A DNA stretch of 64,000 bases from Candidatus Magasanikiibacteriota bacterium (GTDB lineage: Bacteria; Patescibacteriota; Patescibacteriia; Magasanikbacterales; GWA2-37-8), in NCBI GenBank assembly GCA_963802255.1, contig CAWDHY010000001.1, positions 171,842 to 235,841 on the forward strand, given 5' to 3'. This document shows, one piece after another, positions 1 to 64,000 of the stretch; position 1 is the stretch's first letter; the number at the start of each line of letters is the position of its first letter. The translations under genes were made by a program, and so were the position numbers. The notes below the pieces were generated by a model, which saw only the letters and a program-made list of their open reading frames with translations, had not been told where the DNA came from and did no database searches.

Positions 1-25
1 TAACCGCTTTGGGCATATTACCTTT

Positions 26-649
26 TTAATAATTTTTTTCCAAAATCATTAATTTAGTTTCTTCCTGTGGCAAATCCTTTTTCTTAATAATAAATTTTTT
101 GTCAGTTGCTTCCGGTTTCAAACCGAGATTCTTTATGAATTCGGAAATTGGCGCGGCTTTCGGGTCGGTATCGCATTGATAGGCGATTGGAATAATGATC
201 CGCGGCTCAAGAGCTGTGACTGTTGCCACCGCATCATCCGCCTCAAGAGTGCCGTTTTTTTCCGCACCAACCGGGATAAACAGAATATCAGGATTTCCCA
301 GTTTGGCGATCGTTTCAGTGCTCAATTTATGATTTATGCGTCCAAGATGCGCGATAGTTAAACCTTCAGAAATTATTTTGAAGATAAGGGTGTCGTTTGG
401 ACCCGGCAATGAATATATCATCGTATCTTTTATCTCAACTTCACCCAGAGTATTTAAAATAAAAGGGTCTTGGCTAAGAGTGACGGTATCCTCGTCGCCA
501 TGAGAAAAAAGCGCAATTTGAGGAGAAAAACTGCGGGGAAAATCACCGGTTGAAGGTTTGTAGGCGTCTACAATAATTGTAACGTCTTCGTCCCTGAGAT
601 TTTTTGTTTGCAATTTGACGCAGGTTTGGCCGAGCCAGTTAATATGCAT
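26..649 (-). CDS. MBL-fold metal-dependent hydrolase-like protein (UPF0173-like)
   Basis: 207 aa. N-terminus MHINWLGQTCVKLQT and C-terminal half (AHLG..PDILFIPVG..ALEPRIIIPIAY) resemble the UPF0173/YtkL family of beta-lactamase-fold hydrolases. Canonical HxHxDH is not clear (FSHGDED). Confidence 0.45.
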   Translation of the reverse strand: MHINWLGQTCVKLQTKNLRDEDVTIIVDAYKPSTGDFPRSFSPQIALFSHGDEDTVTLSQDPFILNTLGEVEIKDTMIYSLPGPNDTLIFKIISEGLTIAHLGRINHKLSTETIAKLGNPDILFIPVGAEKNGTLEADDAVATVTALEPRIIIPIAYQCDTDPKAAPISEFIKNLGLKPEATDKKFIIKKKDLPQEETKLMILEKNY

Positions 650-787
650 AATATTCAGTAAAATTAGTGTTCCAAAGCATTAACATTCTATCATAAAAAA
701 CAAGTGTTATCAAGCCCGTAGTGGGGATATAATGTGGTTAATTTTTGGCTAAAATAAGCTATTTTATACCTTATCGTAAAATTTTTG

Positions 788-1651
788 CTATTTTGTCGCG
801 AGTAGCATGAAACTCAGATATCCAAGGTGCGGATCATCTGAAAATTTTCTATTTAATTCTGGCCTGATTTTTTCAACTTTTGATGTATCCAACAGATTTA
901 ACGGAATAAGTTTGATGTCCGTCCAGTCGTTATTTTTCAAAAAATCTTCGTATGCCTGTGGGCGCTTACGGTTGGGAATGCCGGTAAAATGACAAAAACG
1001 ATAGAAATTATCCGAGAAACGATAAATATTTAGCGGGTCATGATAACGGATAATTTGAGTATGGGTTTGCAAGTCAATTTCCGCCGCCAAAATCGCGCCG
1101 GGTGATGCCAATTGTGATAATTGGACAATAACATTTTCCACATTTTCAAAATGTTCAAAAGCCGCTTGGCTGAAAATAAAATCAAATTTGCGGTCAGCGA
1201 GTATGGATAAGTTAAAATTTTTATCGCATATATATTGAATGCGGCCACTATTATTTTTTAATTTTTTTAATTCTTCCCTGAGTTCGTTCAAAGAAACGCC
1301 GAATTTATGCGTTAAAACAGTAAATAATTTTTCATACAAAATATCAGGACAATTTTTCGCCAGCGAATTGGCGTCAAAGGCAGTGTAGGAAGCAGCGCCT
1401 TGCGCGATGGCTATAAAGGCATTGCCAAGGTCGGCGCCCGGGCCAAGTTCTAAAATATTTTTATTTTTAGCTTCGCTTTGATCGGAATATTTTTTTAGCT
1501 GATTCATCCAGCCGCTAAAAACATTTAGGTCATAATTAACCGCGCGGTCTATATCGGAAACGGAAAAAGGGCGGGGGCGGCTATAGCCAAAAATGGAATA
1601 GCGCATTTTATTGATTAAAAGTATCAGCGCGCCAAATAAATGGTAAAACAT
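788..1651 (-). CDS. class I SAM-dependent methyltransferase
   Basis: 287 aa. Motif I-like ILELGPGADLG followed by acidic FDAN, the Rossmann-fold MTase pattern. Confidence 0.6.
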   Translation of the reverse strand: MFYHLFGALILLINKMRYSIFGYSRPRPFSVSDIDRAVNYDLNVFSGWMNQLKKYSDQSEAKNKNILELGPGADLGNAFIAIAQGAASYTAFDANSLAKNCPDILYEKLFTVLTHKFGVSLNELREELKKLKNNSGRIQYICDKNFNLSILADRKFDFIFSQAAFEHFENVENVIVQLSQLASPGAILAAEIDLQTHTQIIRYHDPLNIYRFSDNFYRFCHFTGIPNRKRPQAYEDFLKNNDWTDIKLIPLNLLDTSKVEKIRPELNRKFSDDPHLGYLSFMLLATK

Positions 1652-1775
1652 AGATAATAGGAAATTATTGTCATTATTATATATCTTTTTTTACGCTTTA
1701 TCAAGCGAAAAAATGGCGCTATCTATCCGCAATATCAGGAGAAAATACCGTTTAGAAACAGGGGGTCTGACCATC

Positions 1776-1804
1776 TTGACATGTTTTAATAATTAGGATA
1801 TACT
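1776..1804 (+). promoter_or_regulatory. sigma70-like promoter upstream of rpsA (TTGACA-17-TATACT)
   Basis: -35 ttgaca at 1776-1781, 17-nt spacer, -10 tatact at 1799-1804. A stem-loop (ccggcc..ggccgg, ~1828-1849) lies in the leader. Confidence 0.35.
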
Positions 1805-1877
1805 CACCTCACAATAAAAATACTAATCCGGCCCGATTTAGTGGCCGGAACCAAACCGCAAATATGCGGGAGGATAA

Positions 1878-3125
1878 GTGAGTTTTTTTGTTTGTATGTC
1901 AGATGTAAAACAAGATTTTAAGAAATTGCTCGAGGACCATTTAATGAATTTCCCGAATGTCGGAGATATTGTTAAAGGCAAAGTAATATCCGTTGATAAA
2001 AATGAAGTGCGTATTGACGTGCAGAATTTAACGACGGCGATTGTCCGTGGCCGTGAGATGTTTTTTGAATCTCGCGAGTATTCCGATTTAAAGCTTGGAG
2101 ACGAAGTGGAGGCAACCGTTATTGATTTGGAAAATGAAAACGGTGAAATGGAACTGTCATTCCGTATCGCCGGCATGCAACGCGTTTGGGATAATATGAA
2201 GAAATGGATGTCTCAGGGCATTACCATAAAGGCGAAAGTATATTCGGCCAATAAAGGTGGTTTGATGGTTCAGGTCGGCGTGTTAAACGGCTTCATGCCG
2301 GTATCACAGCTCAACCCGGATCATTATCCGAGAGTGGCCGGTGGCGATAAAAATCGCATTTTTGAGAAATTACAGGAAATGGTCGGTGAGGATTTGGAAG
2401 TTAAAGTAATAGACGTAAATGAAAAAGAGGAAAAACTGATCGTTTCAGAAAAAGCTGTTTGGGAAGATGCACAAAAAGCCGTACTGGAGGCCTATAAAGT
2501 TGGTGATGTAGTTGACGGAGAAGTCAGCGCTATTACATCATTCGGCGTATTTATCAGGTTTGGTGAAGGATTAGAAGGTCTGGTGCATATCTCTGAAATT
2601 GCCTGGCAAAGGATTGATCACCCGAAAGATATCTTAAAAGTTGGCGATAAAATTCGCGCTCAAATTATTCAGCTTGACCACTCAAAGATATATCTCTCAA
2701 TAAAAAGATTAGTTGATGATCCGTGGAAAAAAGTGAAAGACAAATTTAAGGTCGGCGACACGGTGAAAGGCAAAATTATCAAAGTTGAACCGTTCGGTTT
2801 GATGATTAGCCTTGATAAAGAGATTCACGGTTTAGCGCATATTTCTGAACTTTCCGATGAACCGATTGCCAATATAAATGATAAATTCAAAATTGGGCAG
2901 GAACTTGAAATGGTAGTGGTGTCACTGGAACCGGCTGAGCATCGTTTGGGTTTGCGCATGGCCGGCGTAAAAGGCAAGACCGGGCGGAAAGCCGAAGCGG
3001 CTGCAAAATCTGTTGAGGATGAAAAGAATAATGAAGAGGAAGTTGAAAAGAATTTAGATGAACTGGCTGCGGTTGAGGCCGTTGCTGAAGCCGGACAAGT
3101 TGAAGAGGAAAAGAAAGAGGAATAA
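1878..3125 (+). CDS. rpsA: 30S ribosomal protein S1
   Basis: 415 aa with four S1 (OB-fold) repeats, e.g. GDIVKGKVISVDKNEVRIDV, GDVVDGEVSAITSFGVFIRF, GDTVKGKIIKVEPFGLMISL, and an acidic C-terminal tail. GTG at 1878 sits 4 nt after GGGAGG. An alternative ATG is at 1896 (MSDVKQ). Confidence 0.8.
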   Translation: MSFFVCMSDVKQDFKKLLEDHLMNFPNVGDIVKGKVISVDKNEVRIDVQNLTTAIVRGREMFFESREYSDLKLGDEVEATVIDLENENGEMELSFRIAGMQRVWDNMKKWMSQGITIKAKVYSANKGGLMVQVGVLNGFMPVSQLNPDHYPRVAGGDKNRIFEKLQEMVGEDLEVKVIDVNEKEEKLIVSEKAVWEDAQKAVLEAYKVGDVVDGEVSAITSFGVFIRFGEGLEGLVHISEIAWQRIDHPKDILKVGDKIRAQIIQLDHSKIYLSIKRLVDDPWKKVKDKFKVGDTVKGKIIKVEPFGLMISLDKEIHGLAHISELSDEPIANINDKFKIGQELEMVVVSLEPAEHRLGLRMAGVKGKTGRKAEAAAKSVEDEKNNEEEVEKNLDELAAVEAVAEAGQVEEEKKEE

Positions 3126-3148
3126 AATAGAAAAATTAAACAATAAAT

Positions 3149-3169
3149 CCACCAGTTGGTGGGTTTTTT
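3149..3169 (+). terminator. Rho-independent terminator after rpsA
   Basis: Short hairpin ccacc-agtt-ggtgg followed by tttttt. Confidence 0.45.
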
Positions 3170-3220
3170 GTTATTTGAAATAAACCTGCTATGCTATCCG
3201 TATTAAAGGTATAACCATTT

Positions 3221-3787
3221 ATGACAAACGGACAGCTAGAAACAATGGCTGATGAAGAGCTTGTTTCGCTTTCAGTTGAAAAGAGCGAAATTTTTGGAAT
3301 TTTAATGAGACGCTATCAGGGCCGGCTTTTGTCATACATCCGACGTTTATCCGGATTGCGCAGTGAAGACGCGGAAGATGTTTTGCAGGAATCATATATT
3401 AAGGCCTATCTCAATTTAAATGATTTTGACCGGAAATTAAAATTTTCTTCTTGGCTTTATCGCATTGTTCATAATGAAACGATCAGTGAGTGGCGTAAAC
3501 GAAAAGCCCGCCCGAGCATAATTTTAGACAGTGAAGACTGGCAAAAAATTAAAAGTGGCTCAGATTTGAATAGTGAAATAATGGCAAAGTTTGATAAAGA
3601 GTTGATGAATAAAGCTATTGCACGTCTGCCAAAAAAGTATCGCGAGGTTATCGTTCTTAAATATCTTGAGGAAAGATCATATGAGGAAATGGCTGATATA
3701 TTGCGCAAACCTGCCGGCACTATCGGTACATTGATCAACCGGGCAAAAAAACAATTGAATAAAATATTGAAAAAATATGGATCTTAG
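3221..3787 (+). CDS. RNA polymerase sigma factor, ECF (sigma-70 group 4) family
   Basis: 188 aa. Region-2-like segment (DVLQESYIKAYLNLNDFD, FSSWLYRIVHNETISEWRKR) and a region-4 helix-turn-helix (YREVIVLKYLEERSYEEMADILRKPAGTIGTLINRAKKQL). Confidence 0.8.
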   Translation: MTNGQLETMADEELVSLSVEKSEIFGILMRRYQGRLLSYIRRLSGLRSEDAEDVLQESYIKAYLNLNDFDRKLKFSSWLYRIVHNETISEWRKRKARPSIILDSEDWQKIKSGSDLNSEIMAKFDKELMNKAIARLPKKYREVIVLKYLEERSYEEMADILRKPAGTIGTLINRAKKQLNKILKKYGS

Positions 3788-4553
3788 CAAACAGGTTTTA
3801 GAACAAATTGAGAAGCAAAATATTCATCCGCGTTCGCGTTACGCTGTTTTTTTGAGACGTTCAATATTTTGGGCTTTCACTGCGCTTGCTTTGATGATTG
3901 GCAGTATAGCGGTTTCCATAACAATTTTTTCAATTGCCAATGTGGAATGGGATTTGTGGGCGAGAGCAACAAGTAGCTCCTGGAGATATGTGCTGTTTAT
4001 ATTTCCGTATTTTTGGCTGGTCATCTTTGTTGGTTTCATTTTGTTTGCGCATTACAATCTGCGCCACACAAAATATGGCTATAGATTTACTTTGTCAAAA
4101 GTTATTATCATCTATATTGTATCAACCGTCATATTAGGCGGTACTTTTTTCCGGCTTGGTCTTGGCCACGAAATCGAAGAACTTATTGCCGATTCTGCAC
4201 CTTTTTATCACCATTTACAAGGTGAAAGGATGATGTGGGTAATGCCGGAACAGGGTCTTTTGGGCGGGCGAGTTGAAAATATTGACGGGCCATATAACTT
4301 TATATTAACAGATTTGGATGGTGTAAGGTGGCAAATATCAGTGTCCGGCACTATCGGCGTGGAGTATACGTTTCCCGGTGCAAAAATAAAGATTATCGGT
4401 GAGAAATTTGGAACGAGCAGTTTTCAGGCGGCGGAAATCCGGTCTTGGTGCGGATGCAGCGGATGCAATAAAGAAAGTAATACTGCATGCATGCATGTAA
4501 GCGGAACCTGTCTTGGCGGCTCACTGTGCGGGCAGCAGGGATGCGGTTATTGA
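3777..4553 (+). CDS. polytopic membrane protein with Cys/Gly-rich C-terminal tail (possible anti-sigma or sensor partner of the ECF sigma)
   Basis: 258 aa, overlaps the sigma gene by 11 nt (translational coupling). Three or more hydrophobic helices. C-terminus WCGCSGCNKESNTACMHVSGTCLGGSLCGQQGCGY. The anti-sigma role is inferred from position only. Confidence 0.5.
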   Translation: MDLSKQVLEQIEKQNIHPRSRYAVFLRRSIFWAFTALALMIGSIAVSITIFSIANVEWDLWARATSSSWRYVLFIFPYFWLVIFVGFILFAHYNLRHTKYGYRFTLSKVIIIYIVSTVILGGTFFRLGLGHEIEELIADSAPFYHHLQGERMMWVMPEQGLLGGRVENIDGPYNFILTDLDGVRWQISVSGTIGVEYTFPGAKIKIIGEKFGTSSFQAAEIRSWCGCSGCNKESNTACMHVSGTCLGGSLCGQQGCGY

Positions 4554-4692
4554 AAGAAATATTTTTTTGATGCGTATTAGTTTATGAGCGCTCAAAAAAT
4601 ATTTCGTCACCTCCGGCTTGGCAAGGGTTATGAGCCTAAACTTGTCCGGGGGTGACACAAATTATTAACCGCAGAAAGCGGATAAAAAAATT

Positions 4693-4959
4693 ATGAAACC
4701 ACTTTGGTTTATAGGCGGAATAGCAGTAGCGGCAATGCTGGTTGTCGGTATCGGTTCAGCATTTGCATATCAGGGAAAAGGTGCCAATGTAAATACTGAA
4801 ATTGGCGATACAAAGACACAAACAAAAACCTGCGGATGCGCGCATGGGGCGCAAGCCGGCGGGTGCGGAGCGGCCGGTTGTACTGCAGGTTGTTCGCAAT
4901 GTAGTGGGCAAGGTGTCTGCGGCGACGGTTGTTCCGGAGGATGTAAAGCGGGGCGCTAA
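4693..4959 (+). CDS. small membrane-anchored Cys/Gly-rich protein
   Basis: 88 aa. N-terminal TM/signal segment (MKPLWFIGGIAVAAMLVVGIGSAFA). C-terminal 45 aa has 11 Cys in CG/GC spacing (CGCAHGAQAGGCGAAGCTAGCSQCSGQGVCGDGCSGGCKAGR). The tail resembles that of the upstream 258-aa protein. Confidence 0.45.
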   Translation: MKPLWFIGGIAVAAMLVVGIGSAFAYQGKGANVNTEIGDTKTQTKTCGCAHGAQAGGCGAAGCTAGCSQCSGQGVCGDGCSGGCKAGR

Positions 4960-5002
4960 GCGTTTCGGTCAATAAAAATAAGTCGAAGTAAAACCTTAAA
5001 AA

Positions 5003-5033
5003 AGAACCCCCGTTAAGCCGGGGGTTCTTTTTA
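5003..5033. terminator. Rho-independent terminator (bidirectional, between convergent genes)
   Basis: gaaccccc-gttaagcc-gggggttc followed by ttttt, with an A-run upstream. Confidence 0.6.
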
Positions 5034-5050
5034 TAAAATTAATATTTTTA

Positions 5051-5239
5051 TTACATTTGCCATTCTGTTACGCCGTGCTGGGGTTCATCGTCTTTACGGC
5101 GTTCTTCTTCGGGCGGATAGGGACGCTCTTCAAGCGGTAAAGACGGATAACCGCCTTCGCGTCGTTTTTTTCTTCGTTTTTCATCCTCAATAATATGAAT
5201 TGGCATTTTTGGGTAATCAGCATTTAATTTGGGAGGCAT
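5051..5239 (-). CDS. hypothetical small basic/proline-rich protein
   Basis: 62-aa ORF, co-directional and 11 nt upstream of the LD-carboxypeptidase gene. No recognisable motif. May be spurious. Confidence 0.25.
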   Translation of the reverse strand: MPPKLNADYPKMPIHIIEDEKRRKKRREGGYPSLPLEERPYPPEEERRKDDEPQHGVTEWQM

Positions 5240-5250
5240 ATGATTTTATA

Positions 5251-6261
5251 TTAATCAACAAACGGCCCGGTGAATTCAATTTTTTTGTCCGGATAGATCG
5301 TTGTTTTACCGCCAATGGGCACTAGCATGGTATTTTTTTCCACATTGTGGCCGAAATTTTCCACTGCCAAAATATATAATGGATTGCCTGATTTTTTCCG
5401 GAATGCCATCACGTCACTGAGTAGATATTCAAATACTCGGTCCGGTTTTTCTTCCTGGCTTTGTTCCTTACCAAAAATTTTATTAAATTTTTTAAACCCT
5501 TTTTCCATCTCAGATTTATTAAACCTGCCGATGACCAGAGCCTTGATATGGCGGAATACACCCCGTTCATCAAGAGATATGATAACGCGGTGAAGATCTT
5601 CAATATGGATATCAATATCTTCCGCGAATAAAATATAATCGTCCCAGGTGCGTAGTTTGATATTGTACATGTCGAGCAAGTCGCGGAAGGTCGAGATATT
5701 TCCGCCAATGGCGATTCCCTCAATTTTTTCTTGGGGCGCTCCCGCCGGGCCATGCCAGGCGTAGTTTCCTTCTTTGAAGGAAAAAGAGTTTTTCTTTCCT
5801 TCAACAACGTCAAAAAACAATTGATTATTATCGTTTTCCAAAAGCCCGCAAACATTGGAATAATGAAATGTCAAAAGTTTCAGTTCAAAATATAAATAAT
5901 TTAAGAGGAAAGTTGTATCGGAAAAACCGTTTACGACCGGCCGATTTTTACGAATTTTCATTAAATCTGAATCAGTCAGATGCCGGATGATATCTTCACA
6001 GCCGGTTCCGCCGTAAACCGGTAATAGCCAATTTGCTTCTTTAATTGCCTGGCGAAATTTGCGTAAGCGTTCCGATTCGGATGCAGAAAGATACCGCAAA
6101 TCAAGATAACTTCTTTGCACGTCAAACAGATGGGTATTTAAATAGCGTCCTTTAATTTTTTTTAAGGCCGATTCAAAAGTCTGAATATCCGATTTTTCGA
6201 CCGGGGAGGATGTATGAACCAGATGAATTTTTGATTCAGGCGTTATTTTTTTTGGCAACAT
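5251..6261 (-). CDS. LD-carboxypeptidase (peptidase S66 family, LdcA/MccF-like)
   Basis: 336 aa. Nucleophile motif GFSDTT (S66 consensus G[FY]SD[IT]T) and C-terminal FGH catalytic-His motif (AVENFGHNVE). Confidence 0.6.
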   Translation of the reverse strand: MLPKKITPESKIHLVHTSSPVEKSDIQTFESALKKIKGRYLNTHLFDVQRSYLDLRYLSASESERLRKFRQAIKEANWLLPVYGGTGCEDIIRHLTDSDLMKIRKNRPVVNGFSDTTFLLNYLYFELKLLTFHYSNVCGLLENDNNQLFFDVVEGKKNSFSFKEGNYAWHGPAGAPQEKIEGIAIGGNISTFRDLLDMYNIKLRTWDDYILFAEDIDIHIEDLHRVIISLDERGVFRHIKALVIGRFNKSEMEKGFKKFNKIFGKEQSQEEKPDRVFEYLLSDVMAFRKKSGNPLYILAVENFGHNVEKNTMLVPIGGKTTIYPDKKIEFTGPFVD

Positions 6262-6271
6262 ATATACAGAG

Positions 6272-6841
6272 TTAATCTTTCAAATATTTTGCGACGCCGT
6301 CGTGCCGTCTTTCCTCTCTTTCTCTGGCGCAGGCGTAATCGTGTGCGTCGTTATAATGCATGCCTTTTTTCATCAAATTACGCTCATATAGCTCATGAAT
6401 TAGAACATATTTTCGCTCTTTTGTCAATATGGCGTCATCAAGCCAAATTTCATTTTTCGGCACATAATTATAGATAAGATCGTGCCCACCAAAGACGAAA
6501 TTGAAGTCAAAATATCTGCGCACCAGTTTACCTGAAACCAGAAAAATTTTTAACGCGCCCTTTTTATCTAATAGTTTTAAGTGAACTTTTTTTTGGTCAA
6601 TTCTATCCATTCCACTGCGTAAAATCTCTTTTGCTTTTTCATAATCGTATTTTTTCATTAGCGCTCGTTTTTTGATAAATGTATCCATCAACTCTTTTTT
6701 CTCTTTAATAAATAACTTATCAAACCAGATTTCATTTTTTGGGATATATGGGCAAGTGACATTATCTTCCACGCAGCTAAAATCAAGGTCAATAGTGTTT
6801 CTGATTTTATAACCGTCAACAATTTTAATTTTTTTTGGCAT
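6272..6841 (-). CDS. hypothetical protein with internal tandem duplication
   Basis: 189 aa. Two ~35-aa repeats: YIPKNEIWFDKLFIKEKKELMDTFIKKRALMKK and YVPKNEIWLDDAILTKERKYVLIHELYERNLMKK. Ten nt downstream of the LD-carboxypeptidase gene. Confidence 0.5.
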   Translation of the reverse strand: MPKKIKIVDGYKIRNTIDLDFSCVEDNVTCPYIPKNEIWFDKLFIKEKKELMDTFIKKRALMKKYDYEKAKEILRSGMDRIDQKKVHLKLLDKKGALKIFLVSGKLVRRYFDFNFVFGGHDLIYNYVPKNEIWLDDAILTKERKYVLIHELYERNLMKKGMHYNDAHDYACAREREERRHDGVAKYLKD

Positions 6842-7041
6842 ATAGAATTATTTTATTTAGTATCACTCCCGCGCAGATAAAGATCTATTATTGTGAATAC
6901 CCGGATTCCCGCCTACGCGGGGGTGACACCGGATACTTGATATTTTTCTAATTTTAGCATAAAATATCCATAATTGCTAATCAAAGACCGGGGCCGGTTA
7001 GACTGATAATCGTCCTTGGCAGTTATTAATTATCTATCAAT

Positions 7042-8880
7042 ATGCGGGATTTTATCAAGAATTTTTTGATTGTATTTTGCGCGCTTTTAGTCATCGCGGC
7101 CGTGCTGAGTTTTTTTAAAGTCGGCGACACACAAAAGCCGGATACAATTGGCGTGGCGAAAATGGTTGAAGAGATTAATGCCGGAGAAGTCAAGAAAGTC
7201 ACGGTTGAGGGCAGTATATTAAAGGTGGAGCTCAATGACGCATCCTTGAAACCGCAAGAAGTCAAGAAGGAACCGGCTGAGTCTTTTGGCGAGATAATGA
7301 AAAATTATGGTGTTTCTGATGAAGCAAGAGCGGCCTTGGAGGTTGAAGTAAAGGATGAAAGTTCATGGAAGTTTTGGGCGGCCAATATTATTCCAGCTCT
7401 TCTGCCTCTAATTATTATTATCGTCTTTTTCTTTTTTATGAGCCGTGGTGTGCAGGGAATGAATAATAAGGCGATGGGATTTGGACAGAGTAATCCGCGT
7501 CAGGTGAACCCTAATGAGCGCGAGAAAAAAACATTTGCCGATGTTGCCGGTACCACAGAAGCTAAGATTGAATTGCAAGAGATTGTTGAGTTCTTGAAAC
7601 AGCCGAAAAAATTTGCCGATATGGGAGCAAAGATTCCGAAGGGTGTACTGCTTATGGGAGCGCCAGGAACCGGCAAAACTTTGCTTGCGAAAGCAGTTGC
7701 CGGAGAAGCTGATGTACCATTTTTTCACATGTCCGGTTCGGAGTTTGTGGAAATGTTTGTCGGTGTCGGTGCATCACGTGTACGTGATTTATTTGGAAAA
7801 GCTAAAAAAGCGGCACCGGCCATTGTATTTATCGATGAAATTGACGCGGTTGGCCGACGGCGCGGTGCCGGTTTAGGCGGTGGGCATGATGAACGCGAGC
7901 AGACATTAAATCAGATTCTCGTGGAAATGGATGGTTTTGACCCGAACATTGGCGTGATTGTTGTCGCCGCGACAAATAGACCGGATGTTTTGGACCCGGC
8001 TTTGCTTCGTCCGGGGCGTTTTGACCGTCGGGTAGTTCTGGATTTGCCGGACATTAGAGATCGCGAAGAAATATTGGCAATCCACGCGATTAACAAACCG
8101 CTGTCCAAGGAAGTATCGCTTAGAAAAATTGCGGAACGGACTCCGGGATTTTCCGGAGCTGATTTGGAGAATCTTTTAAATGAGGCGGCTATATTAACGG
8201 TCCGCCGGGGTTTGAAAAAAATTGGGGAAATTGAAGTGTTGGAAAGCGTTGAAAAAGTATTGCTTGGCCCGGAAAGAAAAAGCCGTATTGTTACTGATAA
8301 AGAAAAGAAGATGACGGCTTATCATGAAGCGGGGCATGCGATTGTCGGATTCCTTATGCCAAATTGCGACCCGGTACGCAAAGTCTCAATAATTTCGCGC
8401 GGACAGGCGGGCGGATATACGCTTAAAATGCCGAGTGAAGATAAACGTTACCGGACGCTGGCTGAATTTAACGATGAATTATCTATGGCTCTCGGCGGAT
8501 TTGTTGTGGAAAAAATGATTTTTGGCGACGATATAATATCAACCGGCCCTTCGGCTGATTTAAAAATCGTAACCCAGATCGCTAAAGATATGGTGATGCG
8601 ATATGGCATGAGTAAACTCGGACCGCGCACTTTTGGCGAGCGGGAGGAACTGATTTTCTTAGGCCGTGAGATTCATGAACAACAAGATTATAGCGACAAG
8701 ACAGCGGAAATGATTGACAACGAGGTGAGTAGTATTATTTCCAAAGCCATGGAACGGGCGAAGGATCTTTTAGAACGGAACAAGGATAAACTGGAGAAGA
8801 TGGTGGCACGGCTACTTGAAAAAGAAACAATTGAGCAGGATGAGATTGCGGAAATTATGGGTGAGGAAACAAAATTATAA
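7042..8880 (+). CDS. ftsH: ATP-dependent zinc metalloprotease FtsH
   Basis: 612 aa. N-terminal TM and second TM, AAA Walker A GAPGTGKT, Walker B IVFIDEID, second region of homology, zinc site HEAGHA. Confidence 0.95.
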
Positions 8881-8894
8881 AACCCAATTAAAAA

Positions 8895-8921
8895 ACACTC
8901 TGCTGTTGCAGAGTGTTTTTT
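8895..8921. terminator. Rho-independent terminator (between ftsH and the convergent operon)
   Basis: acactctgc-tgtt-gcagagtgt followed by tttttt. Confidence 0.6.
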
Positions 8922-8931
8922 AATATAATTT

Positions 8932-10080
8932 TTATTTAACGCTCTTAACAATAATTTTCAGTTTATCACCCACGCTTGGCGTCCGGCTTATCCAGCTTGG
9001 GGTGAACTTAATATCCATCCCGGTCACGTGAGGAAGGCTGACAATATATCTTTCAATTTCTCCTTTTTGTTTATTTAGAAAATATTCTTTATTTAATAGC
9101 GGCGCATTTGCATCAAGAGTTACGATTGCTTCTGTCGCTACCTGTAATTGAGCTGAATTGTTGACTAAATCCGTAGCCGCCACTGTTACTTTTGGATCGT
9201 CTCCAATAGAAAGAATTTTTTCTGATGCGGTATCAATACCGTTTGCAACCTCTTTTTTTAATATTTCATTCAGCGAGTTTTTGTTGTACATGATTAGAGT
9301 AAGAGTGCTCGTGCCGTGAATTTCAAATTCGCTCGCTTCAGCGCCAATGCCCAGCGTACTGGTGGCACCGTTTTGCGATATGGAGACAATAGTTTGGTCA
9401 AATACATCTGAACTGGTAGATAAAGTTTTTAAAAATGCTACCTTGGTCTTTTCAGCGAAATCAGCATCAGCCGATTTGTAATCTGATTCTGATATTACGC
9501 CCACTTTTCCTGACCCGCCGGTCATCGGCTTGATACTTTCGGCATAAACAACTTTTTGTTTTTCCGTGTTTAATCCGGGAATAGTAAACTTGCTCGAGCC
9601 GATATCACTTGCCGCACCTGGTTGGTCGGCATAGACTTGTGCTGTCACCTGCCCTTCGGCCGGTACAGTGACGCGGTCTGAAAGTCTGAACAAAATGCCT
9701 TCGGCGGTTATTACACGCGTTGTTTTGACCAATGGCTGGTCCTCGGTAGTTTTATTATAAAGAATGACCTCTCCTTTTGAAGTGCCGTCGACTTGGCGGG
9801 TTGCGGTTGGAAAATATTTTTCAGACCAGAAAAATTGCGTGGTTGTAACCACTGCGACTAATGATTTGTCGCCCTTTTTTTCAGCCTCCGCGTTGATAAT
9901 GATATTAATTGTCTTGCTGTCCTCTTTTGCCACAATAACGATCTCAGTCTTTTTAAGCATGGTAAAAATAACAATCGCGAGCAAAGCGATTGTCACGACC
10001 AAAAAAGTGAGGGCAATAATGCGATAAACGCGCACCGGCGGTTCCGGCACTGTATGTGTTTGTAAACGATGGGCTATCAT
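8932..10080 (-). CDS. hypothetical membrane-anchored protein (last gene of the pilB operon)
   Basis: 382 aa. Short N-terminal cytoplasmic segment, one TM (IIALTFLVVTIALLAIVIFTML), then a large extracytoplasmic domain. Starts 34 nt downstream of the pilB stop. Confidence 0.6.
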   Translation of the reverse strand: MIAHRLQTHTVPEPPVRVYRIIALTFLVVTIALLAIVIFTMLKKTEIVIVAKEDSKTINIIINAEAEKKGDKSLVAVVTTTQFFWSEKYFPTATRQVDGTSKGEVILYNKTTEDQPLVKTTRVITAEGILFRLSDRVTVPAEGQVTAQVYADQPGAASDIGSSKFTIPGLNTEKQKVVYAESIKPMTGGSGKVGVISESDYKSADADFAEKTKVAFLKTLSTSSDVFDQTIVSISQNGATSTLGIGAEASEFEIHGTSTLTLIMYNKNSLNEILKKEVANGIDTASEKILSIGDDPKVTVAATDLVNNSAQLQVATEAIVTLDANAPLLNKEYFLNKQKGEIERYIVSLPHVTGMDIKFTPSWISRTPSVGDKLKIIVKSVK

Positions 10081-10113
10081 ATGATTAAGCTATTTCGTTA
10101 TTATTATAGCACA

Positions 10114-11856
10114 TTACTCAGCCACTTTAAATACTTCATCCACACTGGTAATTTGAGACAGCGCTTTTAGCAAGCCGTCTTGTACCATTGTTACCATACC
10201 GTTTTTTACGGCAATTTCCTGGATTACGTATTCGGACACCTGGGCGGATAAAATAACCTGTTCAATCTCTTTATTCATTGTAAATATTTCATAAATACCG
10301 ACCCGGCCTTTATATCCTAAGCCGCTACATTCCGTACAGCCGGGGCCGGCAAAAAAGTGAAGGTCATCCAAATTTACATTTTTCTTTTCCGCTTCGGGCA
10401 AAGCACCGAGAATTGATTTTACGCGTTCTAATTTTTCAGGTTCAAGCTGGATTTCTTTACGGCATGATTCGCAAATGCGGCGGACCAGGCGTTGTCCGAT
10501 AATTGCGTTAAGAGCCGGTGCAAGTAAAAATGGCTTTACACCCATTGAAAGAAAGCGGGGGATCGCGCCGGAAGCAGAATTTGTATGGATGGTAGAAAGC
10601 ATTAAATGTCCGGTTAGAGCCGCTTGAATGGCGATTTCCGCAGTTTCTAAATCGCGGATTTCGCCGACCATACAAATATCCGGATCCTGACGCAGAATGG
10701 AGCGTAAACCCTTGGCAAAAGTGTAATCACGGCTTGGATCAACCTGGCTTTGGTTGATTCCTTCCATTTTAATTTCGACCGGATCTTCTAAAGTGATAAT
10801 TTTTACACCAGGTTCATTTAAGGTGCGTAAAATTGCATAAAGCGTAGTGGTTTTACCGGAGCCGGTTGGACCTGTGGTAATAATCATACCATTTGGCCTT
10901 TCCACTTCTTTGCGTAATCTTTCATAGGCCTCTCCGCGAAGACCGAGGTCGTCATAAGTGACGCCTTTTGAACCGCTATGTAAAATACGCATTACAATTG
11001 ATTCGCCGTAGGTGGTCGGCATGGTGGAAACGCGTACGTCAATTGAGCTGGATGCCAGCCTTAATGTAACGCGGCCGTCTTGCGGCTTATCTGTAATATT
11101 AATTTTTAAACCGGCCAAAAGTTTTATGCGGGAGACAAAACGCTTCCATTGATCTTTTGGTAAAGTTGCTACATCATGTAATTCACCATCAATGCGGTAG
11201 CGCACGGCAATGCCTTTTTCTTCCGCCTCAACATGAATATCGGACGAGTTAGTTTTTAAAGCCGAGGCGATCATTAAAGTTAAAATATCCGTTATGGAAA
11301 TATTTTTGAACATTTCCTGCAGGCCCTGCAAATTAGTGATATTGGACTGAAAGCGGTCAAGTTCTTCATCGGTAATATTTATATCTTTTGTAATCGGTTT
11401 AATAATCGGGAGCGTTTCGTACAATTTCAGGGCAGTATTAAAACTGTTTTCCGATACCAAATATATCTGCACCTTTCCATGATGTTTTTCGCCGATTTGA
11501 TAAGCATATTCATTTAAAGCTTCGTTGTATTCATGCGTGGCGACGCGGATGTCGTCCGGAGTATAATAAAAACAAATTGCTTTGCGTTCACGGGCTTCGG
11601 CTTCAGGAATAGTTTTCAAAGCTTCGGCAGAAATAGGGAAGGCGGTCAGGCTGATATACGGCAAACCTAAATTCATGGCGGCCGCCATCGTCTCTTCCTC
11701 TTTTGCCTTTAGGTCAAGCTCATGCATTTTTTGCGAGAACTTTTCTTGCGTCGTAGGCGTTCCGGATGGTGCTTTCGCCGCGCCACCGGTTTTTTTTATC
11801 AGGTCATTTATTGACGGAAAATCAGACATATTACTTTTTAAATAACCCCCCTGCAT
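10114..11856 (-). CDS. pilB: type IV pilus assembly ATPase PilB (GspE family)
   Basis: 580 aa. Walker A GPTGSGKTTT, Asp box, Walker B DPDICMVGEIRD, His box, tetra-Cys CESC..CTEC, N-terminal GSPII_E_N-like region. An alternative start at 11829 (MSDFPS) would remove the overlap with the upstream gene. Confidence 0.9.
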   Translation of the reverse strand: MQGGYLKSNMSDFPSINDLIKKTGGAAKAPSGTPTTQEKFSQKMHELDLKAKEEETMAAAMNLGLPYISLTAFPISAEALKTIPEAEARERKAICFYYTPDDIRVATHEYNEALNEYAYQIGEKHHGKVQIYLVSENSFNTALKLYETLPIIKPITKDINITDEELDRFQSNITNLQGLQEMFKNISITDILTLMIASALKTNSSDIHVEAEEKGIAVRYRIDGELHDVATLPKDQWKRFVSRIKLLAGLKINITDKPQDGRVTLRLASSSIDVRVSTMPTTYGESIVMRILHSGSKGVTYDDLGLRGEAYERLRKEVERPNGMIITTGPTGSGKTTTLYAILRTLNEPGVKIITLEDPVEIKMEGINQSQVDPSRDYTFAKGLRSILRQDPDICMVGEIRDLETAEIAIQAALTGHLMLSTIHTNSASGAIPRFLSMGVKPFLLAPALNAIIGQRLVRRICESCRKEIQLEPEKLERVKSILGALPEAEKKNVNLDDLHFFAGPGCTECSGLGYKGRVGIYEIFTMNKEIEQVILSAQVSEYVIQEIAVKNGMVTMVQDGLLKALSQITSVDEVFKVAE

Positions 11857-12796
11857 GATGAATTATACGGCTAAAAATGCCTTCATGGTGCATCTTCATA
11901 AATAAATACATCCAGACGCTCATATAATATGTATTGTAGATAGCTCCGAAAATTGTGATAAGTATGAGTAAAAGTACAAAGCCGAAAATGGCGCCGAATA
12001 CAGCCAAGGCCGCGCTGCCAAACGCGCCGGCAATGAGCCAGACAAAAACTGCCGGGATAAAAGAGTAGGAAATAAGAACGGCAAAAAATATTATCAGCAG
12101 AAAATCCAAAACAGTTAGAATGGCACTAATTTCAAAAGAAACAAGTAGGTGTGTGTGCAATAATTTCCAGGATTTTTTGAAGGAGGAAATTAATGATTTA
12201 TCGTCAATTACGGTATATCCGGAGGCAAAAATTGTCACAGCGGAAATTATCCAGCCGAGAAGAATCGTGAAACCCAGCATTACGATATCAATTATCAAGT
12301 ACCAATTATTTTTTGAATAGGGAAGTTTGATCCAGATAATGCCAAAGATGAAAACAGTCAGGAGCAAGGCAATTTTTCTGATCACTTCTATTGTAAAAAT
12401 TCTCCAAAAAAATTTTAAGCCCGTATTCCATATTTTGGAAATTTTTGGCATTGTTTCTTTTTTGTAGAAATCGGCAACAGCAATCAACAAGGCCGCCTTT
12501 GCGGTCACTGAAATATATATGACGGCAAGAGCAATCACACAAAGTACACCTGTCAGCCAGACCAGCCAGATTACTGATGGAACTGTACTGACACCGAGCC
12601 CCGGCCAGTGCCAATTTAAGAGCCAGCTAGCCTGACCTCCGCTGCCCATTGTAATCATCATTTGCGAAATAAAATTGCTCAAACCGAATGACCCGGCAAA
12701 TAGCACCGATAAAAGGCCGAGAAGCCAAAGCCCGGTGTTTTTATAAACCAGACGCCACGCTTCAAGCAATGCTTGTCTGTATGTTGGTTGGTGCAT
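11831..12796 (-). CDS. polytopic integral membrane protein, unknown function
   Basis: 321 aa with about eight hydrophobic helices. Tightly packed in the operon between a cohesin-like gene and pilB. Does not look like PilC/GspF. Confidence 0.6.
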   Translation of the reverse strand: MHQPTYRQALLEAWRLVYKNTGLWLLGLLSVLFAGSFGLSNFISQMMITMGSGGQASWLLNWHWPGLGVSTVPSVIWLVWLTGVLCVIALAVIYISVTAKAALLIAVADFYKKETMPKISKIWNTGLKFFWRIFTIEVIRKIALLLTVFIFGIIWIKLPYSKNNWYLIIDIVMLGFTILLGWIISAVTIFASGYTVIDDKSLISSFKKSWKLLHTHLLVSFEISAILTVLDFLLIIFFAVLISYSFIPAVFVWLIAGAFGSAALAVFGAIFGFVLLLILITIFGAIYNTYYMSVWMYLFMKMHHEGIFSRIIHHAGGLFKK

Positions 12797-12799
12797 ATG

Positions 12800-13648
12800 C
12801 TATTTTTTTCTTTTACTTTTTTTCCAAAAATTAAATTTCTTGCCCTTAAAGTGATGTTTGTTTTCGTGTATAAAGGCTTCTATAAAACCCCAAAGAGATA
12901 TTGCCGCCGAAATGGCAATCATCAGAAGCAATAGCAGAAGCGATAAAGCCGACTGGTCAAAAATAATGTTATTTATTTTTAGAAATATTTTTGGCATTTT
13001 ATCCATTGAGCATGCCGTAGATGTGATGATATTAACCGTTGTTGTGACAACAGTAATTGGGGGAGTGGTTGTTGGCATCGTTGTAGCCGGCTCGGCCGGT
13101 ACAATCACCGGTTTTGGTTTTTCAACCGGTTCCTCAACAACTTTTTTTTCCAATATTGTATATGTTCCGCTTCCACGCGAAGCCAAGATACTCGTGCCTT
13201 CACCATCATTGGCTAGAACTTGCCCACCGACAATAGAAACTTTTGCCTGGCCAAGACTTTTTGCTTTGAAGTTGACCGTCACCAATCGGCCACCTTTGCC
13301 GGTATAACCGGGATTAAGTACGATGCCGGAAAAGTTTATATTGCCGGCATTATTAGTAAAAGTGGGGTTCTCAACCATTAAACTGAAAATTGAGCTTTTT
13401 GTTGAAACCGATATAACCTCAAGTTTATCCGGCGGAAATGAAACAATTGCTTGTGCGGTGTTCATCGCCTGGTCTGCTGAAGAAACAAAAACTCCGACTT
13501 GGAAAGTTTCTCCAATACGGTATGAACCGGAAGACGGTGAAAGATATAGAGAGGCGGCGTGGGCGCCCGCGCCGAAAAACATTGTAGCAATCAGGAAAAG
13601 CGTGAAAAACCCAAAATTACTTATTTTTTTTATTACGTTTTTTCGCAT
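12800..13648 (-). CDS. cohesin-domain-like surface protein with C-terminal membrane anchor
   Basis: 282 aa. Signal peptide, then an all-beta segment typical of CPR/archaeal cohesin modules (LYLSPSSGSYRIGETFQVGVFVSS..NINFSGIV), a Pro/Thr-rich linker, and a C-terminal TM plus basic tail. Confidence 0.5.
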   Translation of the reverse strand: MRKNVIKKISNFGFFTLFLIATMFFGAGAHAASLYLSPSSGSYRIGETFQVGVFVSSADQAMNTAQAIVSFPPDKLEVISVSTKSSIFSLMVENPTFTNNAGNINFSGIVLNPGYTGKGGRLVTVNFKAKSLGQAKVSIVGGQVLANDGEGTSILASRGSGTYTILEKKVVEEPVEKPKPVIVPAEPATTMPTTTPPITVVTTTVNIITSTACSMDKMPKIFLKINNIIFDQSALSLLLLLLMIAISAAISLWGFIEAFIHENKHHFKGKKFNFWKKSKRKK

Positions 13649-14528
13649 ATATTAGAATACAGGCAAAAGTAATTGCCATGAGCAATACTATTATACCGCA
13701 AAAAAGCGGATTTTCATACCAGAAAATTGAAGATGACGCCTGAATGGCGGAGATGCGGTCATTTCCCTGTTTATCAATCGCTTTGACAAAAATATCACTT
13801 TTTAATTTTTGATCGTTTAGCCGGTATGGGCTTTCTGCTTTTTTCCAAATTCCAAAAGTATAATCTTTTTGGAATAAATGAAATGTCTTTCTTTCCATTA
13901 TCTCATAGTGGTCAATGCCCGATTGTTTATCTTGAGTTTGAAAAATTATTGCATAATCGCCGTTAAATAAATTTTGTGTTTTGATAATTTGCGGAATAAA
14001 ATTATCCGGTTTTGTGGTATCAAATACAGTAACTAATTCAGAACCTTTTTCTTTATCTAAAGGATTTACTTGAATCGAAATATTTTTTAAAACCGTGGCA
14101 TCTTCTGTCCCATTTCCATCATTCAGCAAGGCCTGTACCGTAGCGAAATTGATATTAGCCTCACCCTCTGTTTTTGCCCTAAAAATAACGGAAAAAATCA
14201 AAAGTTGGTTGTTGAAACCATTGGGTACAATACCGGAAAAATTGATTGTGCCCGGCTGGGAGATTTGCGGCGGTTCAACCCATAAATTGATGCCTGAATT
14301 TCCTGTTAGTATTTTATCTACATCCAATAAATTTTCCGAAAAAATTATTTTTCCCGATAACGCATTGATGGGAAATTCCTTTGCGTCAATAATCGCGTCT
14401 ATTTTAAATTCGTCTCCGGTATTTACATTTGCAGGAGCTCCGAAAAATAAAAAATCAGCGGCAAAAATACCTGCGGCTGAAAATATAAATATTGCGATGC
14501 TAAAAATTAAAAAAATTATTTTTTTCAC
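13617..14528 (-). CDS. cohesin-domain-like surface protein with C-terminal membrane anchor (paralogous architecture)
   Basis: 303 aa. Signal peptide, similar cohesin-like segment (GDEFKIDAIIDAKEFPINALSGKIIFSENLLDV..TINFSGIVPNG), and a C-terminal TM plus KKRNKKNK tail. Confidence 0.5.
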   Translation of the reverse strand: MKKIIFLIFSIAIFIFSAAGIFAADFLFFGAPANVNTGDEFKIDAIIDAKEFPINALSGKIIFSENLLDVDKILTGNSGINLWVEPPQISQPGTINFSGIVPNGFNNQLLIFSVIFRAKTEGEANINFATVQALLNDGNGTEDATVLKNISIQVNPLDKEKGSELVTVFDTTKPDNFIPQIIKTQNLFNGDYAIIFQTQDKQSGIDHYEIMERKTFHLFQKDYTFGIWKKAESPYRLNDQKLKSDIFVKAIDKQGNDRISAIQASSSIFWYENPLFCGIIVLLMAITFACILIYAKKRNKKNK

Positions 14529-14532
14529 AATT

Positions 14533-15633
14533 TTAACCAGTCCAATAATAAGCGAGAATGCTAAAATCGACTAAATTTATCAATTGGTCTCCATTCAGTT
14601 GGCTTTCTTCAATTGAGAAAAACGAGGGGAGAATGTCCCTTTTATACCAATAAGCGGCAATAGAAAAATCCACCAGGTTTACGCGACAATCGCCGTTTAG
14701 GTCGCCTTTTTTTGGACATTTCCCATCAGGTTCTTTAATAATTGTTTTTTCGCCAACCGTAAATGTTATTGGTGAGGTATATTCACTTTGCATTACCCCA
14801 AGAATTGCCCTTGCTTTTATTGAATATTGTCCTAAAAGCATTGTCGCTGTATCTATCGAAAGCTGGTAATTACCATTAGCTGAAGCTGTTACGTGATAGA
14901 TTGATTCGTTACCGTCGTCTCTTATTAAACTGAGAGTAATTTCCGCGCCAGGGGCTGCTTCACCGAATATTGCGATTGGTTCGCCCTGCTTTACTTCACG
15001 CTTGTCAGCGTCAATTGTAGGTGAAAGAAGAATATTACTGACGGTAACTGACTGACCTTGTTGGCTAATAGATGTATTAGTGATAAATGAGGCCGATCGG
15101 CGTCCGGCAGAGTCTACATAATAAACGGTGAAATGATAATTGCCGGTTGATAAGTTACCGACAATAATATTGAAATCGCCGAGTGCGGTAGAAGTGCCAT
15201 TTGAAACTAAAATACCGTCTTTTAATATTTTTATTGACGCGTATGGCGCAGCTTTACCGGTAAATGATACTTGAGACAAAACAACTGTTCCACCGCCTCC
15301 ACCACCACCGCCTCCACCACTACAGGCGGCACAAAGAGCTCCGCCACAGTCAATACCAGTTTCGTCAAAATCTTTTATGCCGTTTGTACAGTGACTGGCG
15401 CACGCCGGGCAAGTTGCACCGCCGCAGTCAATTCCTGTTTCGTCAAAATTTTTGATACTGTCAACGCAATGATCGTAGGGGACGGATGAACTGACTGAAA
15501 CATTTAATTTTTGCCCTGCGTCAGCCGTAAAAACCGCAAGAGGCAACAATAAAAACACAAGCCCCATGAAAATAATTTTTGGGGCTCGCGTCAAAAAGTT
15601 AGGTAAATTTCGTTTCAGAAAATCGCTCCGCAT
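14533..15633 (-). CDS. secreted dockerin-domain protein with duplicated Cys-rich motif and poly-Gly linker
   Basis: 366 aa. Signal peptide. Two copies of DFDETGIDCGGA(T/L)C(P/A)AC. A G10 run. Two C-terminal type-I dockerin F-hand repeats: GDLNGDCRVNLVDFSIAAYWY and QLNGDQLINLVDFSILAYYW. Confidence 0.6.
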   Translation of the reverse strand: MRSDFLKRNLPNFLTRAPKIIFMGLVFLLLPLAVFTADAGQKLNVSVSSSVPYDHCVDSIKNFDETGIDCGGATCPACASHCTNGIKDFDETGIDCGGALCAACSGGGGGGGGGGTVVLSQVSFTGKAAPYASIKILKDGILVSNGTSTALGDFNIIVGNLSTGNYHFTVYYVDSAGRRSASFITNTSISQQGQSVTVSNILLSPTIDADKREVKQGEPIAIFGEAAPGAEITLSLIRDDGNESIYHVTASANGNYQLSIDTATMLLGQYSIKARAILGVMQSEYTSPITFTVGEKTIIKEPDGKCPKKGDLNGDCRVNLVDFSIAAYWYKRDILPSFFSIEESQLNGDQLINLVDFSILAYYWTG

Positions 15634-15641
15634 GTCTATAT

Positions 15642-16598
15642 CTATTTATTTTCAATTTTTACAATTTTAAATTTTTTCCTAAACAGTTTCGCACTGATCC
15701 ATAGCACTAAAATAATACCAAGTACAATTATCCCTTCCTGCCAAGGGAAAATCCAGATGATAATTGATTTTGAACCGATACCAGGACCGCCTTCTTCCAT
15801 TGAGACATCAGCGGTGATTTTAACCGGGCCAAAAAGGTATTTTTTATCCCAGCGGGAAGCGTATGTCCGGTCATAACCCGGGAAAACTACACCTGGCTTA
15901 TTTAGATCAGTCTCTTTTTTACCGGGGTTATAAAACTCGACCGTGTCCTTTCGCCACAGGTTGCTGAAAGTAATATTTCCAGTAGGCGTAAAGTAGGAAT
16001 TACCTTCATTTTTGATTTTGAAGCTAATATCGACCGGGCCACGGCTTAAAAATCGTGGAGCATTAATTGAGGTAATTTCAGCGCCCTTTATTATGTCACC
16101 CGAAACTTCAAATAAAAGAACTGTGCCAACTCGTCCGCTGATACTGACACCACTTTCCACATCGGTTGAAGGTTTTGCCGGCAAAGCTCTAAATAATACC
16201 GCGCCAAAATGTCCGCCCGGCTGCGCATTTTCCGGTACTTCTATTGAATAATTAATTAATTTACTTTCTTTTGGCCGAAGAACAAATTCTTCGTTATTTT
16301 CGAACTTAATCCAAGAAGAAAGACCCCAGCCGGTATCAACTTCGCCTAGAAGTTCTACAACTCCTTCAGACCCTCCCATCAGGTTTTCTTTTTCGGGTCT
16401 GATACGCACCTCTTCACTGTCGCTGGAATTAATTATTGTTACCGCCCCCTCAAACGTTTGTCCCGGGTCTACTTTCCCTTTAACCGACAAAGGATAGGTA
16501 GAAATAGAAAGCTGCGCGGACGCAGCTTCTATATGTACCAAGCTAATTATGCCGGCAAAAAGGAGGGCAATTCCGAGTGTCAGTTTTGCTCTCCACAT
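15642..16598 (-). CDS. hypothetical cell-surface protein (signal peptide plus C-terminal TM anchor)
   Basis: 318 aa. N-terminal signal peptide, beta-rich middle, C-terminal TM (IIVLGIILVLWISAKLF) plus basic tail. Confidence 0.55.
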   Translation of the reverse strand: MWRAKLTLGIALLFAGIISLVHIEAASAQLSISTYPLSVKGKVDPGQTFEGAVTIINSSDSEEVRIRPEKENLMGGSEGVVELLGEVDTGWGLSSWIKFENNEEFVLRPKESKLINYSIEVPENAQPGGHFGAVLFRALPAKPSTDVESGVSISGRVGTVLLFEVSGDIIKGAEITSINAPRFLSRGPVDISFKIKNEGNSYFTPTGNITFSNLWRKDTVEFYNPGKKETDLNKPGVVFPGYDRTYASRWDKKYLFGPVKITADVSMEEGGPGIGSKSIIIWIFPWQEGIIVLGIILVLWISAKLFRKKFKIVKIENK

Positions 16599-16614
16599 AA
16601 GATTTTAAAGTTAA

Positions 16615-17259
16615 TTACGGATTGGTAATCGCGGTAAAGGTAACTGTACCAGTATACACACCGGATTGTTGCGTACCAGGAGCATCAGCTCTAAATCCAT
16701 AAGCAACAGTCTGAGCGCCTCCTACATAAGTGGCGATGGTGGCAATTTGTTGATCAGTTGTTGGGAAACCGGCATACAGAGCATTTGGCGCTGTATCATC
16801 AGACCCCCACCAGGAAGAATTATAAAGTGCCACATCAGTACCTGTTTGGTATACCCGAAATGATAAATTAGCGCCTACTTCTGGTGAAGTGGTTGCGTTC
16901 GGCGAGGAATAATTCCATCCTGTGGCGTCTGGAAAAGCAACATCCGGTGTTGAAGTGCCGTTGAGATTCAGTGTCGAACCAGCGTCATCGCGCTTTACCT
17001 GTAAATTCCACCCGCTGTAATCATTGGTGGTAACAGATAAAGAAGTATTACCGGTAATTGGCGTACCTGGAACTAAAGTACCAAGGTCCACTGTGGTAGT
17101 CGCGAGTGTCAACGTGATCGTTGAAGTCACGGTTAAAATAATTGTCTGAGTGTCTGAATCACTAGCCGCATTTGCCGGTTTTAGGTTGACTAAACCCAGT
17201 ATACCGACCGACGCGCAAAACATAGCGATCAGAATTACGAATGAGATGGTCCTCCTCAT
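16615..17259 (-). CDS. secreted Thr/Gly-rich protein (paralog of 17430-18149)
   Basis: 214 aa. Signal peptide. C-terminal ~110 aa clearly homologous to the divergently encoded neighbour (LNGTSTPDVAFPD..LSFRV.Q.GT..Y.S.WWG..DT....YAGFPT..QQI). Confidence 0.55.
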   Translation of the reverse strand: MRRTISFVILIAMFCASVGILGLVNLKPANAASDSDTQTIILTVTSTITLTLATTTVDLGTLVPGTPITGNTSLSVTTNDYSGWNLQVKRDDAGSTLNLNGTSTPDVAFPDATGWNYSSPNATTSPEVGANLSFRVYQTGTDVALYNSSWWGSDDTAPNALYAGFPTTDQQIATIATYVGGAQTVAYGFRADAPGTQQSGVYTGTVTFTAITNP

Positions 17260-17429
17260 AAAGATATAAATTAATTATTAATAAAAAAATATTTTTGGTG
17301 GACTTCACCAATGCTACTATAGCACAAAAATGAACTTTTTACATTCAATTACTTATCCACAGGAGTAGTCACTACGATGAGCAGGTTGTTCTATAAACAA
17401 TTTTTCGGTATAATATAGAAAACTAAGCT

Positions 17430-18149
17430 ATGAAATTTTTCCGAAAAATTATTATTGTCGCCTTTTTTTCACTAATTTTTGGTGCTGTTGTTTTTGCGGC
17501 CACTGAAGACCGCGGGTCATACAACGCCACATATCATGATTCCACATCTACGAATTTTGATTTAAAAGGCGGAGTAGGCGACCCGGCGGTTGGACGTTCA
17601 GCCAGTACAAATTATATTATTGATCACGGCTTGGTAATTGAGTTTGGCACAATGACTATTACAATTGCGACCAGTGTAAATTTTGGGGTTATTATTCCTT
17701 TGATTCCAGCAGAGGTTACATCAACCGTAAGTGTCAACATGGTGGGGGCGTTTAATGGATATAATTTATTAGTGAACAGGGATAATAGTACATCAACTAT
17801 CGATCTGAATGGGACATCAACGCCGGATGTTGCTTTTCCGGATGAAATCGCATGGAATCCCAGCGGCTCAGGAAACGCCACGGCAACGCCGGGGGATAAT
17901 TTGAGTTTCCGAGTTCAACAAGTTGGAACGAACTCAAATTATGATAGCACTTGGTGGGGAGCAAGCGACACTTCAGGAACGGCAAAATATGCCGGGTTTC
18001 CCACGGTGATGCAACAAATAATGAATTGTACAATGTGTAATTTTGGCTCTACTGACACAATTATTGGTTATCGCGCCTCAGCTCCGGTTTCGCAAACAAC
18101 AGGATTATATTACGGACCGATCACTGTCACAGCTTTGGTAAATCCGTAA
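17430..18149 (+). CDS. secreted Thr/Gly-rich protein (paralog of 16615-17259)
   Basis: 239 aa. Signal peptide. Shares the NGTSTPDVAFPD..WWG..YAGFPT..QQI C-terminal domain with the divergent neighbour. Confidence 0.55.
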   Translation: MKFFRKIIIVAFFSLIFGAVVFAATEDRGSYNATYHDSTSTNFDLKGGVGDPAVGRSASTNYIIDHGLVIEFGTMTITIATSVNFGVIIPLIPAEVTSTVSVNMVGAFNGYNLLVNRDNSTSTIDLNGTSTPDVAFPDEIAWNPSGSGNATATPGDNLSFRVQQVGTNSNYDSTWWGASDTSGTAKYAGFPTVMQQIMNCTMCNFGSTDTIIGYRASAPVSQTTGLYYGPITVTALVNP

Positions 18150-18169
18150 TTAAAAAAATTTTATTTATA

Positions 18170-18199
18170 AGCTGTGGAAGGTATATCCACAGCTTTTTC
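18170..18199 (+). terminator. Rho-independent terminator
   Basis: agctgtgg-aaggtatat-ccacagct followed by ttttt. Followed by gctataat, a -10-like box for the giant gene. Confidence 0.5.
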
Positions 18200-18253
18200 T
18201 TTTGGGCTAATAATTGTTTAAAAAATGTGCTATAATAATAATGTAATACATTT

Positions 18254-21200
18254 ATGATTTGGAGGGAAAAAAAACAGGAAAGTAATTTTTGGGTTATGAA
18301 AAAGACGGCAAAAAATATCATGCTCGGTGTGTTTATTTTGCTTGTTTTTTTGTTGGCCGATTTAGCAAGTGCAATTCCAAATGCTATAAATTATCAGGCG
18401 CGTCTGCGCGATAATTTAGGCGCTCCAATTATTGCGTCAACCACTGTTCAATTTTCAATTTACAATAATCTAACCGGCGGTGCGCCAACTGACACTCCGG
18501 GACAAAGCGGTCCATTGCTTTGGACGGAAACATATGATCAGGCGAGTGGCGCTTGCGTTAAGGTATCTCCTGACGCAAATGGCTATTTTACTTTAACTCT
18601 TGGCGAGTGCGTTGCTTTCCCCGGTTATTTGGATTTTTCCAGTGGCACATATTATTTGGGTGTAAAGATTGATACCGATGCCGAAGCTTCGCCTCGGGTA
18701 AAATTAAATTCTCATCCATACGCTTTAAACTCTGACCGTGTAGACGGGTTTCACGCTACTTCCACCGCCACAGCCAATCAGTTGTTGGCGCTGGGAAATG
18801 ATTTAAGTTTTAATATTGGCACCGGTTCATATTCCGGAGCCGGAATTAGTCTCACGTCATCAACAGCCACGTCAAGCATAAGTGGCAATCTTTCGGTCAT
18901 TGGCAATTCCACTTTTGCCACCGCGACAATAGATAATCTAATCTTAACCAATCCGTTAACTTTAACAAATTTAAACTTCACAAATGCTACTGGCACAAAT
19001 TTATCACTTACTAATTTGACCGTTAGCGGTACTTCTACATTGGGCATTATTAATGCCGGTACATGGCAGGGGAGTATTATTGACCCGGCATATGGTGGTA
19101 CTGGTCAAGACACTTCCGGTTGGAGTGGATTTGTAAAATTATCAGCCGGAGTTTGGAGCACCTCAACTATCAGTTTAACTTCAGATGTTTCCGGAATATT
19201 ACCGATTGCCAACGGGGGTACCAATGCTTCATCTTTTTCGCCATATCAATTTTTATGGTTTGATGGTTCGCAGTTAACTGCCAGCGGATTTACCAGCTCA
19301 AGCTTCCTAACTTATGGCACGGACGATTGGGTGGATATCACCGGCGATACAATGACTGGAGCCTTGATAATAAATAACGACTTATCCGTAACAGGTACTT
19401 CTACATTGGCCACTACATCAGCAAGTAATTTGCGTTTAGGCGACGCCTATTTATTTCCAACAGATGCCCCTATTTTAGTTTCATATAAGCAATACACTGA
19501 CCTTACAAATTTTGAATTTTTTCCGGCACATGCCTTTATCGTTGATTTGTTGCCGACAGCTGACTCGTCATCAACCATTAATTCATTGATTTCTTTAACA
19601 ACCAATGAAAATAGTACCACCAGTTTTGATTTGATCGCCGGAACGTTGTCGCAAGTAATACACAATGGTTCAGGGGTAGTTGGCGCGGCTGTCGGTTCTT
19701 TGTCAGTCGCAGAATTAGCCAGCGCAACAGGCAGTATAAATTTTGCCGTAGGAGTTGCCGGGCAAGTGAACAATGGAATTGAGAACTCAACTTATTCCGG
19801 TACAATAAATATGGCGGCCGGTGTTTTGGCCATGATTGAAAATGGTATAGGTGGCGGTACTATTGGCAATGCTGCCGGGTTGATGACAAACATAACTATT
19901 GATGATGGTTTTATCAACAGTGCTTATGGCGCGAGGATAAATAATCCGACAAGTAATAGCGCTTCAGGAACTATTGGGGAGTTGTATGGCTTATATATAG
20001 AAGAACAAAATTTTGCCACTACTTCCAATTATAATATTTATTCGGGTGGTGCCAGTTCCACCAATTATTTTGGCGGGCGCGTTGGTATTGGTACAACGAC
20101 GCCGAGTTACAATTTGCATGTAGTTCATAATGAAAATTACAACGGACCGCTTGTAACTTTTGAAAATATAAATAACGGAGCAAGCTCAACTGAGCTGATG
20201 CAATTTAAAGTTGGCAATTATGGCGGTGGTATTGGTGTTGCTGGTGAAAATTTTAGTGATTGGGGGTTAACCAACATAGCCGGTTACACTGCTTTAGTAT
20301 CAGGGTTCCCCGGCGCCAGCGGCAACGGGCTTGCTTTACTTGCCGGCCAATCAGGTAATATCATTTTTTACTCTGGTGGCTATGGTCCACCGACAATGGA
20401 CACTGAAAGAATGCGTATTGAAAATGACGGACGAGTTGCCATTGGCACTTCATCAACATTTGAAATGCTTACTGTCGCCGGTGGTATTAATATCGGCGCT
20501 ACTACCACTCCGACTTCTACAGCCGGCACAATTGCTTTCAATGGCACTGACTTTATCGGCTACACCGGTTCGAGTTGGGTGTCTTTAACTGCCGGAATTG
20601 GCGGGGTGACGGGTTCGGGTTCAATCGGCCAACTTTCTTTCTGGGACAGTGCTTCATCAATTACTGGAACCACATCATTATTTTGGGATGATGCTAATGG
20701 TTATTTGGGTATTGGAACCAGTACCCCAGCATCAATTTTTTACGCAGTTGAAGACAATGATTCATGGACAATGGCTCAAGTGCACAATTTAAATACCGGC
20801 CCCAGTTCAACTGCATCTTTAATAGTGCGGGTGGGAGAAGATTGGGGAGGCGGGCTATTCCAAGCGTCACCAAATTTTAGCGATTATGGTTTAGCAAATC
20901 TGGCGGGATATACGGTTTTGTTATCGGGTGCTCCGGATATTCAGTCAAATGGTTTGGCATTAGCTGCCACCGGCGATGGTAATATGATTTTTTATGCTGG
21001 CGGTAATGGACCGCCGACAGCAGATGTTGAACGGATGCGCATAGAATCAAATGGTTTTGTGGGCATTGGAACATCTACACCGAATTATTTATTGGATATC
21101 TTTTCAACTTCTTCAACTGTTGATTTATTTCGTGCTTCTAATGGTAGTACCGGTTTATTTACTATAAATAATAATGGACGAGTTGGTATTGGAACGGATG

Positions 21201-24200
21201 TGTTGACCGGCAACAATCGTCTGCAAATAAATGTTGGTTCCAGCACGCCAACCATTTCGGCCGTGTCTTCTGTTTTTGAAATTGATTCTGAAAGCGGTGA
21301 TTTTTCTGATTTTAATTTCCGGCTTTCCACGACTGGAACAGGTTCCTATCCGGCAATGTATTTTTCTCGTTCCCGCGGTACGCTTGCAGTTCCGGAAATT
21401 TCACAAAATAATGATATTCTTGGTGAAAATATTTTCCAAGGATATTTTGGTACCGATTTTCAAAAGGCCGCAACGATAAGAGCAACTGTTGATGGTAACC
21501 CCACCACCTGGGCGGTGCCGGGTAAACTTTCATTCTTTACAGCTCCGGATATCGCAACTGGTACAGCGCCTTTAGAGCGCATGACTATTAGAAATACCGG
21601 TGATATTGGCATCGGTACCACAACACCGCTTGCCAAATTAGATATTTATGGTGATTTGATTTTATCCGGATCGGACCGGTATTTAAATTTTAATAATGCC
21701 ACCGGGTCGGATGGTTATGGTCTTAGAGACAATGGAGGCCGAATACAATTTAAACACGAAAGCGGATCATGGGAAGATTTATACGGTAAAATTAATCACA
21801 TAATAAATGTAGCAAAAAGCGGGGGAGATTTTAGTGATATCGGCGAGGCAATAGCATTTGCCAACTCATCAACATATGATGTGATTGTCAATATTTATCC
21901 CGGCATTTATGAAGTATCCTCAACATTAGAAATTACCAGCTCGTATATCAAAGGTATCAGAGGTATGTCGCTTAGTGGTGTCATACTTACGCCAACGGAT
22001 GCTTTGGTGACCGCGGCAGAACCGGTTTTTGATATTAATTTCACTTCTAGTTCATCAAATTTTTCCATGTCCGAGTTTACCATAGACGGTAGCGGTGCGT
22101 CCGGATTTAAAGATACGACGGGTTGTGACGCCATAAACATTTCAAGCGAAGGTACTGATTGGCTTGAATTAGAAAAATTATATATTTCAGATGTTAACCG
22201 CGGTATTGATTTACAAGTGGCCAATTTGGCGGATATCTATCATGTAGATTTTTACAATATTGGTAATGCCGGCGTATATATAGATAATGGCGGAATATTG
22301 CAGGTGGAAAATTCATATATGGAAGAATCGGACACCTATTATGCTTATATTGACAGTACAACAGGAGCCTCCGAATTTTATATGGTCGGCAGTGAGTTTG
22401 GTTCTTACAATGATTCGGGAACAGGTCTGTATATGGCCGGCGATAATTCATATTCGGAAATTCGTTATTCCAATATGTGGGGCCTGGATAATAATATTGT
22501 GGTAAATGATGCTTCAACTGTTAAAGTGACTGCCAGCTACCTGCAGAAAGCGCTAACTTATAATGTTGTCCAAAATGGCGATTCAACCGTTAATATTTCA
22601 TCAAGCGACGGAGCTTTTTCCAGCACTGATATCAGTATAAACAATGCGGACAATGTATATTTTTATGCTTTAGCAGAAGAAGAAAGCACGGTGCTTTTTG
22701 GCAGACACGACAATATTGATCAGGATATTTTGAAAGTTGATACCGGCCAGGCGCTTTTGCCAAAATTATCGTATCGGAAAGATTATTACGGAAACAGCGG
22801 CTTGTTATTTATCAATGATAACCCGGGCGAAGAAACAATGTTTGGCGTACAGGCGACCAGCAGTTGGGCGAGGTTATCCGCTGTTAGTGGGGATCGTGGT
22901 ACTGGTGCGGCTTTGCTTCTTTATTCTGATACCGAAGATTTTGGCACAACTTCCAGTTTGCGTGGATGGGCCATGTCCAGAAACGGCGCAGATGCAAATT
23001 TAATATTTTCATTTGACAACAGTGATACAGGGGATAGCAAATCAGTTGTTGAAGATAATCGCGTAATGGAGCTGGATGGTTTTAATACACAAATGCTGGT
23101 TAAAGGAGGCGCGATATTTAATACTTCAAGCGGTGCGTTTGATTTTATTGTCCACGGCGATAGTGATGATAATTTATTATTTGTCCAAGGAAGCTCAGAT
23201 AACATTGGTATTGGTACTTCAACGCCCGGATATAAACTTACAGTTGATGGTGATGTGAATATTACCGGTGCATATCGTATTAATGGCGTGTCACTAACCA
23301 CCTTGAATCCGGGGACGCTTACAGGACAGTTTGCTTATTGGGATGGCTCTGCGTGGTCGCCGACAAGTTCAGTGTTTATATCTTCTGATGGTAAAATCGG
23401 TATTGGTACAACTACTCCGTTAAACGCATTAAGCGTATCGGGTGGTATATATGTTGCGAGCGGCACACCTGCGAATACTGATTTTGCTCTTTATAATAAT
23501 AATGGTCAGCTATATTGGAATGGGTTGCCTGTTATGGGTGGAAGTACAAGCACATATATTATTGATTCTGACGGTGATACCAGAGTAATGACAGAGAATT
23601 CACCGGATGAAGATTATATCCGATTTGAAACTGCAGGCGTGCAAAGGATGGTTATTGATAATAACGGCCTAATTGCCATTAATACAACTACACAAGATGG
23701 TAGAGCAATGTATATTTATGGTGATATAAACAGTGATGTAACTTTAGCACTCCATAATAATAATGCCGGTGTTTCTTCAACAGCAGAATTGGCATTATAT
23801 AATGATCTGGGGAAAATTGGCGGATTAGCCGGGTTAAGTTCAGGGTGGAACGACGGTCTTCCCGGAATTTCCGGAAGCTTAGCTTTATATTCAGTGAGTG
23901 ATTTGTTATTATCCACCATGGGTGCGGGTGGTGATATTATTTTTGATGTTGATCCGAGCGATGAATTCAGGAGCTTAACGATTGCCGGTGTTGGCGGAGC
24001 TAACGCCGGATATGTTGGTATTGCAACTTCATCGCCCCTTGCTCCATTGGATGTTTATGGAAACATGATTTTGTCCGGAGATAATCGCTATATTAATTTC
24101 GGCACAACTACCGGAGTGGCTGGATATGGTTTTCGCGATAATAATGGTGTAATGGAGCTCCGGAATATTAATAATAATCTAAATGTTTGGTCGGAAATAG

Positions 24201-27200
24201 TTGTTGGCGACGCCCTTCTGGAAGCTAATGTCATTTATGTTTCTGGAGAAAGCGGTAATGATGTTTTTAGCGGTATGTCCCCAGCAAAAGCCAAAAAAAC
24301 AATTGGTGCGGCTATTACGGCGGCGGCTGCTTCAACCACGGCTAACAGTACATATTTAGTCAAAGTTGCACCGGGTACATATAATGAAAATATATCCATG
24401 GCAGATTATGTTCGTATTGAGGGGTCTGGCCGTAATACTGTCGTGAGCGGAACAATTACTTCAAATGTAAATACCAGCACTGTTTTAGAAAAAATTCGTG
24501 TTGTAAGTACAAACGATTACGCGATAAAATTGACTGGGGCTGGTCGTACAAATTTGAATAATATTGTCGTGGAGGCAAACTATAATAATGACGCGGCAGT
24601 GCAGGCGGCAGTTTATCAGGAAAAAGGTACGCTCTATGCGATGGGCGGTACCAGCCAATATAAATTAACACGTTCTAACGATGCGGCAGGTACAAAAATA
24701 AACACCTTATTTTATTTAAGCGGTAGCAATCTTATCCGCTCAAATATTTTGAATCTTGAAGCACAAGTTGTAACCTATGACACTACAGATGATTTATCTT
24801 ATATTTATACGGACAATAGTAATGCAAGTAGTGTCGCAACAGTAAAAGACGCAGTAGTTAGTTTTTCCGTCTATGGCAATCCTCCTGCAAATTTTATCAA
24901 ATACATTTATCATAGTGGCGCTTCTTTAAATAGTTATATTGATGCTAGTTTCTTAACTGCAGTCGCAATTTTCCCTGGTACGGTAAATTTTGTTCCGGCC
25001 TACATTGCTAATTCCGGCTCAACTTCCACCGTTAAAATTACCAACTCCACATTCAATTGGGCTGGTGCCGGTATTTCAGAAAATAGTGTTTATTTATCCG
25101 CTGCGATTACAGACAAAGATCAGGTTTCTTTAGTTGAAAATAGTTTTGGCACAGTGAGCGATATTTTCCCGGTGGCTTATACTACAGACGGATCTTCCGG
25201 TACAATAAGGTATTTTATTGAAAATGGTTTGGGGAATATCCAAAATACCGCTTTCACCACATATAATGGTAGTTTTGGTATTGGCACATCCACGCCTTAC
25301 GATCTTTTAGAAATTTGGGGAGTGGATCTTACATCAAGCCCGACATCAAGTCGGAACTATATTACTGTGGTGGCAAATGGCAACGGAGAAACCGGTAATT
25401 ATTTTCGTCGCGTAAATTCCGGCGGTTATGATAATGGCTGGAGTTGGTATATGCCAACGAGCAGTATGGACTTTCGTTTATGGGATGACTCGGTTGGGGC
25501 AGAAGGGGATGATGTTTTGACTGTGCAGGCCGGCACCGGCAATATTGGTATTGGCACGGCGCTGTATGATCCTCTTAACAAGCTTCATGTTGATGGCGGA
25601 ATATATTTGGGTGATACAGCGTCAGCGACATCAACTTATTCTTTATATAATATTGGCGGAGCATTGTATTGGAATGGAAATTTATTGATGAGTGCCGGCG
25701 GTTCTGCTGCAAATTGGATATTGGCCAGCCACAATGGATTGAATCTTACAACCTCAACAAGCATTCCTGTTTGGTTCCAAGATAGTGTTTATGCCAGTTC
25801 GTCATTATATGTTGATGGAGGATCATACTTGGCTACAACAACTATTTCTAATGCGACAGTCGGTTACCTGGTAATAAATAATACTGTAACTACAACTAAT
25901 CTTGTAGCGACCGGCAATATCACTTTGGGTGGTGTAGCCAGAAATACTTGGCCGTCCGGAGGCGGAGGCGATTCCAATTGGGCGACAACTTCGGCCAGTG
26001 TACTTTATCCCTCTTTGACCCCTCCTTATGCGGTGGTTATTGGAGCAAGTGTGACATCATCGGATGTAATTTTTGAGGTGGCTGGTGATTCGTATATGAG
26101 TGGTGATTTGAATGTAGGTGGTAGCCTAACAATTGATGGGAATTTTCAGGCTGACTATTTTACGGCAGTATCAACCACCGCAATTTCTTATCTTGGCGGT
26201 GGAATGGTGCTTGGCGACCCGAATGCTACCGGTATAACCGGTTATGAAAGAATAATTTTGAGCGATGATATTGGAGCTTTTTCTGACTTCTCATTTAAAG
26301 TTGCAGGCAATGGTTACCCGGTATTTAATCTGGGATCTTCCGGAGGCACAACTGCAGCGCCATCATTAACCGGCAATAATAACAATCTTGGCGGACTGGA
26401 TTTTTATGGTTATGATGGGGCGGCATGGCAAAAGGCAGGTGGTATCATTGGACAAGCTGACGGAACACCGGGGTTAAACAATATGCCAGGGAAAATTGTA
26501 TTTAGTACAACTCCGACTGGATCGGCAACCCCCGCAGACAGAATGGTAATTGATAGTAGAGGCTTTGTCGGGATAGGTACAACCACTCCGAGTGCTCCGT
26601 TGCACGTAGTCACCGCCACATCAGGCCCGGCCATGACAATACTTCAAAAAACAATTGCCGGCGCTACTAATTTAAATTTTGTCACGAATAATAATAAATA
26701 TTGGCAATTATCCAAACGTGATGCGACACAAGACGATAAGTTTATTTTCTATTATGTAAATGATAGCGGACTATTCACAAATATTTTGACTTTGGGGGCT
26801 ACCGGAACAGTGGGTATTAACAATGAAAATCCAAACGCCATGTTAACAATTTCCGGCACATCCACCTATCCGCTTTTGAATATTATGACCAGCTCTTCAG
26901 CCACTGGAATGTATATTAGTAATATTGGTAATGTTGGTATCGGAACAACAGACCCGAATTATCATAAATTAAGAGTTTATGCAGATGATAGCGATGTTTC
27001 GGCTGAAGTTAAGACAGCGTCATCGTCAAAAGTAGCCCTGTTTAATCTTAAGGCCGGTGGTGATACCAATGTTTTGCAACTCGGTTATTATGGATCCACT
27101 ACCCCTGGTTTTGCCGGCATCCCGCCGGACAGCGCCGTGTTTGACGCGGTCGCGCCTGGAGGAGCCTATATTATTAATGAAGCAAGCGGAGCCCCAATCG

Positions 27201-29791
27201 TCTTTATGACCGATGGCTGGCAGGCATCGAACGAAAGGATGAGAATCACAAGTGATGGTTTTGTTGGAATTGGCACAAAAACTCCTTCCACAACCTTGTC
27301 TGTAAATGGGACTTCAACAATGAAAAATGTTGTGCCGGCTTCAAGCTTAGCTTATGATTTGGGTAATTTTGAACGTAATTGGAATAGAGTATGGGCTACT
27401 TTATATAATATAAACAATCAGAATTCTTTGGCCGCGATTGAGTCCGTTGCGTCATATGGACCGACATCAACATCTATCAATGGCACTCTTTCTATCACAG
27501 ATCCGGATAATCCAAATCGCACCGGCCGTTATATGGATTCTTATAATATTGCCACATTGTTCCCTGGCATTCCTAGCGGTTCTTCTGTAACAGTATCATT
27601 AACTTCAGGTGTTTTTGATACATATTTACAAATTGTTTCTGATACCGGGTCAGTTACGTATAATGATGATGATGGCGGTTCCGGAACAAATTCATATTTG
27701 CAATTTACGTATGACGCCAGCTCAACCTATAGCATAGTCGCCACAAGTTATTCAAGTGGAGCAACCGGAGCATATAACCTTGCGGTGGATGTGGTAAATG
27801 CAGCTTTGGATGCGGGCATAGCTTTTTACGATGCAGTAAATGGAGGAGGAAACAACTTGCTTACCGTATTGAACAGCGGGAATGTCGGTATTGGAACTTC
27901 CACTCCGTCATCGGTGCTCACTTTGAGCGCAAATAAGGAAGACATGATTATGGTCAGTAATAGTTCAACTAATAATTCCTTATTGGTTGGTAAATATTTG
28001 TCCAAGAATTTTGGTATGTCTCTTGAGACCGGTGCGCAAATTCAATATAACTCATATTTCGGCGAAGAGTTTATGCGAAACCGGACCAGCCTTACTGCTG
28101 ATACTTTGAACGGTTGGGGAGATTTCCAGCAATTTACCACTGATGAAAATACTGCTTGTACATGGAATATAGTTAATGATGTAGTGAATGGTATTAGTCA
28201 ACAGCTAACCGGAGCGGGGAGTTCATGTTTGCTTTATCATGGCCAGGCGCTTGCAAATTCTCACTTGGTTTTTGACGCTGATAATTTACCGGTAATTTTG
28301 ATGAAATTGTACCCATCAGCTGATTCTGCGACGGCCCGTTTATGGGCAGGTATCAGCGACTTGGCACAAGCGCAAAATTCTGACCCAACAAATGGAATAT
28401 ATTTCACAAATAACACGGGCACAGGAGATTGGCGTGGTGTTACAAGGCGTGGTGGAACATCAACGAATGTTGAGTGTACCGGCCAGACAATAAATAATAC
28501 TGTATTTGCCATCGCAAAAATTGAAGTTGTCTCTTCAACCGGAGCCGGTGGAGGGTCGGTTAAATTCTATATTGATAATGATACGACAGATGGTATAAAT
28601 TGGACTTATTGTGGAGAATCAACAACTAATATCCCGACTGTTGGCCTGACTTCAATGCTCATGAACTATTCAACTGCGGCGCACTCGTTGTATGTTGATT
28701 ATTTCCGTATCTGGCAGGATGATTCTTCACCTGAAATTCCATCAGAGCCGGAAGAGATGAAAGAAATTCCGGAGATCTTGTCATTGGATGAAAGAATTGC
28801 ATTATTGGAGAGTGCTTTTGCATCCACAACCGCAGATTTGACCGAGATGAAGACCACGCTTGATAACCAAGGTATATTAGCAGGTGAACAAGCTGAACAA
28901 ATAGCTGAAATTATTGATTCGGTAAATATTTTAAATGTTTCATTAGATGAGACGAAGTCCATGATTGCCGCTATAAATGACAGGGTAATAGTTTTGGAAG
29001 ATACGGCGATTTCAACAGAGGCTTCATTTGCTGATCTTAATTTAGCCATTACTGATATTAATGTCAGATTAGAAGCTTTTGCGTCATCTACTGTAGGTAT
29101 GGATTTTAGCAGTGGTGTTTTTGGTGACCTTTTTGCCAATGCCCTCATTGTTGATAGTCTTGCGATATTTAACGGGCCGGTGAATATGAATAAGCACGTT
29201 ACCCTTGGGGAAGATACGGTCGGTCAGGCTCAGATTCTCGCAGGACACAGCTCAACCACTGTAACATTTGCTGAGCCATACGAAATATTGCCGATTATTT
29301 CAGTGACACCGCTTGATTTTGACGGAAAATGGAAACTCTCTGAAGTGACAACTTCCAGCTTTAAGATTTCAATAAATGAAATTCAGTATATTGATATCAC
29401 ATTTAATTGGCAGGCATTTGGCGCTTCACCAGAATCAAAAATATTTGTTTCGGACGGGACATCGCGATTAATTGGTCTGGTGATTGTCTATAGCCCACCG
29501 GCAGAGGAAACTCCGGTTGAAGAACCGGTCGTTGAACCACCGGCAGAGGAAACTCCGGTTGAAGAACCGGTCGTTGAACCACCGGCAGAGGAAACTCCGG
29601 TTGAAGAACCGGTCGTTGAACCACCGGCAGAGGAAACTCCGGTTGAAGAACCGGTCGTTGAACCACCGGCAGAGGAAACTCCGGTTGAAGAACCGGTCGT
29701 TGAACCACCGGCAGAGGAAACTCCGGTTGAAGAACCGGTCGTTGAACCACCGGCAGAGGAAACTCCGGTTGAAGGTGGTGGAGCGGAATAA
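18254..29791 (+). CDS. giant secreted repeat protein (3845 aa) with tail-fibre-like G[IV]GT[ST][ST]P repeats and beta-helix-like modules
   Basis: Uninterrupted 11.5-kb ORF. Probable start at 18296 (MKKTAKNIMLGVFILLVFLLADLASA, a signal peptide with ASA cleavage). About 15 copies of the motif xVGIGTTTP/IGIGTSTP. Two pectate-lyase-like beta-helix starts (SGGDFSDIGEAIAFANSSTYDVIVNIYPGIYEV and AKKTIGAAI..YLVKVAPGTYNENI). An internally duplicated ~50-aa module (GIGTTTPLAKLDIYGDLILSGSDRYLNFNN.. and GIATSSPLAPLDVYGNMILSGDNRYINFGT..). C-terminal (PAEETPVEEPVVEP)x6. Confidence 0.85.
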   Translation: MIWREKKQESNFWVMKKTAKNIMLGVFILLVFLLADLASAIPNAINYQARLRDNLGAPIIASTTVQFSIYNNLTGGAPTDTPGQSGPLLWTETYDQASGACVKVSPDANGYFTLTLGECVAFPGYLDFSSGTYYLGVKIDTDAEASPRVKLNSHPYALNSDRVDGFHATSTATANQLLALGNDLSFNIGTGSYSGAGISLTSSTATSSISGNLSVIGNSTFATATIDNLILTNPLTLTNLNFTNATGTNLSLTNLTVSGTSTLGIINAGTWQGSIIDPAYGGTGQDTSGWSGFVKLSAGVWSTSTISLTSDVSGILPIANGGTNASSFSPYQFLWFDGSQLTASGFTSSSFLTYGTDDWVDITGDTMTGALIINNDLSVTGTSTLATTSASNLRLGDAYLFPTDAPILVSYKQYTDLTNFEFFPAHAFIVDLLPTADSSSTINSLISLTTNENSTTSFDLIAGTLSQVIHNGSGVVGAAVGSLSVAELASATGSINFAVGVAGQVNNGIENSTYSGTINMAAGVLAMIENGIGGGTIGNAAGLMTNITIDDGFINSAYGARINNPTSNSASGTIGELYGLYIEEQNFATTSNYNIYSGGASSTNYFGGRVGIGTTTPSYNLHVVHNENYNGPLVTFENINNGASSTELMQFKVGNYGGGIGVAGENFSDWGLTNIAGYTALVSGFPGASGNGLALLAGQSGNIIFYSGGYGPPTMDTERMRIENDGRVAIGTSSTFEMLTVAGGINIGATTTPTSTAGTIAFNGTDFIGYTGSSWVSLTAGIGGVTGSGSIGQLSFWDSASSITGTTSLFWDDANGYLGIGTSTPASIFYAVEDNDSWTMAQVHNLNTGPSSTASLIVRVGEDWGGGLFQASPNFSDYGLANLAGYTVLLSGAPDIQSNGLALAATGDGNMIFYAGGNGPPTADVERMRIESNGFVGIGTSTPNYLLDIFSTSSTVDLFRASNGSTGLFTINNNGRVGIGTDVLTGNNRLQINVGSSTPTISAVSSVFEIDSESGDFSDFNFRLSTTGTGSYPAMYFSRSRGTLAVPEISQNNDILGENIFQGYFGTDFQKAATIRATVDGNPTTWAVPGKLSFFTAPDIATGTAPLERMTIRNTGDIGIGTTTPLAKLDIYGDLILSGSDRYLNFNNATGSDGYGLRDNGGRIQFKHESGSWEDLYGKINHIINVAKSGGDFSDIGEAIAFANSSTYDVIVNIYPGIYEVSSTLEITSSYIKGIRGMSLSGVILTPTDALVTAAEPVFDINFTSSSSNFSMSEFTIDGSGASGFKDTTGCDAINISSEGTDWLELEKLYISDVNRGIDLQVANLADIYHVDFYNIGNAGVYIDNGGILQVENSYMEESDTYYAYIDSTTGASEFYMVGSEFGSYNDSGTGLYMAGDNSYSEIRYSNMWGLDNNIVVNDASTVKVTASYLQKALTYNVVQNGDSTVNISSSDGAFSSTDISINNADNVYFYALAEEESTVLFGRHDNIDQDILKVDTGQALLPKLSYRKDYYGNSGLLFINDNPGEETMFGVQATSSWARLSAVSGDRGTGAALLLYSDTEDFGTTSSLRGWAMSRNGADANLIFSFDNSDTGDSKSVVEDNRVMELDGFNTQMLVKGGAIFNTSSGAFDFIVHGDSDDNLLFVQGSSDNIGIGTSTPGYKLTVDGDVNITGAYRINGVSLTTLNPGTLTGQFAYWDGSAWSPTSSVFISSDGKIGIGTTTPLNALSVSGGIYVASGTPANTDFALYNNNGQLYWNGLPVMGGSTSTYIIDSDGDTRVMTENSPDEDYIRFETAGVQRMVIDNNGLIAINTTTQDGRAMYIYGDINSDVTLALHNNNAGVSSTAELALYNDLGKIGGLAGLSSGWNDGLPGISGSLALYSVSDLLLSTMGAGGDIIFDVDPSDEFRSLTIAGVGGANAGYVGIATSSPLAPLDVYGNMILSGDNRYINFGTTTGVAGYGFRDNNGVMELRNINNNLNVWSEIVVGDALLEANVIYVSGESGNDVFSGMSPAKAKKTIGAAITAAAASTTANSTYLVKVAPGTYNENISMADYVRIEGSGRNTVVSGTITSNVNTSTVLEKIRVVSTNDYAIKLTGAGRTNLNNIVVEANYNNDAAVQAAVYQEKGTLYAMGGTSQYKLTRSNDAAGTKINTLFYLSGSNLIRSNILNLEAQVVTYDTTDDLSYIYTDNSNASSVATVKDAVVSFSVYGNPPANFIKYIYHSGASLNSYIDASFLTAVAIFPGTVNFVPAYIANSGSTSTVKITNSTFNWAGAGISENSVYLSAAITDKDQVSLVENSFGTVSDIFPVAYTTDGSSGTIRYFIENGLGNIQNTAFTTYNGSFGIGTSTPYDLLEIWGVDLTSSPTSSRNYITVVANGNGETGNYFRRVNSGGYDNGWSWYMPTSSMDFRLWDDSVGAEGDDVLTVQAGTGNIGIGTALYDPLNKLHVDGGIYLGDTASATSTYSLYNIGGALYWNGNLLMSAGGSAANWILASHNGLNLTTSTSIPVWFQDSVYASSSLYVDGGSYLATTTISNATVGYLVINNTVTTTNLVATGNITLGGVARNTWPSGGGGDSNWATTSASVLYPSLTPPYAVVIGASVTSSDVIFEVAGDSYMSGDLNVGGSLTIDGNFQADYFTAVSTTAISYLGGGMVLGDPNATGITGYERIILSDDIGAFSDFSFKVAGNGYPVFNLGSSGGTTAAPSLTGNNNNLGGLDFYGYDGAAWQKAGGIIGQADGTPGLNNMPGKIVFSTTPTGSATPADRMVIDSRGFVGIGTTTPSAPLHVVTATSGPAMTILQKTIAGATNLNFVTNNNKYWQLSKRDATQDDKFIFYYVNDSGLFTNILTLGATGTVGINNENPNAMLTISGTSTYPLLNIMTSSSATGMYISNIGNVGIGTTDPNYHKLRVYADDSDVSAEVKTASSSKVALFNLKAGGDTNVLQLGYYGSTTPGFAGIPPDSAVFDAVAPGGAYIINEASGAPIVFMTDGWQASNERMRITSDGFVGIGTKTPSTTLSVNGTSTMKNVVPASSLAYDLGNFERNWNRVWATLYNINNQNSLAAIESVASYGPTSTSINGTLSITDPDNPNRTGRYMDSYNIATLFPGIPSGSSVTVSLTSGVFDTYLQIVSDTGSVTYNDDDGGSGTNSYLQFTYDASSTYSIVATSYSSGATGAYNLAVDVVNAALDAGIAFYDAVNGGGNNLLTVLNSGNVGIGTSTPSSVLTLSANKEDMIMVSNSSTNNSLLVGKYLSKNFGMSLETGAQIQYNSYFGEEFMRNRTSLTADTLNGWGDFQQFTTDENTACTWNIVNDVVNGISQQLTGAGSSCLLYHGQALANSHLVFDADNLPVILMKLYPSADSATARLWAGISDLAQAQNSDPTNGIYFTNNTGTGDWRGVTRRGGTSTNVECTGQTINNTVFAIAKIEVVSSTGAGGGSVKFYIDNDTTDGINWTYCGESTTNIPTVGLTSMLMNYSTAAHSLYVDYFRIWQDDSSPEIPSEPEEMKEIPEILSLDERIALLESAFASTTADLTEMKTTLDNQGILAGEQAEQIAEIIDSVNILNVSLDETKSMIAAINDRVIVLEDTAISTEASFADLNLAITDINVRLEAFASSTVGMDFSSGVFGDLFANALIVDSLAIFNGPVNMNKHVTLGEDTVGQAQILAGHSSTTVTFAEPYEILPIISVTPLDFDGKWKLSEVTTSSFKISINEIQYIDITFNWQAFGASPESKIFVSDGTSRLIGLVIVYSPPAEETPVEEPVVEPPAEETPVEEPVVEPPAEETPVEEPVVEPPAEETPVEEPVVEPPAEETPVEEPVVEPPAEETPVEEPVVEPPAEETPVEGGGAE
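29495..29773 (+). repeat. perfect 42-bp tandem repeat (~6.6 copies), in-frame within the 3' end of the giant gene
   Basis: Unit ccaccggcagaggaaactccggttgaagaaccggtcgttgaa repeated with no mismatches. Encodes PAEETPVEEPVVEP repeats. Confidence 0.9.
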
Positions 29792-29881
29792 ATTTTTCCT
29801 TTAAAAGATAATGTATTTAAATATTTTGATATTCCCGATTTTTTTGTTATACTAATTACTATATAAATTAATATTTTTATT

Positions 29882-30394
29882 ATGCCAATAAGAAAAGTAT
29901 CAGCCGTAAGTGACGTTCAGAATGCACAACCATCTCATCGCGAACCCGCTAAAAAGGAAGAAAACAGCGCTGGAACGGCTGCCATGGTAATCGTGATTAT
30001 TATTGCCGTATTAGCAGTAGCCGGTTGTGTGCTGATGTATTTAAAATATTCAATTGCTCAAAAGAAAATTAATGAGATGGCCACCCCGCAAGGTCAGCAA
30101 GAGATGGCAAAAAAGGAAGTGCAGGATATATTGAAAAAAATTGGCGCGCATATTGTAATACCAACCGATGAAGAGCCGACAATAGCTACGGTCACGGATG
30201 CCGATGCCTTAAAGAAAGAACAGCCTTTTTATCGCGATGCGCAAAATGGCGATAAGGTAATTATCTTTATGCAGGCAAAAAAAGCAATTATATATAATGA
30301 AGGGAAAGATATCCTTGTGAATGTCGGGCCGATATTTGTAAACGAAACTGAAACTCCCGCGGCAAACGTGGAAGATATCAGTATTGATGAATGA
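29882..30394 (+). CDS. hypothetical single-pass membrane protein
   Basis: 170 aa. Charged N-terminus, one TM (AMVIVIIIAVLAVAGCVLMYL), acidic C-terminal domain. Confidence 0.5.
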   Translation: MPIRKVSAVSDVQNAQPSHREPAKKEENSAGTAAMVIVIIIAVLAVAGCVLMYLKYSIAQKKINEMATPQGQQEMAKKEVQDILKKIGAHIVIPTDEEPTIATVTDADALKKEQPFYRDAQNGDKVIIFMQAKKAIIYNEGKDILVNVGPIFVNETETPAANVEDISIDE

Positions 30395-30402
30395 GCTGGG
30401 TA

Positions 30403-30430
30403 TTGACAGTCTTAAGTGGAATAGTATAAA
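30403..30430 (+). promoter_or_regulatory. sigma70-like promoter of the thrS leader (TTGACA-16-TATAAA)
   Basis: ttgaca at 30403-30408, tataaa at 30425-30430. Sits immediately after the stop of the upstream gene. Confidence 0.4.
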
Positions 30431-30436
30431 TTATTA

Positions 30437-30662
30437 AAGTCGCGTTCGGATGAGGACCAGCCCAGTTAATTCCGGTATTGAAACGGAATTGAACATGGTA
30501 CCACCCTCAGAGCGGCTACAAATTGAATTCACCCCGTTAAATACGGCCGAAGGCAGTCCTCTCTTTGCGAGGAATTTAATGGGGTAAAGATAAACATTCG
30601 GGTGGAACCGTCTTATGAAAAATAGGACCCCGATATCTATAATTTAGGTATCGGGGTTTTTT
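30437..30662 (+). promoter_or_regulatory. T-box-like transcription-attenuation leader upstream of thrS
   Basis: ~285-nt leader between promoter and thrS ATG. T-box-like element AUUCGGGUGGAACCGUC (30595-30612; compare consensus AGGGUGGNACCGCG). An upstream segment GGUACCACCC (~30513-30522) is complementary to it (alternative pairing). ACC (Thr codon) lies in a candidate specifier region. Ends in a strong intrinsic terminator. Not validated by covariance model. Confidence 0.45.
30627..30662 (+). terminator. attenuator terminator hairpin preceding thrS
   Basis: accccgata-(13 nt loop)-tatcgggg followed by tttttt, 60 nt upstream of the thrS start. Confidence 0.6.
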
Positions 30663-30723
30663 ATAAATATTTATATATTTGACTGGATATATTTAAATCA
30701 ATTAATATTTTATAAATTTCTTT

Positions 30724-32505
30724 ATGAAGAATATTGAGATAATGCGCCATTCCTGTGCGCACATCATTGCCGCGGCAGTTAAATCGCTTTATCCGGAAGC
30801 TAAATTTGGCGTCGGTCCGGTGGTAGAAAACGGGTTTTATTATGACATAGATTTTCCAGAACCGATCGGTGAGGCGGAACTTGAAAATATTGAAATAAAG
30901 GCGCGTGAGCTGGTTACTCAGGGCATAAAATTTGAAAGAGAGGAGTTAGGGATAGACGAGGCTATAAAACTATTTAAGAAATTAAATCAGGATTATAAAG
31001 TTGAATTATTAAATGATTTAAAAAGCAAGGGCACAACCAGAGTGGACGATAAAGAGGAAATAGAATTATCCGGAGATACTGTTTCAGTATATAGAACCGG
31101 AGAATTTATTGATTTGTGCCGCGGGCCGCATTTGGACTCGGGTAAAGAGATTGGAGTATTTAAATTAACAAAATTAGCCGGTGCCTACTGGAGAGGGAAA
31201 AATGAGAATCCCCAGCTTCAAAGAATTTACGGGGTTTGTTTTGAAAAGCAAAAAGAACTGGATGATTATCTGGCAATGATAGCGGAAGCTGAGAAGCGAG
31301 ACCACCGAAAAATTGGCGCTGAACAAAAATTATTTTTTATTGACGACTCTGTGGGAAAAGGGCTGATCATGTGGCAACCCAATGGAACAATAATCAAAAA
31401 TGAGGTGGAAAAATTGGCTATTGAGAAAGAGCGCGAGGCAGGATATGCGCGCGTTTCAACTCCTCATATGGCAAAGGAAGAACTATTTTTAACTTCCGGC
31501 CATCTGCCGTACTACAAAGACAGTATGTACCCGTCTATGGTTATGGATGACGGAACATATTATTTGAAGGCGATGAACTGCCCGCACCATCATATTATAT
31601 TCCGTCATGAGATGCGTTCATACCGCGATTTGCCTGTGCGTATCGCTGAATATGGGACATGTTACCGCAATGAATTGTCGGGTACATTAGCCGGGCTTCT
31701 TCGCGTACGCGGCCTCAACATGAATGACGCACATATTTATTGCCGAAAAGACCAGATTAAGCAGGAGTTTAAAGGTGTGCTTGATTTAACTATTGAATAC
31801 TATAAAATTTTTGGCTTGAAAGATTACTGGTTCAGATTGTCAAAATGGAGCCCGAAACATTTGGATAAGTATGTTAATGAGCCTGATAATTGGGAATATA
31901 GCCAGCAGGTAATCCGGGAAGTACTGGAGGAAAGTGGAGTCAAGTTTGAAGAGGTTGATGATGAAGCGGCTTTTTATGGCCCTAAAGTGGATACACAGTT
32001 TCGCTCAGTTATCGGCCGCGAGGAATCCATGTCGACAATACAGCTGGATTTTGTAGCCAAAGAAAGGTTTAAACTTGTGTATACCGATGAAACCGGAAAG
32101 GATAATAACGAGGTATTTGTCATACACCGGGCGCCTCTTTCAACTCATGAACGATTTGTTGCATTTTTGATTGAACATTATGCCGGTGTTTGGCCGGTTT
32201 GGCTCGCACCTGTACAGGTGAGATTTATTCCGGTTTCGGAGAAGCATATGGATGGCGCGGCTGCATTGAACAAGGAACTATTTGATATGGGAATTAGGGC
32301 TGACATAGACGGTGCCAACGAGACTCTTGGTAACCGTGTGCGAAAGGCCGTTTCGGATAAGGTCCCATACATTGTGGTCATCGGGGATAAGGAACTTGAT
32401 GGAGAGGATTGGGTGATACGTATTCGCGGACAGGAAAAGCAGGAGAAAATGAGCAAACACAAATTTATTGAACGGATAGAGAGAGAAATAATTGAAAGAC
32501 AGTAG
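30724..32505 (+). CDS. thrS: threonine--tRNA ligase
   Basis: 593 aa. Begins with the ThrRS editing/second additional domain (RHSCAHIIAAAVKSLYPEAKFGVGPVVENGFYYD), class II catalytic core, C-terminal anticodon-binding domain (ERFVAFLIEHYAGVWPVWLAP). No N-terminal TGS domain. Confidence 0.95.
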   Translation: MKNIEIMRHSCAHIIAAAVKSLYPEAKFGVGPVVENGFYYDIDFPEPIGEAELENIEIKARELVTQGIKFEREELGIDEAIKLFKKLNQDYKVELLNDLKSKGTTRVDDKEEIELSGDTVSVYRTGEFIDLCRGPHLDSGKEIGVFKLTKLAGAYWRGKNENPQLQRIYGVCFEKQKELDDYLAMIAEAEKRDHRKIGAEQKLFFIDDSVGKGLIMWQPNGTIIKNEVEKLAIEKEREAGYARVSTPHMAKEELFLTSGHLPYYKDSMYPSMVMDDGTYYLKAMNCPHHHIIFRHEMRSYRDLPVRIAEYGTCYRNELSGTLAGLLRVRGLNMNDAHIYCRKDQIKQEFKGVLDLTIEYYKIFGLKDYWFRLSKWSPKHLDKYVNEPDNWEYSQQVIREVLEESGVKFEEVDDEAAFYGPKVDTQFRSVIGREESMSTIQLDFVAKERFKLVYTDETGKDNNEVFVIHRAPLSTHERFVAFLIEHYAGVWPVWLAPVQVRFIPVSEKHMDGAAALNKELFDMGIRADIDGANETLGNRVRKAVSDKVPYIVVIGDKELDGEDWVIRIRGQEKQEKMSKHKFIERIEREIIERQ

Positions 32506-32524
32506 ATAGTAATTGCTAGATTAA

Positions 32525-32553
32525 AAAACCTTCCGTTGCCTGGAAGGTTTTTT
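32525..32553. terminator. Rho-independent terminator (bidirectional)
   Basis: aaccttcc-gttgcct-ggaaggtt followed by tttttt. Confidence 0.6.
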
Positions 32554-32773
32554 AATCGTCTTTATTATTTTTCGGTTCCTTTTTTGCTTCCAGCATGGCT
32601 CTGGCAATCCTGTCAGATTTTCTTGTCTGTCCGAGATCGTCTGTTTCAGGCAATAAGACTCTGGTTATTGGCCCGTCAGCTTTAAATCCGCCGATCTCGG
32701 TCATGCGCGCAGAATCATTTTTTTTCTTCCCTTCTTTCAATTTCTCGCAGTACTGCATCAACAATATTATCAT
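32552..32773 (-). CDS. hypothetical small protein (possibly a frameshifted continuation of 32784-33101)
   Basis: 73-aa ORF ending at the terminator. Separated from the upstream ORF by 10 nt and a frame change. Confidence 0.25.
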   Translation of the reverse strand: MIILLMQYCEKLKEGKKKNDSARMTEIGGFKADGPITRVLLPETDDLGQTRKSDRIARAMLEAKKEPKNNKDD

Positions 32774-32783
32774 CTGGGGGCCT

Positions 32784-33101
32784 TTAGCTCAAGTGGAGGT
32801 CCAACTTTTCCGCAACTGGTGGTTCTTCGGCGTTTTGAGGGCCGCATGACATATGGGCTTTCATCTTCATCAGACAATACTTCTTTTTCTTTGGTAGGAG
32901 CCGGCGGTTTGGAATCAATTTTGGCACGTCTTTCCCCAAATCCTTAATTGGCATTCCAAATTCAATGTCAGCCGGAATATTTTCAGGTGTTTCGCCGGTT
33001 AAAACAGATAGTACATTATGAATACTAGCGCTTTTTGATATTTCTTTACCTGTTTTTTGGCGAAAATTAAATTGTCTTGGAGTTTCTTCTCGTTCTGACA
33101 T
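32784..33101 (-). CDS. hypothetical small protein
   Basis: 105-aa ORF in the same minus-strand operon. The C-terminal stretch looks low-complexity/out-of-frame. Confidence 0.3.
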   Translation of the reverse strand: MSEREETPRQFNFRQKTGKEISKSASIHNVLSVLTGETPENIPADIEFGMPIKDLGKDVPKLIPNRRLLPKKKKYCLMKMKAHMSCGPQNAEEPPVAEKLDLHLS

Positions 33102-33142
33102 ATTTTTTTACAAATAGCCCGCAATATGCGGGCGTATTTGTT

Positions 33143-33637
33143 TTAACCTGTTTTTTGATTTTTTTCGTTTCCGTAATCTTTTAAGTATGTATCAGTAGCA
33201 ACCTTGGCCCGATTAAACTGGTCGAGCCTTGTTTCTTCATCCGATTTTTTATTCACAATTTTTTTCTGCTCTTCTTCTTCAGTTTTTTGCATTTCAACTT
33301 CAGCATCAGTCATTTCGCTTATTCCGGCTTCGACTGTTTCGTCCACATCCAGGTCTTGAAACGCCTCAGCGATTTGTCCATCCTGGCTGCCGGTGTTATC
33401 CATTGCAGCGATACGCTTGTTAATTTCTTCAATCGCTTTTCTAGACTCTTCCGCATCTTTTGCAGCAAGAATTTGTTGTTTTTCTTGAGCGGCAATTTTT
33501 TTAGCCTCTGCTTCGGCGATTTGTCCGGCCTCGGCATTTTTTCCTAACCCTTGCCCGCGGCCACTGGTTTCCCAACTGTCGCTGTTTGCAGTATTTTCCT
33601 TATTAAAAGGATTAATCGGTTGGAATTTTTCACTCAT
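33143..33637 (-). CDS. hypothetical acidic coiled-coil-like protein
   Basis: 164 aa, highly charged (E/K/A-rich). Shares the motif DVDETVEAGISEMTDAEVEMQK with the upstream gene product (DVDKFVEAGLKEMTPEEVKEQK). Confidence 0.5.
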   Translation of the reverse strand: MSEKFQPINPFNKENTANSDSWETSGRGQGLGKNAEAGQIAEAEAKKIAAQEKQQILAAKDAEESRKAIEEINKRIAAMDNTGSQDGQIAEAFQDLDVDETVEAGISEMTDAEVEMQKTEEEEQKKIVNKKSDEETRLDQFNRAKVATDTYLKDYGNEKNQKTG

Positions 33638-33648
33638 ATAATTAATAT

Positions 33649-34224
33649 TTATGCTGTTTTTCGTTCAGCACTTATTGATAATACGTCGTCTAATTCTTTT
33701 GCGACTAAATCTAATTCCTCTTTTGAAACATCAGAATCATTATGTACATTCATTTCATAAGTTACATCTTCGCCACTTAATCCGTATTTGCTTTTAAGAT
33801 CGCCAAGCAGCTTATTTTCATGATTTAAAAGATACTCCTGTTCGTTTAATAATTTATCTCTTTCTTGAACAACCTTAATAAAATTCAGAATGTCATCCTG
33901 TTTGTCCTTGCTTAAATCAACCCAACCCGGCATTTTTGTTGGATTTTCAAAATACATTTCATCAATAATATCCCCGAAATTGCCAGCAGCTGAAATTTCT
34001 CCGTCAAGCCGTAAAATGTTTTTGGCATGCTGTTCTGAAAGAGTTTTTACAAGCAGATAATCGTGGCCTGTATTTTGCCACTCTTTGTATTTCTGTTCTT
34101 TAACTTCTTCCGGTGTCATTTCTTTGAGTCCGGCCTCAACAAATTTATCAACATCAAATTCGTCCTGAATTCCGCCAGTATCAGCAATAGGACTAAATTT
34201 TTTTGCTTCGTTTGGGTTCGCCAT
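33649..34224 (-). CDS. hypothetical protein (first gene of the operon driven by the consensus promoter)
   Basis: 191 aa. ATG at 34224-34222 about 28 nt downstream of a perfect TTGACA-17-TATAAT promoter. Contains a DVDKFVEAGLKEMTPEEV motif. Confidence 0.55.
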   Translation of the reverse strand: MANPNEAKKFSPIADTGGIQDEFDVDKFVEAGLKEMTPEEVKEQKYKEWQNTGHDYLLVKTLSEQHAKNILRLDGEISAAGNFGDIIDEMYFENPTKMPGWVDLSKDKQDDILNFIKVVQERDKLLNEQEYLLNHENKLLGDLKSKYGLSGEDVTYEMNVHNDSDVSKEELDLVAKELDDVLSISAERKTA

Positions 34225-34258
34225 ATTTAAAATGTTAATTGTTGATGATAATGCACGT

Positions 34259-34287
34259 ATTATAGCATTTTTTGGCTATTTTGTCAA
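34259..34287 (-). promoter_or_regulatory. perfect-consensus sigma70 promoter (TTGACA-17-TATAAT) for the minus-strand operon
   Basis: Minus strand reads ttgaca (34287-34282), 17-nt spacer, tataat (34264-34259). Confidence 0.55.
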
Positions 34288-34306
34288 CATCTATTGACAA
34301 AATAGC
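34275..34306. promoter_or_regulatory. 32-bp perfect palindrome containing both -35 hexamers (candidate operator)
   Basis: gctattttgtcaa-catcta-ttgacaaaatagc. 13-bp arms, 6-nt spacer. Each arm contains TTGACA for one of the two divergent promoters. Confidence 0.5.
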
Positions 34307-34322
34307 ATAAATCTGTTAGATT
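34294..34322 (+). promoter_or_regulatory. sigma70-like promoter (TTGACA-17-TAGATT) facing the GC-rich island and miaB
   Basis: ttgaca 34294-34299, 17-nt spacer, tagatt 34317-34322. Confidence 0.4.
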
Positions 34323-34353
34323 ACAGAGTTGCAAACACGCACATTCAAAACTC

Positions 34354-34971
34354 ATGCGAACGCATGCGGGACGGAGGATAATGACCATGGACGGTAGTGA
34401 GGTCGTCATTTCTTTGAAGCGAGGATTTCGAAATTTTTTTGGCAGTTTGCGCGATAGTGATGAGGATGGTGGCTCGATCGAATCATACGCCGGTCATCTT
34501 CAGAAAGTTGTCGCAGAAGTCATGGACCTGGTCCAGGCGGGCCTTGCGCTTGTTTACTGGCACTGGTCCGGCGACGACATCACCCTCGTCTACAAGTTGC
34601 CTGAGTCCCACCTGCACTATTGCGAGGCTGCACAGCGTGCTCACGTTAAGCTCGTTTTCGACCGAATTAAGTCGGTATACATACCGGGGGTCGGCAAGGA
34701 GCTGATTCGCCGGTGCCGTGAAAGCGGGTACCGCCTTACCGAGAAGGACATTCTCCGGATGGAGAGTTCTATCGATATCAGAGGGGTTACCAAAGTGGTT
34801 ACGCCACAGGAACCCGGACACATCGTTGTTCAGTTCAAAACCGGACAGTGGGCAGGAAAGGGGCGAGTGGGGCCAAACAGTGAGCCGGAGCCGGCAGAAG
34901 CGATAGGTGAATTGGAACTTGGTAATAATGACGCGGATTTTGTCTGCACTTACACCTTCGCTTGCAACTAG
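34354..34971 (+). CDS. ORFan protein in GC-rich island
   Basis: 205-aa ORF (alternative starts at 34381 or 34387, just after GGAGG at 34373-34377). Local GC is about 53% versus about 38% in flanks. No recognisable motif. Plus-strand frame chosen because the amino-acid composition is balanced; the antisense ORF 34483-35019 is R/L/S/C-rich. Confidence 0.4.
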   Translation: MRTHAGRRIMTMDGSEVVISLKRGFRNFFGSLRDSDEDGGSIESYAGHLQKVVAEVMDLVQAGLALVYWHWSGDDITLVYKLPESHLHYCEAAQRAHVKLVFDRIKSVYIPGVGKELIRRCRESGYRLTEKDILRMESSIDIRGVTKVVTPQEPGHIVVQFKTGQWAGKGRVGPNSEPEPAEAIGELELGNNDADFVCTYTFACN

Positions 34972-34998
34972 CACGGCTTTCCGCCGATAAAAGAAAGG

Positions 34999-35493
34999 AT
35001 GGTAAAACTGCGCGAGCATGTTTACCGTATTTCTGGTCGCTACAGGCGACTACGGCGGAGGAAAACCGCAAAAATGAGCCAGGTGACAAACCTTACGGAA
35101 TATCGCGAACGTTCAGCTGATCGTCTGCGTTTCGAGAAAGAGGAGTTCGGCGAGATAATCGACGGATTCCGGCAATTGCGGATTTTCTGGTCCGGCTGTG
35201 AGCTCGAGTTACACCTCGACGCTGATAGTCAGCCGGAAATAACCGACCGGATTCGCAAGAATCCTGCCCGCGGGCTCGCTCTATTCGGAGCTGTCAAATT
35301 TCTCGGTCAAGACCGTGGAATTAGAGCGGAAATTGCCACCGTTCTTAGTTTCAAATTTCTGCAGAGACCTCTTCAAAGGTCAACGCAGAATGTTCTCGTG
35401 GTTGTCTTCAAAACCAACAAGCACACCCGGCAAAAATTTGTCGTGGGTAAGAAGGACCTCAAGGATTCCCCAGCCAGCTACATATTCGCATGA
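34999..35493 (+). CDS. ORFan protein in GC-rich island
   Basis: 164-aa ORF (alternative start 35074, MSQVTNLTEY, 13 nt after GGAGG). Basic N-terminus. Followed by a strong terminator. No recognisable motif. Confidence 0.35.
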   Translation: MVKLREHVYRISGRYRRLRRRKTAKMSQVTNLTEYRERSADRLRFEKEEFGEIIDGFRQLRIFWSGCELELHLDADSQPEITDRIRKNPARGLALFGAVKFLGQDRGIRAEIATVLSFKFLQRPLQRSTQNVLVVVFKTNKHTRQKFVVGKKDLKDSPASYIFA

Positions 35494-35526
35494 TTTTCCT
35501 CCAAGGAGGAATCGTTTTTTCTCAAG

Positions 35527-35565
35527 GGCGCTTGAACACGAGGTTTTCGTTCAAGCGCCTTTTTC
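35527..35565 (+). terminator. strong Rho-independent terminator closing the GC-rich island
   Basis: 11-bp stem ggcgcttgaac / gttcaagcgcc with an 11-nt loop, then ttttt. Confidence 0.65.
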
Positions 35566-35567
35566 TA

Positions 35568-35596
35568 TTGAAAATAATCGGTAAAAAGAATAGAAT
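35568..35596 (+). promoter_or_regulatory. candidate promoter for miaB (TTGAAA-17-TAGAAT), predicts a leaderless or near-leaderless mRNA
   Basis: ttgaaa 35568-35573, 17-nt spacer, tagaat 35591-35596. The miaB ATG at 35604 is 8 nt after the -10. Confidence 0.3.
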
Positions 35597-35603
35597 ATCG
35601 CAT

Positions 35604-36911
35604 ATGCGGCGTTATTACATACTGACAATGGGGTGCCAAATGAACAAGAACGATTCTGAAAGAATAGACGGTCTTTTGGCATCTTTGGGGTACCAAAAAA
35701 ATATCGAACCGGATGATTGTGATTTATTAATCATTAATACCTGCAGCGTGAGGCAGGCGGCAGAGGATCGGGTATGTGGCATTGTTCGTAATTGGCAAAA
35801 TTTTCGCAGTAAAAATCCAGACGTGGTAATTGCTATAACAGGTTGTATGCCGGGAAGAGACAATAAAGGACAATTACGCCGGAAAATACCCGGCGTTGAC
35901 TTATGGTTCGGTATTGATGAATTGCCGCATTTGCCTGTTTGGTTAAAAGAGGTGGCAACGGGAAAAGAAGAAGGACTTGATTATCTAAATATTAATCCTC
36001 TCCGCGATTCGCGCGAGCAGGCGTCTATTACCATCCAGACCGGTTGTAATAATTTTTGTTCATACTGTGTGGTGCCAAATGCAAGAGGTCGTGAGCGGAA
36101 TCGGCCGGTAAAAGACATTTTAAATGAGGTGCGTGATTTCGCCCTGAATGGGGGACTAGAGATTACCTTGCTTGGCCAGGTTGTTAATCATTATATTGCC
36201 CCTGATCCGGATAATTTTTCGAAAAAGAATCCTTTTTTAGCTGATCATTTTGCCGCCCTGCTTTGGGAATTGAATCAAATAAAAAAAATAAAGCGCATCC
36301 ATTTTATGGCGCCTGATCCGCAGTATATAAATCAAGTGCAAATCAACGCACTCAAATTGCCGAAGCAGATGAATTATATTCACTTGCCGGCGCAAAGCGG
36401 AGATAATGAAATTTTGAAGAAAATGAACAGAAAATATACGCGTGAAAAATATTTGGAAATAATTAAAAATATTCGTCATACCTGCCCCAGTATCGCCATC
36501 GGAACGGATTTAATTGTCGGTTTTTGCGGTGAGACGGACGGTCAGTTCCAGAATACTTTAAATTTGTATAGAGAGTGCGACTTTGATATCGCCTATACGG
36601 CGATGTATAGCCAGAGGTCCGGCACTGTTGCGGCCAAAGCGTTCAAAAATGATGTATCCCGTTTTATAAAAAAGAAACGCTGGGAGGACCTGCAGGAACT
36701 AATGGAAAAGCGGGTAATGATAAAAAATCAGAAATATGTCGGCCAAACTGTTGAAGTATTGGTGGAAAAATATGAAGAGGGTGTTTGTTCTGGTAATTCA
36801 AAAGAAATGAAGCTGGTTCAATTTTTGGGCACAGCAGATTTAGTTGGTACCATTGTTAATGTTAAAATATTCGAAGCCAAGGAATGGCTGCTAAAAGGCG
36901 AGAGGATATAA
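35604..36911 (+). CDS. miaB: tRNA-2-methylthio-N6-dimethylallyladenosine synthase (MiaB-like radical SAM methylthiotransferase)
   Basis: Start taken at MRRYYILTMGCQMN (MTTase N-terminal domain). Radical SAM CNNFCSYC. C-terminal TRAM-like domain. The ORF track's extension to 35490 overlaps the terminator and is unlikely. A RimO alternative is not excluded, but adjacency to miaA favours MiaB. Confidence 0.8.
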   Translation: MRRYYILTMGCQMNKNDSERIDGLLASLGYQKNIEPDDCDLLIINTCSVRQAAEDRVCGIVRNWQNFRSKNPDVVIAITGCMPGRDNKGQLRRKIPGVDLWFGIDELPHLPVWLKEVATGKEEGLDYLNINPLRDSREQASITIQTGCNNFCSYCVVPNARGRERNRPVKDILNEVRDFALNGGLEITLLGQVVNHYIAPDPDNFSKKNPFLADHFAALLWELNQIKKIKRIHFMAPDPQYINQVQINALKLPKQMNYIHLPAQSGDNEILKKMNRKYTREKYLEIIKNIRHTCPSIAIGTDLIVGFCGETDGQFQNTLNLYRECDFDIAYTAMYSQRSGTVAAKAFKNDVSRFIKKKRWEDLQELMEKRVMIKNQKYVGQTVEVLVEKYEEGVCSGNSKEMKLVQFLGTADLVGTIVNVKIFEAKEWLLKGERI

Positions 36912-36914
36912 TAT

Positions 36915-37826
36915 ATGCGCTACTTGCCCAAAATTATAATTATTGTCGGGCCAACCGCTTCCGGAAAGACCGCCCTTTCTTTAGAATTGGCAAAAAAATT
37001 TAATGGAGAGATTGTTAATGCGGATTCACGCCAAGTTTACAGAAAGATGGATATTGGAACAGCTAAAGCCCCTAAGGACATCGGCCAAAGTGAATATATA
37101 GTTCAAGGAATTCTTCACCATCTGATTGACGTTGTTGATCCGGACGAGGAATTTACGCTTGCGCATTACAAAAAAATGGCGTTTAAGGTGATTGACAATA
37201 TTTTTCGACAGGGCAAATTACCGATAATAGTCGGCGGCACCGGTTTATACGTTTGGTCGATAGTTGATAATTTGGACATTCCGGCTGTCGCTCCAAATAG
37301 TAAGTTGCGGCAAGCATTGGATGATAAAAGTTTGGATGAATTAGTTATTATGTTGAAGAATTCTGACCCTATAACGGCAGAGAAAATTGATCTAAAAAAT
37401 CCACGTCGCGTAAAGCGCGCCTTGGAAGTAATAATGACTTCTAATGAGTCATTAGTATTAAAGCAAAAAAAATTGCCGTCCCGTTATGATTCCTGTCAGA
37501 TTGGGATAAACGTTCCGCGCGACGAATTAAATATGCGGATTAATGAGAGAGTGGACCGGCAGATTAACGACGGCTTGATTGAAGAAGTAAAAAGTCTTGC
37601 GAAAAATTTTGATTGGTCATTACCCTCAATGAGCGCGATCGGCTACAAGGAGATTGGCTATTTTTTACGCGGAGAAATGCAGTTAGATGAGGCGGTGGAA
37701 TTAATAAAGAGAAATACGCGACGTTACGCAAAACGTCAAATGACATGGTTTCGCCGGGATAAAAGAATTTGCTGGACAACCGGCGTGACTGAGGCGAAAG
37801 ACCTAATTGAAAAATTTATTAAATAA
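36915..37826 (+). CDS. miaA: tRNA dimethylallyltransferase
   Basis: 303 aa. P-loop IIIVGPTASGKT, DSRQVYRKMDIGTAKP, GGTGLY motifs, all classical for MiaA. Confidence 0.9.
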   Translation: MRYLPKIIIIVGPTASGKTALSLELAKKFNGEIVNADSRQVYRKMDIGTAKAPKDIGQSEYIVQGILHHLIDVVDPDEEFTLAHYKKMAFKVIDNIFRQGKLPIIVGGTGLYVWSIVDNLDIPAVAPNSKLRQALDDKSLDELVIMLKNSDPITAEKIDLKNPRRVKRALEVIMTSNESLVLKQKKLPSRYDSCQIGINVPRDELNMRINERVDRQINDGLIEEVKSLAKNFDWSLPSMSAIGYKEIGYFLRGEMQLDEAVELIKRNTRRYAKRQMTWFRRDKRICWTTGVTEAKDLIEKFIK

Positions 37827-37861
37827 AAAAAGACCCGGACTGTTCGCCGGGTCTTTTTTTG
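37826..37861. terminator. Rho-independent terminator (bidirectional)
   Basis: agacccgg-actgttcg-ccgggtct followed by ttttttt, flanked by an A-run. Confidence 0.65.
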
Positions 37862-39766
37862 TTATTCAAATTTCATTGGAACTTCGTCTCCCATAAATTC
37901 TATTGTTTGCCCGGAAATAGTATCGTCAGCTTTTACCCGCACCTTGGAGATTAGGGTGGCTTGAGTCGGGTTAACCGTGTTAATCTTGACCGAAAATGGA
38001 AGCGCCAGGACGTCTACGCTTTCCGGCATTGTTTCAATTTTCCAGGTAATTTTCTTAAGTTCAGGGTCATATGAAACCGTTCCGGCAGGCGCATCGGCTG
38101 AAGCGGTAAAAGTGGCATCGCCAAAAATTGTGGCGCTTAATTCTACATTTTTTAATGGATGGAAAGAGTTAGTTAGTATCCACTGGATATTGCGGTCATT
38201 TTCAGCTATCACTGAATCGCGCACCTCTAAAGCAATATCTGAATTGAGAGTGATTGCAACCGGGTTGCTGGTTAAACTTTTTTCTGCTCCGGCTTTATCT
38301 TTATATAAAATTTCAGCCATTGTTTTAATTACATATTCGGTCAGACTGCTCATATCAAAATTTTCAGTATCATGGATCGGAAGACGGACATCAACACTTA
38401 TTTCCTGTCCCGGTTTGAAATCGCCTAAGGTTGGTATGTTTTTTGAATTCCAAGTAATAATACCCCGTCGCAGAGCATCATTCACTTGTTCTCCTATAAT
38501 TGTTCCATCCAGTTTATCATCAATTAAAGCCCAATTCAGAGCGCTTTGGCGTTTAAGCGCAGGCGCTTCCAACGTCAATTTTAATGAGGCGCTTTTCAGA
38601 CTGTCTTTACCTGTATTTTTTATATATAGCGTAATATTTAGCGTATCGGAAGGACGACTGGACGAATCTCCCATTACGCCATTGATTGCCAATGAGAAAG
38701 TTTGATTGCTTTTTGCTAATTCGGTTATAAGTTCAGCACTGCCGATGCTGAATATTCTGTTGTCGATACCGTAAGGCATTTGAAGTTCAGCGGTTATTTT
38801 GGTTGAGCTGCTTTCTTCAATTTTCATTGTCGGATCAGAATATTTTCCATACACGCTAAAAATGATTTCATTGGTATTTGTCGTGGAAGTTGAGCTGGTT
38901 GGTTTGATGTGCCAAATTCCGTCCTTATCAATTGCCGGAGAAGATGACGTGATATAAAAATTCGCCGGAAGACTTGGCCGTAGATTTAATTTTTCAGGTT
39001 GCCATGCGGTTTTATTGACGATTTTAAATATATAGATGGCATCATCTCCGATCGTCGCTTTATCCGGTCCTGAAATTGATAAGACAAGCGGAGATTCAGT
39101 TATTTTGGTGGAAAGTGTGGCAATTTTTTGCAGTTCCGACTGAAAATTTTCCGGCGTATAATTGACAAATACTCTCCATGATTTTTCTTGCTCCAGTTCC
39201 CCATAATTTTGTCCGGTAATTTTAATTTCTCCTGTCTCGTGCGGCTTCAGATTACCCAAATTCCATTCGGTCGCTCCGCCATTGTCCGGCTTAATGTTGC
39301 TTTCCAAATAGGCAAATCCGTCAGGATAATTAACGGTTAGAATTGCGTTATTTAATGTTATATTTTCATTATTTTCAAACTGGATGACATAGGTGGTTGT
39401 GGCGCCAACAGTAAGTTCAACCGGACCCTTGATATCGAGTGAAAGTTGCTGATTTGTCCCAATATTTTTTCCCGGCAAATAGAAAAAACCGGCCCAAGCC
39501 GCAGCCGCCATTATTGCTCCGATAAAAAGCAGATAAAAAACACCTTTAATCACCGGATGATGTTTACGTTTTTTAATTTCTTTCATATTTGGAATTTTAC
39601 CGCTACTGTCTTCGTAAATGGATATTAATTCCTTTTCAATTTTATTTTTCTTATCTTTTTCCAGACGCTTTTCATCTGTCAGAACTTTTTTGCGCGGAGC
39701 GCTTTTTCTTTTCGGTTTATCACTCCCAATTTCGTGAGCAAGGAAATTATCATGATTTTCAGGCAT
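37862..39766 (-). CDS. large membrane-anchored surface protein (Lys-rich cytoplasmic N-terminus, single TM, repetitive ectodomain)
   Basis: 634 aa. ~85-aa K/E-rich N-terminal segment, TM (VFYLLFIGAIMAAAAWAGFFYL), then a beta-rich ectodomain with DUF11/CARDB-like character (weak call). Confidence 0.55.
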   Translation of the reverse strand: MPENHDNFLAHEIGSDKPKRKSAPRKKVLTDEKRLEKDKKNKIEKELISIYEDSSGKIPNMKEIKKRKHHPVIKGVFYLLFIGAIMAAAAWAGFFYLPGKNIGTNQQLSLDIKGPVELTVGATTTYVIQFENNENITLNNAILTVNYPDGFAYLESNIKPDNGGATEWNLGNLKPHETGEIKITGQNYGELEQEKSWRVFVNYTPENFQSELQKIATLSTKITESPLVLSISGPDKATIGDDAIYIFKIVNKTAWQPEKLNLRPSLPANFYITSSSPAIDKDGIWHIKPTSSTSTTNTNEIIFSVYGKYSDPTMKIEESSSTKITAELQMPYGIDNRIFSIGSAELITELAKSNQTFSLAINGVMGDSSSRPSDTLNITLYIKNTGKDSLKSASLKLTLEAPALKRQSALNWALIDDKLDGTIIGEQVNDALRRGIITWNSKNIPTLGDFKPGQEISVDVRLPIHDTENFDMSSLTEYVIKTMAEILYKDKAGAEKSLTSNPVAITLNSDIALEVRDSVIAENDRNIQWILTNSFHPLKNVELSATIFGDATFTASADAPAGTVSYDPELKKITWKIETMPESVDVLALPFSVKINTVNPTQATLISKVRVKADDTISGQTIEFMGDEVPMKFE

Positions 39767-39799
39767 AAAAAAATTGATGCTATTAATTAATCAATAAAC

Positions 39800-42334
39800 T
39801 TATTTATCTTGGCGCATGAGCAGACTCCAGACACCGTCTTCAATTAATTCAGCGTTATCGATGCTCAAGCCGTTCATGGCTAAAGTGCAGTTATCACCTT
39901 CATTCCAGCTTGGATGCCAAGTTGCCGGGTAAATTATCTGACTTTCAAAATCAGTATCTTGTCCGGATTGTTTTTGTACCACCAGTTGAAAGCGGGAGGT
40001 TAGATACTCCTCATTTACAATTTTTCCTATAATTGGTCTTTCATTTGCCTGAGAAAAATTAACTTTAAATGGCAGTTGGTAGGTAAAATGAATTTGTTTT
40101 TTTTCTCCGGGCTCTAAAATCAACCAATTTCCAAATACCGTTTTTCCAAATTCTTCGGTAATTCGCGTACCGGAATTATCGTCAAAACCGACTTCCTTTT
40201 CCTGCGTTAAAAGAAAATCATCTTTTTTTGTCCAAGGATCGGGCGCGCGGAATTTTTGTTCATCGGGCCAGATAAAACCACCGGCAGAAATAAGCTTGGA
40301 ACCGAGGGGGACATAAACACGCATGTAGTCGATATTTGTCTGACCGTACAGTTTTACTCCCGGAGTGCCGGTATGTTCACGGGTGATTATCACCGTATCA
40401 GTGATTGTACCGTCTTCCGAAACAATAGCTTGATGACTGATGGTTTGTTTGATTTCAGCGTCTGATTTTTGGCCTTGAATATTTGTATTTACCGCCATTA
40501 TATAATCTTGCCCGTTTTGTATGGGCCATATATGACCGGCCCAGCCGAAATTTTTAGCAGTTTTTTCAATTGCAGAGTCTGTAAAATAGGCTTGAATTTC
40601 TTTTTGCGCCAGTGCTTCGGATAAGTTTGCCATTAGAGTTAATATTTGTTCCGGTTTTGATGAGTATATTAAACTGATAAATTGAGGTGCCAAGTCAGTC
40701 AGTATTTGTTTCGGGCGGTCCAATTTTTTTTCCGGTCCTTCCTCAACTACCTGCTGAATTGTAGCCAAAGCGTTGTCGGAAGACAGAATCAGTGACCGGT
40801 TATCATCACTTACAGGGCCAAGCACTAACAGTAGGCGTTCAAGCACAGTCGCATTAATGGCAATTACACCGTCGGCAGTAACTTTTCTTGAGTGCCGGTA
40901 AAACCAAAGCATTTTTTCAGCGCTAGCCGGAAAATCGGGAAACCAGTTTGAATCTTGGAATTCCCAGCGCTTATTAGATAGTAAAAGAGGGGTAGGGGGT
41001 TCAATATAGGTATCAAGCTGTCCCTGCAGGTCGTATGACCCGCCGGCTGGTATATCTAATTTAACAACCTTACCGTCTTTAACATCAAGTAGGGCAAAAC
41101 TACCTAAAAAACCTCCGGTCGGCCTTATTTCATGAGGATTTTGAAATACTATCAGGTATCGACGCAAGCCTTTCCCACCAAATATGTCTTCAACCGCTTT
41201 GCCAATTTCCACAATATTTTCCAAATCATCAAGGAATGTGCCGAAAAGTGAACGAAAATCCTTGAATGCAGTTTGATATTCAAGTGGCAAAACGTTTGGG
41301 TCAGCCGTTGAGAGGTCGTCAAGTGCCGCTTTATAGCTTGGCACAGCCGCATTCAGATGCTCGGTAATTAATTTAACGCGATATGTTATTGAGGACGAAG
41401 CCGCCTGACTTTCGTGCAGGCCTTTAATTAAATATGTATTGCCAAGAGCAATTTTTTGTCCGGCAGTAATTAATTTTTGTCTGCTTTGTACCTCGTTTGA
41501 AACAAGTGGTACAGCTGAAATAATTTTCTGCAGTAACCGATGATTACCGTTCATTACTTCTACGGCATTGTTGAATTTTTCAAGTGCTTCAATCACTGAA
41601 TTTTCCGCTCCTTGTAAGTCAGATTGCATTATTGCCGCAGTTGATTCCTGCAAAGCCATAAATCCCTCGGTGCCATTTTCCGCAACTGCGCTTGTCGTCT
41701 GCTTGATTGACTGATAATAGGTGCTCGCTTTAAAAGGAATAACAAGCAGAATTAAAACGATGGCAGTGCGCCAAAATAAATATTTTGCTAAAGGCCACAT
41801 CCCCGGTTTATTTTCCACAGCCGGCGAGATGATATTTTGTGGAGGATATATATTGCTTGCGGGCAGAACGGCATTTTCATGCTCGTAATATTTCTTTATC
41901 GCGTTTTTAAATTCAGCCATGGCGGCAGATGATTTTCTCTTTTCGTTCCATGATGCGTAGTCGCGCTTTAAGGCGGTAAAAGAAAATTGCGCTTTTTGCT
42001 TTTTTAGGCGAGGCATTATTTGAATATGTTTTGGGGCAACATGCTGTTTAATCTTTTGAACCGGTTCGTCCAATTGGAATGGAGACGGATGAATATCCGG
42101 TGCGAATGAATCAATTTTTTCCCAGAGATTTTCTTTATGTTTTAATTGTAATATATGGGGTGAACGAACTGCTTGAAATTTTTCATGCAAGTACATTTTT
42201 ATTGGAGATTCTTCACGTTCTTTTTTTATTTCTAATAATTTAAAAAATTCCGGACAACGTGATTTGTTGTGGCCCGGTTTGTTGCATACGGAGCAGGTCC
42301 GCAATTGTGGTTTTTTCCTGGCTTTCTGCATCAA
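39800..42334 (-). CDS. large membrane protein with N-terminal CCHC zinc-knuckle-like motif
   Basis: 844 aa. N-terminus CSVCNKPGHNKSRC matches CX2CX4HX4C. TM at ~180-200 (TAIVLILLVIPF). ~640-aa extracytoplasmic domain. Lies immediately upstream of the glycosyltransferase cluster and is possibly polysaccharide-associated. Confidence 0.6.
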   Translation of the reverse strand: MMQKARKKPQLRTCSVCNKPGHNKSRCPEFFKLLEIKKEREESPIKMYLHEKFQAVRSPHILQLKHKENLWEKIDSFAPDIHPSPFQLDEPVQKIKQHVAPKHIQIMPRLKKQKAQFSFTALKRDYASWNEKRKSSAAMAEFKNAIKKYYEHENAVLPASNIYPPQNIISPAVENKPGMWPLAKYLFWRTAIVLILLVIPFKASTYYQSIKQTTSAVAENGTEGFMALQESTAAIMQSDLQGAENSVIEALEKFNNAVEVMNGNHRLLQKIISAVPLVSNEVQSRQKLITAGQKIALGNTYLIKGLHESQAASSSITYRVKLITEHLNAAVPSYKAALDDLSTADPNVLPLEYQTAFKDFRSLFGTFLDDLENIVEIGKAVEDIFGGKGLRRYLIVFQNPHEIRPTGGFLGSFALLDVKDGKVVKLDIPAGGSYDLQGQLDTYIEPPTPLLLSNKRWEFQDSNWFPDFPASAEKMLWFYRHSRKVTADGVIAINATVLERLLLVLGPVSDDNRSLILSSDNALATIQQVVEEGPEKKLDRPKQILTDLAPQFISLIYSSKPEQILTLMANLSEALAQKEIQAYFTDSAIEKTAKNFGWAGHIWPIQNGQDYIMAVNTNIQGQKSDAEIKQTISHQAIVSEDGTITDTVIITREHTGTPGVKLYGQTNIDYMRVYVPLGSKLISAGGFIWPDEQKFRAPDPWTKKDDFLLTQEKEVGFDDNSGTRITEEFGKTVFGNWLILEPGEKKQIHFTYQLPFKVNFSQANERPIIGKIVNEEYLTSRFQLVVQKQSGQDTDFESQIIYPATWHPSWNEGDNCTLAMNGLSIDNAELIEDGVWSLLMRQDK

Positions 42335-42359
42335 GGTAAATTAGATATATTTACCTTAA

Positions 42360-43493
42360 TTATAGCACATTATTATATACCTCTAAAGTCGCTTTGGCAG
42401 TTTTATCCCACGAGTAATTGTGGATAAGTTGAACACCGTTTTTACTCAATGTTTCGCGCAGATTTTGGTCAGTCAGACCGCGCCAAATCGTAGCGGCCAT
42501 ATCCTCGTGATTATGTGGATTAAAATATGCGGCCGCTTTGTTCATAACCTCCGGCAAGCACGCGGCGTTTGATGAAACGACCGGTATGCCGTATTGCATG
42601 GCTTCAAGAGGCGGGATACCAAAACCTTCATAAAAAGAAGGAAACACATAGAGCGAAGCGTTCTTATAGAGTGATGGCAATTCATTTTCCGGCACATAAC
42701 CGGTAAATATTATTTCGGCCGGACCTATTTCCCGTTCAAGTTTTTCGTAAAAGAAATTTTTTTGTCCCGCCAGTACAAGTTGGTAATCATTTCCATACTG
42801 ACTACAAAAAATATTCCATGCCTTAATGAGGCCATCCAAATTTTTATGCGGAAAAGCAGCGCCGACATAAAGCACATATGGTTTAGTAATTTTAGAAAAG
42901 ATACCTGCATTGCTGTTCCCATGACCGCCTTCGTCGGTTGAATGATGATATAGAATATCTATAGGCGCCGGGGCTAAATGCGTTACCGTGATTTTTTCCG
43001 GTTTAATATTAAAATTTTTAATTATGTCTTGCTTGGTAAATTCGCTTGGTGCAATAATTTGTTTGGAATTTTTAACGGCATTAAGCAAAACGATCCGATA
43101 GGCCAAATTTTTAAAAAAATACGAGATTGGTCCGAGCGTACTCGCAGAGCGGGTGGAATAGTGGAGTAAAAGCAGATCATGTATTGTCGCTACAAAAGGC
43201 CGGCGGTAAAAAAGTGGAATATTCCAATGCGGGAAGTGCATTAAATTTACATTTTCACGTTTGATAATTTTTGATAAAAACATCTGTTCGCGCCAGCCGT
43301 ACCAATGAATGTCGGCGAGAACTTTTTTGACTTTTGGCGTTTCAGCCACCAAATCCCAATTTTCTTTACGCAAAAAAATAACAAATTTGTGAGTTTGGTT
43401 ATAAGCAGTCAGATGACTGATGAGTTGTTCCACATACCGTCCGATGCCGCCTTGTTTGGAACCGAGCATGCGGGCGTCAATGCCGATAATCAT
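42360..43493 (-). CDS. glycosyltransferase family 4 (GT-B fold, group 1)
   Basis: C-terminal Glycos_transf_1 motif YVFPSFYEGFGIPPLEAMQYGIPVVSSNAACLPEV. Start taken at MIIGIDARML (43493), which forms an ATGA overlap with the stop of the upstream fragment. The ORF track extends to 43523. Confidence 0.8.
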   Translation of the reverse strand: MIIGIDARMLGSKQGGIGRYVEQLISHLTAYNQTHKFVIFLRKENWDLVAETPKVKKVLADIHWYGWREQMFLSKIIKRENVNLMHFPHWNIPLFYRRPFVATIHDLLLLHYSTRSASTLGPISYFFKNLAYRIVLLNAVKNSKQIIAPSEFTKQDIIKNFNIKPEKITVTHLAPAPIDILYHHSTDEGGHGNSNAGIFSKITKPYVLYVGAAFPHKNLDGLIKAWNIFCSQYGNDYQLVLAGQKNFFYEKLEREIGPAEIIFTGYVPENELPSLYKNASLYVFPSFYEGFGIPPLEAMQYGIPVVSSNAACLPEVMNKAAAYFNPHNHEDMAATIWRGLTDQNLRETLSKNGVQLIHNYSWDKTAKATLEVYNNVL

Positions 43494-44728
43494 ATGCTTA
43501 AGTTTGCGACAACTGACAGCCACTTTTCCGCTGCCTGCTGCCAGGAAAATTTTACGGCTTGTTTCAGCCCCATTTGAGCGTGTAAATTATGTAATTTTTG
43601 TTTAGTCAAGAATTCATTCATGGCGAGCGCGATTTGTTCGGGACGGGTCGGGTCTATCAAATATGCAGCCGTTCCTGCAACTTCAGGTAGAGAAGACCGG
43701 TTTGATGTAATAACAGGCGTATTTGCCAGCATCGCCTCAAGTACAGGAAAACCAAAACCTTCATACAAACTCGGATAAACAAAGATGTCCGCTTTGCCGT
43801 AGAGTGCTGATTTGTCTTCAGGCGCAATAAAGCCGATGAGTTTGATTTTATCAGCATATTTTGAATTTTCAATTCTGGCGAATATTTCCTTATTTTTCCA
43901 TCCCGGAGCGCCGGCAATCACCAAATGATGTGAATATTACAGAAGAACAAAGCTGTTCAAATGCGCTGATCAGCCCGATAATATTTTTACGTGGCTCAAT
44001 AGTCCCGAGAAATAATAATAAATTTTTCCGGCAAACTGTATTTTTTTTCAATTTCTTCACTGCTCGCGCTATTTTTTGCCTCATTTATCCCGGGGTAAAT
44101 TACTGAAATTTTTTCAGAAGCAATTTTATAATAATCAACAATGTCACGTTTTGTATTTTCCGAAGGAGTAATTATCACATCAGCGCGTCGAAGCTGTAGT
44201 TTTCGGGGCAACCGCCTTATGCCACCAATATTGTTTACGCGTAGAAAATTCAGGAAAAAAATTAAAAGACAGATCATGAACCGTAAGAATTGATTTAGTT
44301 TTTCGCGATAGTGAAGTAAAATTTAAATTAGGGGAAAAGAAAATATCACTTTTACAAATTTTATCCAGGCGCGGATATTAAGCAGTCTCATGGAGGCATT
44401 GAAAATCTTATTCGGAAAATGTTTAGCCACGATTCTGACATTGTCATAATTCCATTTTGGGATGGCGCCGGAGACATCGTCCCAGGAATTATAAAATAAA
44501 AAATATTGATTGTCTCCGGTCGATTCGCAAAATGGCGTTAAGAAGTTCGTAGGTGTATTCACCGACACCGGTTCGCGGTGTAGTCATCAGCGGGCGAATG
44601 TCAATGCCGATGTTCATAAGATGGCGGGTTGATGCCGACTTGTTTTTAAATTCTTCAAATTTGCAGTCGATAAATTTTTGAATTTTCTCTTTAAAGTTTA
44701 TTGCGTCAAATTGTTTGGCATGGCTCAC
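43490..44728 (-). pseudogene. glycosyltransferase family 4 gene disrupted by multiple frameshifts
   Basis: Five ORF fragments in different frames tile one GT4. N-terminus IGIDIRPLMTTPRTGVGEYTYELL (44489-44728). Middle LLFLGTIEPRKNIIGLISAFEQL (43890-44084). C-terminus VYPSLYEGFGFPVLEAMLANTPVITSNRSSLPEV (43490-43924). Confidence 0.5.
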
Positions 44729-45740
44729 AGATTAAACTGCTGTCCCAATTTTCAAAATTAAATTTAGACACTGCGTCAAACAGCGATTCCCAGCTTTGGT
44801 CTTTGAAAAAAATGCCGGTTTGATTTTCTAGAATTGTTTCAGTGGCACCGCCCTCCTGATAGGCAATGACCGGCCTGCCGCTCGCCATCGCTTCGACGGC
44901 CGTGATGCCGAAATCTTCCGTTTGCGGATTGATGAAAGCGCGCGCACGGCTCAAAATTTCGGTTTTTTCCTGTTCGCTTATTGCTCCTAAAAATTCAATA
45001 TTCGGCCGGGCATGCTTTTTTAAATCGTTCGAGTTCCGGGCCGGTACCGAAAATTTTTAATGGCTGATTCGTAGATCGGTTGAATGCGGCAACCAAAATA
45101 TCAAATCTTTTGTATGGCACGAGCCTGCCGCCAGAGACAAAATAATCACCGATATCTTTCGATAATTTTGTATTTGTTTGTTTCAATCGGGGGATGGATT
45201 ATTTCGGATTCGCGCCTGTAATATTTGCGGATTCTTTGTTCAACCGTACGTGAATTGGCGATAAAATGGTCTACGCGGTCTGCGCTCATTTTGTCCCACA
45301 AGACGCAATCCATGCAGAATATTTGGCAGAAATGCTTTGATAAGCGGAGAATGATTTAATTCAGATATATATTCCGTTGAATCCGCCCAAAGATATCGCG
45401 GCGGTGTATGGCAATAGGAAACATGTAGCGTTCCGGGCGGAGTTATTACACCTTTGGCAAAAGCGCTGGTGGAAGATAATACTACATCAAAATCACGCAG
45501 ATCATGATGTTCGGTCGCAGATGGCATCCAGGGCAGATACCATTGAAAAGCGGACCGGACAAATGGCATTTTAGAAAGAAATGATTCTTTAATTTTCTCC
45601 CGGTCGAAATATGTAATTTTTTTCTTATCATGAAACAAAACAAAAATTGGCGCCTCTGGCCAAATTTCGTGGAGGGATTTCAAAACTCGCTCCGCCCCTC
45701 CGTCTTGCGAGAGATAATCGTGTACTAGGGCGATTTTCAT
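44706..45740 (-). pseudogene. second glycosyltransferase family 4 gene disrupted by frameshifts
   Basis: Three fragments. N-terminus MKIALVHDYLSQDGGAERV (45240-45740). Middle GGRLVPYKRFDILVAAFNR..LKIFGTGPE (44995-45186). C-terminus FGITAVEAMASGRPVIAYQEGGATETI (44706-44954). Confidence 0.5.
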
Positions 45741-45743
45741 ATT

Positions 45744-47163
45744 TTACCAGGCTCCCTTTCGCCGAAAAACAACAAAAGGAGTTTTAATCAAAATGATGAG
45801 ATCGATTAACAAATTCCAATTTTCAATATAGAAAGCGTCTAATTTTACTTCGTCTTCAAAATTCAAGTCGCTTCGGCCGGATATTTGAGCCATGCCGGTA
45901 ATGCCGGGCTTAATCGCTAGAACAATTTTATGATGTTTTTCGTATTTCTCAACTTCCCGAGGCTGGTGCGGTCGCGGTCCAACCAAACTCATCTGTCCGA
46001 TAAATACATTCCAAAATTGTGGCAATTCATCAATGCTCCATTTACGGATAAAACGGCCGAATTTTGAGACGCGCGGATCGTTGGCAATTTTATAAACAGG
46101 CCCTTCTTTTATGCTATTTTTTTCAATTAATTCTTCTTCTTGTTTTAGTGCTTCTTCTCCGGATTCGCCAAATTGCCGGCCGGTACAATCATTTTGAAAC
46201 ATTGAACGGAATTTTAAAGTAAAAAAATGCTTTCCAAATGCGCCGACACGCTCATTCTTATAAAGACATAGGTCGTCCGGTTTCAAGCAGAATTATTATT
46301 GAGACGATAAGGTAAATTGGAGAAAAAATAATCAATAAAATTAAACTGCCGACGATATCAAACAAGCGTTTGAAAACTCGGCCCCAGCCCGCCAGACGAG
46401 TCCGGCGAAGCTCAACAATCGGCACGCCGGCGATCGTTGTTATTGTCATATTTGATGAAATGGTCGCAAACAGGTCAGCTGAATATTTGAATGCAATATT
46501 GTGATCATTCGCGAAATCGATTGCTTTAAAAGCTTCGTCTTCATTTGCTTTCGGATCGGTAAAAATTATTTCATCGGGCTTGAGCGCCACAATTTGCGAA
46601 ATAGCTCCTGTATCAAAATGGGCGAAGTTTCCCACCAATTTGAAACCGGCATTTGTGTTTTTTTCCAAGGATTTTTTAATTGCGTCAGCCACCGCTTGCG
46701 TGCCGATTATTACTGTGCGTCGCAAGCCAATGCCGATACGATAAAGCAAAAGTTTTACAGCCAAAATTATCAGTCGACCGAGAAAAACATATACAATCGC
46801 CAAAAGCCAGCCGACTAAAACTAAAAATCGCGAATCAAATTTTTGTAAAGTAAAAAAAACATAAATGGTAATTCCGGCAAATCCGGTAGAGCAGGCAAAA
46901 ATGATGCGGGGCAGGTCACGGGCCATTTTTCGCGCCTGAGAAGTGCTGTATAAGCCGGCTAAAGCAAAAATAACAACCCAGACGGCGGCAACAAGAAAGA
47001 CAACCGGCCAATATTTATTCCAAGGTATGTTAAAAAGAATTGGCCGTATATCGCGCATGTATTCGGTGAAGCGCAGTGTGTAAGCCGTAAAGCCGGCGAG
47101 CGCTATGGCGCAAAAATCAAGCGGTACTTGCAGGACGGCAAAGGTTAATTCAAATTTTTTCAT
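45744..47163 (-). pseudogene. WbaP/PglC-type polyprenyl-phosphate sugar phosphotransferase, split by one frameshift
   Basis: N-terminal part (46258-47163) has 4-5 TM helices and begins the Bac_transf domain (RLFDIVGSLILLIIFSPIYLIVSIIILLETG). C-terminal part (45744-46286) has [21 protein letters not shown]. The two ORFs overlap in different frames. Confidence 0.55.
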
Positions 47164-47193
47164 GGTAAATAATTTTGTACTTTAATGCCCTGT

Positions 47194-47222
47194 ATTTTAC
47201 GCCATTTACCAACCTGAGTCAA
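47194..47222 (-). promoter_or_regulatory. candidate promoter (TTGACT-17-TAAAAT) for the minus-strand polysaccharide operon
   Basis: Minus strand: ttgact (47222-47217), 17-nt spacer, taaaat (47199-47194), ~30 nt upstream of the ATG at 47163. Confidence 0.35.
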
Positions 47223-47253
47223 TTTGTCAAACACTGATATTTTCGTTGCAGGG

Positions 47254-47282
47254 TTGACAAAACAGCTAAAATGTGCTATATT
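47254..47282 (+). promoter_or_regulatory. promoter of rnpB (TTGACA-17-TATATT)
   Basis: ttgaca 47254-47259, 17-nt spacer, tatatt 47277-47282. Predicted TSS coincides with the P1 5' end at ~47288. Confidence 0.45.
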
Positions 47283-47287
47283 AATAT

Positions 47288-47665
47288 GGTTCATTACAAG
47301 CAATCGCTGTGTATTTATACATGGAGGAAAGTCCGAACACGCCTCAGCCATAGGGGCTGAGAGCAGGGTAGCGGGTAACGCCCGTCGGGAGTGATCCCAG
47401 AGGTGCGAGCAGAGACGTCTTTGGTTGAAAAGCCAAAGAGAGCAAACCCCCAAATTTGTGTTAATCATAAATGAGCTTAGTCCTCGATCAAGGGGATAAA
47501 AGATCAGGGGTGAAACGGCAAAATCCTTACCTGCGTGCAAGAGCAGAGTCAGCCCTGGGCTGATAAAAAGTTCGCTCGCTTGAGCTGTTTGGCAACAAAC
47601 AGCCTAGAGAAATGATTGCTGTCCCGCTTAGCGGGATTACAAAATTCGGCTTATTATAATGAACA
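47288..47665 (+). ncRNA. rnpB: RNase P RNA, bacterial type A
   Basis: P4 5' strand GGAGGAAAGUCCG. GGUAACGCCCG (compare E. coli GGUAACGCCUGGG). AGAGAGCAAACC. P15-P18 region GAUCAGGGGUGAAACGG. 3' ACAAAAUUCGGCUUAU (P4 3' strand). P1 pairing guucauua / uaaugaac. ~378 nt. Confidence 0.85.
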
Positions 47666-47673
47666 AACCAAAA

Positions 47674-47693
47674 ACTCCCGAAAGGGAGTTTTT
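47674..47693 (+). terminator. Rho-independent terminator after rnpB
   Basis: ctccc-gaaa-gggag followed by ttttt. Confidence 0.55.
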
Positions 47694-47770
47694 GTGTTTT
47701 GGAGACAAGATATTTGTCAGATTGTCATTGGGGGGGGTATAATATGGATGTTAATTATTGTCATAATAGT

Positions 47771-48283
47771 ATGTCAGAAAAAAATAATTATTTTCCAAAG
47801 AAGGCTTACGAGGAAACGGAAAATAAATTTGCGACGGAAACAGCGGCAAAAGATGCTAGCTTCGTACCAAAAGAAAAATATGCACAAGCGGAAAAAGAGT
47901 TTGCAAAGGACGAACAACCCGAACTTCGCGCAGACATATTAGAGCGGAAACAGCAAGCGCGAAAAGAGCGTGCAGAGGATAAAAAATCCGAACTCTTTGA
48001 TGATATATTAGATTGGAAAAAACGAGTCGAGGATTATTTAGATTCAATCACTGTCGAATCTGTTAAGAAAGATCCGCATAGTGTCGTGGATCTTTTTAGT
48101 GGCCATCATACTCTAACTTGGCAGGATGGTCAAAAATTATTAGATAGGGCAAAGAGAGGAAAAGATGAAGACGCACTGAACGAGATACGTGCCGTATTCG
48201 GTAAATGGAATGAGAAAGGCCGTGAGGTTTACAATGATAAAAAATATACCCGATATCTGGAAGATGTGAGCTGGCCAAGATAG
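47771..48283 (+). CDS. hypothetical charged protein
   Basis: ORF open from TTG at 47699. A TATAAT box at 47738-47743 argues for a start at ATG 47771 (MSEKNNYF); an alternative ATG is at 47744. K/E-rich, no recognisable motif. Confidence 0.4.
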   Translation: MSEKNNYFPKKAYEETENKFATETAAKDASFVPKEKYAQAEKEFAKDEQPELRADILERKQQARKERAEDKKSELFDDILDWKKRVEDYLDSITVESVKKDPHSVVDLFSGHHTLTWQDGQKLLDRAKRGKDEDALNEIRAVFGKWNEKGREVYNDKKYTRYLEDVSWPR

Positions 48284-48317
48284 AAAATTAATGAAAGCGG
48301 GATTGATGTTATGTCAA

Positions 48318-48348
48318 AAACCACCAGCCCAAGGCTGGTGGTTTTTTT
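48318..48348. terminator. Rho-independent terminator (bidirectional, also ends rnj)
   Basis: ccaccagcc-caa-ggctggtgg followed by ttttttt. Confidence 0.6.
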
Positions 48349-48385
48349 GTTTTCTGGATTCTCGCCTGCGCGGGAAAGACAATTT

Positions 48386-50179
48386 TTATACTTCAATTAC
48401 TACTGGGAGGACCATAGGTCGTTTTTCAGTTTTTGTAAACAGAAATTGTCCGACATAATCCCGGATTTTATTTTTGATATTATTAGTATCAGCCCAGGAA
48501 AGCGGGTCGGAATCATGAATCAGTTTTCTTACCCGATGCCGTAAGTCCTCAATTAATTCCTTATTTTCCTTTAAGAAAACAAATCCGCGCGAAATGATGT
48601 CCGGATTTTGAATCAATTGCCCGGTTTTAGAATCAACCGTGGCAATGACCACAATCATCCCGTCTTCAGCCAGTACTTGGCGGTCGCGAAGCACCACATT
48701 TGTTTCATCGGAAACGCCCAAGCCGTCCACAAACACATAGTCGGCCGGCACTTTTTCTTTGGTTAATTTTCCTGTACCGCGGAAAAATTCCATCACCTGT
48801 CCGTTGTCAGCGATAAAAATATTTTCTTTGGGCGTGCCGATAGATTCTGCCACGCGGGCATTGTAATGCAAGAGAAAATGATTCCCTTCAATTGGCACAA
48901 AATATTTCGGGTTGAGCAGGCGAATCATCAATTTAACATCATCGGCTTTTGCGTGTCCGCCGGCATGCACGTCCATCATTTGATAGTGAATCACTTCAGC
49001 ACCTTTTCTGAAAAGAGTATCTTTCAGGCGTTGAACCGTCCGCTCATTGCCCGGGATTACTGATGAAGAAAATACCACCGTGTCACCAGGTACAAGTTTA
49101 ATCGTACGGTGTTCACCGTTTGCAATGCGCATTAGTGAAGCATTTTTTTCGCCTTGCGCGCCCGTACACATTACCACCACCTTGTTATCCGGGTAATCAC
49201 TGATTTTGTGCAATTCAATCAATGTTTTTGGGTTGAATTTCATATAACCCAGCTCCTTTGCGATGGCGATGTTGCTTTTCATGGAAAATCCGTCTAATGC
49301 AACCACCTTGCCTTGCCGTTCGCAAATTTCAATAATTTGACGAATACGGGAAAGCAGAGAAGCGAAAGTGCCAATAATCAAACGGCCGGGAGCTTTTGTG
49401 ACAATGTCTTCCAAATTGGAACTAATTTCTGATTCAGACATCTGATGTCCGAGCTGTGAAGCATTGGTGGAATCGGAAAGCAGAGCCAGTACACCGGCCG
49501 CGCCGATTTGGGCGATGCGTTGCAGATCAGCGGGTGGTTCACCAACCGGTTGATAATCAAATTTCCAGTCGCCCGAATGGACGATTGTTCCTTCCGGAGT
49601 ATGCACCACGATGCCCATTGAGTCGGGGATGTTATGATTTAAATGGAAAAATTCCAATTCAAATGAGCCAAGACGTAATTTATCGTTTAGCGTGATATTG
49701 TGGATATTAAGCGGTTTGAGATTTTTGTAATCATCCTGACGCTTTTTTATTATCGCCGTAGTCAGAGGCAACCCGTAAATTGGCGGATAGCCTAGTTCAG
49801 GAATCAAGTGCGGGATTCCTCCAATGTGATCATAATGCGCGTGAGTGATAATCACACCGCGTATATTTTTTTCTTTTCCTTTCAGATAGCCGATGTTGGG
49901 AATAATGTAATCAATTCCGGGCATATCTTCCTCGGGAAATTGCAGTCCCATATCAATAATAATAATGTCGCCATTATATTCAATCATGGTGCAATTCCGT
50001 CCGACTTCTTCAAGTCCGCCAAGTACGGCAACGCGAAGTTTAGTTTCCGTACTGCGGAAACGTGAAAATGACTGACGGTGCTGTCCGCTAGAGGCCGTTG
50101 GTTTATCACGGCGCCGTGTTTCATAAGTGCGACGATTACGATTACCGCCGGTTTTTTGCTGAGTTAAACGTGAAATCAT
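48386..50179 (-). CDS. rnj: ribonuclease J (beta-CASP metallo-beta-lactamase RNase)
   Basis: 597 aa. Arg-rich N-terminal extension, then the RNase J core: KLRVAVLGGLEEVGRNCTMIEYNGDIIIIDMG, HxHxDH motif VIITHAHYDHIGG, beta-CASP and C-terminal domains. Confidence 0.9.
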   Translation of the reverse strand: MISRLTQQKTGGNRNRRTYETRRRDKPTASSGQHRQSFSRFRSTETKLRVAVLGGLEEVGRNCTMIEYNGDIIIIDMGLQFPEEDMPGIDYIIPNIGYLKGKEKNIRGVIITHAHYDHIGGIPHLIPELGYPPIYGLPLTTAIIKKRQDDYKNLKPLNIHNITLNDKLRLGSFELEFFHLNHNIPDSMGIVVHTPEGTIVHSGDWKFDYQPVGEPPADLQRIAQIGAAGVLALLSDSTNASQLGHQMSESEISSNLEDIVTKAPGRLIIGTFASLLSRIRQIIEICERQGKVVALDGFSMKSNIAIAKELGYMKFNPKTLIELHKISDYPDNKVVVMCTGAQGEKNASLMRIANGEHRTIKLVPGDTVVFSSSVIPGNERTVQRLKDTLFRKGAEVIHYQMMDVHAGGHAKADDVKLMIRLLNPKYFVPIEGNHFLLHYNARVAESIGTPKENIFIADNGQVMEFFRGTGKLTKEKVPADYVFVDGLGVSDETNVVLRDRQVLAEDGMIVVIATVDSKTGQLIQNPDIISRGFVFLKENKELIEDLRHRVRKLIHDSDPLSWADTNNIKNKIRDYVGQFLFTKTEKRPMVLPVVIEV

Positions 50180-50332
50180 AAATAGATTCTTGTGCGAATT
50201 ATTTTCGCTGATTTTTTTAATTAATAAAAATAGAAGAAAGATAATCCCGTTTCGACGTGCGGAATTATTTTTATTTTTTTGATGCTTTGTACCGCGCGAT
50301 GATTTACGCGGCGACTACAATGCTTGACATTG

Positions 50333-50414
50333 TGCGGACGGAGAGATTTGAACTCTCATGGATTGCTCCATACGCTTCTGAGACGTACGCGTATACCAGT
50401 TCCGCCACGTCCGC
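50333..50414 (-). tRNA. tRNA-Leu (anticodon CAG), class II with long variable arm
   Basis: Minus-strand sequence GCGGACG-UG-GCG-GAACUGGUAUA-CGC-G-UACGU-CUCAGAA-GCGUA-UGGAGCAAUCCAU-GAGAG-UUCAAAU-CUCUC-CGUCCGC-A. 7-bp acceptor, anticodon loop CU-CAG-AA, 13-nt variable arm, canonical T-loop. CCA not encoded. Confidence 0.85.
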
Positions 50415-50423
50415 AAAGTTTTT

Positions 50424-52361
50424 TTATTTCCAACCCCAATGGGTTTTAATATACCATTTGTTTAAGCTGTTAAAACGATCGGCGGGAGAATATGCATTGC
50501 CGATGTCAACACCTTTCACTTCTTTATCAATTAAGTATTCATAACTCGGCGCGTAAAGAAATATCGCCGGCATTGCTTTTGACAAAGTGTCTTGAAATTC
50601 ATGATAAATTTTTTCTCTTGCTGCCGGGTCGGTGGCAAGTCGCGCATCCTCCAATAATTTATCCGCTTGACGATCTGAATACATTGCCAGATTTAAACCC
50701 GGATATTCAGTTTGCGATGAATGCCAGAAAGGATATGGATCAGGATCATCTCCGATAATTTCTCCATATAATAAAATTTCATATTTACGACCCTTTAGAA
50801 CATCGCGGCTTATTTGTCGCCCCTGAACAACCTGAACACCGGTTTGCACGCCGATTGCCCGCCACATTAAGGCCAGCGATTCAGCGGCGTTCTGGTATTC
50901 TGGCGTATCAACTGTTGTGATTGTCAGTGAAAGAACTTCGCCTTTTTTATTTCTGTAAAAAGTTTGGTCCGGTCTCATGCTGGCGCGGACAATTTCCTCC
51001 ATTTCACGTGTAATATCAGCAGTTATTGTGGAAGAATTTGCCATGAAATCTTCGTCATTTTTTACTGCTTCAATGCGTTCTTTTATTGCCGCGTCCCGTT
51101 TAAGCGCAAAATACTCTTCAGGAGTGAGGCGTGGCCATTCTTTATCAAGTAATGCGTTCGCTTCATCAATATTACATTCAATTTTATCTATTTCCGCATC
51201 GTACCCGATAAAACCCGGCAGAATAGGAGCGTCAATTGTTACACCCTGGTCGCCAAGCGCTGATTGCAGAACAATTTTTTTATCAATTGCCTTGGCCAGA
51301 GCCGTCTTCATATCTGCATTTTTCAGGATTGATTGATTATTTTGGTTGAAAAATAAAGCAGTATATTGAGGCAAGCGCAAATTGTAACTTAAAAAGTTTT
51401 TGCCTGCTAATTTTTCGCTCAAATTTCTCGGCAGAAACGCCAGGCCCATAATAACCTTTGCATGCAGGTCGTCCGCCGCTTGCGCAAAATCCTGGTAAAA
51501 TTTAAAAGATATTTTATTGATATATGGTAATTCTCCAAAATAACGGTCATTTCTTTCAAACGTCAAAGTTTCAATGTTTGTTTCATTTTTTACCATCTTT
51601 GAAAATTTCCACGGTCCGGATGACGATTGTGGCTGAAGGTTTTCTTTTGCCAGGCGTAGTGAACTTGGTGGTATTTGACCGAATACATGTTCCGGAATAA
51701 TGCCAATTGACAGACTGCCGGCAAATGGAGCATATGGTTCTTTTAGCGTCAGCTTTATTTCATAATCGTTTATTTTTTCCACAATTACACCGTTGAAAGC
51801 CGGATAAAGCGGACTATTGGTTTCCGGATTTTGAATTGTCTCAAGCGTAAACGCAACGTCATTCGCGGTAATTTTTTCACCGCTTGTCCAAAAAGCGTCT
51901 TCGCGTAATTTAATGTTGTAGGTCTTATTATCATCGCTGATGTTTAAACTCGAAGCAAGTTCCGGTAATAGTTTTTGGTTGGCACCGATTCTAAAAAGGC
52001 GGGCGTAAATAAGCGGCGACAGATCGGCGTCAACGTCATTTGCCGGAGCAAAAATTGGATTAATCAGTTTTGGTTGTCCGATAAGCGCTTCAGTATATTC
52101 TCCACCACTTTTTGGCAATATCTCCCGATGTTTTGGGATTGAAATAATCGCCCAGGCGACAAGAACGGCAAAAATAAAGAAACACAAAAAAACAATTATT
52201 GCTTTTTCCTTTTTTGAAAGAAAACGGCCCAAATAATGCATTTGCGGCCGTGACGGCCAAAAATTACGGCGAAGATTCTTCACCAATTTTTTGTCAAAAT
52301 CACGAACCAATGGTTTTGGCTCCCGATTAAAGAGAGGCTTGAAGATTTTATGCCAATCCAT
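50424..52361 (-). CDS. ABC transporter substrate-binding protein, family 5 (oligopeptide/dipeptide/nickel type), membrane-anchored
   Basis: 645 aa. N-terminal TM anchor. SBP_bac_5-like core (YTEALIGQPKLINP..DNKTYNIKLREDAFWTSGEKITANDVAFTLE..). No permease or ATPase gene adjacent. Confidence 0.7.
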   Translation of the reverse strand: MDWHKIFKPLFNREPKPLVRDFDKKLVKNLRRNFWPSRPQMHYLGRFLSKKEKAIIVFLCFFIFAVLVAWAIISIPKHREILPKSGGEYTEALIGQPKLINPIFAPANDVDADLSPLIYARLFRIGANQKLLPELASSLNISDDNKTYNIKLREDAFWTSGEKITANDVAFTLETIQNPETNSPLYPAFNGVIVEKINDYEIKLTLKEPYAPFAGSLSIGIIPEHVFGQIPPSSLRLAKENLQPQSSSGPWKFSKMVKNETNIETLTFERNDRYFGELPYINKISFKFYQDFAQAADDLHAKVIMGLAFLPRNLSEKLAGKNFLSYNLRLPQYTALFFNQNNQSILKNADMKTALAKAIDKKIVLQSALGDQGVTIDAPILPGFIGYDAEIDKIECNIDEANALLDKEWPRLTPEEYFALKRDAAIKERIEAVKNDEDFMANSSTITADITREMEEIVRASMRPDQTFYRNKKGEVLSLTITTVDTPEYQNAAESLALMWRAIGVQTGVQVVQGRQISRDVLKGRKYEILLYGEIIGDDPDPYPFWHSSQTEYPGLNLAMYSDRQADKLLEDARLATDPAAREKIYHEFQDTLSKAMPAIFLYAPSYEYLIDKEVKGVDIGNAYSPADRFNSLNKWYIKTHWGWK

Positions 52362-52407
52362 GTTTAGGAAAAATTAGAAGAAGCGTCTCGCGACCCGGGG
52401 CGATTGT

Positions 52408-52626
52408 TTAGAAAAAAAGCCGGGCGAGAGATAGACCGAAGAAAAGACAGGCGATGATGATTGTTATGTAAAATAGTGCTTTATCAACGCCACGTTTTGT
52501 ACTGTAGATATTTGAAGAACCGCCGAAAATACCACCTACTCCGGATCCTTTCTGTTGCAACAGAATCACGATTACTAATGAGGTAGACAGTACAATTTGA
52601 ATAATATTGAATAAGCTGGAATTCAT
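52408..52626 (-). CDS. secG: preprotein translocase subunit SecG
   Basis: 72 aa. Two TM helices. LLQQKGSGVGGIFGGSS matches the SecG signature (LLQ.GKG...G..FGGG). Confidence 0.7.
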   Translation of the reverse strand: MNSSLFNIIQIVLSTSLVIVILLQQKGSGVGGIFGGSSNIYSTKRGVDKALFYITIIIACLFFGLSLARLFF

Positions 52627-52751
52627 AATTCGGTGAAGATAAAATCAAGTATAAACAGTATATCATCAATATCGCTGTTTGTCAATGGCGTTGGCTAGTT
52701 ATGCAATTCGTGCTAAAATTAAGTTATTCAAATTTTGTCAGACAATAGTGT

Positions 52752-53504
52752 ATGAATGAGCCATTGGCAGTAAAAAAGCACTGGTATTCAAGTTGGTGGG
52801 GCATTGCTCTATTGGCATTTCTTTGTGTTTTATTTGCCGCCATCATCGCTATGGTAGTTTTAGCTTTCAACTATTGGCAAGCGCTAAAATCAGGGCAGGG
52901 AGAAATGTTGGCACAAAAATTTGCCCGGCAAAATTCTTTGGTGCAGGCCGAAGATCCGAAAATTTTGGAGGCGAGAAAAATATTGGAGACAACCGACGAC
53001 CCCTATTTAGGCAACCAAAATGCAGATTTAGTAATTGTAGAGTTTATGGATTTTAAATGTCCGGTTTGTTTGGCGCAGGCACCAGAAATCATACGGTTGA
53101 TAGGAAAATATGGTTATAAAATAAAAGTTATTATCCGCGATTTTCCCATGGAATCTGTTCACCCCGGAACGGTGCGATTGGCGGAAATTGCATCCTGTGC
53201 CAATGAGCAGGGCGCGTACTGGAGTTTTTCCGATTATTTTTTTGCCAACCAGGAAACGCTCGGCACGGAAATGCCAATGGCGACCGTTGAATTGTTGTGT
53301 GATGAATTTGGACTAGATAAAACAAAAATTAAAGATTGCCTGGAAGCGGGTAGAGGCCGGACTGAAGTGAACGCCGATTATTCTGATGCGTACAGAAGCG
53401 GAGTTAGCCGTGGCACGCCGACATACTTTGTCAACGGACGGATTTTGGAAGGGGCGGTGTCGTTTGAAAATTGGGAGAAATTATTTAATGATATAAAATT
53501 ATAA
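52752..53504 (+). CDS. DsbA-family thiol:disulfide oxidoreductase (thioredoxin fold), membrane-anchored
   Basis: 250 aa. N-terminal TM. Active site FKCPVCL (CxxC) followed by a DsbA-like helical insert. Confidence 0.7.
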   Translation: MNEPLAVKKHWYSSWWGIALLAFLCVLFAAIIAMVVLAFNYWQALKSGQGEMLAQKFARQNSLVQAEDPKILEARKILETTDDPYLGNQNADLVIVEFMDFKCPVCLAQAPEIIRLIGKYGYKIKVIIRDFPMESVHPGTVRLAEIASCANEQGAYWSFSDYFFANQETLGTEMPMATVELLCDEFGLDKTKIKDCLEAGRGRTEVNADYSDAYRSGVSRGTPTYFVNGRILEGAVSFENWEKLFNDIKL

Positions 53505-53517
53505 ATTTTGCGGTTAT

Positions 53518-53655
53518 ATGCAAATTATCAAAAAAATTATTGTATCATTGGTTATTGGTTTTATATTTGCGCCGATGTTTTTTGCGAATGTCTTCGCGGC
53601 CGATGATGTCAAGCCGGAATTTAATCCGACTTTGCTGGGAAGAGAAAGCCTGTAA
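53518..53655 (+). CDS. small signal-peptide ORF (45 aa), possibly the frameshifted N-terminus of the downstream gene
   Basis: MQIIKKIIVSLVIGFIFAPMFFANVFAADD.. is a classical signal peptide. Its frame differs from the downstream large ORF, which lacks a signal peptide of its own. Confidence 0.25.
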   Translation: MQIIKKIIVSLVIGFIFAPMFFANVFAADDVKPEFNPTLLGRESL

Positions 53656-53671
53656 TGAGAAACGAATTGAA

Positions 53672-55012
53672 ATGGGGACCGGTACGGGAGCGCCTTCAGA
53701 GGGCGGGTGGTTGGAAAGAGAAGGTGAGTGCGATAAGATGGGCTGGGGCAAATGCTTACCGATTGGTGTGACAAAAACGGAAATTTCTTTTGGCGGAAAA
53801 AACGAATTTTACAATATCGGCGAGTTTATAAAGAATATTTATAACTATTCTTTAATTGCGATTCAGATTCTGGCGGTGGTGGTGATTATTATTGCCGGCG
53901 CACAATGGGCCTCTTCAGCCGGCAATGCGGAAACAATCGGCAAGGCAAAGAAACGCATTGTCGGAGCGGTGATTGGTATGACGATAGCATTAATGTCATA
54001 TGTTATAATGAACACCATTAATCCGGCAACGGTTAAATTCCGCCTGCCTCAGGTATATATGATACGCGAGCAAGTATTGCCGTCAAAATGGTGCCGTGAG
54101 ATGTCACCGGAAACTCTTTTTGCGTATGCGATTGATGGTCAGCATCAAAGCGATAAGATTGAAGCAACGGGCAAGGAGACAGGCCTCGTAAGTTATGCGA
54201 ATTCTAAGCCGACGTCATTCTGGTGTGGACAGAGATTTTTTATTGGAGGTGGCATGCCAGAGCAATTTTGTTGGGGAGATAGGTGCGCGAAGGGACAAAT
54301 ATGTACCGATATTGATCGGACTGAAGAAAAAAATCCTTACATGTGTCGGAAGGGGTCTCTTGGTGGAACGATATTCGCCGGAGGTGACGTGTCTACTGAT
54401 TCGATAATAGAAGATGAGGATGATGCTTGGGTAATTTTAGCATGTAAAAATGGTAAGGGTATAGAAGTGGCCGATAAACCGCAAACCACGATTAATGAGG
54501 ATAGGGGAGAACTGGGTTACATGTTTGCTATCAGTGATGAAGATATTGATGACGCTATACAAGAGTGTGGCGGTGAGGCACAGACCTATGGTTTTGTAAT
54601 AGCCATGGATTTTAGCGTAAATAATGTATCGTTTCTTTATGAAGCTCATTTGATTGGTGATGGGGGCAAAGATGTCGGCTATATTGAATATTCTGATGGT
54701 TTTTTTGCAGGTATGAAGCAAGATACCTTTATTCCAATCTCTGCCGTGCGAACCGGGAAAAAAATTGATGTTCAGGGGAAAAATATCAAAATGTGCTCGA
54801 CCGCCTCTTATCTCATCAGTGGGACAGTTGATCATTTAGGTGCGGTATGGAAGTTAATACCCGGAACATCTGGTAGTGGGGTAGATGCGCTAAGTGCGAA
54901 CTCGGATAAAAATATAAAATATATTTATAATTGTATTTTTTCCAATTACTTAGAATATTATGAGCCTGCGATACAGGCAAAATTAAAAGCTTTCGTGGAC
55001 TCTTTGAAATAG
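53672..55012 (+). CDS. membrane-hairpin protein with Cys-rich extracytoplasmic domain
   Basis: Start uncertain: ORF is open from 53540, with ATGs at 53672 and 53738. Two hydrophobic helices separated by GKAKKR (IAIQILAVVVIIIAGAQWASSAGNAETIGKAKKRIVGAVIGMTIALMSYVIM) are reminiscent of VirB2/TrbC-type pilins. Followed by ~330 aa with more than 12 Cys. Confidence 0.5.
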   Translation: MGTGTGAPSEGGWLEREGECDKMGWGKCLPIGVTKTEISFGGKNEFYNIGEFIKNIYNYSLIAIQILAVVVIIIAGAQWASSAGNAETIGKAKKRIVGAVIGMTIALMSYVIMNTINPATVKFRLPQVYMIREQVLPSKWCREMSPETLFAYAIDGQHQSDKIEATGKETGLVSYANSKPTSFWCGQRFFIGGGMPEQFCWGDRCAKGQICTDIDRTEEKNPYMCRKGSLGGTIFAGGDVSTDSIIEDEDDAWVILACKNGKGIEVADKPQTTINEDRGELGYMFAISDEDIDDAIQECGGEAQTYGFVIAMDFSVNNVSFLYEAHLIGDGGKDVGYIEYSDGFFAGMKQDTFIPISAVRTGKKIDVQGKNIKMCSTASYLISGTVDHLGAVWKLIPGTSGSGVDALSANSDKNIKYIYNCIFSNYLEYYEPAIQAKLKAFVDSLK

Positions 55013-55145
55013 GCTGTAGCAAATAATTAATTTGGGAAGCACGTGAGTCCCTCTTGACCATATTAAAAAATAGTGTTAGGATTGGTTGTCAAATAATTCG
55101 TTCAATGCGGGTAAAATCGCAGGAGCGACAATCTTCCTTATCACT

Positions 55146-57944
55146 ATGCCTGAAAAAATCATCATCAAAGGGGCCAGAGTTCATAATTTGAAGAACATTA
55201 ATGTTGAGATCCCGAAGAATAAGTTCGTTGTTGTAACCGGTCTTTCCGGTTCGGGAAAATCATCTCTCGCGTTCGACACAATTTATGCCGAAGGACAGCG
55301 CCGGTACGCCGAATCTCTTTCTTCGTTCGCCCGCCAGTTTATGGAAGTGCGCGATAAGCCTGATGTTGATTCCATAGACGGGCTATCACCGACCATTGCC
55401 ATTGATCAGCGTGCTTCTACTCAAAACCCCCGTTCTACTGTCGGTACTGTTACGGAAGTATACGATTACCTGAGGTTGCTGTTTGCCCGCACTGGTGAAC
55501 AGTTTTGCCCGGACTGCGGAATGAAAGTGACTATTTTCACAGCCGGTGAAATAGCCGAAAAAGTGCGTGAACACGCCCGCAAAGGCGGTGTTTTTATTAT
55601 GTCTCCATTGGTCCGCAATCAGACGGTTGACCCAAAAGTGATAATTGAAGAAGTGGAACAATCGGGTTTAGACACGGTTTGGATTGATGGTGAGTTTATA
55701 AAAATAAATGATTTGGTTAATTACGATTTCAAGCCAAAAACAAAATACAATATCAGCCTGTTGGTGACAAAGATTGATGACATAAAAAAACAGGACCCGA
55801 TGAAACCGGTGGAAACTGCAATTGATTTGAGCAATGGTTTGGTGGACCTGTTGTATAACGGCACTCCGGAAACGCTTTCTACGTTCGGTCTCTGCCCGTC
55901 TTGCGGAAAAATGATGCCGGCGCCTGATATCCGTAATTTTTCTTTTAATAGCCCTTTGGGTGCATGCCCACGCTGTACCGGTTTGGGCATCACGATGGAA
56001 GTAGACCCGGATTTAATAATTCCAAATCCGAGGCTTACTTTGGCGGAAGGAGCAATACAACCATGGACAAGAATTACCGGTAATCAGGCGTGGTATCAAA
56101 AAATTCTTGGAGCGGTCGCCGGCCGTCATGGTTTTTCTTTGGACACGCCGGTTGCTGAATTTCCAAAAACAGTTATTGATATTATTTTAAAAGGGACAGG
56201 TGCCGACATCTATGAAATTGAAGGCAAAAAAGTCGTGTTTCCAGGCGTGATGGAAGATTTGCGGGCCCGTCATCTTGCCACTGATTCTGAATATGTGCGA
56301 AAAGAGATTGAACAGTATATGCGCGAGCAGGTTTGTTCTCTTTGCCACGGCAAGCGTTTAAAAGCGGAGTCATTGGCAGTCAAAGTAAAGGGCTTGAATA
56401 TCGCTGAAGCCGCCGCCTTGAATATTGAAGAAAGTATTTTATTTTTTAAGAATATAAACGGAAAAGACAAGAAAGAAACCCGCTCGGTAGTGCTTACTCC
56501 TATAGTAAAGGAGATTTCCGCCCGTTTGGAAAATTTAGCCAGGGTCGGCCTGGACTATTTGAGTATTGATCGCGCCATGAACACTCTTTCCGGCGGAGAA
56601 GTTACGAGAGTGCGCCTTTCAACTCAACTTTCTTCCGGTCTCACCGGTGTAGTGTACATTTTGGATGAACCATCAGTTGGCCTGCATCAACGGGATATTA
56701 AAAAATTGATTGATACATTGAAATTTTTGCGTGATTTGGGGAACACAGTAATTGTCGTGGAACATGATGCGATGATAATGAATGCCGCCGATTATTTAAT
56801 TGACGTGGGGCCTGGCGCCGGAGTTTATGGCGGACAGATAATGGCAAAAGGAACGCTGGCGGAAATTAAAAAAGCGAAAAATTCTTTAACCGGAGATTAT
56901 TTGGCGGGAAGAATAAAAATTACCCGTAATTTGACGAGGCAAAAAACCGACAAGATCGGTAAAAAAATACGGATTGTCGGTGCTAAAGCGTTTAACCTGA
57001 AAAACATAACGGTAGATATCCCGCTGGGAAAATTATTGTGCGTCACAGGTGTTTCCGGCTCCGGAAAATCCACTCTGATTGTGGAAATTTTAAGCAAAGC
57101 GCTGTCAAAACACTTTTTCAGAAGTAAAGAGGAGCCGGGAGAACATAAGGCGATTGAAGGGCTAAATAATATTGATAAAGTTATTGCGATTGACCAGACA
57201 CCGATTGGCCGCACTCCGCGTTCTAATCCGGCCACATATACCGGTGCTTTTACTTTGATTCGCGATTTATTTGCCGCAATCCCCGAAGCTAAGATGCGCC
57301 GGTTTGATGCGGGAAAATTCAGTTTCAATGTTAAAGGCGGAGGCCGGTGCGAGGCCTGTGCCGGCGAAGGCTATGTGCGTATTCCCATGCAATTTTTGGC
57401 CGATGTTTTTGTCGTGTGCAACGAATGCAATGGTTCGCGCTATAATCAGGAGGCACTGGAAATCCATTATCGTGGGAAAAACATCGCCGATGTGTTAAAC
57501 ATGACTGTAGAAGAAGCTTTTAAATTTTTTGTCGGTGAAAAACAGATTGCGCAAAAATTGAATGTATTGCGTGATGTCGGATTGGGTTATTTGCGTCTGG
57601 GGCAGCCGGCTACCACTCTTTCGGGCGGAGAAGCTCAACGCATTAAGCTTGCCACCGAACTTTCACGCGCTTCAACCGGCTCAACTTTATACATACTTGA
57701 TGAACCCACCACCGGCCTTCATTTTGAAGATACCAGCAGATTATTGCAGGTGCTTGAACAACTGGTGAATAAGGGTAACACTGTTTTGATTATTGAACAT
57801 AATATTGATGTAATAAAAAATTGTGATTGGATTATTGAATTGGGACCCGATGGAGGAAAACGCGGTGGTGAATTGGTGGCTACAGGTCCGCTTGAAAAGA
57901 TAATGAAAACAAAAAATAGCTGGACGGCAAAATATTTACGATAA
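55146..57944 (+). CDS. uvrA: excinuclease ABC subunit A
   Basis: Start at [18 protein letters not shown]. Two ABC modules ([10 protein letters not shown] and [10 protein letters not shown] Walker A; LSGGE signature x2). Zinc-finger Cys pairs CPDC, CPSC..CPRC, CEAC, CNEC. Confidence 0.95.
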
Positions 57945-57960
57945 ACATACGGAGGAATAA

Positions 57961-57988
57961 AAAAATCCGCTTGTTAGCGGATTTTTTT
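57961..57988. terminator. Rho-independent terminator (bidirectional, uvrA / rplS)
   Basis: aatccgc-ttgtta-gcggatt followed by ttttttt. Confidence 0.6.
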
Positions 57989-57989
57989 A

Positions 57990-58316
57990 TTATTTTTTAT
58001 CTTTCATTTTTCTCTTAAATTTCGGATCCCGCAGATAATGAAGTTTTGCCCGGCGGGTCGCCAGTTCGCGCACTATTTCAATTTGCGCCACAACCGGAGA
58101 ATAAATTGGAAATATCTTCTCCACGCCTATACCACCCGAGATTTTACGGACCGTGATGGTTGCACCGGCTTCGGCGCCGTGCCTTGTGGCGATTATTGTG
58201 CCTTCATAAACCTGTATGCGCTCTTTTTCTTCACCTTTGGTATTGAGTTCTTTGATTTTTTGGTGAACTCGCACTACCATGCCCGGCTTATAGACAGTAG
58301 TTTGTGTTTCAGTCAT
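57990..58316 (-). CDS. rplS: 50S ribosomal protein L19
   Basis: 108 aa. [56 protein letters not shown].. matches the L19 family throughout. Confidence 0.9.
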
Positions 58317-58349
58317 ACAAAAGAATGTTATATTTTTAGTGTGCTTATA

Positions 58350-58937
58350 TTAGCTCAATTTATCATTAATGTCAAGACCAATGTGATCGGATATGATTTT
58401 TGCGACATTAGACACGGTTTCATCCAATTTTCCTTGAAAATTAACAATTTTGTAGTCGTAAATATCCGATTCAGCGATTTCTTTTTTTGCCGTTTCCAGA
58501 CGTTTCGCGATTATCTCATCGGTTAGGCCTCCGCGCGATATTATACGCTGTTTTAATATTTCCAAGCTTTCCGGAAGTAAAAAAATGGAAATATTGATCC
58601 AACCGTCTTTGTCAAAATTTTTCTTTCCGTTTATTTCTATATTGGAGAAAACAATTTTATGATTATCTAAAAGTTCATTTAGGCGCGCTTTTTCAGTGCC
58701 ATAATAGTTATCCGCATATTCATTATATTCGATCAATTCATTGTTTTTAATCATTATTTCAAATTCTTCGCGGGTGACATAATGATAATCAATGCCATTT
58801 TTTTCTCCAGGGCGCATCGGCCGGGTCGTTGTGGTTAAATATCGGACGGCATCAGGTAAAATTTCGATTAATCCGCGGATGACAGAATCTTTGCCTCCAC
58901 CGGAAGGTGAAGAAATAATAACAAGCTGACCTTTCAT
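58350..58937 (-). CDS. gmk: guanylate kinase
   Basis: 195 aa. P-loop SSPSGGGKDS, TTTRPMRPGEKNGIDYHYV, NYYGT motifs. Confidence 0.85.
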   Translation of the reverse strand: MKGQLVIISSPSGGGKDSVIRGLIEILPDAVRYLTTTTRPMRPGEKNGIDYHYVTREEFEIMIKNNELIEYNEYADNYYGTEKARLNELLDNHKIVFSNIEINGKKNFDKDGWINISIFLLPESLEILKQRIISRGGLTDEIIAKRLETAKKEIAESDIYDYKIVNFQGKLDETVSNVAKIISDHIGLDINDKLS

Positions 58938-58938
58938 A

Positions 58939-59904
58939 TTATCTAAGTAAGAGTAAAAAATTTGATAGCTTTTTAGGCATTACTGATTCGTATTCCACAT
59001 CATCGCCTTTTAGATTACTAAACCCCAGTTTTGCACTGTGCAGAAATAGCCGTCCGCATTTTTCATCCCAGACGCGTTTTCGTTTTTTTTGAAAATAAAG
59101 AGGATCGCCGACAACGGGGTGATTGTAGGCGAGCATATGAACGCGAATTTGGTGCATTCGTCCGGTATGAATTTTAACCTGAAGCAAAGTAAAATTAATA
59201 AACCGTTTTTCCACAAAAAATTCCGTTTTGGCCTCTTTTCCATCCTCAGTCGGCCTTCCCCGGACTGTTTCCGGTATTGCCGCCATTTTATCCGCTGTTT
59301 CCGAACGGCTGATTGGAAAGTTTATCTCGTCCCAGTCTTTTGCTACTTTGCCGTGCACCAGTACAATATATTCCTTGTTAATTGTTCTGTTCTTAAATTG
59401 ATTTTTTAGTAAATCAAACATTTTTTGTGTGCGGGCGATTACCATGAGACCGGATGCTTCCTTGTCTAAACGATGAACAATACCCGGGCGGGCAGGGTCA
59501 TCTCCGACTTTTTTTATTGAGGGGTATTTTTTAACAATCCAGCCGGCGAGTGAATTTTTTTCTTTTGCTTCCGTGGGGTGAGTCAGAATTCCCGCAGGTT
59601 TGTTTACGATAATATAATCTGGGGTCACGGCCACTATTTCCGGTTCGGTAAAATTTTCCTCGCCAGTTTTAATTTTAATTTTTGGCGTTTCTGATATTTT
59701 TTTGACAGCAGTAATTGTAATATGGTGCCCCTCCCTGAGTTTTTCTCCATATTTTTTCGGCGCATTTCCGTCAACTTCTATCTGTTTGTTATCAATCATT
59801 TTTTGTACTTGTGAGCGGGTGATGCCGAGTTTATCGCATAAAAAAACATCAAGCCGCTGACCGGCAGATGTTTCATTGATAATAATTTTTTTTGGATTTG
59901 GCAT
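58939..59904 (-). CDS. RluA-family 23S rRNA pseudouridine synthase (RluD-like, with S4 domain)
   Basis: N-terminal S4 RNA-binding segment (RLDVFLCDKLGITRSQVQKMIDNKQIEVDG) and catalytic motif HRLDKEASGLMVIART. Start placed at MPNPKK (59904), because the 13-codon extension in the ORF track overlaps the tRNA at 59910-59982. Confidence 0.85.
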   Translation of the reverse strand: MPNPKKIIINETSAGQRLDVFLCDKLGITRSQVQKMIDNKQIEVDGNAPKKYGEKLREGHHITITAVKKISETPKIKIKTGEENFTEPEIVAVTPDYIIVNKPAGILTHPTEAKEKNSLAGWIVKKYPSIKKVGDDPARPGIVHRLDKEASGLMVIARTQKMFDLLKNQFKNRTINKEYIVLVHGKVAKDWDEINFPISRSETADKMAAIPETVRGRPTEDGKEAKTEFFVEKRFINFTLLQVKIHTGRMHQIRVHMLAYNHPVVGDPLYFQKKRKRVWDEKCGRLFLHSAKLGFSNLKGDDVEYESVMPKKLSNFLLLLR

Positions 59905-59909
59905 AATTG

Positions 59910-59982
59910 TGCGCCTGGATGGATTTGAACCATCGACTTCCACCTTATAAGGGTGGCACTCTAACCGCTGAGTTACAGGCGC
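59910..59982 (-). tRNA. tRNA-Ile (anticodon UAU)
   Basis: Minus-strand sequence GCGCCUG-UA-ACUC-AGCGGUUA-GAGU-G-CCACC-CUUAUAA-GGUGG-AAGUC-GAUGG-UUCAAAU-CCAUC-CAGGCGC-A. 73 nt, canonical cloverleaf, U33 and A37 present, anticodon U34-A35-U36. CCA not encoded. Confidence 0.8.
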
Positions 59983-60112
59983 GTATAATAAATTTTAATT
60001 GTTCACTTCCACCTTAACCGCCTTCATCACGCTTCGCGTTTATTCGGCGGATAAATCACGTCACTCAATTAAAATGAAAATAAATTTTCATTTTTCTTTC
60101 GCTAGCGATTTG

Positions 60113-60153
60113 AAGGGTGGCACTCTAACCGCTGAGTTACAGGCGCGTATAAT
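60113..60153 (-). pseudogene. truncated duplicate of the 5' half of tRNA-Ile(UAU) plus its upstream -10-like box
   Basis: 41-bp exact direct repeat of 59949-59989 (acceptor 5' strand, D-arm, 5' anticodon stem). After CCACCCUU the sequence diverges. A degenerate echo of the 3' half (AAGGUGGAAGUGAAC) lies ~100 nt downstream. Confidence 0.5.
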
Positions 60154-60243
60154 GGCCGTATAATAGCATTTTTTCATCATTTTTGCAAGATCATATTAAA
60201 GGTTGTCAAACATTATAAATACTGATAAAATAGGCTCAACTTT

Positions 60244-60771
60244 ATGCGAGATTACAATAGAATCATATTTGATACAATTAATTCCTGGCAGGGCAAGAAT
60301 CGGTGGCTGGACGCGTTTGGACGGGCGGGGGCTGAATGGGTGATTGTTGCCATGTGCGGCTGGTTTATTGTTTCAGGAATTATAATTTGCTGGCCGGATT
60401 GGCGGTCTGTTTTTGCACCTTTAGTAACTTTTGTTGCTTCATGGGCTTTTGCCTGGTGCGTCAGCATTGGCATCGGTTTTATCGTTGACGAACCGAGGCC
60501 TAATATTACTGAACCGCAAAGCAAACAACTTTTCAAACCTTCAATGAGCTGGAAATCATTTCCTTCCGACCACTCCATGTCCGCGTTTTTATTATTTTTT
60601 GTAGCCCTGATTTTTGGTTTACCTGGTGCCTGGGCATTGCTTGTTCTAGCCATTTGGGTTGTCTTTGGCCGCTTATATTCCGGCGTACATTATCCGGTTG
60701 ATATTATCGGCGGACTACTTCTGGCCGCCGCAGTGTCTATTTGGGTGAAATATCTTATGCTTTTTTTGTAA
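60244..60771 (+). CDS. PAP2-superfamily phosphatase (undecaprenyl-diphosphatase / phosphatidic-acid-phosphatase-like)
   Basis: 175 aa, about 5 TM. Signature motifs: PRPN, PSDHS, GRLYSGVHYPVD (SRxxxxxHxxxD pattern). Confidence 0.7.
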   Translation: MRDYNRIIFDTINSWQGKNRWLDAFGRAGAEWVIVAMCGWFIVSGIIICWPDWRSVFAPLVTFVASWAFAWCVSIGIGFIVDEPRPNITEPQSKQLFKPSMSWKSFPSDHSMSAFLLFFVALIFGLPGAWALLVLAIWVVFGRLYSGVHYPVDIIGGLLLAAAVSIWVKYLMLFL

Positions 60772-60772
60772 T

Positions 60773-61471
60773 ATGAATGCCATTATTCTTTGTGGCGGAT
60801 TATCAACGCGTTTGGGCGATATCGCAAAATCAACCCCGAAAATATTATTGGAAATTAAGGGCCGGACGGTCTTAGATTGGCAGTTGGAAAAATTATATAA
60901 ATTGGGTGTCAAAGAAATTGTTTTAGCAGCCGGCCATTTGGCCGATACGTTGCGCGAGAATGTGGGCGTGGAAAGAAATGGGGTAAAAATTATTTATGCG
61001 ATTGAACCAAAAAGACTCGGAACCGGCGGGGCCATAAAATTTGCGTGGGAACATCTGCCGGATAATAACGAATCAACAATTATTCTTAATGGGGATATTT
61101 TATCGTTAGCCGATTTGAAAACAATGTCTGGTCGCTTACGTCCGGAGAGCGGGGGAATACTGCTTGGCGCGCGCGTCGAGGACGCTTCAACCTACGGAAC
61201 ACTGATTTTCAACGGACAAAATCGTTTGCAGGAATTTAAAGAAAAAGAAGGGCTGTCTCAGCCCGGGTATATTAACGGCGGCATATACCTGTTTACAAAT
61301 AATATTAAGAAATATTTTCCGGATAATGATGTTTTTAGTATTGAGTATGACGTTTTTGATAAAATTAAGGACCATGCGATAGATTTGGATGTTCATTTAT
61401 CGGATGAACCGTGGGTGGATATTGGCGTGCCTGAACGGTTGAATTGGGCGCGTGAAAATTGGCGGGAATAA
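60773..61471 (+). CDS. sugar-phosphate nucleotidyltransferase
   Basis: 232 aa. N-terminal AIILCGGLSTRLGDIAKSTPKILLEI (the G-x-G-T-R-L..K nucleotidyltransferase motif). Confidence 0.75.
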   Translation: MNAIILCGGLSTRLGDIAKSTPKILLEIKGRTVLDWQLEKLYKLGVKEIVLAAGHLADTLRENVGVERNGVKIIYAIEPKRLGTGGAIKFAWEHLPDNNESTIILNGDILSLADLKTMSGRLRPESGGILLGARVEDASTYGTLIFNGQNRLQEFKEKEGLSQPGYINGGIYLFTNNIKKYFPDNDVFSIEYDVFDKIKDHAIDLDVHLSDEPWVDIGVPERLNWARENWRE

Positions 61472-61474
61472 AAT

Positions 61475-62341
61475 ATGACAGTACACGCGAAATTAAATTG
61501 TATTTTTCTTTTGCTGATTGTTGGCACGGCATTTGGCGGTTTTTTGTATTATAAAAAAACTCATCCGCCATATGTGCCACCGGTGATTGAGCCGAGAAAA
61601 GAAATTAATATCACTATCATTCCAGGGTGGAATTTACGTCAGATTGCAGGCGATTGGGCTGAAAAAGGGATAATTAAGAATGAAAATGAATTGTACGCGA
61701 TACTTGGAGAGCCGGCTAAAAATTATAAAGCTGAAAAAGAAATTGCTCCGCACCTCGCACTTGCCGATGATGTGACATGGTCCGAATTATTTGCCGATAA
61801 ACCTTCAAATGTTTCCTATGAAGGATATTTACTTCCGGATACTTATCGTGTTTATGCCGATGCTAAACCTGAAGACGTTTTGAAAAAAATATTTGCCAAT
61901 TTAAATGAAAAAATTACTCCGGAAATGCGCGACGAGATAAAACGTCAGAAAAAAACCATTTATGAAATATTAACAATGGCATCGGTTGTTGAAAAAGAAG
62001 CGCCGACAAAAAATGATATGGCTATGGTGGCTGATATTTTTTGGCGCCGTTACAATAACAATTGGGCGCTTCAATCTTGCGCGACTGTAAATTATATCAC
62101 TGCGAAAAATGACCCGGGCGTGACCAATGAAGATAAAGAAACCGACTCTCTTTTTAATACTTATAAATATCCCGGATTGCCTCTTGGTGCTATCAGTAAT
62201 CCGGGAATTCCCGCTATTATGTCGGCTATTACTCCGAGTAAGAATAATTATTGGTATTTTATGAGCGACCGGGATGGGGTGACACACTACGCGAAGACGT
62301 TGGATGAACATAATGTCAATGTCTACAGATATTTAAAATAA
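61475..62341 (+). CDS. mltG: endolytic murein transglycosylase MltG (YceG family)
   Basis: 288 aa. N-terminal TM. YceG signature segments GYLLPDTY, ASVVEKEA, LQSCATVNYI, NTYKYPGLPLGAISNPG. Confidence 0.85.
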   Translation: MTVHAKLNCIFLLLIVGTAFGGFLYYKKTHPPYVPPVIEPRKEINITIIPGWNLRQIAGDWAEKGIIKNENELYAILGEPAKNYKAEKEIAPHLALADDVTWSELFADKPSNVSYEGYLLPDTYRVYADAKPEDVLKKIFANLNEKITPEMRDEIKRQKKTIYEILTMASVVEKEAPTKNDMAMVADIFWRRYNNNWALQSCATVNYITAKNDPGVTNEDKETDSLFNTYKYPGLPLGAISNPGIPAIMSAITPSKNNYWYFMSDRDGVTHYAKTLDEHNVNVYRYLK

Positions 62342-62361
62342 TCTTCATTGGAAATATTTTT

Positions 62362-63462
62362 ATGTTGACTTCAGATTTTGATTACAATCTTCCGAAGGAA
62401 CTGATTGCTCAAAAACCGTCAGAACCGCGCGATCATTCGCGCTTAATGGTGATAAATCGGCAAAAACAAACAACCGAACATTGCCGTTTTTTTAATCTGC
62501 TGAATTTTGTTTTGCCGGGCGATTTGCTGGTTTGGAATAATACCAAAGTTTTTAAAGCGCGCTTAATGGGTGTAATTGAACTTGATGAAAAAGTAACCGG
62601 TATCAAATCAAAAGAGGCGGGGGATTTAGTTATCAATATCCCGAGCGTGGAAATTTTTCTTCTGCGGCCGATGGAAAATAAAGGAGTGTGGAAAGTTCTG
62701 GCCAAGCCGGGTAAAAAATTACGCCTGGGAATGCGGGTGCGTTTTGCGGAAGATTTTGCCTGTGAAATTTTATTAAAAGATGCCGACGGTACAATTCTTG
62801 TACAGTTTGATGAAGATGACCTGAGCGTGCGCAATAAAGCAAATATTTACGGCGAGGTGCCAACACCGCCATATATAAAAATTAATCAGCCGGTCGGAAT
62901 TGATTTGCAGGATAAATATCAGACCGTTTATGCGAAGGTTGAAGGGTCGGTGGCGGCGCCGACCGCCGGTTTTCATTTTACTTCGGATATTATTGAAAAG
63001 TTAAAAGAGGCGAATGTTCAATTTGCGGAAATAACTTTGCATGTTGGACTTGGTACTTTTTTGCCGGTTAAAACGAAAAAAATTGAAGAGCATAAAATGC
63101 ACGCCGAATGGGCCGAACTTTCCGATAAAAATGCCGATTTAATCAACCGTGCCAAAGCAGAAGGTAGAAGGGTTATCGCTGTCGGGACTACGACCGTGCG
63201 CGCGCTGGAAGCGATCGCTGAAATAACCAGCGGGGACCGTTTGCGCGCTTACAACGGAGAGGTAAATATTTTTATTTATCCGGGTTACAAATTTAAAATT
63301 ATTGACGCGTTAATTACAAATTTTCATTTGCCGAAATCAACCTTGCTCATGCTTGTCTCAGCATTTATGGGCGACAGGAAATTTTTATTGAAATGCTATG
63401 AAGAAGCAATTGATAAAAATTATCGTTTTTATTCTTTTGGCGATGCCATGCTGATAATATAA
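62362..63462 (+). CDS. queA: S-adenosylmethionine:tRNA ribosyltransferase-isomerase
   Basis: 366 aa. MLTSDFDYNLPKELIAQKPSEPRDHSRLMV N-terminus, VAAPTAGFHFT, TTTVRALE, ITNFHLPKSTLLMLVSAF, all QueA hallmarks. Confidence 0.9.
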   Translation: MLTSDFDYNLPKELIAQKPSEPRDHSRLMVINRQKQTTEHCRFFNLLNFVLPGDLLVWNNTKVFKARLMGVIELDEKVTGIKSKEAGDLVINIPSVEIFLLRPMENKGVWKVLAKPGKKLRLGMRVRFAEDFACEILLKDADGTILVQFDEDDLSVRNKANIYGEVPTPPYIKINQPVGIDLQDKYQTVYAKVEGSVAAPTAGFHFTSDIIEKLKEANVQFAEITLHVGLGTFLPVKTKKIEEHKMHAEWAELSDKNADLINRAKAEGRRVIAVGTTTVRALEAIAEITSGDRLRAYNGEVNIFIYPGYKFKIIDALITNFHLPKSTLLMLVSAFMGDRKFLLKCYEEAIDKNYRFYSFGDAMLII

Positions 63463-63471
63463 AAAAATTAA

Positions 63472-63501
63472 AAAACTCCGGTTTTGACGCCGGAGTTTTT
63501 T
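63472..63501. terminator. Rho-independent terminator (bidirectional, queA / rplK)
   Basis: ctccgg-ttttgacg-ccggag followed by tttttt. Confidence 0.6.
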
Positions 63502-63508
63502 AATTTTT

Positions 63509-63931
63509 TTATTCAATTGTCAGTCCCATATTTTTTGCCGTGCCCTCTACCATTTTCATCGCGCCTTCAATGTCTTTCGCGTTCAGGTCAGGCATTTTCT
63601 TTTCAGCAATTGCTTTGATTTGAGCTTTAGTAATTTTTCCCACTTTTTCCTGCAAAGGTTTTGCGGAACCTTTAGGTAAATTTATCATTTTTTTAATCAT
63701 GTCTGCGACCGGTGCTTCCTTCATTATAAAGCTGAAACTTCGGTCGTCATAAACGGAAATAATTACCGGAACCACATCACCTTTTTTATCCTGCGTTTTA
63801 TCGTTGAACTCTTTGCAGAAGCCGGCGATATTTACGCCGTGCTGGCCGAGAGCCGGACCGACCGGAGGCGCCGGATTAGCCGCTCCGCCTACAATCTGTA
63901 ATTTGATCTGTGTAAGTACTTTTTTAGCCAT
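63509..63931 (-). CDS. rplK: 50S ribosomal protein L11
   Basis: 140 aa. [36 protein letters not shown] matches the L11 N-terminal domain. Confidence 0.9.
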
Positions 63932-64000
63932 ATAATTATTATTTCTAATCTCTAGTATCTAACCCGCCGAGAAGCCCCGATAACGGGCGGCAGGTTTTGT

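Follow-up and report, generated by a model that had tools for sequence, protein, structure and literature searches.

A putative three-gene ECF sigma factor module with Cys-rich protein tails in a Candidatus Magasanikiibacteriota bacterium

The anti-sigma factor NrsF of Caulobacter crescentus (DUF1109), the partner of the sigma factor SigF, is a polytopic membrane protein with an N-terminus of 25 residues and periplasmic cysteines, which responds to chromium and cadmium (PMC3511200). The locus that we describe here resembles the SigF-NrsF system in several respects: the sigma operon has the gene of a polytopic membrane protein in second place, a short stretch (about 25 residues) precedes the first transmembrane (TM) helix, extracytoplasmic cysteines are conserved, as are those that have been implicated in Cr/Cd sensing in NrsF, and the sigma factor would be autoregulated from a conserved promoter, which in our case is a predicted one. 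The two membrane proteins nevertheless differ: NrsF crosses the membrane with six TM helices and lacks a soluble domain, whereas the 258-residue protein of our locus has three TM helices, a predicted OB-fold and a tail; NrsF carries two cysteines in its loops, as opposed to a tail with seven; the two are related neither in sequence nor by Pfam (no DUF1109 match); and a matched secreted partner, undescribed for NrsF, is predicted in the present loci.

The SigW-RsiW pair of Bacillus subtilis is also encoded by an autoregulated sigma/anti-sigma operon, as is predicted here, and shares with our locus the TGAAA and CGTA elements at -35 and -10, the SigW-type promoter being TGAAAC/CGTA (TGAAAC-N16-CGTA in B. 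subtilis; PMC5758882). RsiW, however, belongs to the zinc-binding class I anti-sigma factors, crosses the membrane once and is removed by regulated proteolysis, whereas the 258-residue protein has three TM helices, no anti-sigma domain and no HxxxCxxC motif. Class I anti-sigma factors (RsiW, RseA, RslA) consist of a cytoplasmic helical bundle of about 80 residues and a single TM helix, and our protein fits neither, its approximately 20 cytoplasmic residues being far below the size of a class I domain; the class I trait that it does display is the position of its gene directly downstream of the sigma gene (11-nt overlap in our locus, position +1 in 16 of 16 loci). In a survey of 157 ECF groups, three TM helices were found in only one (PMC7826278).

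The ECF sigma factors CorE and CorE2 (ECF238; PMC7826278, PMC6851896) also possess a short, Cys-rich CxC segment, which is a metal-sensing module there; the segment belongs to a cytoplasmic sigma factor that has no anti-sigma factor, whereas here the sigma factor is free of Cys and the tail, predicted to face outward, is carried by the membrane partner. The third gene product of our locus, of 88 residues, is similar to the metal “sponges” SilE and PcoE (PMC5008109) and to bacterial metallothioneins in being small, of low complexity, probably disordered and rich in metal-ligand residues; like SilE and PcoE, it is exported (by prediction) and is apparently induced by a dedicated envelope-signalling regulator, although SilE and PcoE use His and Met under two-component control, while the 88-residue peptide uses Cys within an ECF module. 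With metallothioneins it has in common the CxC, CxxC and CxxxC spacing and a composition rich in Gly, Ala and Ser. Classical bacterial metallothioneins are cytoplasmic, whereas the peptide has a signal-peptide-like N-terminus; on account of this and of the lack of a Pfam or NCBIfam family match, we rejected its assignment as a SmtA/BmtA metallothionein. Lastly, the haem chaperone CcmE (8ce8_E) combines a membrane-anchored, extracytoplasmic OB-fold with a flexible C-terminal tail in which the residues for ligand binding are located, as we propose for the tail of the 258-residue protein; CcmE, however, has a single anchor helix instead of three, its haem-binding HxxxY tail motif is absent from our tail, and it has no link to sigma factors, whereas the gene of the 258-residue protein adjoins one.

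The genomes of candidate-phyla-radiation bacteria are tiny and encode very few regulators, and the ways in which these organisms perceive their environment are, to our knowledge, almost wholly undescribed. Neither candidate-phyla-radiation nor Patescibacteria groups are mentioned in the main text of the 2021 ECF reclassification, and our literature search for Patescibacteria together with anti-sigma factors found nothing related. If our interpretation is true, these bacteria would have a widespread, dedicated envelope-signalling system, with a protein family that is in no domain database; three TM helices, an OB-fold and a tail would constitute a new architecture among known anti-sigma factors.

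Gene order, sigma factor and predicted promoters

The locus is located on the forward strand of the window, i.e. the whole stretch of 64,000 nucleotides that was analysed, and consists of the following features:

3145..3176, + strand: intrinsic terminator of the upstream rpsA (S1) gene, a 9-bp stem followed by a T run (terminator scan)
3176..3205, + strand: predicted promoter P1, TGAAATAAA-N14-CGTATTA, an ECF-type motif 16 nt upstream of the sigma start codon
3221..3787, + strand: ECF sigma factor gene (188 residues)
3777..4553, + strand: gene of the 258-residue membrane protein, overlapping the sigma gene by 11 nt (ATGGATCTTAG)
4551..4579, + strand: predicted promoter P2, TGAAAGAAA-N13-CGTATTA, a second copy of the motif, starting on the stop codon of the preceding gene
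4586..4656, + strand: structured 5' leader of the third gene, with the palindrome GAGCGCTC (4586-4593) and a hairpin with outer arms at 4606-4616 and 4646-4656
4693..4959, + strand: gene of the 88-residue precursor, a small third ORF
5004..5034, + strand: terminator-like GC hairpin GAACCCCCG...CGGGGGTTC with a T run, read from the sequence, at the end of the unit

The ORF positions and the 11-nt overlap of the original prediction agree with the ORF coordinates. The rpsA terminator is predicted to isolate the sigma operon from transcription that comes from upstream. At the other end of the unit, the Rfam matches of the hairpin are terminator-like leaders only, and the terminator scanner did not list it; a search of positions 3000-5300 against Rfam (E <= 1) yielded nothing beyond terminator-like noise, and no match to the leader of the 88-residue gene. 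That leader has a folding z-score of -2.85, with 24 pairs, four of which show compensatory changes, across five related loci.

The first gene product, predicted to be of the ECF type, is confirmed as such by its matches to Pfam Sigma70_r2 (60.7 bits, 1.2e-16) and Sigma70_r4_2 (54.5 bits, 9e-15) and to TIGR02937 (98.7 bits, cutoff 42.9); the sigma-2 and sigma-4 domains are the only ones in the 188-residue protein, which contains no Cys. Judged by its sequence, it is a true ECF (group 4) sigma-70 factor that is SigW-like, but not a SigW orthologue: SigW of B. subtilis is its nearest PDB relative (5wuq_A, 3.9e-25) and SigW is its top NCBIfam match, but the scores fall below the equivalog cutoffs of NF007223 / TIGR02948 (113.2 vs 209 and 103.5 vs 243.1 bits).

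Within the 64-kb window, the motif TGAAA[GT]AAA-N13/14-CGTAnTA has exactly two occurrences, namely P1 and P2. In 14 loci that carry members of the 258-residue protein family, it has 23 matches, all at the P1 or P2 positions, as opposed to none in 140 kb of control loci and an average of 0.28 in shuffled sequences. Of the 13 other family loci that were scanned, 12 have the P1 motif at the corresponding position, as do loci L039 and L040; in locus L036, both promoter sites have TGTAnTA instead of CGTAnTA. P1 fits the ECF autoregulatory type, with an AAC-type -35 element, a CGT-type -10 element and a motif that is present in nearly all family loci, and both P1 and P2 are predicted to be SigW-like promoters. 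Since the motif is confined, within the loci, to the regions 5' of the sigma gene and the third gene, the sigma factor probably autoregulates through P1 and directly drives the 88-residue gene through P2; having a sigma-type promoter of its own, the small gene is therefore probably an output of the regulon, which had been overlooked. As the promoter can be read from the sequence, the regulon would be predictable in any genome that has the module.

The membrane protein and its family

The 258-residue protein comprises the following parts:

3777..3842, + strand: cytoplasmic N-terminal segment, aa 1 to ~22, with an amphipathic helix (aa 3-14) and a conserved Pro18 (alignments, AF2)
3837..4154, + strand: three TM helices, aa 21-54, 68-95 and 106-126 (Kyte-Doolittle, AF2)
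4257..4448, + strand: predicted extracytoplasmic five-stranded OB-fold barrel, aa 161-224 (AF2, Foldseek)
4449..4550, + strand: flexible, Gly-rich tail with seven Cys, aa 225-258, CGCSGC-x7-C-x6-C-x5-C-x4-C

The Kyte-Doolittle profile and the AF2 model, which was built on an alignment of 71 sequences, agree on a short N-terminus that is followed by three hydrophobic helices; the protein had been predicted to be polytopic with a short N-terminus, unlike single-pass anti-sigma factors, and this is borne out by the ~20 residues that precede the first of its three TM helices. The model (pLDDT 84.5, pTM 0.75) consists of an N-terminal helix, three TM helices, a barrel of five strands and a disordered tail. 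According to the positive-inside rule, as read from the sequence, the N-terminus is inside and the C-terminus outside, with the basic loop RHTKxGYR in the cytoplasm and the WD-containing loop facing outward. The family consensus at the N-terminus is LxKIKxExIKPxPKWxF, in which I11 and P18 vary little or not at all; the N-terminal helix and the Pro motif form the most conserved cytoplasmic element of the family, and the segment is a candidate sigma-binding element.

The outward-facing part of the protein, which the original prediction had overlooked, is an OB-fold according to the model: its strands (aa 161-169, 174-179, 184-189, 203-210 and 215-223) close with the family motif F.A.EIR(P/S)W, and the block means of pLDDT are 91-96 over most of the barrel and 83 in the 190-200 loop. 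In the Foldseek search of the PDB, every match listed is an OB-fold protein, with 11 matches at E <= 1e-3 and target-normalised TM-scores that reach ~0.4-0.55; membrane-anchored CcmE (8ce8_E, E = 5e-4) is among them. In Pfam, four of the 71 family members have weak DUF5666 matches. The tail is modelled as flexible, with block pLDDT means of 59, 46 and 42 from residue 231 onward and every residue from 242 below 50. Its Cys residues are located at positions 225, 227, 230, 238, 245, 251 and 256; the counts of the original prediction, about 9 in this tail and about 11 in the 88-residue product, are to be corrected to 7 and 9, respectively. We considered a C-terminal sorting signal for the tails and rejected it, as a TM helix plus basic cluster is absent and the tails are too variable.

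The family of the 258-residue protein amounts to at least 2,101 clusters at 50% identity, and neither the protein nor the family has a meaningful match in Pfam, NCBIfam or PDB sequences. The query has no anti-sigma domain (zf-HC2, RskA, RseA_N etc.) in Pfam/NCBIfam, and the 71 family members searched against Pfam have no consistent match; in profile searches of the PDB, family profile A1 retrieved no chain at E <= 10, and family profile A5 retrieved 9 unrelated chains and no anti-sigma chain. In all of the 16 loci examined, the family gene is located directly 3' of an ECF sigma gene, with 12 of the 16 pairs overlapping or at most 10 nt apart, and the pairing persists where identity has dropped to 27-39% and where the wider neighbourhoods are unrelated. 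The 258-residue protein is most likely the sensor and inhibitor, i.e. the anti-sigma factor, of a new family, with a putative binding of the sigma factor; of the non-canonical sigma/anti-sigma pair that had been predicted, the adjacency to the sigma gene (16/16), the absence of a known anti-sigma domain and the ~20 residues before TM1 stand.

The Cys tail (WCGCxxC…) occurs in ~20% of family members, and is one variant within a very large family, a point that the original prediction had missed. Conservation of the Cys tail was looked for in relatives and found within a subfamily, where W-C-G-C-x-x-C is invariant. A genome scan for E-I-R-x-W-C-G-C-x-x-C yielded 25 loci, five of which are real family members; the remaining loci were rejected as chance matches without tblastn support. 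Across the family tails, Cys (5.9% vs 1.0%) and Met (4.8% vs 2.6%) are enriched, and a few tails are rich in His; Cys, Met and His are metal-ligand residues. About 70% of the tails, however, are merely basic, Pro-rich or Gly-rich, and therefore metal sensing cannot be a role common to all members.

The third gene and the comparison of the tails

In the 88-residue product, an N-terminus that resembles a signal peptide (aa 1-25) is joined by a polar linker to a C-terminal half (aa 47-84) that is rich in Gly and Ala and contains nine Cys (residues 47, 49, 58, 63, 67, 70, 76, 80 and 84) in CxC, CxxC and CxxxC spacing, with no aromatic residues. Its N-terminus, MKP-LWFIGGIAVAAMLVVGIG-SAFA|YQ, reads by eye as a Sec-like signal with an AxA site; the product, which had been taken for a TM peptide, is probably exported by the Sec route, although the conserved LW(F/Y)xGG in its N-terminus may keep it anchored in the membrane. 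An Fe-S cluster reading was rejected, as export looks Sec-type and not Tat-type. Neither the product nor its family has a meaningful match in Pfam, NCBIfam or the PDB; a metagenome scan for GGCGAAGCxAGC returned two matches, both in GC-rich contigs, which were dismissed as chance.

Orthologues or analogues of the 88-residue gene are located downstream of every Cys-tailed family member examined, and the trio of sigma, membrane protein and third gene, looked for in other genomes, does co-occur there. In other lineages, the third gene encodes a helical-repeat protein of 140-300 residues, which has no relevant match in Pfam/NCBIfam and, by profile, nothing below E = 0.2 in the PDB. The third proteins of Cys-free loci are reminiscent of CpxP, Spy and ZraP, which are likewise secreted, helical and part of the regulon of the sensor that they supposedly modulate, a role that is only proposed for our proteins; the likeness is confined to motifs (S-x-E-x-x-x-x-M, then DYxxW), with no Pfam/NCBIfam match to these LTXXQ proteins, whose systems are two-component ones, whereas the present loci are ECF loci.

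In the window, the 258-residue and 88-residue proteins are the sole real ORFs with at least five Cys within the last 40 residues; because these two are adjacent and both tails are kept in relatives, the pattern goes beyond chance. The tails had been described as related: both are Cys-dense, and their composition and leading C-G-C motif are shared, but their homology is not significant (tblastn E = 3.1). Across ten independent loci, a Cys-rich, secreted third gene is found in six of the six Cys-tailed lineages, and third genes with 0-1 Cys in four of the four Cys-free ones. The tail compositions of matched pairs have a cosine of 0.43-0.46 vs 0 when permuted, a value that none of 20,000 permutations reaches; control comparisons reach 0.15-0.26, and genome composition accounts for part of the correlation.

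A proposed mechanism and its alternatives

We propose that the three genes form an autoregulated ECF module, in which an anti-sigma sensor with a Cys tail is combined with a secreted, thiol-rich buffer, and we consider the chances of this reading to be even. The module is supported by the pairing of the genes, by the fold, by the promoter motif that P1 and P2 share and by the correspondence between tail type and third-gene type; that the sigma factor is bound, which ligand is sensed and how the sigma factor is then released are inferred. The N-terminal helix of the 258-residue protein, probably together with the basic TM2-TM3 loop, would keep the sigma factor at the membrane, while the outward OB-fold and the flexible Cys7 tail would serve as the sensor. 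The tail would catch a ligand that binds thiols, with soft metal ions such as Cu(I), Zn, Cd or Ag as the most likely candidates, and the capture of this ligand would alter the arrangement of the OB-fold and the TM helices, or expose the protein to proteolysis, and so free the sigma factor. The freed sigma factor would transcribe its own operon from P1 and the 88-residue gene from P2; the exported, metallothionein-like Cys9 peptide would buffer the same ligand outside the cell and, with the ligand soaked up, the signal would drop (feedback). It is from composition that we infer metal binding or thiol-stress sensing by the tails; neither tail matches a metal-binding family model (Pfam, NCBIfam, searches of the 88-residue family), and genes for metal efflux or detoxification are not conserved near the loci examined.

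The Cys tail could respond to redox conditions instead of metal: the outward tail, reduced in a presumably anaerobic host, would be oxidised and release the sigma factor, with the Cys9 peptide acting as a thiol sink and with oxidants or electrophiles, e.g. O2-derived species or HOCl, as the triggers. Cys and Met, the most enriched residues of the family tails, are classic oxidant targets, and thiol-based anti-sigma switches such as RsrA are known (PMC4960319); however, the His-rich and acidic tail variants (e.g. L040) suit metal binding better, and nine Cys within ~40 Gly/Ala-rich residues, in CxC/CxxC/CxxxC spacing, are closer to a metal-thiolate cluster than to a two-Cys switch. A divergent desulfoferrodoxin gene at locus L038 and VKOR-DsbA-VKOR, downstream on the same strand at locus L009, point to redox chemistry, but these neighbours were seen once each, both by Cys-free members; redox sensing seems unlikely to us, and so do the triggers named. 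A feedback by the product, similar to that of CpxP, is a further alternative: the sensor's own tail would fill the OB-fold in cis, and the look-alike secreted tail would compete in trans and reset the sensor; in a variant, the loss or titration of the secreted protein would trigger the signal, and a small-molecule ligand would be unnecessary. The matching of the tails does extend to tails that are not metal-like (both end in ...LER(D) in L008 and in ...AQ in L009), the true pairing is the best of 24 permutations in four Cys-free loci, no sigma target other than the third gene was seen in any locus examined, and binding of peptides or oligomers is common among OB-folds. The likeness, however, is compositional and not sequence-specific (E = 3.1), which is a weak basis for a common pocket, and it is partly explained by genome composition; we find the competition of tails improbable, and the variant equally so.

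It is also conceivable, but distinctly less probable, that the 258-residue protein is not an anti-sigma factor, but a co-transcribed, CcmE-like envelope carrier or chaperone, with the sigma factor being controlled otherwise. CcmE, with its membrane-anchored OB-fold and functional flexible tail, is among the structural matches, no anti-sigma domain is detectable and the cytoplasmic N-terminus is very short; an N-terminus of 25 residues can, however, suffice, according to NrsF (PMC3511200), the N-terminal helix is among the best-conserved parts, which would be unexpected for a purely extracytoplasmic role, and the +1 position (16/16), with stop and start codons that mostly overlap, is a hallmark of the anti-sigma context (PMC7826278). 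As for the 88-residue product, a small, Cys-rich, exported peptide with dedicated regulation could be a RiPP or bacteriocin precursor under the control of the sigma module, and a C39 peptidase-domain gene is located nearby in one locus, L011. We rejected this candidate, as it is highly improbable in view of the Cys-type loci, where modification, maturation, dedicated transporter, export or immunity genes are conserved in none of 10; moreover, the N-terminus is Sec-like, with no double-glycine leader, and the counterpart gene elsewhere encodes the helical-repeat protein of 140-300 residues.

The sensor-and-buffer module that we prefer may extend to candidate-phyla-radiation bacteria in general, as a new anti-sigma class with a hypervariable “bait” tail on an OB-fold, whose sole local output would be a like-tailed secreted protein and whose tail alone (Cys, Met, His or basic) would set the ligand specificity; we put this forward tentatively, as possible but rather doubtful. 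Sensor and secreted protein would have the same kind of tail in this generalised module, and would therefore co-evolve as a matched pair; if true, organisms that are poor in regulators would thereby possess a modular, re-targetable system of sensor and buffer (or sensor and decoy). That the induced secreted protein has a tail matching that of the sensor suggests that a stress response could be easily retargeted through a change in a short, disordered segment. Met-rich and His-rich sensor tails, which were picked before their loci were seen, have as neighbours third proteins whose tails are of the Gly/Met/Arg and His/Asp kinds, respectively.

Organisation of the unit and its sigma factor

The three ORFs, with the 11-nt overlap of the first two, have been placed as the original prediction described them; the cysteine counts that it gave for the two tails (about 9 and about 11) are corrected here to 7 in the 258-aa protein and 9 in the 88-aa product. 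No other real ORF of the 64-kb window has a Cys-dense C-terminus.

Features of the unit in the window
3145-3176, rpsA terminator hairpin, upstream border of the unit
3176-3205, P1, promoter motif TGAAA[GT]AAA-N13/14-CGTATTA, 16 nt upstream of the sigma start codon
3221-3787, + strand, ECF sigma gene, 188 aa
3777-4553, + strand, 258-aa membrane-protein ORF, overlapping the sigma gene by 11 nt
4551-4579, P2, second copy of the motif TGAAA[GT]AAA-N13/14-CGTATTA, starting on the stop codon of the 258-aa gene
4693-4959, + strand, 88-aa ORF, 139-nt gap after the 258-aa ORF
5004-5034, GC hairpin and T run, downstream border of the unit, read from the sequence

Judged by its sequence, the sigma factor is of the true ECF type: it carries the Pfam domains Sigma70_r2 and Sigma70_r4_2, scores above the TIGR02937 threshold and has 5wuq_A as its top PDB match (3.9e-25). 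SigW is its nearest relative, yet its score lies under the SigW equivalog cutoffs of NCBIfam. The sigma factor itself is ordinary.

The membrane-protein family and its pairing with the sigma gene

Pfam, NCBIfam and the PDB do not contain the family of the 258-aa protein, and we have found no description of it in the literature: no model in Pfam or NCBIfam matches the protein, a profile of its close family hits no PDB chain even with the cutoff at E <= 10, and one built from 71 diverse members yields there just noise from unrelated membrane proteins. A word-indexed search has returned 10 close relatives, all of about 255 aa, in which all seven cysteines are kept and one of which is named Candidatus Magasanikbacteria. 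In an exhaustive profile search, E <= 1e-3 is reached by 2,101 representatives of clusters at 50% identity, and E <= 1e-30 by 670 of them. Nearly all are 240-260 aa long, and the match runs from profile position 2 to about position 224, leaving out only the tail. All organism-labelled members come from Patescibacteria or Magasanikbacteria genomes, except for locus L034 (CAYOXC010000005.1), labelled "uncultured Gammaproteobacteria bacterium", which carries a complete trio (its three proteins are 71%, 48% and 58% identical to those of the window); mis-binning or a taxonomic error probably explains the label.

The AF2 model of the protein, built on a 71-sequence alignment, is confident (pLDDT 84.5, pTM 0.75).

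Elements of the AF2 model of the 258-aa protein
aa 3-14, N-terminal helix
aa 21-54, 68-95 and 106-126, transmembrane (TM) helices
aa 161-223, five-stranded barrel, preceded by short helices
from aa 225, low-confidence tail

Foldseek matches the model in the PDB to OB-fold proteins only: RMI2, the LysRS N-domain, proteasome Rpt OB rings, eIF1A, RPA and CcmE, a membrane-anchored haem chaperone. Under the positive-inside rule, the K/R-rich N-terminus and the loop RHTKxGYR would lie on the cytoplasmic side, and the OB-fold and the tail would therefore face outward. The N-terminal motif LxKIKxExIKPxPKWxF, in which I11 and P18 are invariant or nearly so, is among the best-conserved parts of the protein, which is consistent with a conserved cytoplasmic partner.

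In the 16 retrieved loci that carry family members (27-77% identity to the 258-aa protein), an ECF sigma gene lies directly upstream on the same strand in every case, so that the co-occurrence originally proposed as a check is borne out; the two genes overlap or lie at most 10 nt apart in 12 of them. Close-clade loci have the trio flanked by rpsA and an S66 peptidase gene, and the neighbourhoods of distant members differ widely (ribosomal protein genes, an ABC transporter with a glycosyltransferase, a radical-SAM gene, desulfoferrodoxin, a methyltransferase). Anti-sigma factors are normally encoded at this +1 position after the sigma gene: the ECF reclassification puts the putative anti-sigma factor typically at +1, with one TM helix in 82 groups and three in a single group (PMC7826278). 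A precedent is NrsF of Caulobacter, a polytopic anti-sigma factor with an N-terminal segment of just 25 residues, whose periplasmic cysteines matter in the response to chromium and cadmium (PMC3511200). We infer that the 258-aa protein binds the sigma factor; that it is no anti-sigma factor at all appears improbable.

At two loci a reverse-transcriptase (RVT_1) gene that looks like a group II intron or retroelement occurs near rpsA: upstream of it in L011 (1-574), and between rpsA and the sigma gene in L006 (3324-4367), where the sigma/membrane-protein pair is intact despite the insertion. Downstream of the Cys-rich peptide gene of L036, at a distance of about 400 nt, lies a gene (4009-4596) for a 195-aa polytopic protein that resembles an M50 site-2 protease and has the HExxH motif in the form HEYAH; this single occurrence would be relevant if intramembrane proteolysis removes the anti-sigma factor.

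Promoter motif and leader of the third gene

Within the window the motif matches P1 and P2 only, and it has no match in shuffles, a partly circular result since the pattern derives from these two sites. The cross-locus scan is independent of them: a slightly relaxed motif has 23 matches in 14 family loci (166.6 kb, both strands), all on the coding strand at a P1- or P2-equivalent position, against none in 140 kb of unrelated control loci and a shuffle mean of 0.28. No retrieved locus has further copies outside these positions, and the later-chosen loci L039 and L040 have both sites. The second site of L007 lies about 60 nt past the stop codon, and the motif is therefore no by-product of that codon; in L036, TGTA replaces CGTA at both sites, as would be expected were both read by a single sigma factor. 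The motif belongs to the SigW type, whose elements are -35 TGAAAC and -10 CGTA (PMC5758882). Taken together, the sigma factor would autoregulate its own operon and directly drive the third gene. In most loci the CGTA element lies just 8-20 nt from the annotated sigma start codon (window 3176-3221 and equivalents), and therefore the sigma mRNA may have no leader or a very short one; another possibility is that translation starts at an ATG further downstream, for instance Met9 at 3245.

In the roughly 110-nt leader of the 88-aa gene, for which Rfam has no match, there is a conserved long hairpin (outer arms 4606-4616 and 4646-4656; fold z-score -2.85), with 24 predicted pairs, 4 of them compensatory, across five loci (window, L001, L004, L007, L034). 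This hairpin, which may act as a regulatory or stabilising RNA element, is restricted to the Magasanikbacteria-like clade; leaders in more distant loci are about 40 nt long. A few bases past the P2 -10 element there is a short palindrome (window 4586-4593), also found at the equivalent position in L001, L004, L007, L008, L011, L037, L039 and L040, whose symmetry is kept between lineages while its sequence changes (GAGCGCTC in the window, GAAC..GTTC in L004 and L007, TGTGATCACA in L008); such a palindrome may form a stem at the 5' end of the mRNA or serve some DNA-binding protein as its operator.

Matched tails and the proposed mechanism

The 88-aa product, conserved in nine relatives, has a signal-peptide-like N-terminus (AFA|YQ site), a polar linker and a Cys9/Gly/Ala-rich half. 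The sensor tail that follows the ...EIR(P/S)W motif is variable: in a census of 212 family members, 44 have at least 4 Cys, about 21 have Met-rich and 5 His-rich tails, and 145 have basic, Pro-rich or Gly-rich ones; a CxC immediately follows the Trp in 42. The Cys tail is therefore a lineage-specific variant, and its conservation, raised in the original prediction, holds among close relatives and within the Cys-tailed subfamily, where the W-C-G-C-x-x-C core is invariant, but not family-wide. The two tails of the window, originally called related, do have a common composition and the CGC motif, but no detectable homology (E = 3.1).

Behind every Cys-tailed member examined, in six independent lineages and at identities as low as 28% (window, L001, L004, L007, L034, L011, L033, L036, L037 and L010), there is a gene for a small Cys-rich protein, predicted to be exported, that has C-[GA]-C as its leading motif. 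At Cys-free members the third proteins, also predicted to be exported, are Cys-poor, with a 70-aa helical repeat (...ERHEAMxxAFExxDYxxW...NFxxFxExHxLMxEG...ELGL) and a short tail; L038 has no third gene. By independent lineage, the Cys-rich third gene occurs in 6/6 Cys-tailed versus 0/4 Cys-free cases (Fisher's exact p ~0.005, calculated by hand). Sensor and third-protein tails of true pairs have a mean centred cosine of 0.43-0.46 in composition, versus 0 for permuted pairs, a value that none of 20,000 permutations has reached; controls with protein cores or the sigma factor give 0.15-0.26, and therefore genome composition accounts for part of the matching. In two loci picked before their neighbourhoods were seen, the third-protein tail is Gly/Met/Arg-rich beside a Met-rich sensor tail (L039) and His/Asp/Gly-rich beside a His-rich one (L040).

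In the best-supported account, the ECF sigma factor would be autoregulated, the membrane protein would be an anti-sigma factor of a new type that senses through its outward OB-fold and flexible tail, and the sigma-dependent exported product would have its tail chemistry in common with the sensor. At the window locus this chemistry is thiol-rich, with metallothionein-like spacing; family-wide, Cys, Met and His variants occur at the same tail position, which points to metal binding over purely redox chemistry; oxidant sensing through the Cys tail is rather unlikely. The exported 88-aa peptide would be an extracellular metal buffer, giving negative feedback, a role comparable to that of SilE (PMC5008109); ligand binding would lead, by steps that we infer, to sigma release. 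A CpxP-like feedback, in which the tails of the secreted protein and of the sensor itself compete for the OB-fold, copes better with the non-metal-like tails, and we give it a similarly small share of the probability. That the peptide is a RiPP or bacteriocin is very unlikely, because no maturation genes are conserved. We rate as new the anti-sigma architecture, compared with groups other than the single three-TM group of PMC7826278, and the matched secreted partner; ECF sigma/anti-sigma modules as such are known.

Downstream of the third gene of the Cys-free locus L009 (4889-6776), on the same strand, there is a 55-aa CxxC...CxxC peptide, followed by a VKOR-DsbA-VKOR cluster for disulfide-bond formation; these genes have no motif copy of their own and may be read-through regulon members. 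Two further conserved genes lie beyond the unit in the window.

Neighbouring genes
5051-5239, - strand, small ORF (61-69 aa), convergent to the 88-aa gene; counterparts at L004 6243-6428, L007 5375-5575 and L011 4697-4906
6272-6841, - strand, gene of a conserved protein of about 190 aa; also at L001 7245-7823 and L011 5398-5964

The small ORF product matches no family and is highly charged, with the C-terminus ...(E/K)WQ(M/I). The larger protein, with no Pfam match, starts with MPK(K/L)KIVDG(Y/W)KIRNT..., and its gene has as neighbour, in the window, a gene for an S66 LD-carboxypeptidase, and in L011 one for a C39-type peptidase.

Follow-up and report, generated by a model that had tools for sequence, protein, structure and literature searches.

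A secreted-type protein ending in a dockerin and two membrane proteins that each carry one cohesin are encoded by three adjacent genes of a Magasanikiibacteriota genome, and this trio probably works as a calcium-dependent plug-and-socket tether on the Patescibacteria cell surface. The proposal builds on the identities of the domains, the topology given by hydropathy, a conserved gene order, and conservation on the surfaces where the partners are expected to interact. The three open reading frames (ORFs) all lie on the minus strand, exactly where the original prediction had placed them: the dockerin gene P3 (14533-15633, 366 aa), followed by P2 of the Coh2 type (13617-14528, 303 aa) and P1 of the Coh1 type (12800-13648, 282 aa). 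In the ORF list, P3 and P2 are separated by 4 nt and P2 and P1 overlap by 32 nt. When HMMs of the three families were run against all six-frame ORFs, the 64-kb window (the whole stretch of DNA analysed) was found to contain exactly one dockerin and two cohesins. The trio as an observation is confirmed, and its interpretation as a scaffold-and-dock assembly is supported, with binding between the parts as a prediction.

A dockerin protein and two membrane cohesins

P3 consists, in order, of a signal peptide, two four-Cys modules, a poly-Gly linker, two Ig domains, and a C-terminal dockerin. More than 2,000 homologues exist, several of them annotated as "dockerin type I repeat-containing protein". 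The sole hydrophobic segment by Kyte-Doolittle hydropathy spans residues 13-40, and there is no C-terminal transmembrane (TM) helix. Hydropathy, a positively charged n-region, and an A-x-A motif together delimit a predicted signal peptide (residues 1-39; 15517-15633; this and all further features of P1-P3 are on the minus strand), which would be cut after TADA. The four-Cys modules (residues 55-78 and 81-104, 24 residues each; 15322-15471) follow the pattern HCxxxxx(N/D)FDETGIDCGGxxCxxC, with four cysteines per copy; the duplicated motif reported earlier is present at these residues, with NFDETG in the first copy in place of DFDETG. Both copies are poorly modelled by AlphaFold (pLDDT <50). The module recurs in 2,547 cluster representatives, with as many as ~35 copies per protein, including Bacteroidota T9SS and Polyangia proteins, where it accompanies FN3, PKD, and fasciclin domains. 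In other lineages, relatives of P3 have another head at this position. Far from being specific to P3, the Cys head is a promiscuous, widespread, lineage-swapped module; across the P3 family the head is variable while the stalk and anchor are constant.

A poly-Gly linker read from the sequence (residues 106-115; 15289-15318), nearly invariant across the family (G109-G114), leads into a stalk of two Ig-like β-sandwich domains (residues 118-297; 14743-15282) assigned from Pfam and the structural model. Pfam matches in this region are Big_6, which scores above threshold, Big_13, and CarboxypepD_reg; the AlphaFold model reaches a pLDDT of ~96, and Foldseek retrieves tandem Ig/FN3 arrays, both from S-layer proteins and from the extender regions of adhesins. 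Domain scans of P3 and its family members found no enzyme domain on the dockerin protein, which agrees with the earlier description of the assembly as non-cellulolytic.

The identity of the C-terminal domain (residues 306-366; 14536-14718) as a type-I dockerin is supported by phmmer, the model, and family statistics. P3 itself scores 16.8 bits against Pfam Dockerin_1 (PF00404; E=0.0078), under the cut-off of 22.9; 45 of 49 family members match at E<=0.01 (best 1e-6), and some orthologues have a precomputed PF00404 assignment. In phmmer searches the 58 residues 308-365 align end to end with positions 1-60 of solved type-I dockerins (5nrm_B, E=4.4e-4; 2y3n_B, E=2.3e-3; also 5nrk_B). The AlphaFold model (pLDDT ~95) has three helices, at residues 320-329, 336-345, and 354-365. 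The domain has the two-segment architecture of ~22-residue loop-helix repeats, its two 22-residue repeats being near-identical, and the two segments quoted in the original prediction are found at residues 310-330 and 345-364. That prediction called both of them classical F-hands, whose calcium ligands would sit at positions 1, 3, 5, 9, and 12, a description that fits the first loop and only part of the second. By loop motif, loop 1 (residues 311-322; 14668-14703) is canonical, with D, N, D, N, and D at these positions, and the same residues are kept in 179, 180, 180, 178, and 181, respectively, of 181 distinct family tails. Loop 2 (residues 345-356; 14566-14601) keeps positions 3, 5, 9, and 12 and has Gln at position 1, where 129 of the 181 tails have K, R, or Q and 16 have Asp; calcium binding by loop 2 is uncertain because the position-1 Asp is missing in ~90% of the family. 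Residues C306 and C316, both present or both absent in 180 of the 181 tails, probably form a disulfide that clamps loop 1. Conservation within P3 peaks in this tail: both dockerin helices (LVDFSI(A/M)AY..) are nearly invariant, and the near-invariant residues extend beyond the calcium ligands to helix positions that touch cohesins in solved complexes.

P1 and P2 are paralogues (BLASTP E=4e-15). By Kyte-Doolittle hydropathy each has an N-terminal signal-peptide-like stretch, one C-terminal TM helix, and a basic tail, and hydropathy, Pfam, and modelling bear out the earlier description of the two as signal-peptide proteins with cohesin modules and C-terminal TM anchors. P1 comprises a signal peptide (residues 1-31), a cohesin (residues 32-170; 13139-13555), a Pro/Thr-rich linker (residues 171-215), the TM helix (residues 235-258; 12875-12946), and a Lys/Arg-rich tail. 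It passes Pfam Cohesin (PF00963) over residues 44-150, at 36.8 bits against a cut-off of 24.1; most of its homologues also have PF00963, several of them under the name "cohesin domain-containing protein". P2 comprises a signal peptide (residues 1-23), a cohesin assigned from the model and a profile match (residues 24-157; 14058-14459), an Ig-like OmpL47-type domain (residues 178-264; 13737-13997) assigned from NCBIfam matches in its family (barrel_OmpL47 in 17 of 60 members), the TM helix (residues 274-296; 13641-13709), and a Lys-rich tail. P2 itself matches neither Pfam Cohesin nor any other Pfam model. The original prediction was to be judged by HMM hits above threshold, and for these exact sequences one of the three domains, the P1 cohesin, gives one, while P2 and the P3 dockerin do not.

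The case for the P2 cohesin comes from its family and its fold. PF00963 is found in 10 of 60 family members at E<=0.01, and the family profile retrieves a Ruminococcus flavefaciens cohesin (5aoz, E=9.6e-4). AlphaFold (pLDDT 92) gives a nine-strand sandwich whose best Foldseek matches in the PDB are nearly all cohesins, led by the cohesin-FN3 double module 2w1n. Against solved single-module cohesins, TM-scores are 0.70-0.80 and rmsd values 2.7-3.4 Å (for example 2vo8, TM-score 0.80; 6kgf_C, TM-score 0.72 and rmsd 2.7 Å); as modelled, P2 has the nine-stranded cohesin jelly-roll fold. The membrane anchor is a family trait: a C-terminal TM helix is present in 77 of 79 Coh2-type proteins and in 10 of 13 short Coh1-type forms, and a TM helix followed by a cytoplasmic tail in all 53 of the long Coh1-type forms. 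In both cohesin families, strands 3, 5, 6, and 8 and the loop between 8 and 9 hold the positions with at least 90% conservation, and strands 2, 4, 7, and 9 have none; A23, the lone one listed for strand 1, is the residue that ends the signal peptide. By strand order, as distinct from coordinates, the conserved strands would correspond to the dockerin-binding 8-3-6-5 sheet of type-I cohesins.

Gene order, neighbourhood, and alternative readings

Among 84 related loci drawn from diverse Patescibacteria metagenome-assembled genomes, the order dockerin, Coh2-type, Coh1-type on one strand holds in 83, the sole exception being a locus cut by the end of its contig. This near-universal order is strong evidence that P3, P2, and P1 are cognate partners. 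A relative of P3 is found in at least 518 species representatives, and the named groups among the recovered loci are Magasanik-, Nomura-, Wolfe-, Staskawicz-, Falkow-, and Veblenbacteria (Parcubacteria/ABY1-type).

The original prediction regarded the assembly as minimal, a word that undersells its setting: the trio does not stand alone and lies within a tightly packed, eight-gene minus-strand array together with distant Pam-type pilin and chaperone genes, beside the gene of a giant protein. No terminator was found between the array genes before the bidirectional one, with a 17-bp stem, at 8887-8924. Immediately upstream of P3 is the gene for a chaperone-like, 318-aa signal-peptide protein with a C-terminal TM helix (15642-16598, minus strand), which matches Pfam WxLIP_PGBD at E=1.2e-3, as do 13 of 26 members of its family (best 2.3e-5). 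The first gene of the array encodes a pilin-like 214-aa protein (16615-17259, minus strand) that scores 16.1 bits (E=0.009) against CPR_Pam_pilin_C (NF058581), short of the cut-off of 55; the model is matched by 12 of 28 family members (best 1e-5). Divergent from the array, a PamT-like 239-aa protein (17430-18149, plus strand) scores 28.7 bits (E=7.8e-7) against CPR_pilus_PamT (NF058579), short of the cut-off of 240, with matches in 9 of 28 family members (best 1.3e-13). Because these matches are below cut-off and cover only part of each family, the 239-aa and 214-aa proteins are distant Pam relatives at best. Beyond them lie the ORFs of a giant 3,845-aa surface protein (18254-29791, plus strand), which has no match in Pfam or to the pilin HMM, and of a small 170-aa membrane protein (29882-30394, plus strand). 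In other lineages, genes for a giant protein and then a ~135-aa protein, whose family matches the 170-aa ORF of the window at E=3.5e-27, stand directly upstream of the dockerin gene, and upstream proteins of 700-1,683 aa end in a pilin-like domain. None of the window proteins that were scanned has a CAZyme domain.

These neighbours raise a tentative refinement, conceivable although we would not bet on it, in which a Pam-type pilus, or the giant fibre, is anchored in the membrane through the cohesin-dockerin joint. As a basal adaptor or terminator subunit, P3 would then take over the function that PamR has in the pam operon of Mycosynbacter: the N-terminal part of P3 would engage the pilin or giant-protein assembly, and the dockerin would fix the filament to P1 and P2. 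The shared, terminator-free array speaks for such an anchor, as do the family-level WxLIP_PGBD, CPR_Pam_pilin_C, and PamT matches, the pilin-like ends of the large upstream proteins, the chaperone-like gene that immediately precedes the dockerin gene in 40 of 84 loci, and the giant and small gene pair that adjoins the trio in both locus architectures. Furthermore, the dockerin proteins of two loci, L010 and L011, begin with the ~50 residues that form the N-terminus of the PamT-like protein (E=7e-12 and 7e-16), and dockerin proteins of ~445 aa have them in diverged form; the Pam model itself includes a TM-anchored terminator, PamR (bioRxiv 10.64898/2026.03.03.709456). Yet every Pam or WxL match falls under its curated cut-off, only about half of the loci have a recognisable pilin or chaperone gene with the trio, and the P3 of the window has Cys modules in place of the PamT-like N-terminal segment. 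Likewise, the giant protein of the window does not match the pilin HMM, no member of the P2 family matches any Pam model, and RbmA-like structures are absent from the top 50 fold matches of P2. More tentatively still, in Parcubacteria/ABY1-type bacteria the joint may anchor a host-attachment appendage, be it a Pam-type pilus, the giant fibre protein, or both, with P3 as basal adaptor and the two paralogous membrane cohesins as its sockets in place of the Saccharimonadia PamR. If true, cohesin-dockerin chemistry would here for the first time be found fastening a pilus or fibre to a cell, and the trio would be part of the conserved core of an episymbiotic surface apparatus.

It is improbable that the P3 tail, as an EF-hand pair that is only dockerin-like, lacks a cohesin partner and serves for instance as a calcium-dependent folding or stabilising element, while the P1 and P2 sandwiches have other ligands, such as cell-wall glycan or an S-layer, and the neighbours do not touch. 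The sub-threshold Dockerin_1 score, the EF-hand_7 matches in 7 of 49 family members, and the degenerate second loop are compatible with this, and orphan dockerin-like and cohesin-like modules are reportedly common outside cellulosomes. It is countered by the fixed-order adjacency of the three genes in 83 of 84 loci, by conservation of the tail that exceeds that of the rest of P3 and includes the cohesin-contacting helix positions, and by conservation of the same strand positions in both cohesin families. We consider it very unlikely that the trio is an accessory of type IV pilus machinery by virtue of co-transcription with a PilB/GspE-type ATPase (10114-11856, minus strand; Pfam T2SSE, E=3e-122), which follows P1 along with a polytopic 321-aa membrane protein (11831-12796, minus strand) and an N-terminally anchored 382-aa protein (8932-10080, minus strand) at overlaps or gaps of <=33 nt, since these three genes are syntenic with the trio in 5 of 84 loci, all of them close relatives, and unrelated genes such as Mur ligases and transketolase follow the cohesin genes in all other lineages.

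A proposed tether in the membrane

In the plug-and-socket tether that we favour, P3 would be exported by Sec and relieved of its signal peptide, and its C-terminal dockerin would plug into the cohesin of P1, of P2, or of both. The plug would combine one canonical and one degenerate calcium loop with a disulfide clamp on loop 1. P1 and P2 would each span the membrane once, with the cohesin outside and the short basic tail inside. The two-Ig stalk would thereby be held on the membrane and present, on a poly-Gly hinge, a small lineage-variable head, which in this genome would be the two four-Cys modules. On a larger scale, the trio would be the invariant core of a Patescibacteria surface-appendage locus that also comprises Pam/WxL-type pilins, a TM-anchored chaperone-like protein, and the giant protein, with host or substrate attachment as the most likely role of the trio. 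The three-gene set is present in hundreds of species beside pilus-like and giant-protein genes, and is therefore probably a conserved fastening of a surface structure.

Two different cohesin proteins always accompany the one dockerin, a pairing for which the tether model gives no account; a dockerin of the classical type-I kind binds a single cohesin at any one time.

Relation to known systems

The Pam pilus, as described in the abstract and passages of its preprint, is built from the pilins PamA/B/E, PamT, the TM-anchored chaperones PamC/D, and the TM-anchored terminator PamR, and is found mainly in Saccharimonadia and Microgenomatia; the same abstract and passages mention neither cohesin nor dockerin (bioRxiv 10.64898/2026.03.03.709456). 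The trio locus resembles it, to the extent of that description, in being specific to the CPR, in having neighbours that match the Pam pilin and PamT models weakly but family-wide, in a chaperone-like 318-aa protein with a C-terminal TM helix as in PamC/PamD, and in a giant "tail-fibre-like" protein as a conserved neighbour (bioRxiv 10.64898/2026.03.03.709456). P2, like PamR as described there, has a pair of beta-sandwich domains ahead of a C-terminal TM helix, but its first domain is a cohesin in place of an RbmA-like FnIII domain. The two systems further differ in that all matches of the trio neighbours fall under the NCBIfam cut-offs and that the recovered trio loci belong to Parcubacteria/ABY1-type groups, against the distribution given for Pam in the preprint.

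A second resemblance is to the WxL loci of Firmicutes: the 318-aa neighbour and half of its family match WxLIP_PGBD (DUF916) and end in a TM helix, although the trio-neighbour scores are sub-threshold. Such loci combine WxL proteins with a DUF916/DUF3324 membrane protein, and we know of no cohesin or dockerin modules in them. At their C-termini, the small secreted partner proteins carry a ...Y.GT.T.TA..NP tail, reminiscent of the ends of WxL proteins.

Among cohesin-dockerin systems, the closest cellulosomal counterparts are the Clostridium thermocellum anchoring scaffoldins OlpA and OlpC, in which a cell-bound protein uses its single type-I-like cohesin to capture a secreted dockerin protein, and whose type of cohesin matches the P2 model (4dh2_A, TM-score 0.71; 3ul4_A, TM-score 0.72). 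Cellulosomal anchoring scaffoldins use SLH domains or sortase anchoring, whereas the anchor of the trio is a C-terminal TM helix. Other departures from the cellulosome are that P3 carries only Ig-like domains and Cys modules, without an enzyme or CBM; that P1 and P2 have one cohesin each and the trio includes no multi-cohesin scaffoldin; that the P3 dockerin has no position-1 Asp in loop 2 and has a covarying Cys pair predicted to clamp loop 1; and that the host is a non-cellulolytic, ultra-small bacterium.

We rate the trio as a variant of the non-cellulosomal cohesin-dockerin kind. The glycoside-hydrolase complexes of Clostridium perfringens (2w1n, 2vo8, 2jh2) likewise employ cohesin and dockerin outside cellulose degradation, and the cohesin-FN3 tandem of 2w1n parallels the P2 cohesin and the Ig/FN3-like domain that follows it; an Archaeoglobus fulgidus cohesin (2xdh) matches the P2 model at a TM-score of 0.75. 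In those two organisms, however, the cohesins reside on secreted enzymes or soluble proteins, whereas those of the trio reside on dedicated single-pass membrane proteins, and the trio, unlike those pairs, forms a fixed operon conserved across hundreds of species.

The three-gene module and its conservation

The trio lies at 12800–15633 as three co-directional minus-strand genes, exactly as the original prediction had placed it. P3, the dockerin protein (14533–15633, 366 aa), is followed after a gap of 4 nt by the Coh2-type cohesin protein P2 (13617–14528, 303 aa), whose gene overlaps by 32 nt that of the Coh1-type protein P1 (12800–13648, 282 aa). The window has a G+C content of ~41%, and its nearest relatives are Candidatus Magasanikbacteria MAGs, which places the source among the Patescibacteria (CPR). 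In a hydropathy scan, all three proteins begin with a signal-like segment, beyond which P3 shows no transmembrane helix, while P1 and P2 each carry a single C-terminal helix followed by a Lys/Arg-rich tail, and therefore present their cohesins on the outside. The predicted pair of membrane-anchored cohesin-like proteins is thus borne out. The same topology recurs in related loci, where a C-terminal helix is present in 77 of 79 Coh2-type proteins, in 10 of 13 short Coh1-type forms, and in all of the long ones (53/53), the last continuing into a charged cytoplasmic tail. The Coh1-type protein measures 480–590 aa in most lineages (L004, L013, L019 and about 50 other loci); these long forms combine Big_13-like domains with the helix and tail, and end in ...LKKDLxxAExxIxKEIKDIEKE. 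P1 of the window is a short form devoid of this ending.

With one genome taken per GTDB species, a pattern scan located P3 relatives on at least 518 contigs, a lower bound because only two peptide patterns were used. We fetched 80 loci and, using the window proteins as seeds for iterative HMM searches, counted gene order over 84. Cohesin-family ORFs accompany the dockerin gene in 83 of them, the lone exception (L064) being a locus that stops ~550 bp past that gene. The order is always dockerin, ~300-aa Coh2-type, and Coh1-type (~270 aa or 480–590 aa) on the same strand, with an additional cohesin protein between the first two in seven loci. By the family HMMs, the window itself holds exactly one dockerin and two cohesins.

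The proposed sockets, plug, and displayed head

The check originally proposed for the domain assignments, a Pfam scan, supported them for one of the three exact window sequences: P1 scored 36.8 bits against the Cohesin cut-off of 24.1, but P2 had no Pfam match and P3 reached 16.8 bits for Dockerin_1, below the cut-off of 22.9, with Big_6 as its above-threshold domain. The remaining assignments come from family-level and structural comparisons. P1 and P2 are paralogues (BLASTP E=4e-15 across the N-terminal 180 residues), and the P2 family profile matches the ScaB cohesin of Ruminococcus flavefaciens (E=9.6e-4). The AlphaFold model of P2, built on an alignment of 60 family members (mean pLDDT 92), runs from a signal helix through a nine-strand sandwich (residues 23–155) and a second beta domain (180–262) to a transmembrane helix (274–302). 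Searched against the PDB with Foldseek, it retrieved almost exclusively cohesins, led by 2w1n, the cohesin–FN3 double module of C. perfringens GH84C, and including 2vo8 (TM 0.80), 2xdh of A. fulgidus (0.75), 6kgf_C (0.72), and 4dh2 (0.71). The second extracellular domain is an Ig-like domain of OmpL47 type (residues 178–264; 13737–13997, minus strand); it is strongly conserved, with the motif DKxSGIDHYEI...AESPY...VKAxDKxGN, and 17 of the 60 family members match the NCBIfam 'OmpL47-type beta-barrel domain' model.

Conservation at ≥90% is confined, in the two cohesin families alike, to positions on strands 3, 5, 6, and 8 and on the 8–9 loop, as exemplified in P2 by N55, W83, F97-S98-G99, P102, G104, and L134-N-D-G-x-G-T141 and likewise by the aligned positions of P1. 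Strands 2, 4, 7, and 9 have none in either family, and A23, the one such position assigned to strand 1, closes the signal peptide. From strand order rather than coordinates, we infer that the conserved strands form the counterpart of the sheet by which type-I cohesins bind dockerins. A dockerin that hardly varies, set against two cohesins that conserve the same face, is the pattern expected of a cognate interaction preserved over a long time.

The dockerin itself is recognizable at the C-terminus of P3. Solved type-I dockerins can be aligned over their whole length to residues 308–365 (5nrm_B, E=4.4e-4), Dockerin_1 is matched by 45 of 49 family members, and the P3 model places two Ig sandwiches (pLDDT ~96) ahead of three helices (pLDDT ~95). 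Residue statistics over 181 distinct family tails qualify the proposal of two classical F-hands, which is only half right because position 1 of the second loop is rarely Asp. Loop 1 is canonical, with D, N, D, N, and D at positions 1, 3, 5, 9, and 12 in 179, 180, 180, 178, and 181 tails, respectively. Loop 2 retains position 3 (N/S), position 5 (D in 178), position 9 (D/N/T), and position 12 (D in all 181), but at position 1 it has K/R/Q in 129 tails and Asp in just 16; P3 has Gln there. Both post-loop helices read LVDFSI(A/M)AY(W/Y)(Y/W) with near invariance, and the C-terminus is always WTG. This dockerin is among the most conserved known. Loop 1 is further flanked by a Cys pair (C306/C316 of P3; 14686–14718, minus strand), of which both members occur in 165 tails, neither in 15, and one alone in a single tail; the second is shifted to position 314 in 25 tails while the first is kept. 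This covariation across tails suggests a disulfide clamp, a feature not known to us from classical dockerins.

At the opposite end of P3, the duplicated Cys motif that had been pointed out is real. It comprises two 24-residue modules with four Cys per copy, HCxxGxx(N/D)FDETGxDCGGxxCxxC, at residues 55–78 and 81–104 (15322–15471, minus strand). The module is neither exclusive to the P3 family nor fixed within it. The family keeps constant a poly-Gly hinge, the two Ig domains, and the dockerin, and swaps the head, which is mostly a CGNGxxExGExCD-type repeat (matching Pfam DUF4215 in two members) and otherwise FN3 or other segments. The 24-residue module is covered by no Pfam model. Among 1.84 billion cluster representatives scanned in full with HMMER, 2,547 contain it; the carriers reach 6,770 aa, and a single protein can hold as many as ~35 copies. 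T9SS-sorted proteins of Bacteroidota and proteins of Polyangia are among these carriers, and the module keeps company with FN3, PKD, GEVED, fasciclin, and fibrinogen-like domains. The most fitting description is that of a promiscuous, extracellular, disulfide-knotted mini-module, and it looks like an uncurated extracellular repeat family. In the P3 AlphaFold model the head does not resolve (pLDDT <50), owing to the shallow alignment of this clade-specific region.

Neighboring genes and links to pilus-like systems

The trio is embedded in a minus-strand array running from 17259 to 8932, in the order 214-aa pilin-like protein, 318-aa chaperone-like protein, P3, P2, P1, 321-aa polytopic membrane protein, PilB-type ATPase, and 382-aa protein. 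Its genes overlap or lie ≤33 nt apart, no intergenic terminator occurs inside it, and a strong bidirectional hairpin resembling an intrinsic terminator, with a 17-bp stem (8887–8924), closes it and separates the gene for the N-terminally anchored 382-aa protein (8932–10080, minus strand) from the convergent ftsH (7042–8880, plus strand). The array is probably one eight-gene transcription unit; a promoter scan was uninformative, with 29 sites against 25 expected.

The genes upstream show distant affinities to Pam, a recently described CPR pilus system, and to WxL loci. The 214-aa protein and the divergently encoded 239-aa one have sub-threshold matches to the NCBIfam CPR Pam pilus models; in the family of the former, 12 of 28 members match the Pam pilin domain, and in that of the latter, 9 of 28 match PamT (best 1.3e-13). 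The 318-aa protein and 13 of its 26 relatives match WxLIP_PGBD, and in 40 of 84 loci its gene immediately precedes the dockerin gene. It ends in a transmembrane helix, as do the chaperones PamC and PamD of the Pam system (bioRxiv 10.64898/2026.03.03.709456). Compared with solved structures by phmmer, the pilin-like and chaperone-like neighbors returned nothing significant. The first ~50 residues of the PamT-like 239-aa protein (S-x-N-Y...DPxVGR...S-x-N-Y; 17430–17650, plus strand) also form the N-terminus of the dockerin proteins of two related loci, L010 (1091–2281; E=7e-12) and L011 (6764–7891; E=7e-16), and a diverged version is found in dockerin proteins of ~445 aa. Judged from sequence, this shared segment is a domain-fusion link between the pilus-like genes and the dockerin protein.

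The ~445-aa proteins belong to a second locus architecture, in which a giant protein and a ~135-aa protein precede the dockerin, Coh2, and Coh1 genes. The window has a homologue of the ~135-aa family (E=3.5e-27), a small membrane protein of 170 aa (29882–30394, plus strand) whose gene follows that of a giant protein of 3,845 aa (18254–29791, plus strand); the giant-plus-small pair therefore remains beside the trio through rearrangements. The giant protein has no Pfam match; it bears many IGIGT(S/T)TP-type repeats and, at its C-terminus, a 7–8x PPAEETPVEEPVVE tandem repeat. In other lineages, upstream proteins of 700–1,683 aa bear a pilin-like domain at their C-terminal end. Two large envelope-type proteins are also encoded in the window at 37862–42334 (minus strand), namely, an 844-aa DUF4012 protein (39800–42334) and a 634-aa DUF11 protein (37862–39766). 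Farther along, a tRNA-Ile with anticodon TAT (59909–59982, minus strand) overlaps the called start of the ORF at 58939–59943; in most bacteria, AUA is read by a lysidine-modified CAU tRNA.

A proposed plug-and-socket tether and its relatives

The domain identities and topology of P1–P3 and their conserved synteny are established, and we consider it likely that the three proteins make up a plug-and-socket tether, of which binding, calcium dependence, stoichiometry, and function are the inferred parts. P3 would be secreted, and its dockerin would plug into the cohesin of P1 and/or P2 at the outer face of the cytoplasmic membrane, tethering the Ig–Ig stalk and displaying the variable head on its poly-Gly hinge. 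P1 would offer its cohesin on a ~45-residue Pro/Thr-rich linker, and P2 would keep its own near the membrane on the conserved OmpL47-type domain.

In a more specific version, the cohesin–dockerin joint would anchor the Pam-like pilus or the giant fiber, in the role that the terminator PamR has in Mycosynbacter; we regard it as a tentative refinement that is less likely than not. P2 is unlikely to be PamR itself, as none of the 60 P2-family members matches any Pam model; RbmA-like structures are absent among its top 50 fold matches. An accessory role in a type IV pilus is rejected because the PilB/GspE-type ATPase and its two flanking genes (8932–12796, minus strand) accompany the trio in only five loci, all from the closest, Magasanikbacteria-like relatives. 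SEML1_0315, reportedly described in a 2023 Cell study as an essential 'dockerin' protein of Southlakia, is not the same module, being a stand-alone 927-aa protein with no cohesin neighbors.

The original observation is confirmed, and its interpretation is upheld with the corrections noted. Automatic annotation had already made the domain calls, naming relatives 'cohesin domain-containing' and 'dockerin type I repeat-containing'; what is new lies in the picture of the system. Full-text literature searches found no paper describing cohesin–dockerin modules in CPR bacteria. Patescibacteria account for much of bacterial diversity, and their way of life appears to be one of attachment to other cells; to our knowledge, few of their surface structures are understood. 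Present in hundreds of species, and with gene order and a domain fusion connecting it to pilus-like and giant surface proteins, the module is a candidate core part of the patescibacterial attachment surface. Its wide distribution, conserved dockerin, two membrane sockets, and these ties make the candidate concrete and testable. It also provides a new setting for cohesin–dockerin chemistry that is transmembrane-anchored, enzyme-free, and vertically conserved, with an unusual, half-degenerate calcium site and a probable disulfide clamp on the dockerin; such features could yield new orthogonal parts for protein assembly.

Among known systems, the trio is not a cellulosome, because the defining features, when tested for, were not found; the predicted non-cellulolytic character holds in that the system is enzyme-free. 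It would work like the OlpA/OlpC-type anchoring cohesins that capture a type-I dockerin, and is grouped with the non-cellulosomal cohesin–dockerin pairs of C. perfringens and A. fulgidus. It differs from known pairs in being anchored by transmembrane helices with no enzyme cargo, in its fixed three-gene operon with two cohesin paralogues, in its half-degenerate dockerin with a probable Cys clamp, and in its linkage to CPR pilus-like and giant-protein genes.

Follow-up and report, generated by a model that had tools for sequence, protein, structure and literature searches.

A giant gene in the window (the whole 64,000-nucleotide stretch of CPR chromosome that was analyzed) probably encodes a Sec-exported, homotrimeric surface fiber of the mosaic adhesive trimer (MAT) or tail-fiber type that ends in a lectin tip. 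We infer both its orientation on the cell and its function, of which host attachment as an adhesin is the best supported, and the CPR bacterium that encodes it, whose closest relatives carry the label Candidatus Magasanikbacteria, is probably host-dependent. The protein is best read as a giant CPR form of a known kind of fiber. Compared with the first-pass annotation of this DNA, the new elements are the link to MATs, a PPC-like domain, an end with ConA-like and H-type-lectin-like domains, a conserved partner gene and a mosaic makeup among orthologs.

MAT fibers of Bdellovibrio bacteriovorus (Bd2439, Bd1334, Bd2133 and Bd3182) have a signal peptide followed by a conserved β-rich domain of about 130 residues, and their β-helical shaft modules carry a capping loop of the form V-G-x-G/N-pi-x-x-P-x-x-x-L (Caulton et al. 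2024, PMC10769870). The giant protein contains 14 copies of the core G[IV][GA]T (13 GIGT and one GIAT) with an extra AIGT near residue 727, compared to 1.6 expected and a maximum of six in 2,000 shuffles of the protein. The 12-residue form [VIL]G[IV][GAN][TI]xx[PTLD]xxxL occurs nine times against 0.013 expected, and the sequence VGIGTxTPxxxL matches the published capping-loop consensus. The first-pass annotation had reported about 15 copies of this motif at intervals of 100 to 250 residues; the count stands for the core plus AIGT, but the strict pattern [RN][IV]GIGT[ST]TP matches only three times and the measured spacing ranges from 41 to 626 residues. The only PDB sequences matched by the giant protein belong to MAT fibers, with residues 1011–1140 matching 8OL4/8ONF (Bd2439, E 4.5e-10) and residues 2691–2797 matching 8OML and 8ON4 (Bd1334, E 3.4e-06 and 5.7e-04). 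Additionally, PHROG tail-fiber families match at 2.6e-40 and 6.7e-27, and tblastn aligned the distal shaft with cyanophage and pelagiphage tail fibers at 26–31% identity. Together with the PDB matches, these hits bear out the earlier description of the protein as tail-fiber-like.

The shaft is built in part from repeated modules. A module of about 50 residues, previously described as duplicated almost verbatim, is indeed duplicated (residues 1114–1168 and 1917–1971, E 9e-18), but at 52.7% identity over 55 residues. Three larger internal duplications had escaped notice: residues 608–741 with 816–949 (50%), 1015–1131 with 2674–2785 (44%) and 1693–1772 with 2407–2492 (42%). The β-rich domain that follows the first β-helix is present as two to four repeats in other giant proteins (P0046, P0048, P0049, P0057, P0064 and P0069). 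Shaft segments were modeled at pLDDT below 50, as would be expected when a putative intertwined obligate oligomer is predicted as a monomer. Family searches with the whole protein gave no NCBIfam match and, in Pfam at E up to 1, a single chance-level match to Dynamitin (E 0.3). The positions of all features are collected in the table.

Features of the giant gene, its upstream region and the partner gene, in positions of the window
Feature	Position	Strand	Residues	Remarks
Terminator-like hairpin and T-run	18169..18195	+		End of upstream 239-aa gene; consensus match only
Extended -10-like TGCTATAAT	18229-18237	+		Downstream of hairpin; found by eye, consensus match only
Start region and Sec-type signal peptide	18254..18373	+	1-40	Predicted cleavage after ASA, residue 40
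N-terminal β-rich domain	18374..18778	+	41-175	One Cys pair; alignment A2
Proximal shaft	18779..20053	+	176-600	Thr/Ser/Asn/Gly-rich; LPIANGGTN-type tail-fiber repeats; without GIGT motif
Tandem shaft modules, about 135 aa x2	20075..21100	+	608-741, 816-949	GIGT loops bound each; 50% identity
MAT-type shaft module, copy 1	21284..21673	+	1011-1140	Ends ERMTIRNTGDIGIGTTTPLAKLDIYG; homologous to solved Bd2439 fiber
Neck module, copy 1	21593..21757	+	1114-1168	GIGT...LSGSDRYLNF..GYGLRDNGG; directly before β-helix 1; 53% identical to copy 2
Right-handed parallel β-helix 1	21788..22600	+	1179-1449	Tailspike/pectin-lyase fold; model pLDDT >90
β-rich domain after helix 1	22601..23173	+	1450-1640	pLDDT 60-75
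Shaft with two GIGT loops	23174..24001	+	1641-1916	Includes module 1693-1772, second copy at 2407-2492
Neck module, copy 2	24002..24166	+	1917-1971	Directly before β-helix 2
Right-handed parallel β-helix 2	24218..25255	+	1989-2334	Model pLDDT >90
Distal shaft with five GIGT loops	25256..27415	+	2335-3054	phrog_9942 match
MAT-type module, copy 2	26273-26644	+	2674-2797	In distal shaft; 8OML, 8ON4 (Bd1334)
PPC-like (pre-peptidase C-terminal type) β-sandwich	27416..27853	+	3055-3200	
ConA-like lectin/glucanase jelly-roll	27926..28729	+	3225-3492	Four invariant Cys; alignment A5
Predicted α-helical stalk, probably coiled coil	28784..29083	+	3511-3610	Three long helices; low-confidence model
Small C-terminal β domain, H-type-lectin-like	29084..29488	+	3611-3745	Alignment A7
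Pro/Glu-rich tail (PPAEETPVEEPVVE x 6.7) and stop	29489..29791	+		Perfect 42-bp tandem array
Partner gene, 170-aa single-pass membrane protein	29882..30394	+		C-terminal domain about 110 aa

The hairpin and T-run followed by the -10-like TGCTATAAT suggest that the giant gene probably has a transcription start of its own. Translation from the alternative start M15 (nt 18296) yields a signal peptide of classic form, MKKTAKNIMLGVFILLVFLLADLASA, with IPN after the cleavage site, and the stretch at residues 17–45 is the sole hydrophobic one across the entire giant protein. The signal peptide and the invariant cysteine pairs fit an extracellular protein, in line with the earlier annotation of it as secreted. 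A conserved domain of about 135 residues directly follows the signal peptide, the same place that the N-terminal domain takes in MATs, the comparison with the Bdellovibrio domains being one of position rather than of sequence; by this analogy it is a candidate cell-proximal anchor. A profile HMM of this domain matched at or near the N terminus in about 27 of 29 proteins, among them Parcubacteria-type giants of 6,031 and 5,709 residues, and it also matched the N terminus of a Flavobacteriales tail-fiber protein with Peptidase_S74. The proximal shaft region is common to four other proteins (P0004–P0007).

At the C-terminal end, PPC-like and ConA-like lectin domains are followed by a stalk predicted to be helical, then by an H-type-lectin-like domain and lastly by a Pro/Glu-rich tail. 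The three domain names were assigned through homologs and a low-confidence model, the giant protein's own copies lying below Pfam thresholds. The PPC-like domain, poorly modeled and without a Pfam match of its own, aligns with tandem arrays in P0026–P0032 (E 2e-95 for the full sequence of P0026, summed over six repeats); PF04151 is annotated on P0026, P0031, P0032 and P0035, and Peptidase_S8 on P0026 and P0029. The ConA-like domain is conserved across CPR lineages, and homologs L007 (31.0 bits) and L008 (30.3 bits) pass the 27-bit gathering cut-off of PF22237 (SO2946-like_C), which does not match the giant protein's copy. Foldseek placed the model of this domain (pLDDT 57–91) next to ERGIC-53, VIP36, legume lectins, calreticulin and BoNT Hc, with probability 1.0 for L-type lectins. 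For the last domain, PF09458 (H_lectin) scored 16.3 bits (E 0.011) in the giant protein, below the 24-bit gathering cut-off, which was passed by homologs L015 (30.6), L016 (26.4) and L010 (24.2 bits); this family was the top match in seven of nine copies. Profile searches of the ConA-like and last domains against PDB sequences returned chance matches only. The C-terminal model is poor overall, with a mean pLDDT of 47, and it did not confirm the folds of the PPC-like and H-type-lectin-like domains. Residues 3225–3745 hold predicted lectin-like domains in the place of the independently folding C-terminal adhesive domain of non-S74 MATs, and would form a glycan-binding tip.

The stalk keeps its position in P0024, P0025, P0028 and P0036–39 and is a candidate oligomerization element. 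H-type lectins form trimers. Homologs of the β-helices carry Collagen, BclA_C/C1q or Mtd_N domains, and the trimer-forming collagen and C1q/BclA_C domains, together with the predicted stalk, speak indirectly for a trimer; the fiber is probably homotrimeric. The tail, annotated earlier as a Pro/Glu C terminus, is encoded by a 42-bp unit repeated 6.7 times at 100% identity (nt 29495–29774); orthologs likewise end in Pro/Glu-rich tails, which differ in sequence. Two other types of C terminus were rejected. A sortase-anchored Gram-positive adhesin would require features that were not found in the giant protein, namely an LPxTG motif (LP.[TSA]G) and a C-terminal hydrophobic anchor. The S74 chaperone subclass was set aside on the grounds that PF13884 does not match and that the sole SDxxxK, at residue 2677, lies inside a shaft module.

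The giant protein is a mosaic in its middle, and both ends are constant between orthologs. One ortholog (L004) has a single copy of the tandem shaft module of about 135 residues, and another (P0039) is without β-helix 2. Edges of homology blocks between orthologs fall 1–13 residues from GIGT motifs, at residues 1115–1118, 2339 and 3199–3201. Across CPR lineages, conservation is highest in the C-terminal unit: the stretch from the ConA-like to the H-lectin-like domain recurs in Magasanikbacteria, Saccharibacteria, Dojkabacteria, Woykebacteria, Gracilibacteria and Parcubacteria, and a small membrane-protein gene nearly always comes after it. In the window this gene encodes the 170-residue partner, 37% identical to the product of the gene after P0025. 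In L004, L005, L016, L001–3, L010, L006, L008, L018 and L013, a gene of the partner family immediately follows the C-unit gene; in L015 it lies further downstream.

Taken with the Pro/Glu tail and the membrane-protein gene next door, the conservation of the C-terminal unit could mean that the C terminus is the cell-proximal end. The C-terminal unit would then bind the bacterium's own wall or membrane, and the fiber would serve as a coat, spacer or matrix element, or would point its N-terminal end outward. Conservation of the unit and of its partner gene reaches from Saccharibacteria to Magasanikbacteria, and variation is found mainly in the middle of the protein rather than at the C terminus, whereas the distal tip of phage fibers and MATs is usually their most variable part. 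Additionally, surface proteins of Gram-positive bacteria cross the wall with Pro-rich regions at their C terminus. However, the giant protein has no LPxTG motif, C-terminal transmembrane segment or known wall-binding domain, and its N-terminal domain sits where the cell-proximal domain of MATs sits. Non-S74 MATs, moreover, as a rule carry lectin-type C-terminal tips (PMC10769870). We consider this inverted orientation unlikely.

The two segments that the first-pass annotation suspected to be β-helical proved to belong to complete right-handed domains, on the basis of segment-wise structure prediction at pLDDT above 90 and of Foldseek searches of PDB and BFVD. At probabilities of 0.9–1.0, both helices matched PL6 lyases, tailspikes, pectin methylesterases and AlgE4, and their structural neighbors also include CBA120 TSP2, K2-2 TSP and RbmB. 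The Pfam families proposed earlier for the protein (Pectate_lyase_3, Beta_helix, Big and DUF1565) gave no match on it, and the β-helix assignment rests on predicted structure. A word-index search with β-helix 1 gave no match, and an exhaustive HMMER search found orthologs.

These folds raise the question of catalysis. The β-helices might be depolymerases (lyases, hydrolases or esterases) that degrade capsule, exopolysaccharide or wall for access or nutrition, with the lectins acting as carbohydrate-binding modules on an enzyme scaffold. Neighbors such as the PL6 alginate lyases, the two tailspikes, the pectin methylesterases and RbmB would suit this role, D1192, D1278 and E1381 of helix 1 are conserved among homologs, and the ConA-like fold is also found in PL7 lyases and glucanases. 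Against it, the giant protein has no sequence match to CAZy-type Pfam families, and many fibers use β-helices purely as structural or binding modules. Comparison of homologs revealed no conserved acidic residues in helix 2, which makes a structural or binding role more likely than a catalytic one for that domain. An enzyme scaffold is compatible with an adhesive fiber rather than exclusive of it; as the explanation of the protein we regard it as rather improbable.

The genomic setting is cellular. Flanking genes encode ThrRS, FtsH, a PilB-like ATPase and a MiaB-like protein, and the order 239-aa gene, giant gene, small transmembrane-protein gene and ThrRS is kept in L004. A cluster of genes for surface proteins also neighbors the locus, including the PilB-like T2SSE ATPase and cohesin, dockerin-like and Big_6 proteins. 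The PHROG matches and the similarity to phage tail fibers could indicate a tail-fiber gene of a prophage or tailocin instead of a cellular gene. However, none of the ten neighboring proteins has a PHROG match, so that no phage structural module surrounds the gene, and the chromosomal synteny also holds in a second genome, the two ThrRS proteins being just 54% identical. Virion fibers are assembled in the cytoplasm and have no Sec signal peptide, whereas the giant protein has one. A prophage origin is very improbable.

Finally, the reading frame (18254–29791, + strand) holds 3,845 codons plus the stop over 11.5 kb without an internal stop, as first annotated, and its GC content is 0.424 compared to 0.415 for the window. 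An exact-sequence look-up of the protein, with either start codon, returned no database record. Five orthologs of 3,662, 3,364, 2,879, 2,767 and 3,502 residues are intact in independent assemblies with collinear blocks, and the frame is for this reason not an assembly artifact. Repeat collapse inside the gene was ruled out, since the intragenic repeat check found no long DNA repeats besides the 3′ tail array, whose 42-bp copy number is a possible exception. Despite the great length of the gene and a perfect 3′ tandem repeat that could have a mis-assembled copy number, the idea of an assembly artifact or of a decaying pseudogene that stays open by chance is extremely improbable given the stop-free frame, the five intact orthologs, the lack of long internal repeats and two domains modeled at pLDDT above 90.

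For a lectin-tipped surface fiber of the MAT type, we propose the following arrangement. After cleavage of the signal peptide, the conserved N-terminal domain would hold the fiber on the cell surface, as proposed for MATs, and a shaft of intertwined β-modules would project outward, every module being closed by its own capping loop (VGIGTxTPxxxL). Scaled from Bd2133, in which about 370 residues span 150 Å (PMC10769870), the fiber length would be of the order of 100 nm. Within the shaft, the two tailspike-type β-helices may bind surface polysaccharide, which helix 1 might also cut, and the distal glycan-recognition unit (PPC-like, ConA-like, stalk and H-lectin-like) would make contact with the envelope of another cell, be it a host or a partner. 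Gain, loss and duplication of middle modules would diversify reach and specificity while the ends stay constant. The 170-residue partner could act as a membrane-tethered factor in the assembly of the C terminus, comparable to phage tail-fiber chaperones, or alternatively an anchor; the C terminus would leave Sec last and may nucleate oligomerization. More tentatively, fiber and partner gene might form a CPR-wide host-recognition apparatus in which the double-lectin end is fixed, a swappable middle that includes the tailspike-like β-helices determines the host envelopes that an episymbiont reaches, binds or breaches, and the GIGT-loop coding segments are the swap junctions.

Apart from type IV pili and a small number of "adhesins" from Saccharibacteria Tn-seq, little is known, to our knowledge, about how the ultrasmall CPR bacteria (Patescibacteria) find and hold their hosts. 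The locus offers a concrete and widespread candidate for CPR attachment, a phage-tail-fiber-like fiber such as Bdellovibrio uses on prey. The idea is directly testable, since Saccharibacteria have homologs of the C-terminal unit and have become genetically tractable. If true, the reach of the MAT family would extend to a lineage that is monoderm-like and non-predatory, and to proteins of twice the largest listed size. The giant protein also presents tailspike β-helices as internal shaft modules.

Among known systems, the giant proteins of Omnitrophota are likewise very long extracellular proteins of an ultrasmall, probably host-dependent bacterium with a proposed action on foreign cell surfaces. 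However, their domains are unrelated to those of the giant protein, which has none of the SecA-like, dockerin-type or antiparallel β-helix modules described for them (West-Roberts et al. 2023 preprint) and is about ten times shorter than the largest of them. The last domain resembles H-type lectins (Helix pomatia agglutinin type, PF09458) through family-level Pfam matches in homologs, and the ConA-like domain resembles L-type lectins (ERGIC-53 and VIP36) at the fold level; ERGIC-53 likewise joins its lectin head to a stalk of the coiled-coil type, as predicted here. These lectins differ in that the present copies stand in a bacterial fiber and below Pfam thresholds. With phage fibers and tailspikes (S74-type fibers T5 pb1 and K1F; tailspikes of CBA120 TSP2, P22 and K2-2; cyanophage and pelagiphage fibers) the giant protein shares PHROG tail-fiber families, sequence identity to cyanophage fibers and tailspike-fold β-helices, and its gene has a small gene directly downstream, where phages encode assembly chaperones. 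Unlike phage fibers, it is encoded by a cellular gene in a phage-free neighborhood, has a Sec signal peptide, is several times longer and has no S74 chaperone.

The closest comparison is with Bdellovibrio MATs, from which the giant protein also departs. The CPR envelope is monoderm-like, in contrast to that of the Gram-negative Bdellovibrio. Instead of a single β-helix at the tip, the giant protein has two in its interior, and its end consists of a fixed four-part unit and a Pro/Glu tail. A conserved membrane-protein partner is encoded downstream, and the S74 chaperone is absent. The listed MATs reach at most 1,915 residues and include members of the FCB group but none from CPR (PMC10769870), compared to 3,845 residues in the present CPR protein. 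Nevertheless, the giant protein shares with Bdellovibrio MATs the capping loop, modules homologous to Bd2439 and Bd1334 and a mosaic construction, and with the non-S74 MATs the lectin and β-sandwich ends, and in both cases the encoding cell lives on other cells, which for the CPR bacterium is probable.

The first-pass annotation described one uninterrupted 11.5-kb ORF encoding a secreted protein of 3,845 aa, and the frame was confirmed to contain zero internal stops. The claim of secretion fits a predicted signal peptide of textbook type starting at Met15 (MKKTAKNIMLGVFILLVFLLADLASA, followed by IPN), which is the sole hydrophobic segment across the entire protein. An artefact or pseudogene is countered by an intact orthologue of 3,662 aa with identical gene order at L004, a locus from a Candidatus Magasanikbacteria MAG, and by four more intact orthologues from metagenomes (3,364, 2,879, 2,767 and 3,502 aa). 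The GC content of the gene is 0.424 versus 0.415 for the window. Mis-assembly inside the gene through repeats is unlikely because, besides a 42-bp array encoding the tail, only motif-coding 31-mers of 65-77% identity recur in its DNA. The finding is real.

Features of the giant gene, its product (aa) and its neighborhood (nt; window numbering unless a locus is named)
Feature	Position	Strand	Remark
PilB-like T2SSE ATPase	10114-11856		opposite strand to giant gene
Cohesin-domain protein	12800-13648	-	C-terminal membrane anchor
Big_6/CarboxypepD_reg protein	14533-15633	-	two C-terminal dockerin-like DLNGDxxVNLVDFS repeats
Paralogous secreted proteins	16615-17259; 17430-18149	-; +	divergently transcribed; 48% identical over 160 aa
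Terminator-like hairpin	18169-18195		closes gene upstream of giant ORF
TGCTATAAT box	18229-18237		5' of giant ORF
Giant ORF	18254-29791	+	3,845 codons
N-terminal domain	aa 41-175		β-rich, one Cys pair
Right-handed parallel β-helix 1	aa 1179-1449		model pLDDT above 90
β domain after helix 1	aa 1450-1640		2-4 copies in other giant proteins
Right-handed parallel β-helix 2	aa 1989-2334		model pLDDT above 90
PPC-like domain	aa 3055-3200		aligns with tandem domain arrays of P0026-P0032
ConA-like domain	aa 3225-3492		four invariant cysteines
Helical stalk	aa 3511-3610		three long helices predicted, low confidence
H-type-lectin-like last domain	aa 3611-3745		PF09458 similarity
Array encoding Pro/Glu tail	29495-29774		42-bp x 6.7 tandem repeat
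170-aa single-pass membrane protein	29882-30394	+	begins 90 nt 3' of giant gene
Partner family, other loci	L001 13357-14368; L004 12421-12924; L005 3466-4020; L010 3615-4112; L016 8173-8700		

Of 29 proteins recovered with the N-terminal domain, about 27 have it conserved at or near the N-terminus; among them are giants of 5,709 aa (P0043) and 6,031 aa (P0041) and, from Flavobacteriales, a protein of 818 aa named "tail fiber domain-containing protein" with Peptidase_S74. The two still larger proteins share GIGT shaft modules as well as this domain. The shaft is rich in Gly, Ser, Thr and Asn with GIGT loops at intervals, and its reading as tail-fiber-like was borne out by tail-fiber families in PHROGs (2.6e-40 and 6.7e-27) and by matches of aa 2645-3049 to tail fibers of cyanophage and pelagiphage at 26-31% identity. 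Meaningful matches in a PDB sequence search were confined to Bd2439 (8OL4, E 4.5e-10) and Bd1334 (8OML, 8ON4), entries titled "cell wall surface anchor family proteins" that are mosaic adhesive trimer (MAT) fibers of Bdellovibrio. The VGIGTxTPxxxL motif of the giant protein fits the published MAT capping-loop consensus on trimeric β-helical modules, V-G-G/N-pi-x-x-P-x-x-x-L (Caulton et al. 2024, PMC10769870).

The motif [RN][IV]GIGT[ST]TP had been counted about 15 times at 100-250-aa intervals; this strict form matches only three times, and the number holds for the core G[IV][GA]T (14 copies, 1.6 expected from shuffles), which is spaced at 41-626 aa. The 12-residue form [VI]GI[GA]TxxPxxxL has nine copies versus 0.013 expected. 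Duplication of a module, now delimited to ~55 aa, was also upheld (E 9e-18), although at 53% identity the copies are not almost verbatim, and three larger duplications are present. Structure prediction converted two β-helix-like segments into right-handed parallel β-helices, each with one copy of this duplicated "neck" module ahead of it. Their structural neighbors include PL6 alginate lyases, CBA120 TSP2, the K2-2 and P22 tailspikes, pectin methylesterases, AlgE4 and RbmB and, among viral models, β-helix tail fibers or spikes, Mtd_N proteins and S74 proteins; sequence relatives occur in proteins with collagen repeats, BclA_C/C1q or Mtd_N. Helix 1 has conserved D1192, D1278 and E1381, and helix 2 has zero acidic residues conserved among its homologs. 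These internal helices could supply extra binding or depolymerising capacity.

Toward the C-terminus, alignment of the PPC-like domain reached a full-sequence E of 2e-95 (P0026; sum over six repeats), and PF04151 is annotated in four of these array proteins, while Peptidase_S8 occurs in two. The ConA-like model (pLDDT 57-91) matches ERGIC-53, VIP36, legume lectins, calreticulin, the BoNT binding domain and PL7 lyases, and two homologs of the domain pass the PF22237 threshold. The predicted stalk is probably a coiled coil. Among nine aligned copies of the last domain, PF09458 was the best match in seven; three copies exceed its threshold of 24 bits, and the copy in the giant protein reaches 16.3 bits. 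The proposed Pro/Glu spacer is present as a tail, PPAEETPVEEPVVE, whose array is 100% identical and thus indicates recent expansion of the repeat; its copy number is likely variable, or uncertain in the assembly. The tail has neither an LPxTG motif nor a membrane anchor, and a sortase-anchored adhesin was rejected on these grounds.

The closest relatives of the giant protein are labeled Candidatus Magasanikbacteria. Giant orthologs differ in the presence of whole blocks: one of the two 208-aa tandem modules is missing from L004, aa ~392-903 from P0036, most of aa 300-1115 and 2632-3198 from both P0037 and P0038, and helix 2 from P0039. Several block boundaries (aa 1115-1118, 2339 and 3199-3201) lie 1-13 residues from a GIGT motif, which therefore marks module junctions. 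P0025 and P0028 (~1,100 aa) keep both ends with a short shaft. P0039 also has a second ConA-like domain close to its N-terminus (aa 80-439), and a Woykebacteria locus (L011) holds a related ORF of at least 3,424 aa. Homologs of the C-terminal unit, from the ConA-like to the H-type-lectin-like domain, are labeled Patescibacteria, Parcubacteria, Saccharibacteria, Dojkabacteria, Woykebacteria or Gracilibacteria, and 14 of the 15 loci with this unit in the species-representative genome set carry Patescibacteria (CPR) labels. Together with the closest relatives, the labels of these homologs place the window in a CPR genome. The exception, L005 (CAYOXC010000003.1) from a MAG labeled "uncultured Gammaproteobacteria", has a CPR-type unit and the partner gene; the contig is possibly mis-binned or mislabeled. 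Between the window (18254-32505) and L004 (594-14946), the giant protein is 65-70% and the 239-aa secreted protein encoded just upstream of it 68% identical, compared with only 54% for the adjoining housekeeping ThrRS, which points to strong constraint on the fiber locus or its transfer.

The downstream membrane protein represents a partner family (150-170 aa), without a match in Pfam or PHROG, that directly follows the C-terminal-unit gene in most sufficiently long CPR loci, with two copies in some. A phage gene was rejected, since the flanks are cellular (ThrRS, FtsH, a MiaB-like enzyme and RNase P RNA) and none of ten neighboring proteins matched a phage family. Upstream, a run of surface genes lies on the opposite strand, in which the cohesin and Big_6 proteins form a possible cohesin-dockerin surface pair. 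The paralogous secreted proteins have no family match, and the one adjoining the giant gene holds the same position in L004 (594-1313); with an adjacent 318-aa protein bearing a C-terminal anchor, the pair may resemble WxL-type surface-protein loci of Gram-positives. Elsewhere in the window, a gene cluster at 37862-43523 (-) encodes a 634-aa DUF11 protein, an 844-aa DUF4012 protein and a glycosyltransferase of family GT4, and is probably another envelope or glycan locus. A tRNA-Ile with anticodon TAT (UAU) lies at 59909-59982 (-); this anticodon is unusual among bacteria, in which AUA is mostly read by a lysidine-modified CAU tRNA.

The evidence best supports a fiber of the MAT or tail-fiber kind that is exported by Sec and probably trimeric. 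By analogy with MATs, the N-terminal domain would be cell-proximal and the lectin unit the distal, glycan-binding end, and turnover of the middle modules would diversify length and specificity. However, the C-terminal unit could equally be cell-proximal, as it is the most conserved part of the protein, has a membrane-protein partner and bears the Pro/Glu tail. Genes for phage fiber chaperones sit just after fiber genes. The partner may be an assembly factor that gathers the last-exported C-termini for oligomerisation or, alternatively, an anchor. Scaling from Bd2133, at 150 A for about 370 aa (Caulton et al., PMC10769870), suggests a fiber length of the order of 100 nm, which would be comparable to CPR cell size.

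By analogy, the giant protein probably works like a MAT fiber, with which it has in common the signal peptide, the capping loops, homologous modules and an adhesive end of the non-S74 type; the S74 subclass is ruled out. Homology of its N-terminal domain to that of Bdellovibrio MATs is possible, with indirect support. Omnitrophota giant proteins have unrelated domain content. The MAT hosts tabulated by Caulton et al. (PMC10769870) are Oligoflexia, PVC, Alpha- and Deltaproteobacteria, the FCB group and OP3, with zero from CPR and a largest member of 1,915 aa, and our literature search found no description of this CPR fiber family. The original interpretation is supported and sharpened, and the locus supplies a specific candidate, open to experimental test, for how CPR bacteria recognize their hosts. 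The folds belong to familiar families; what is new is a giant, MAT-like CPR form in which tailspike domains are internal, the double-lectin C-terminal unit is fixed and the partner gene is conserved.
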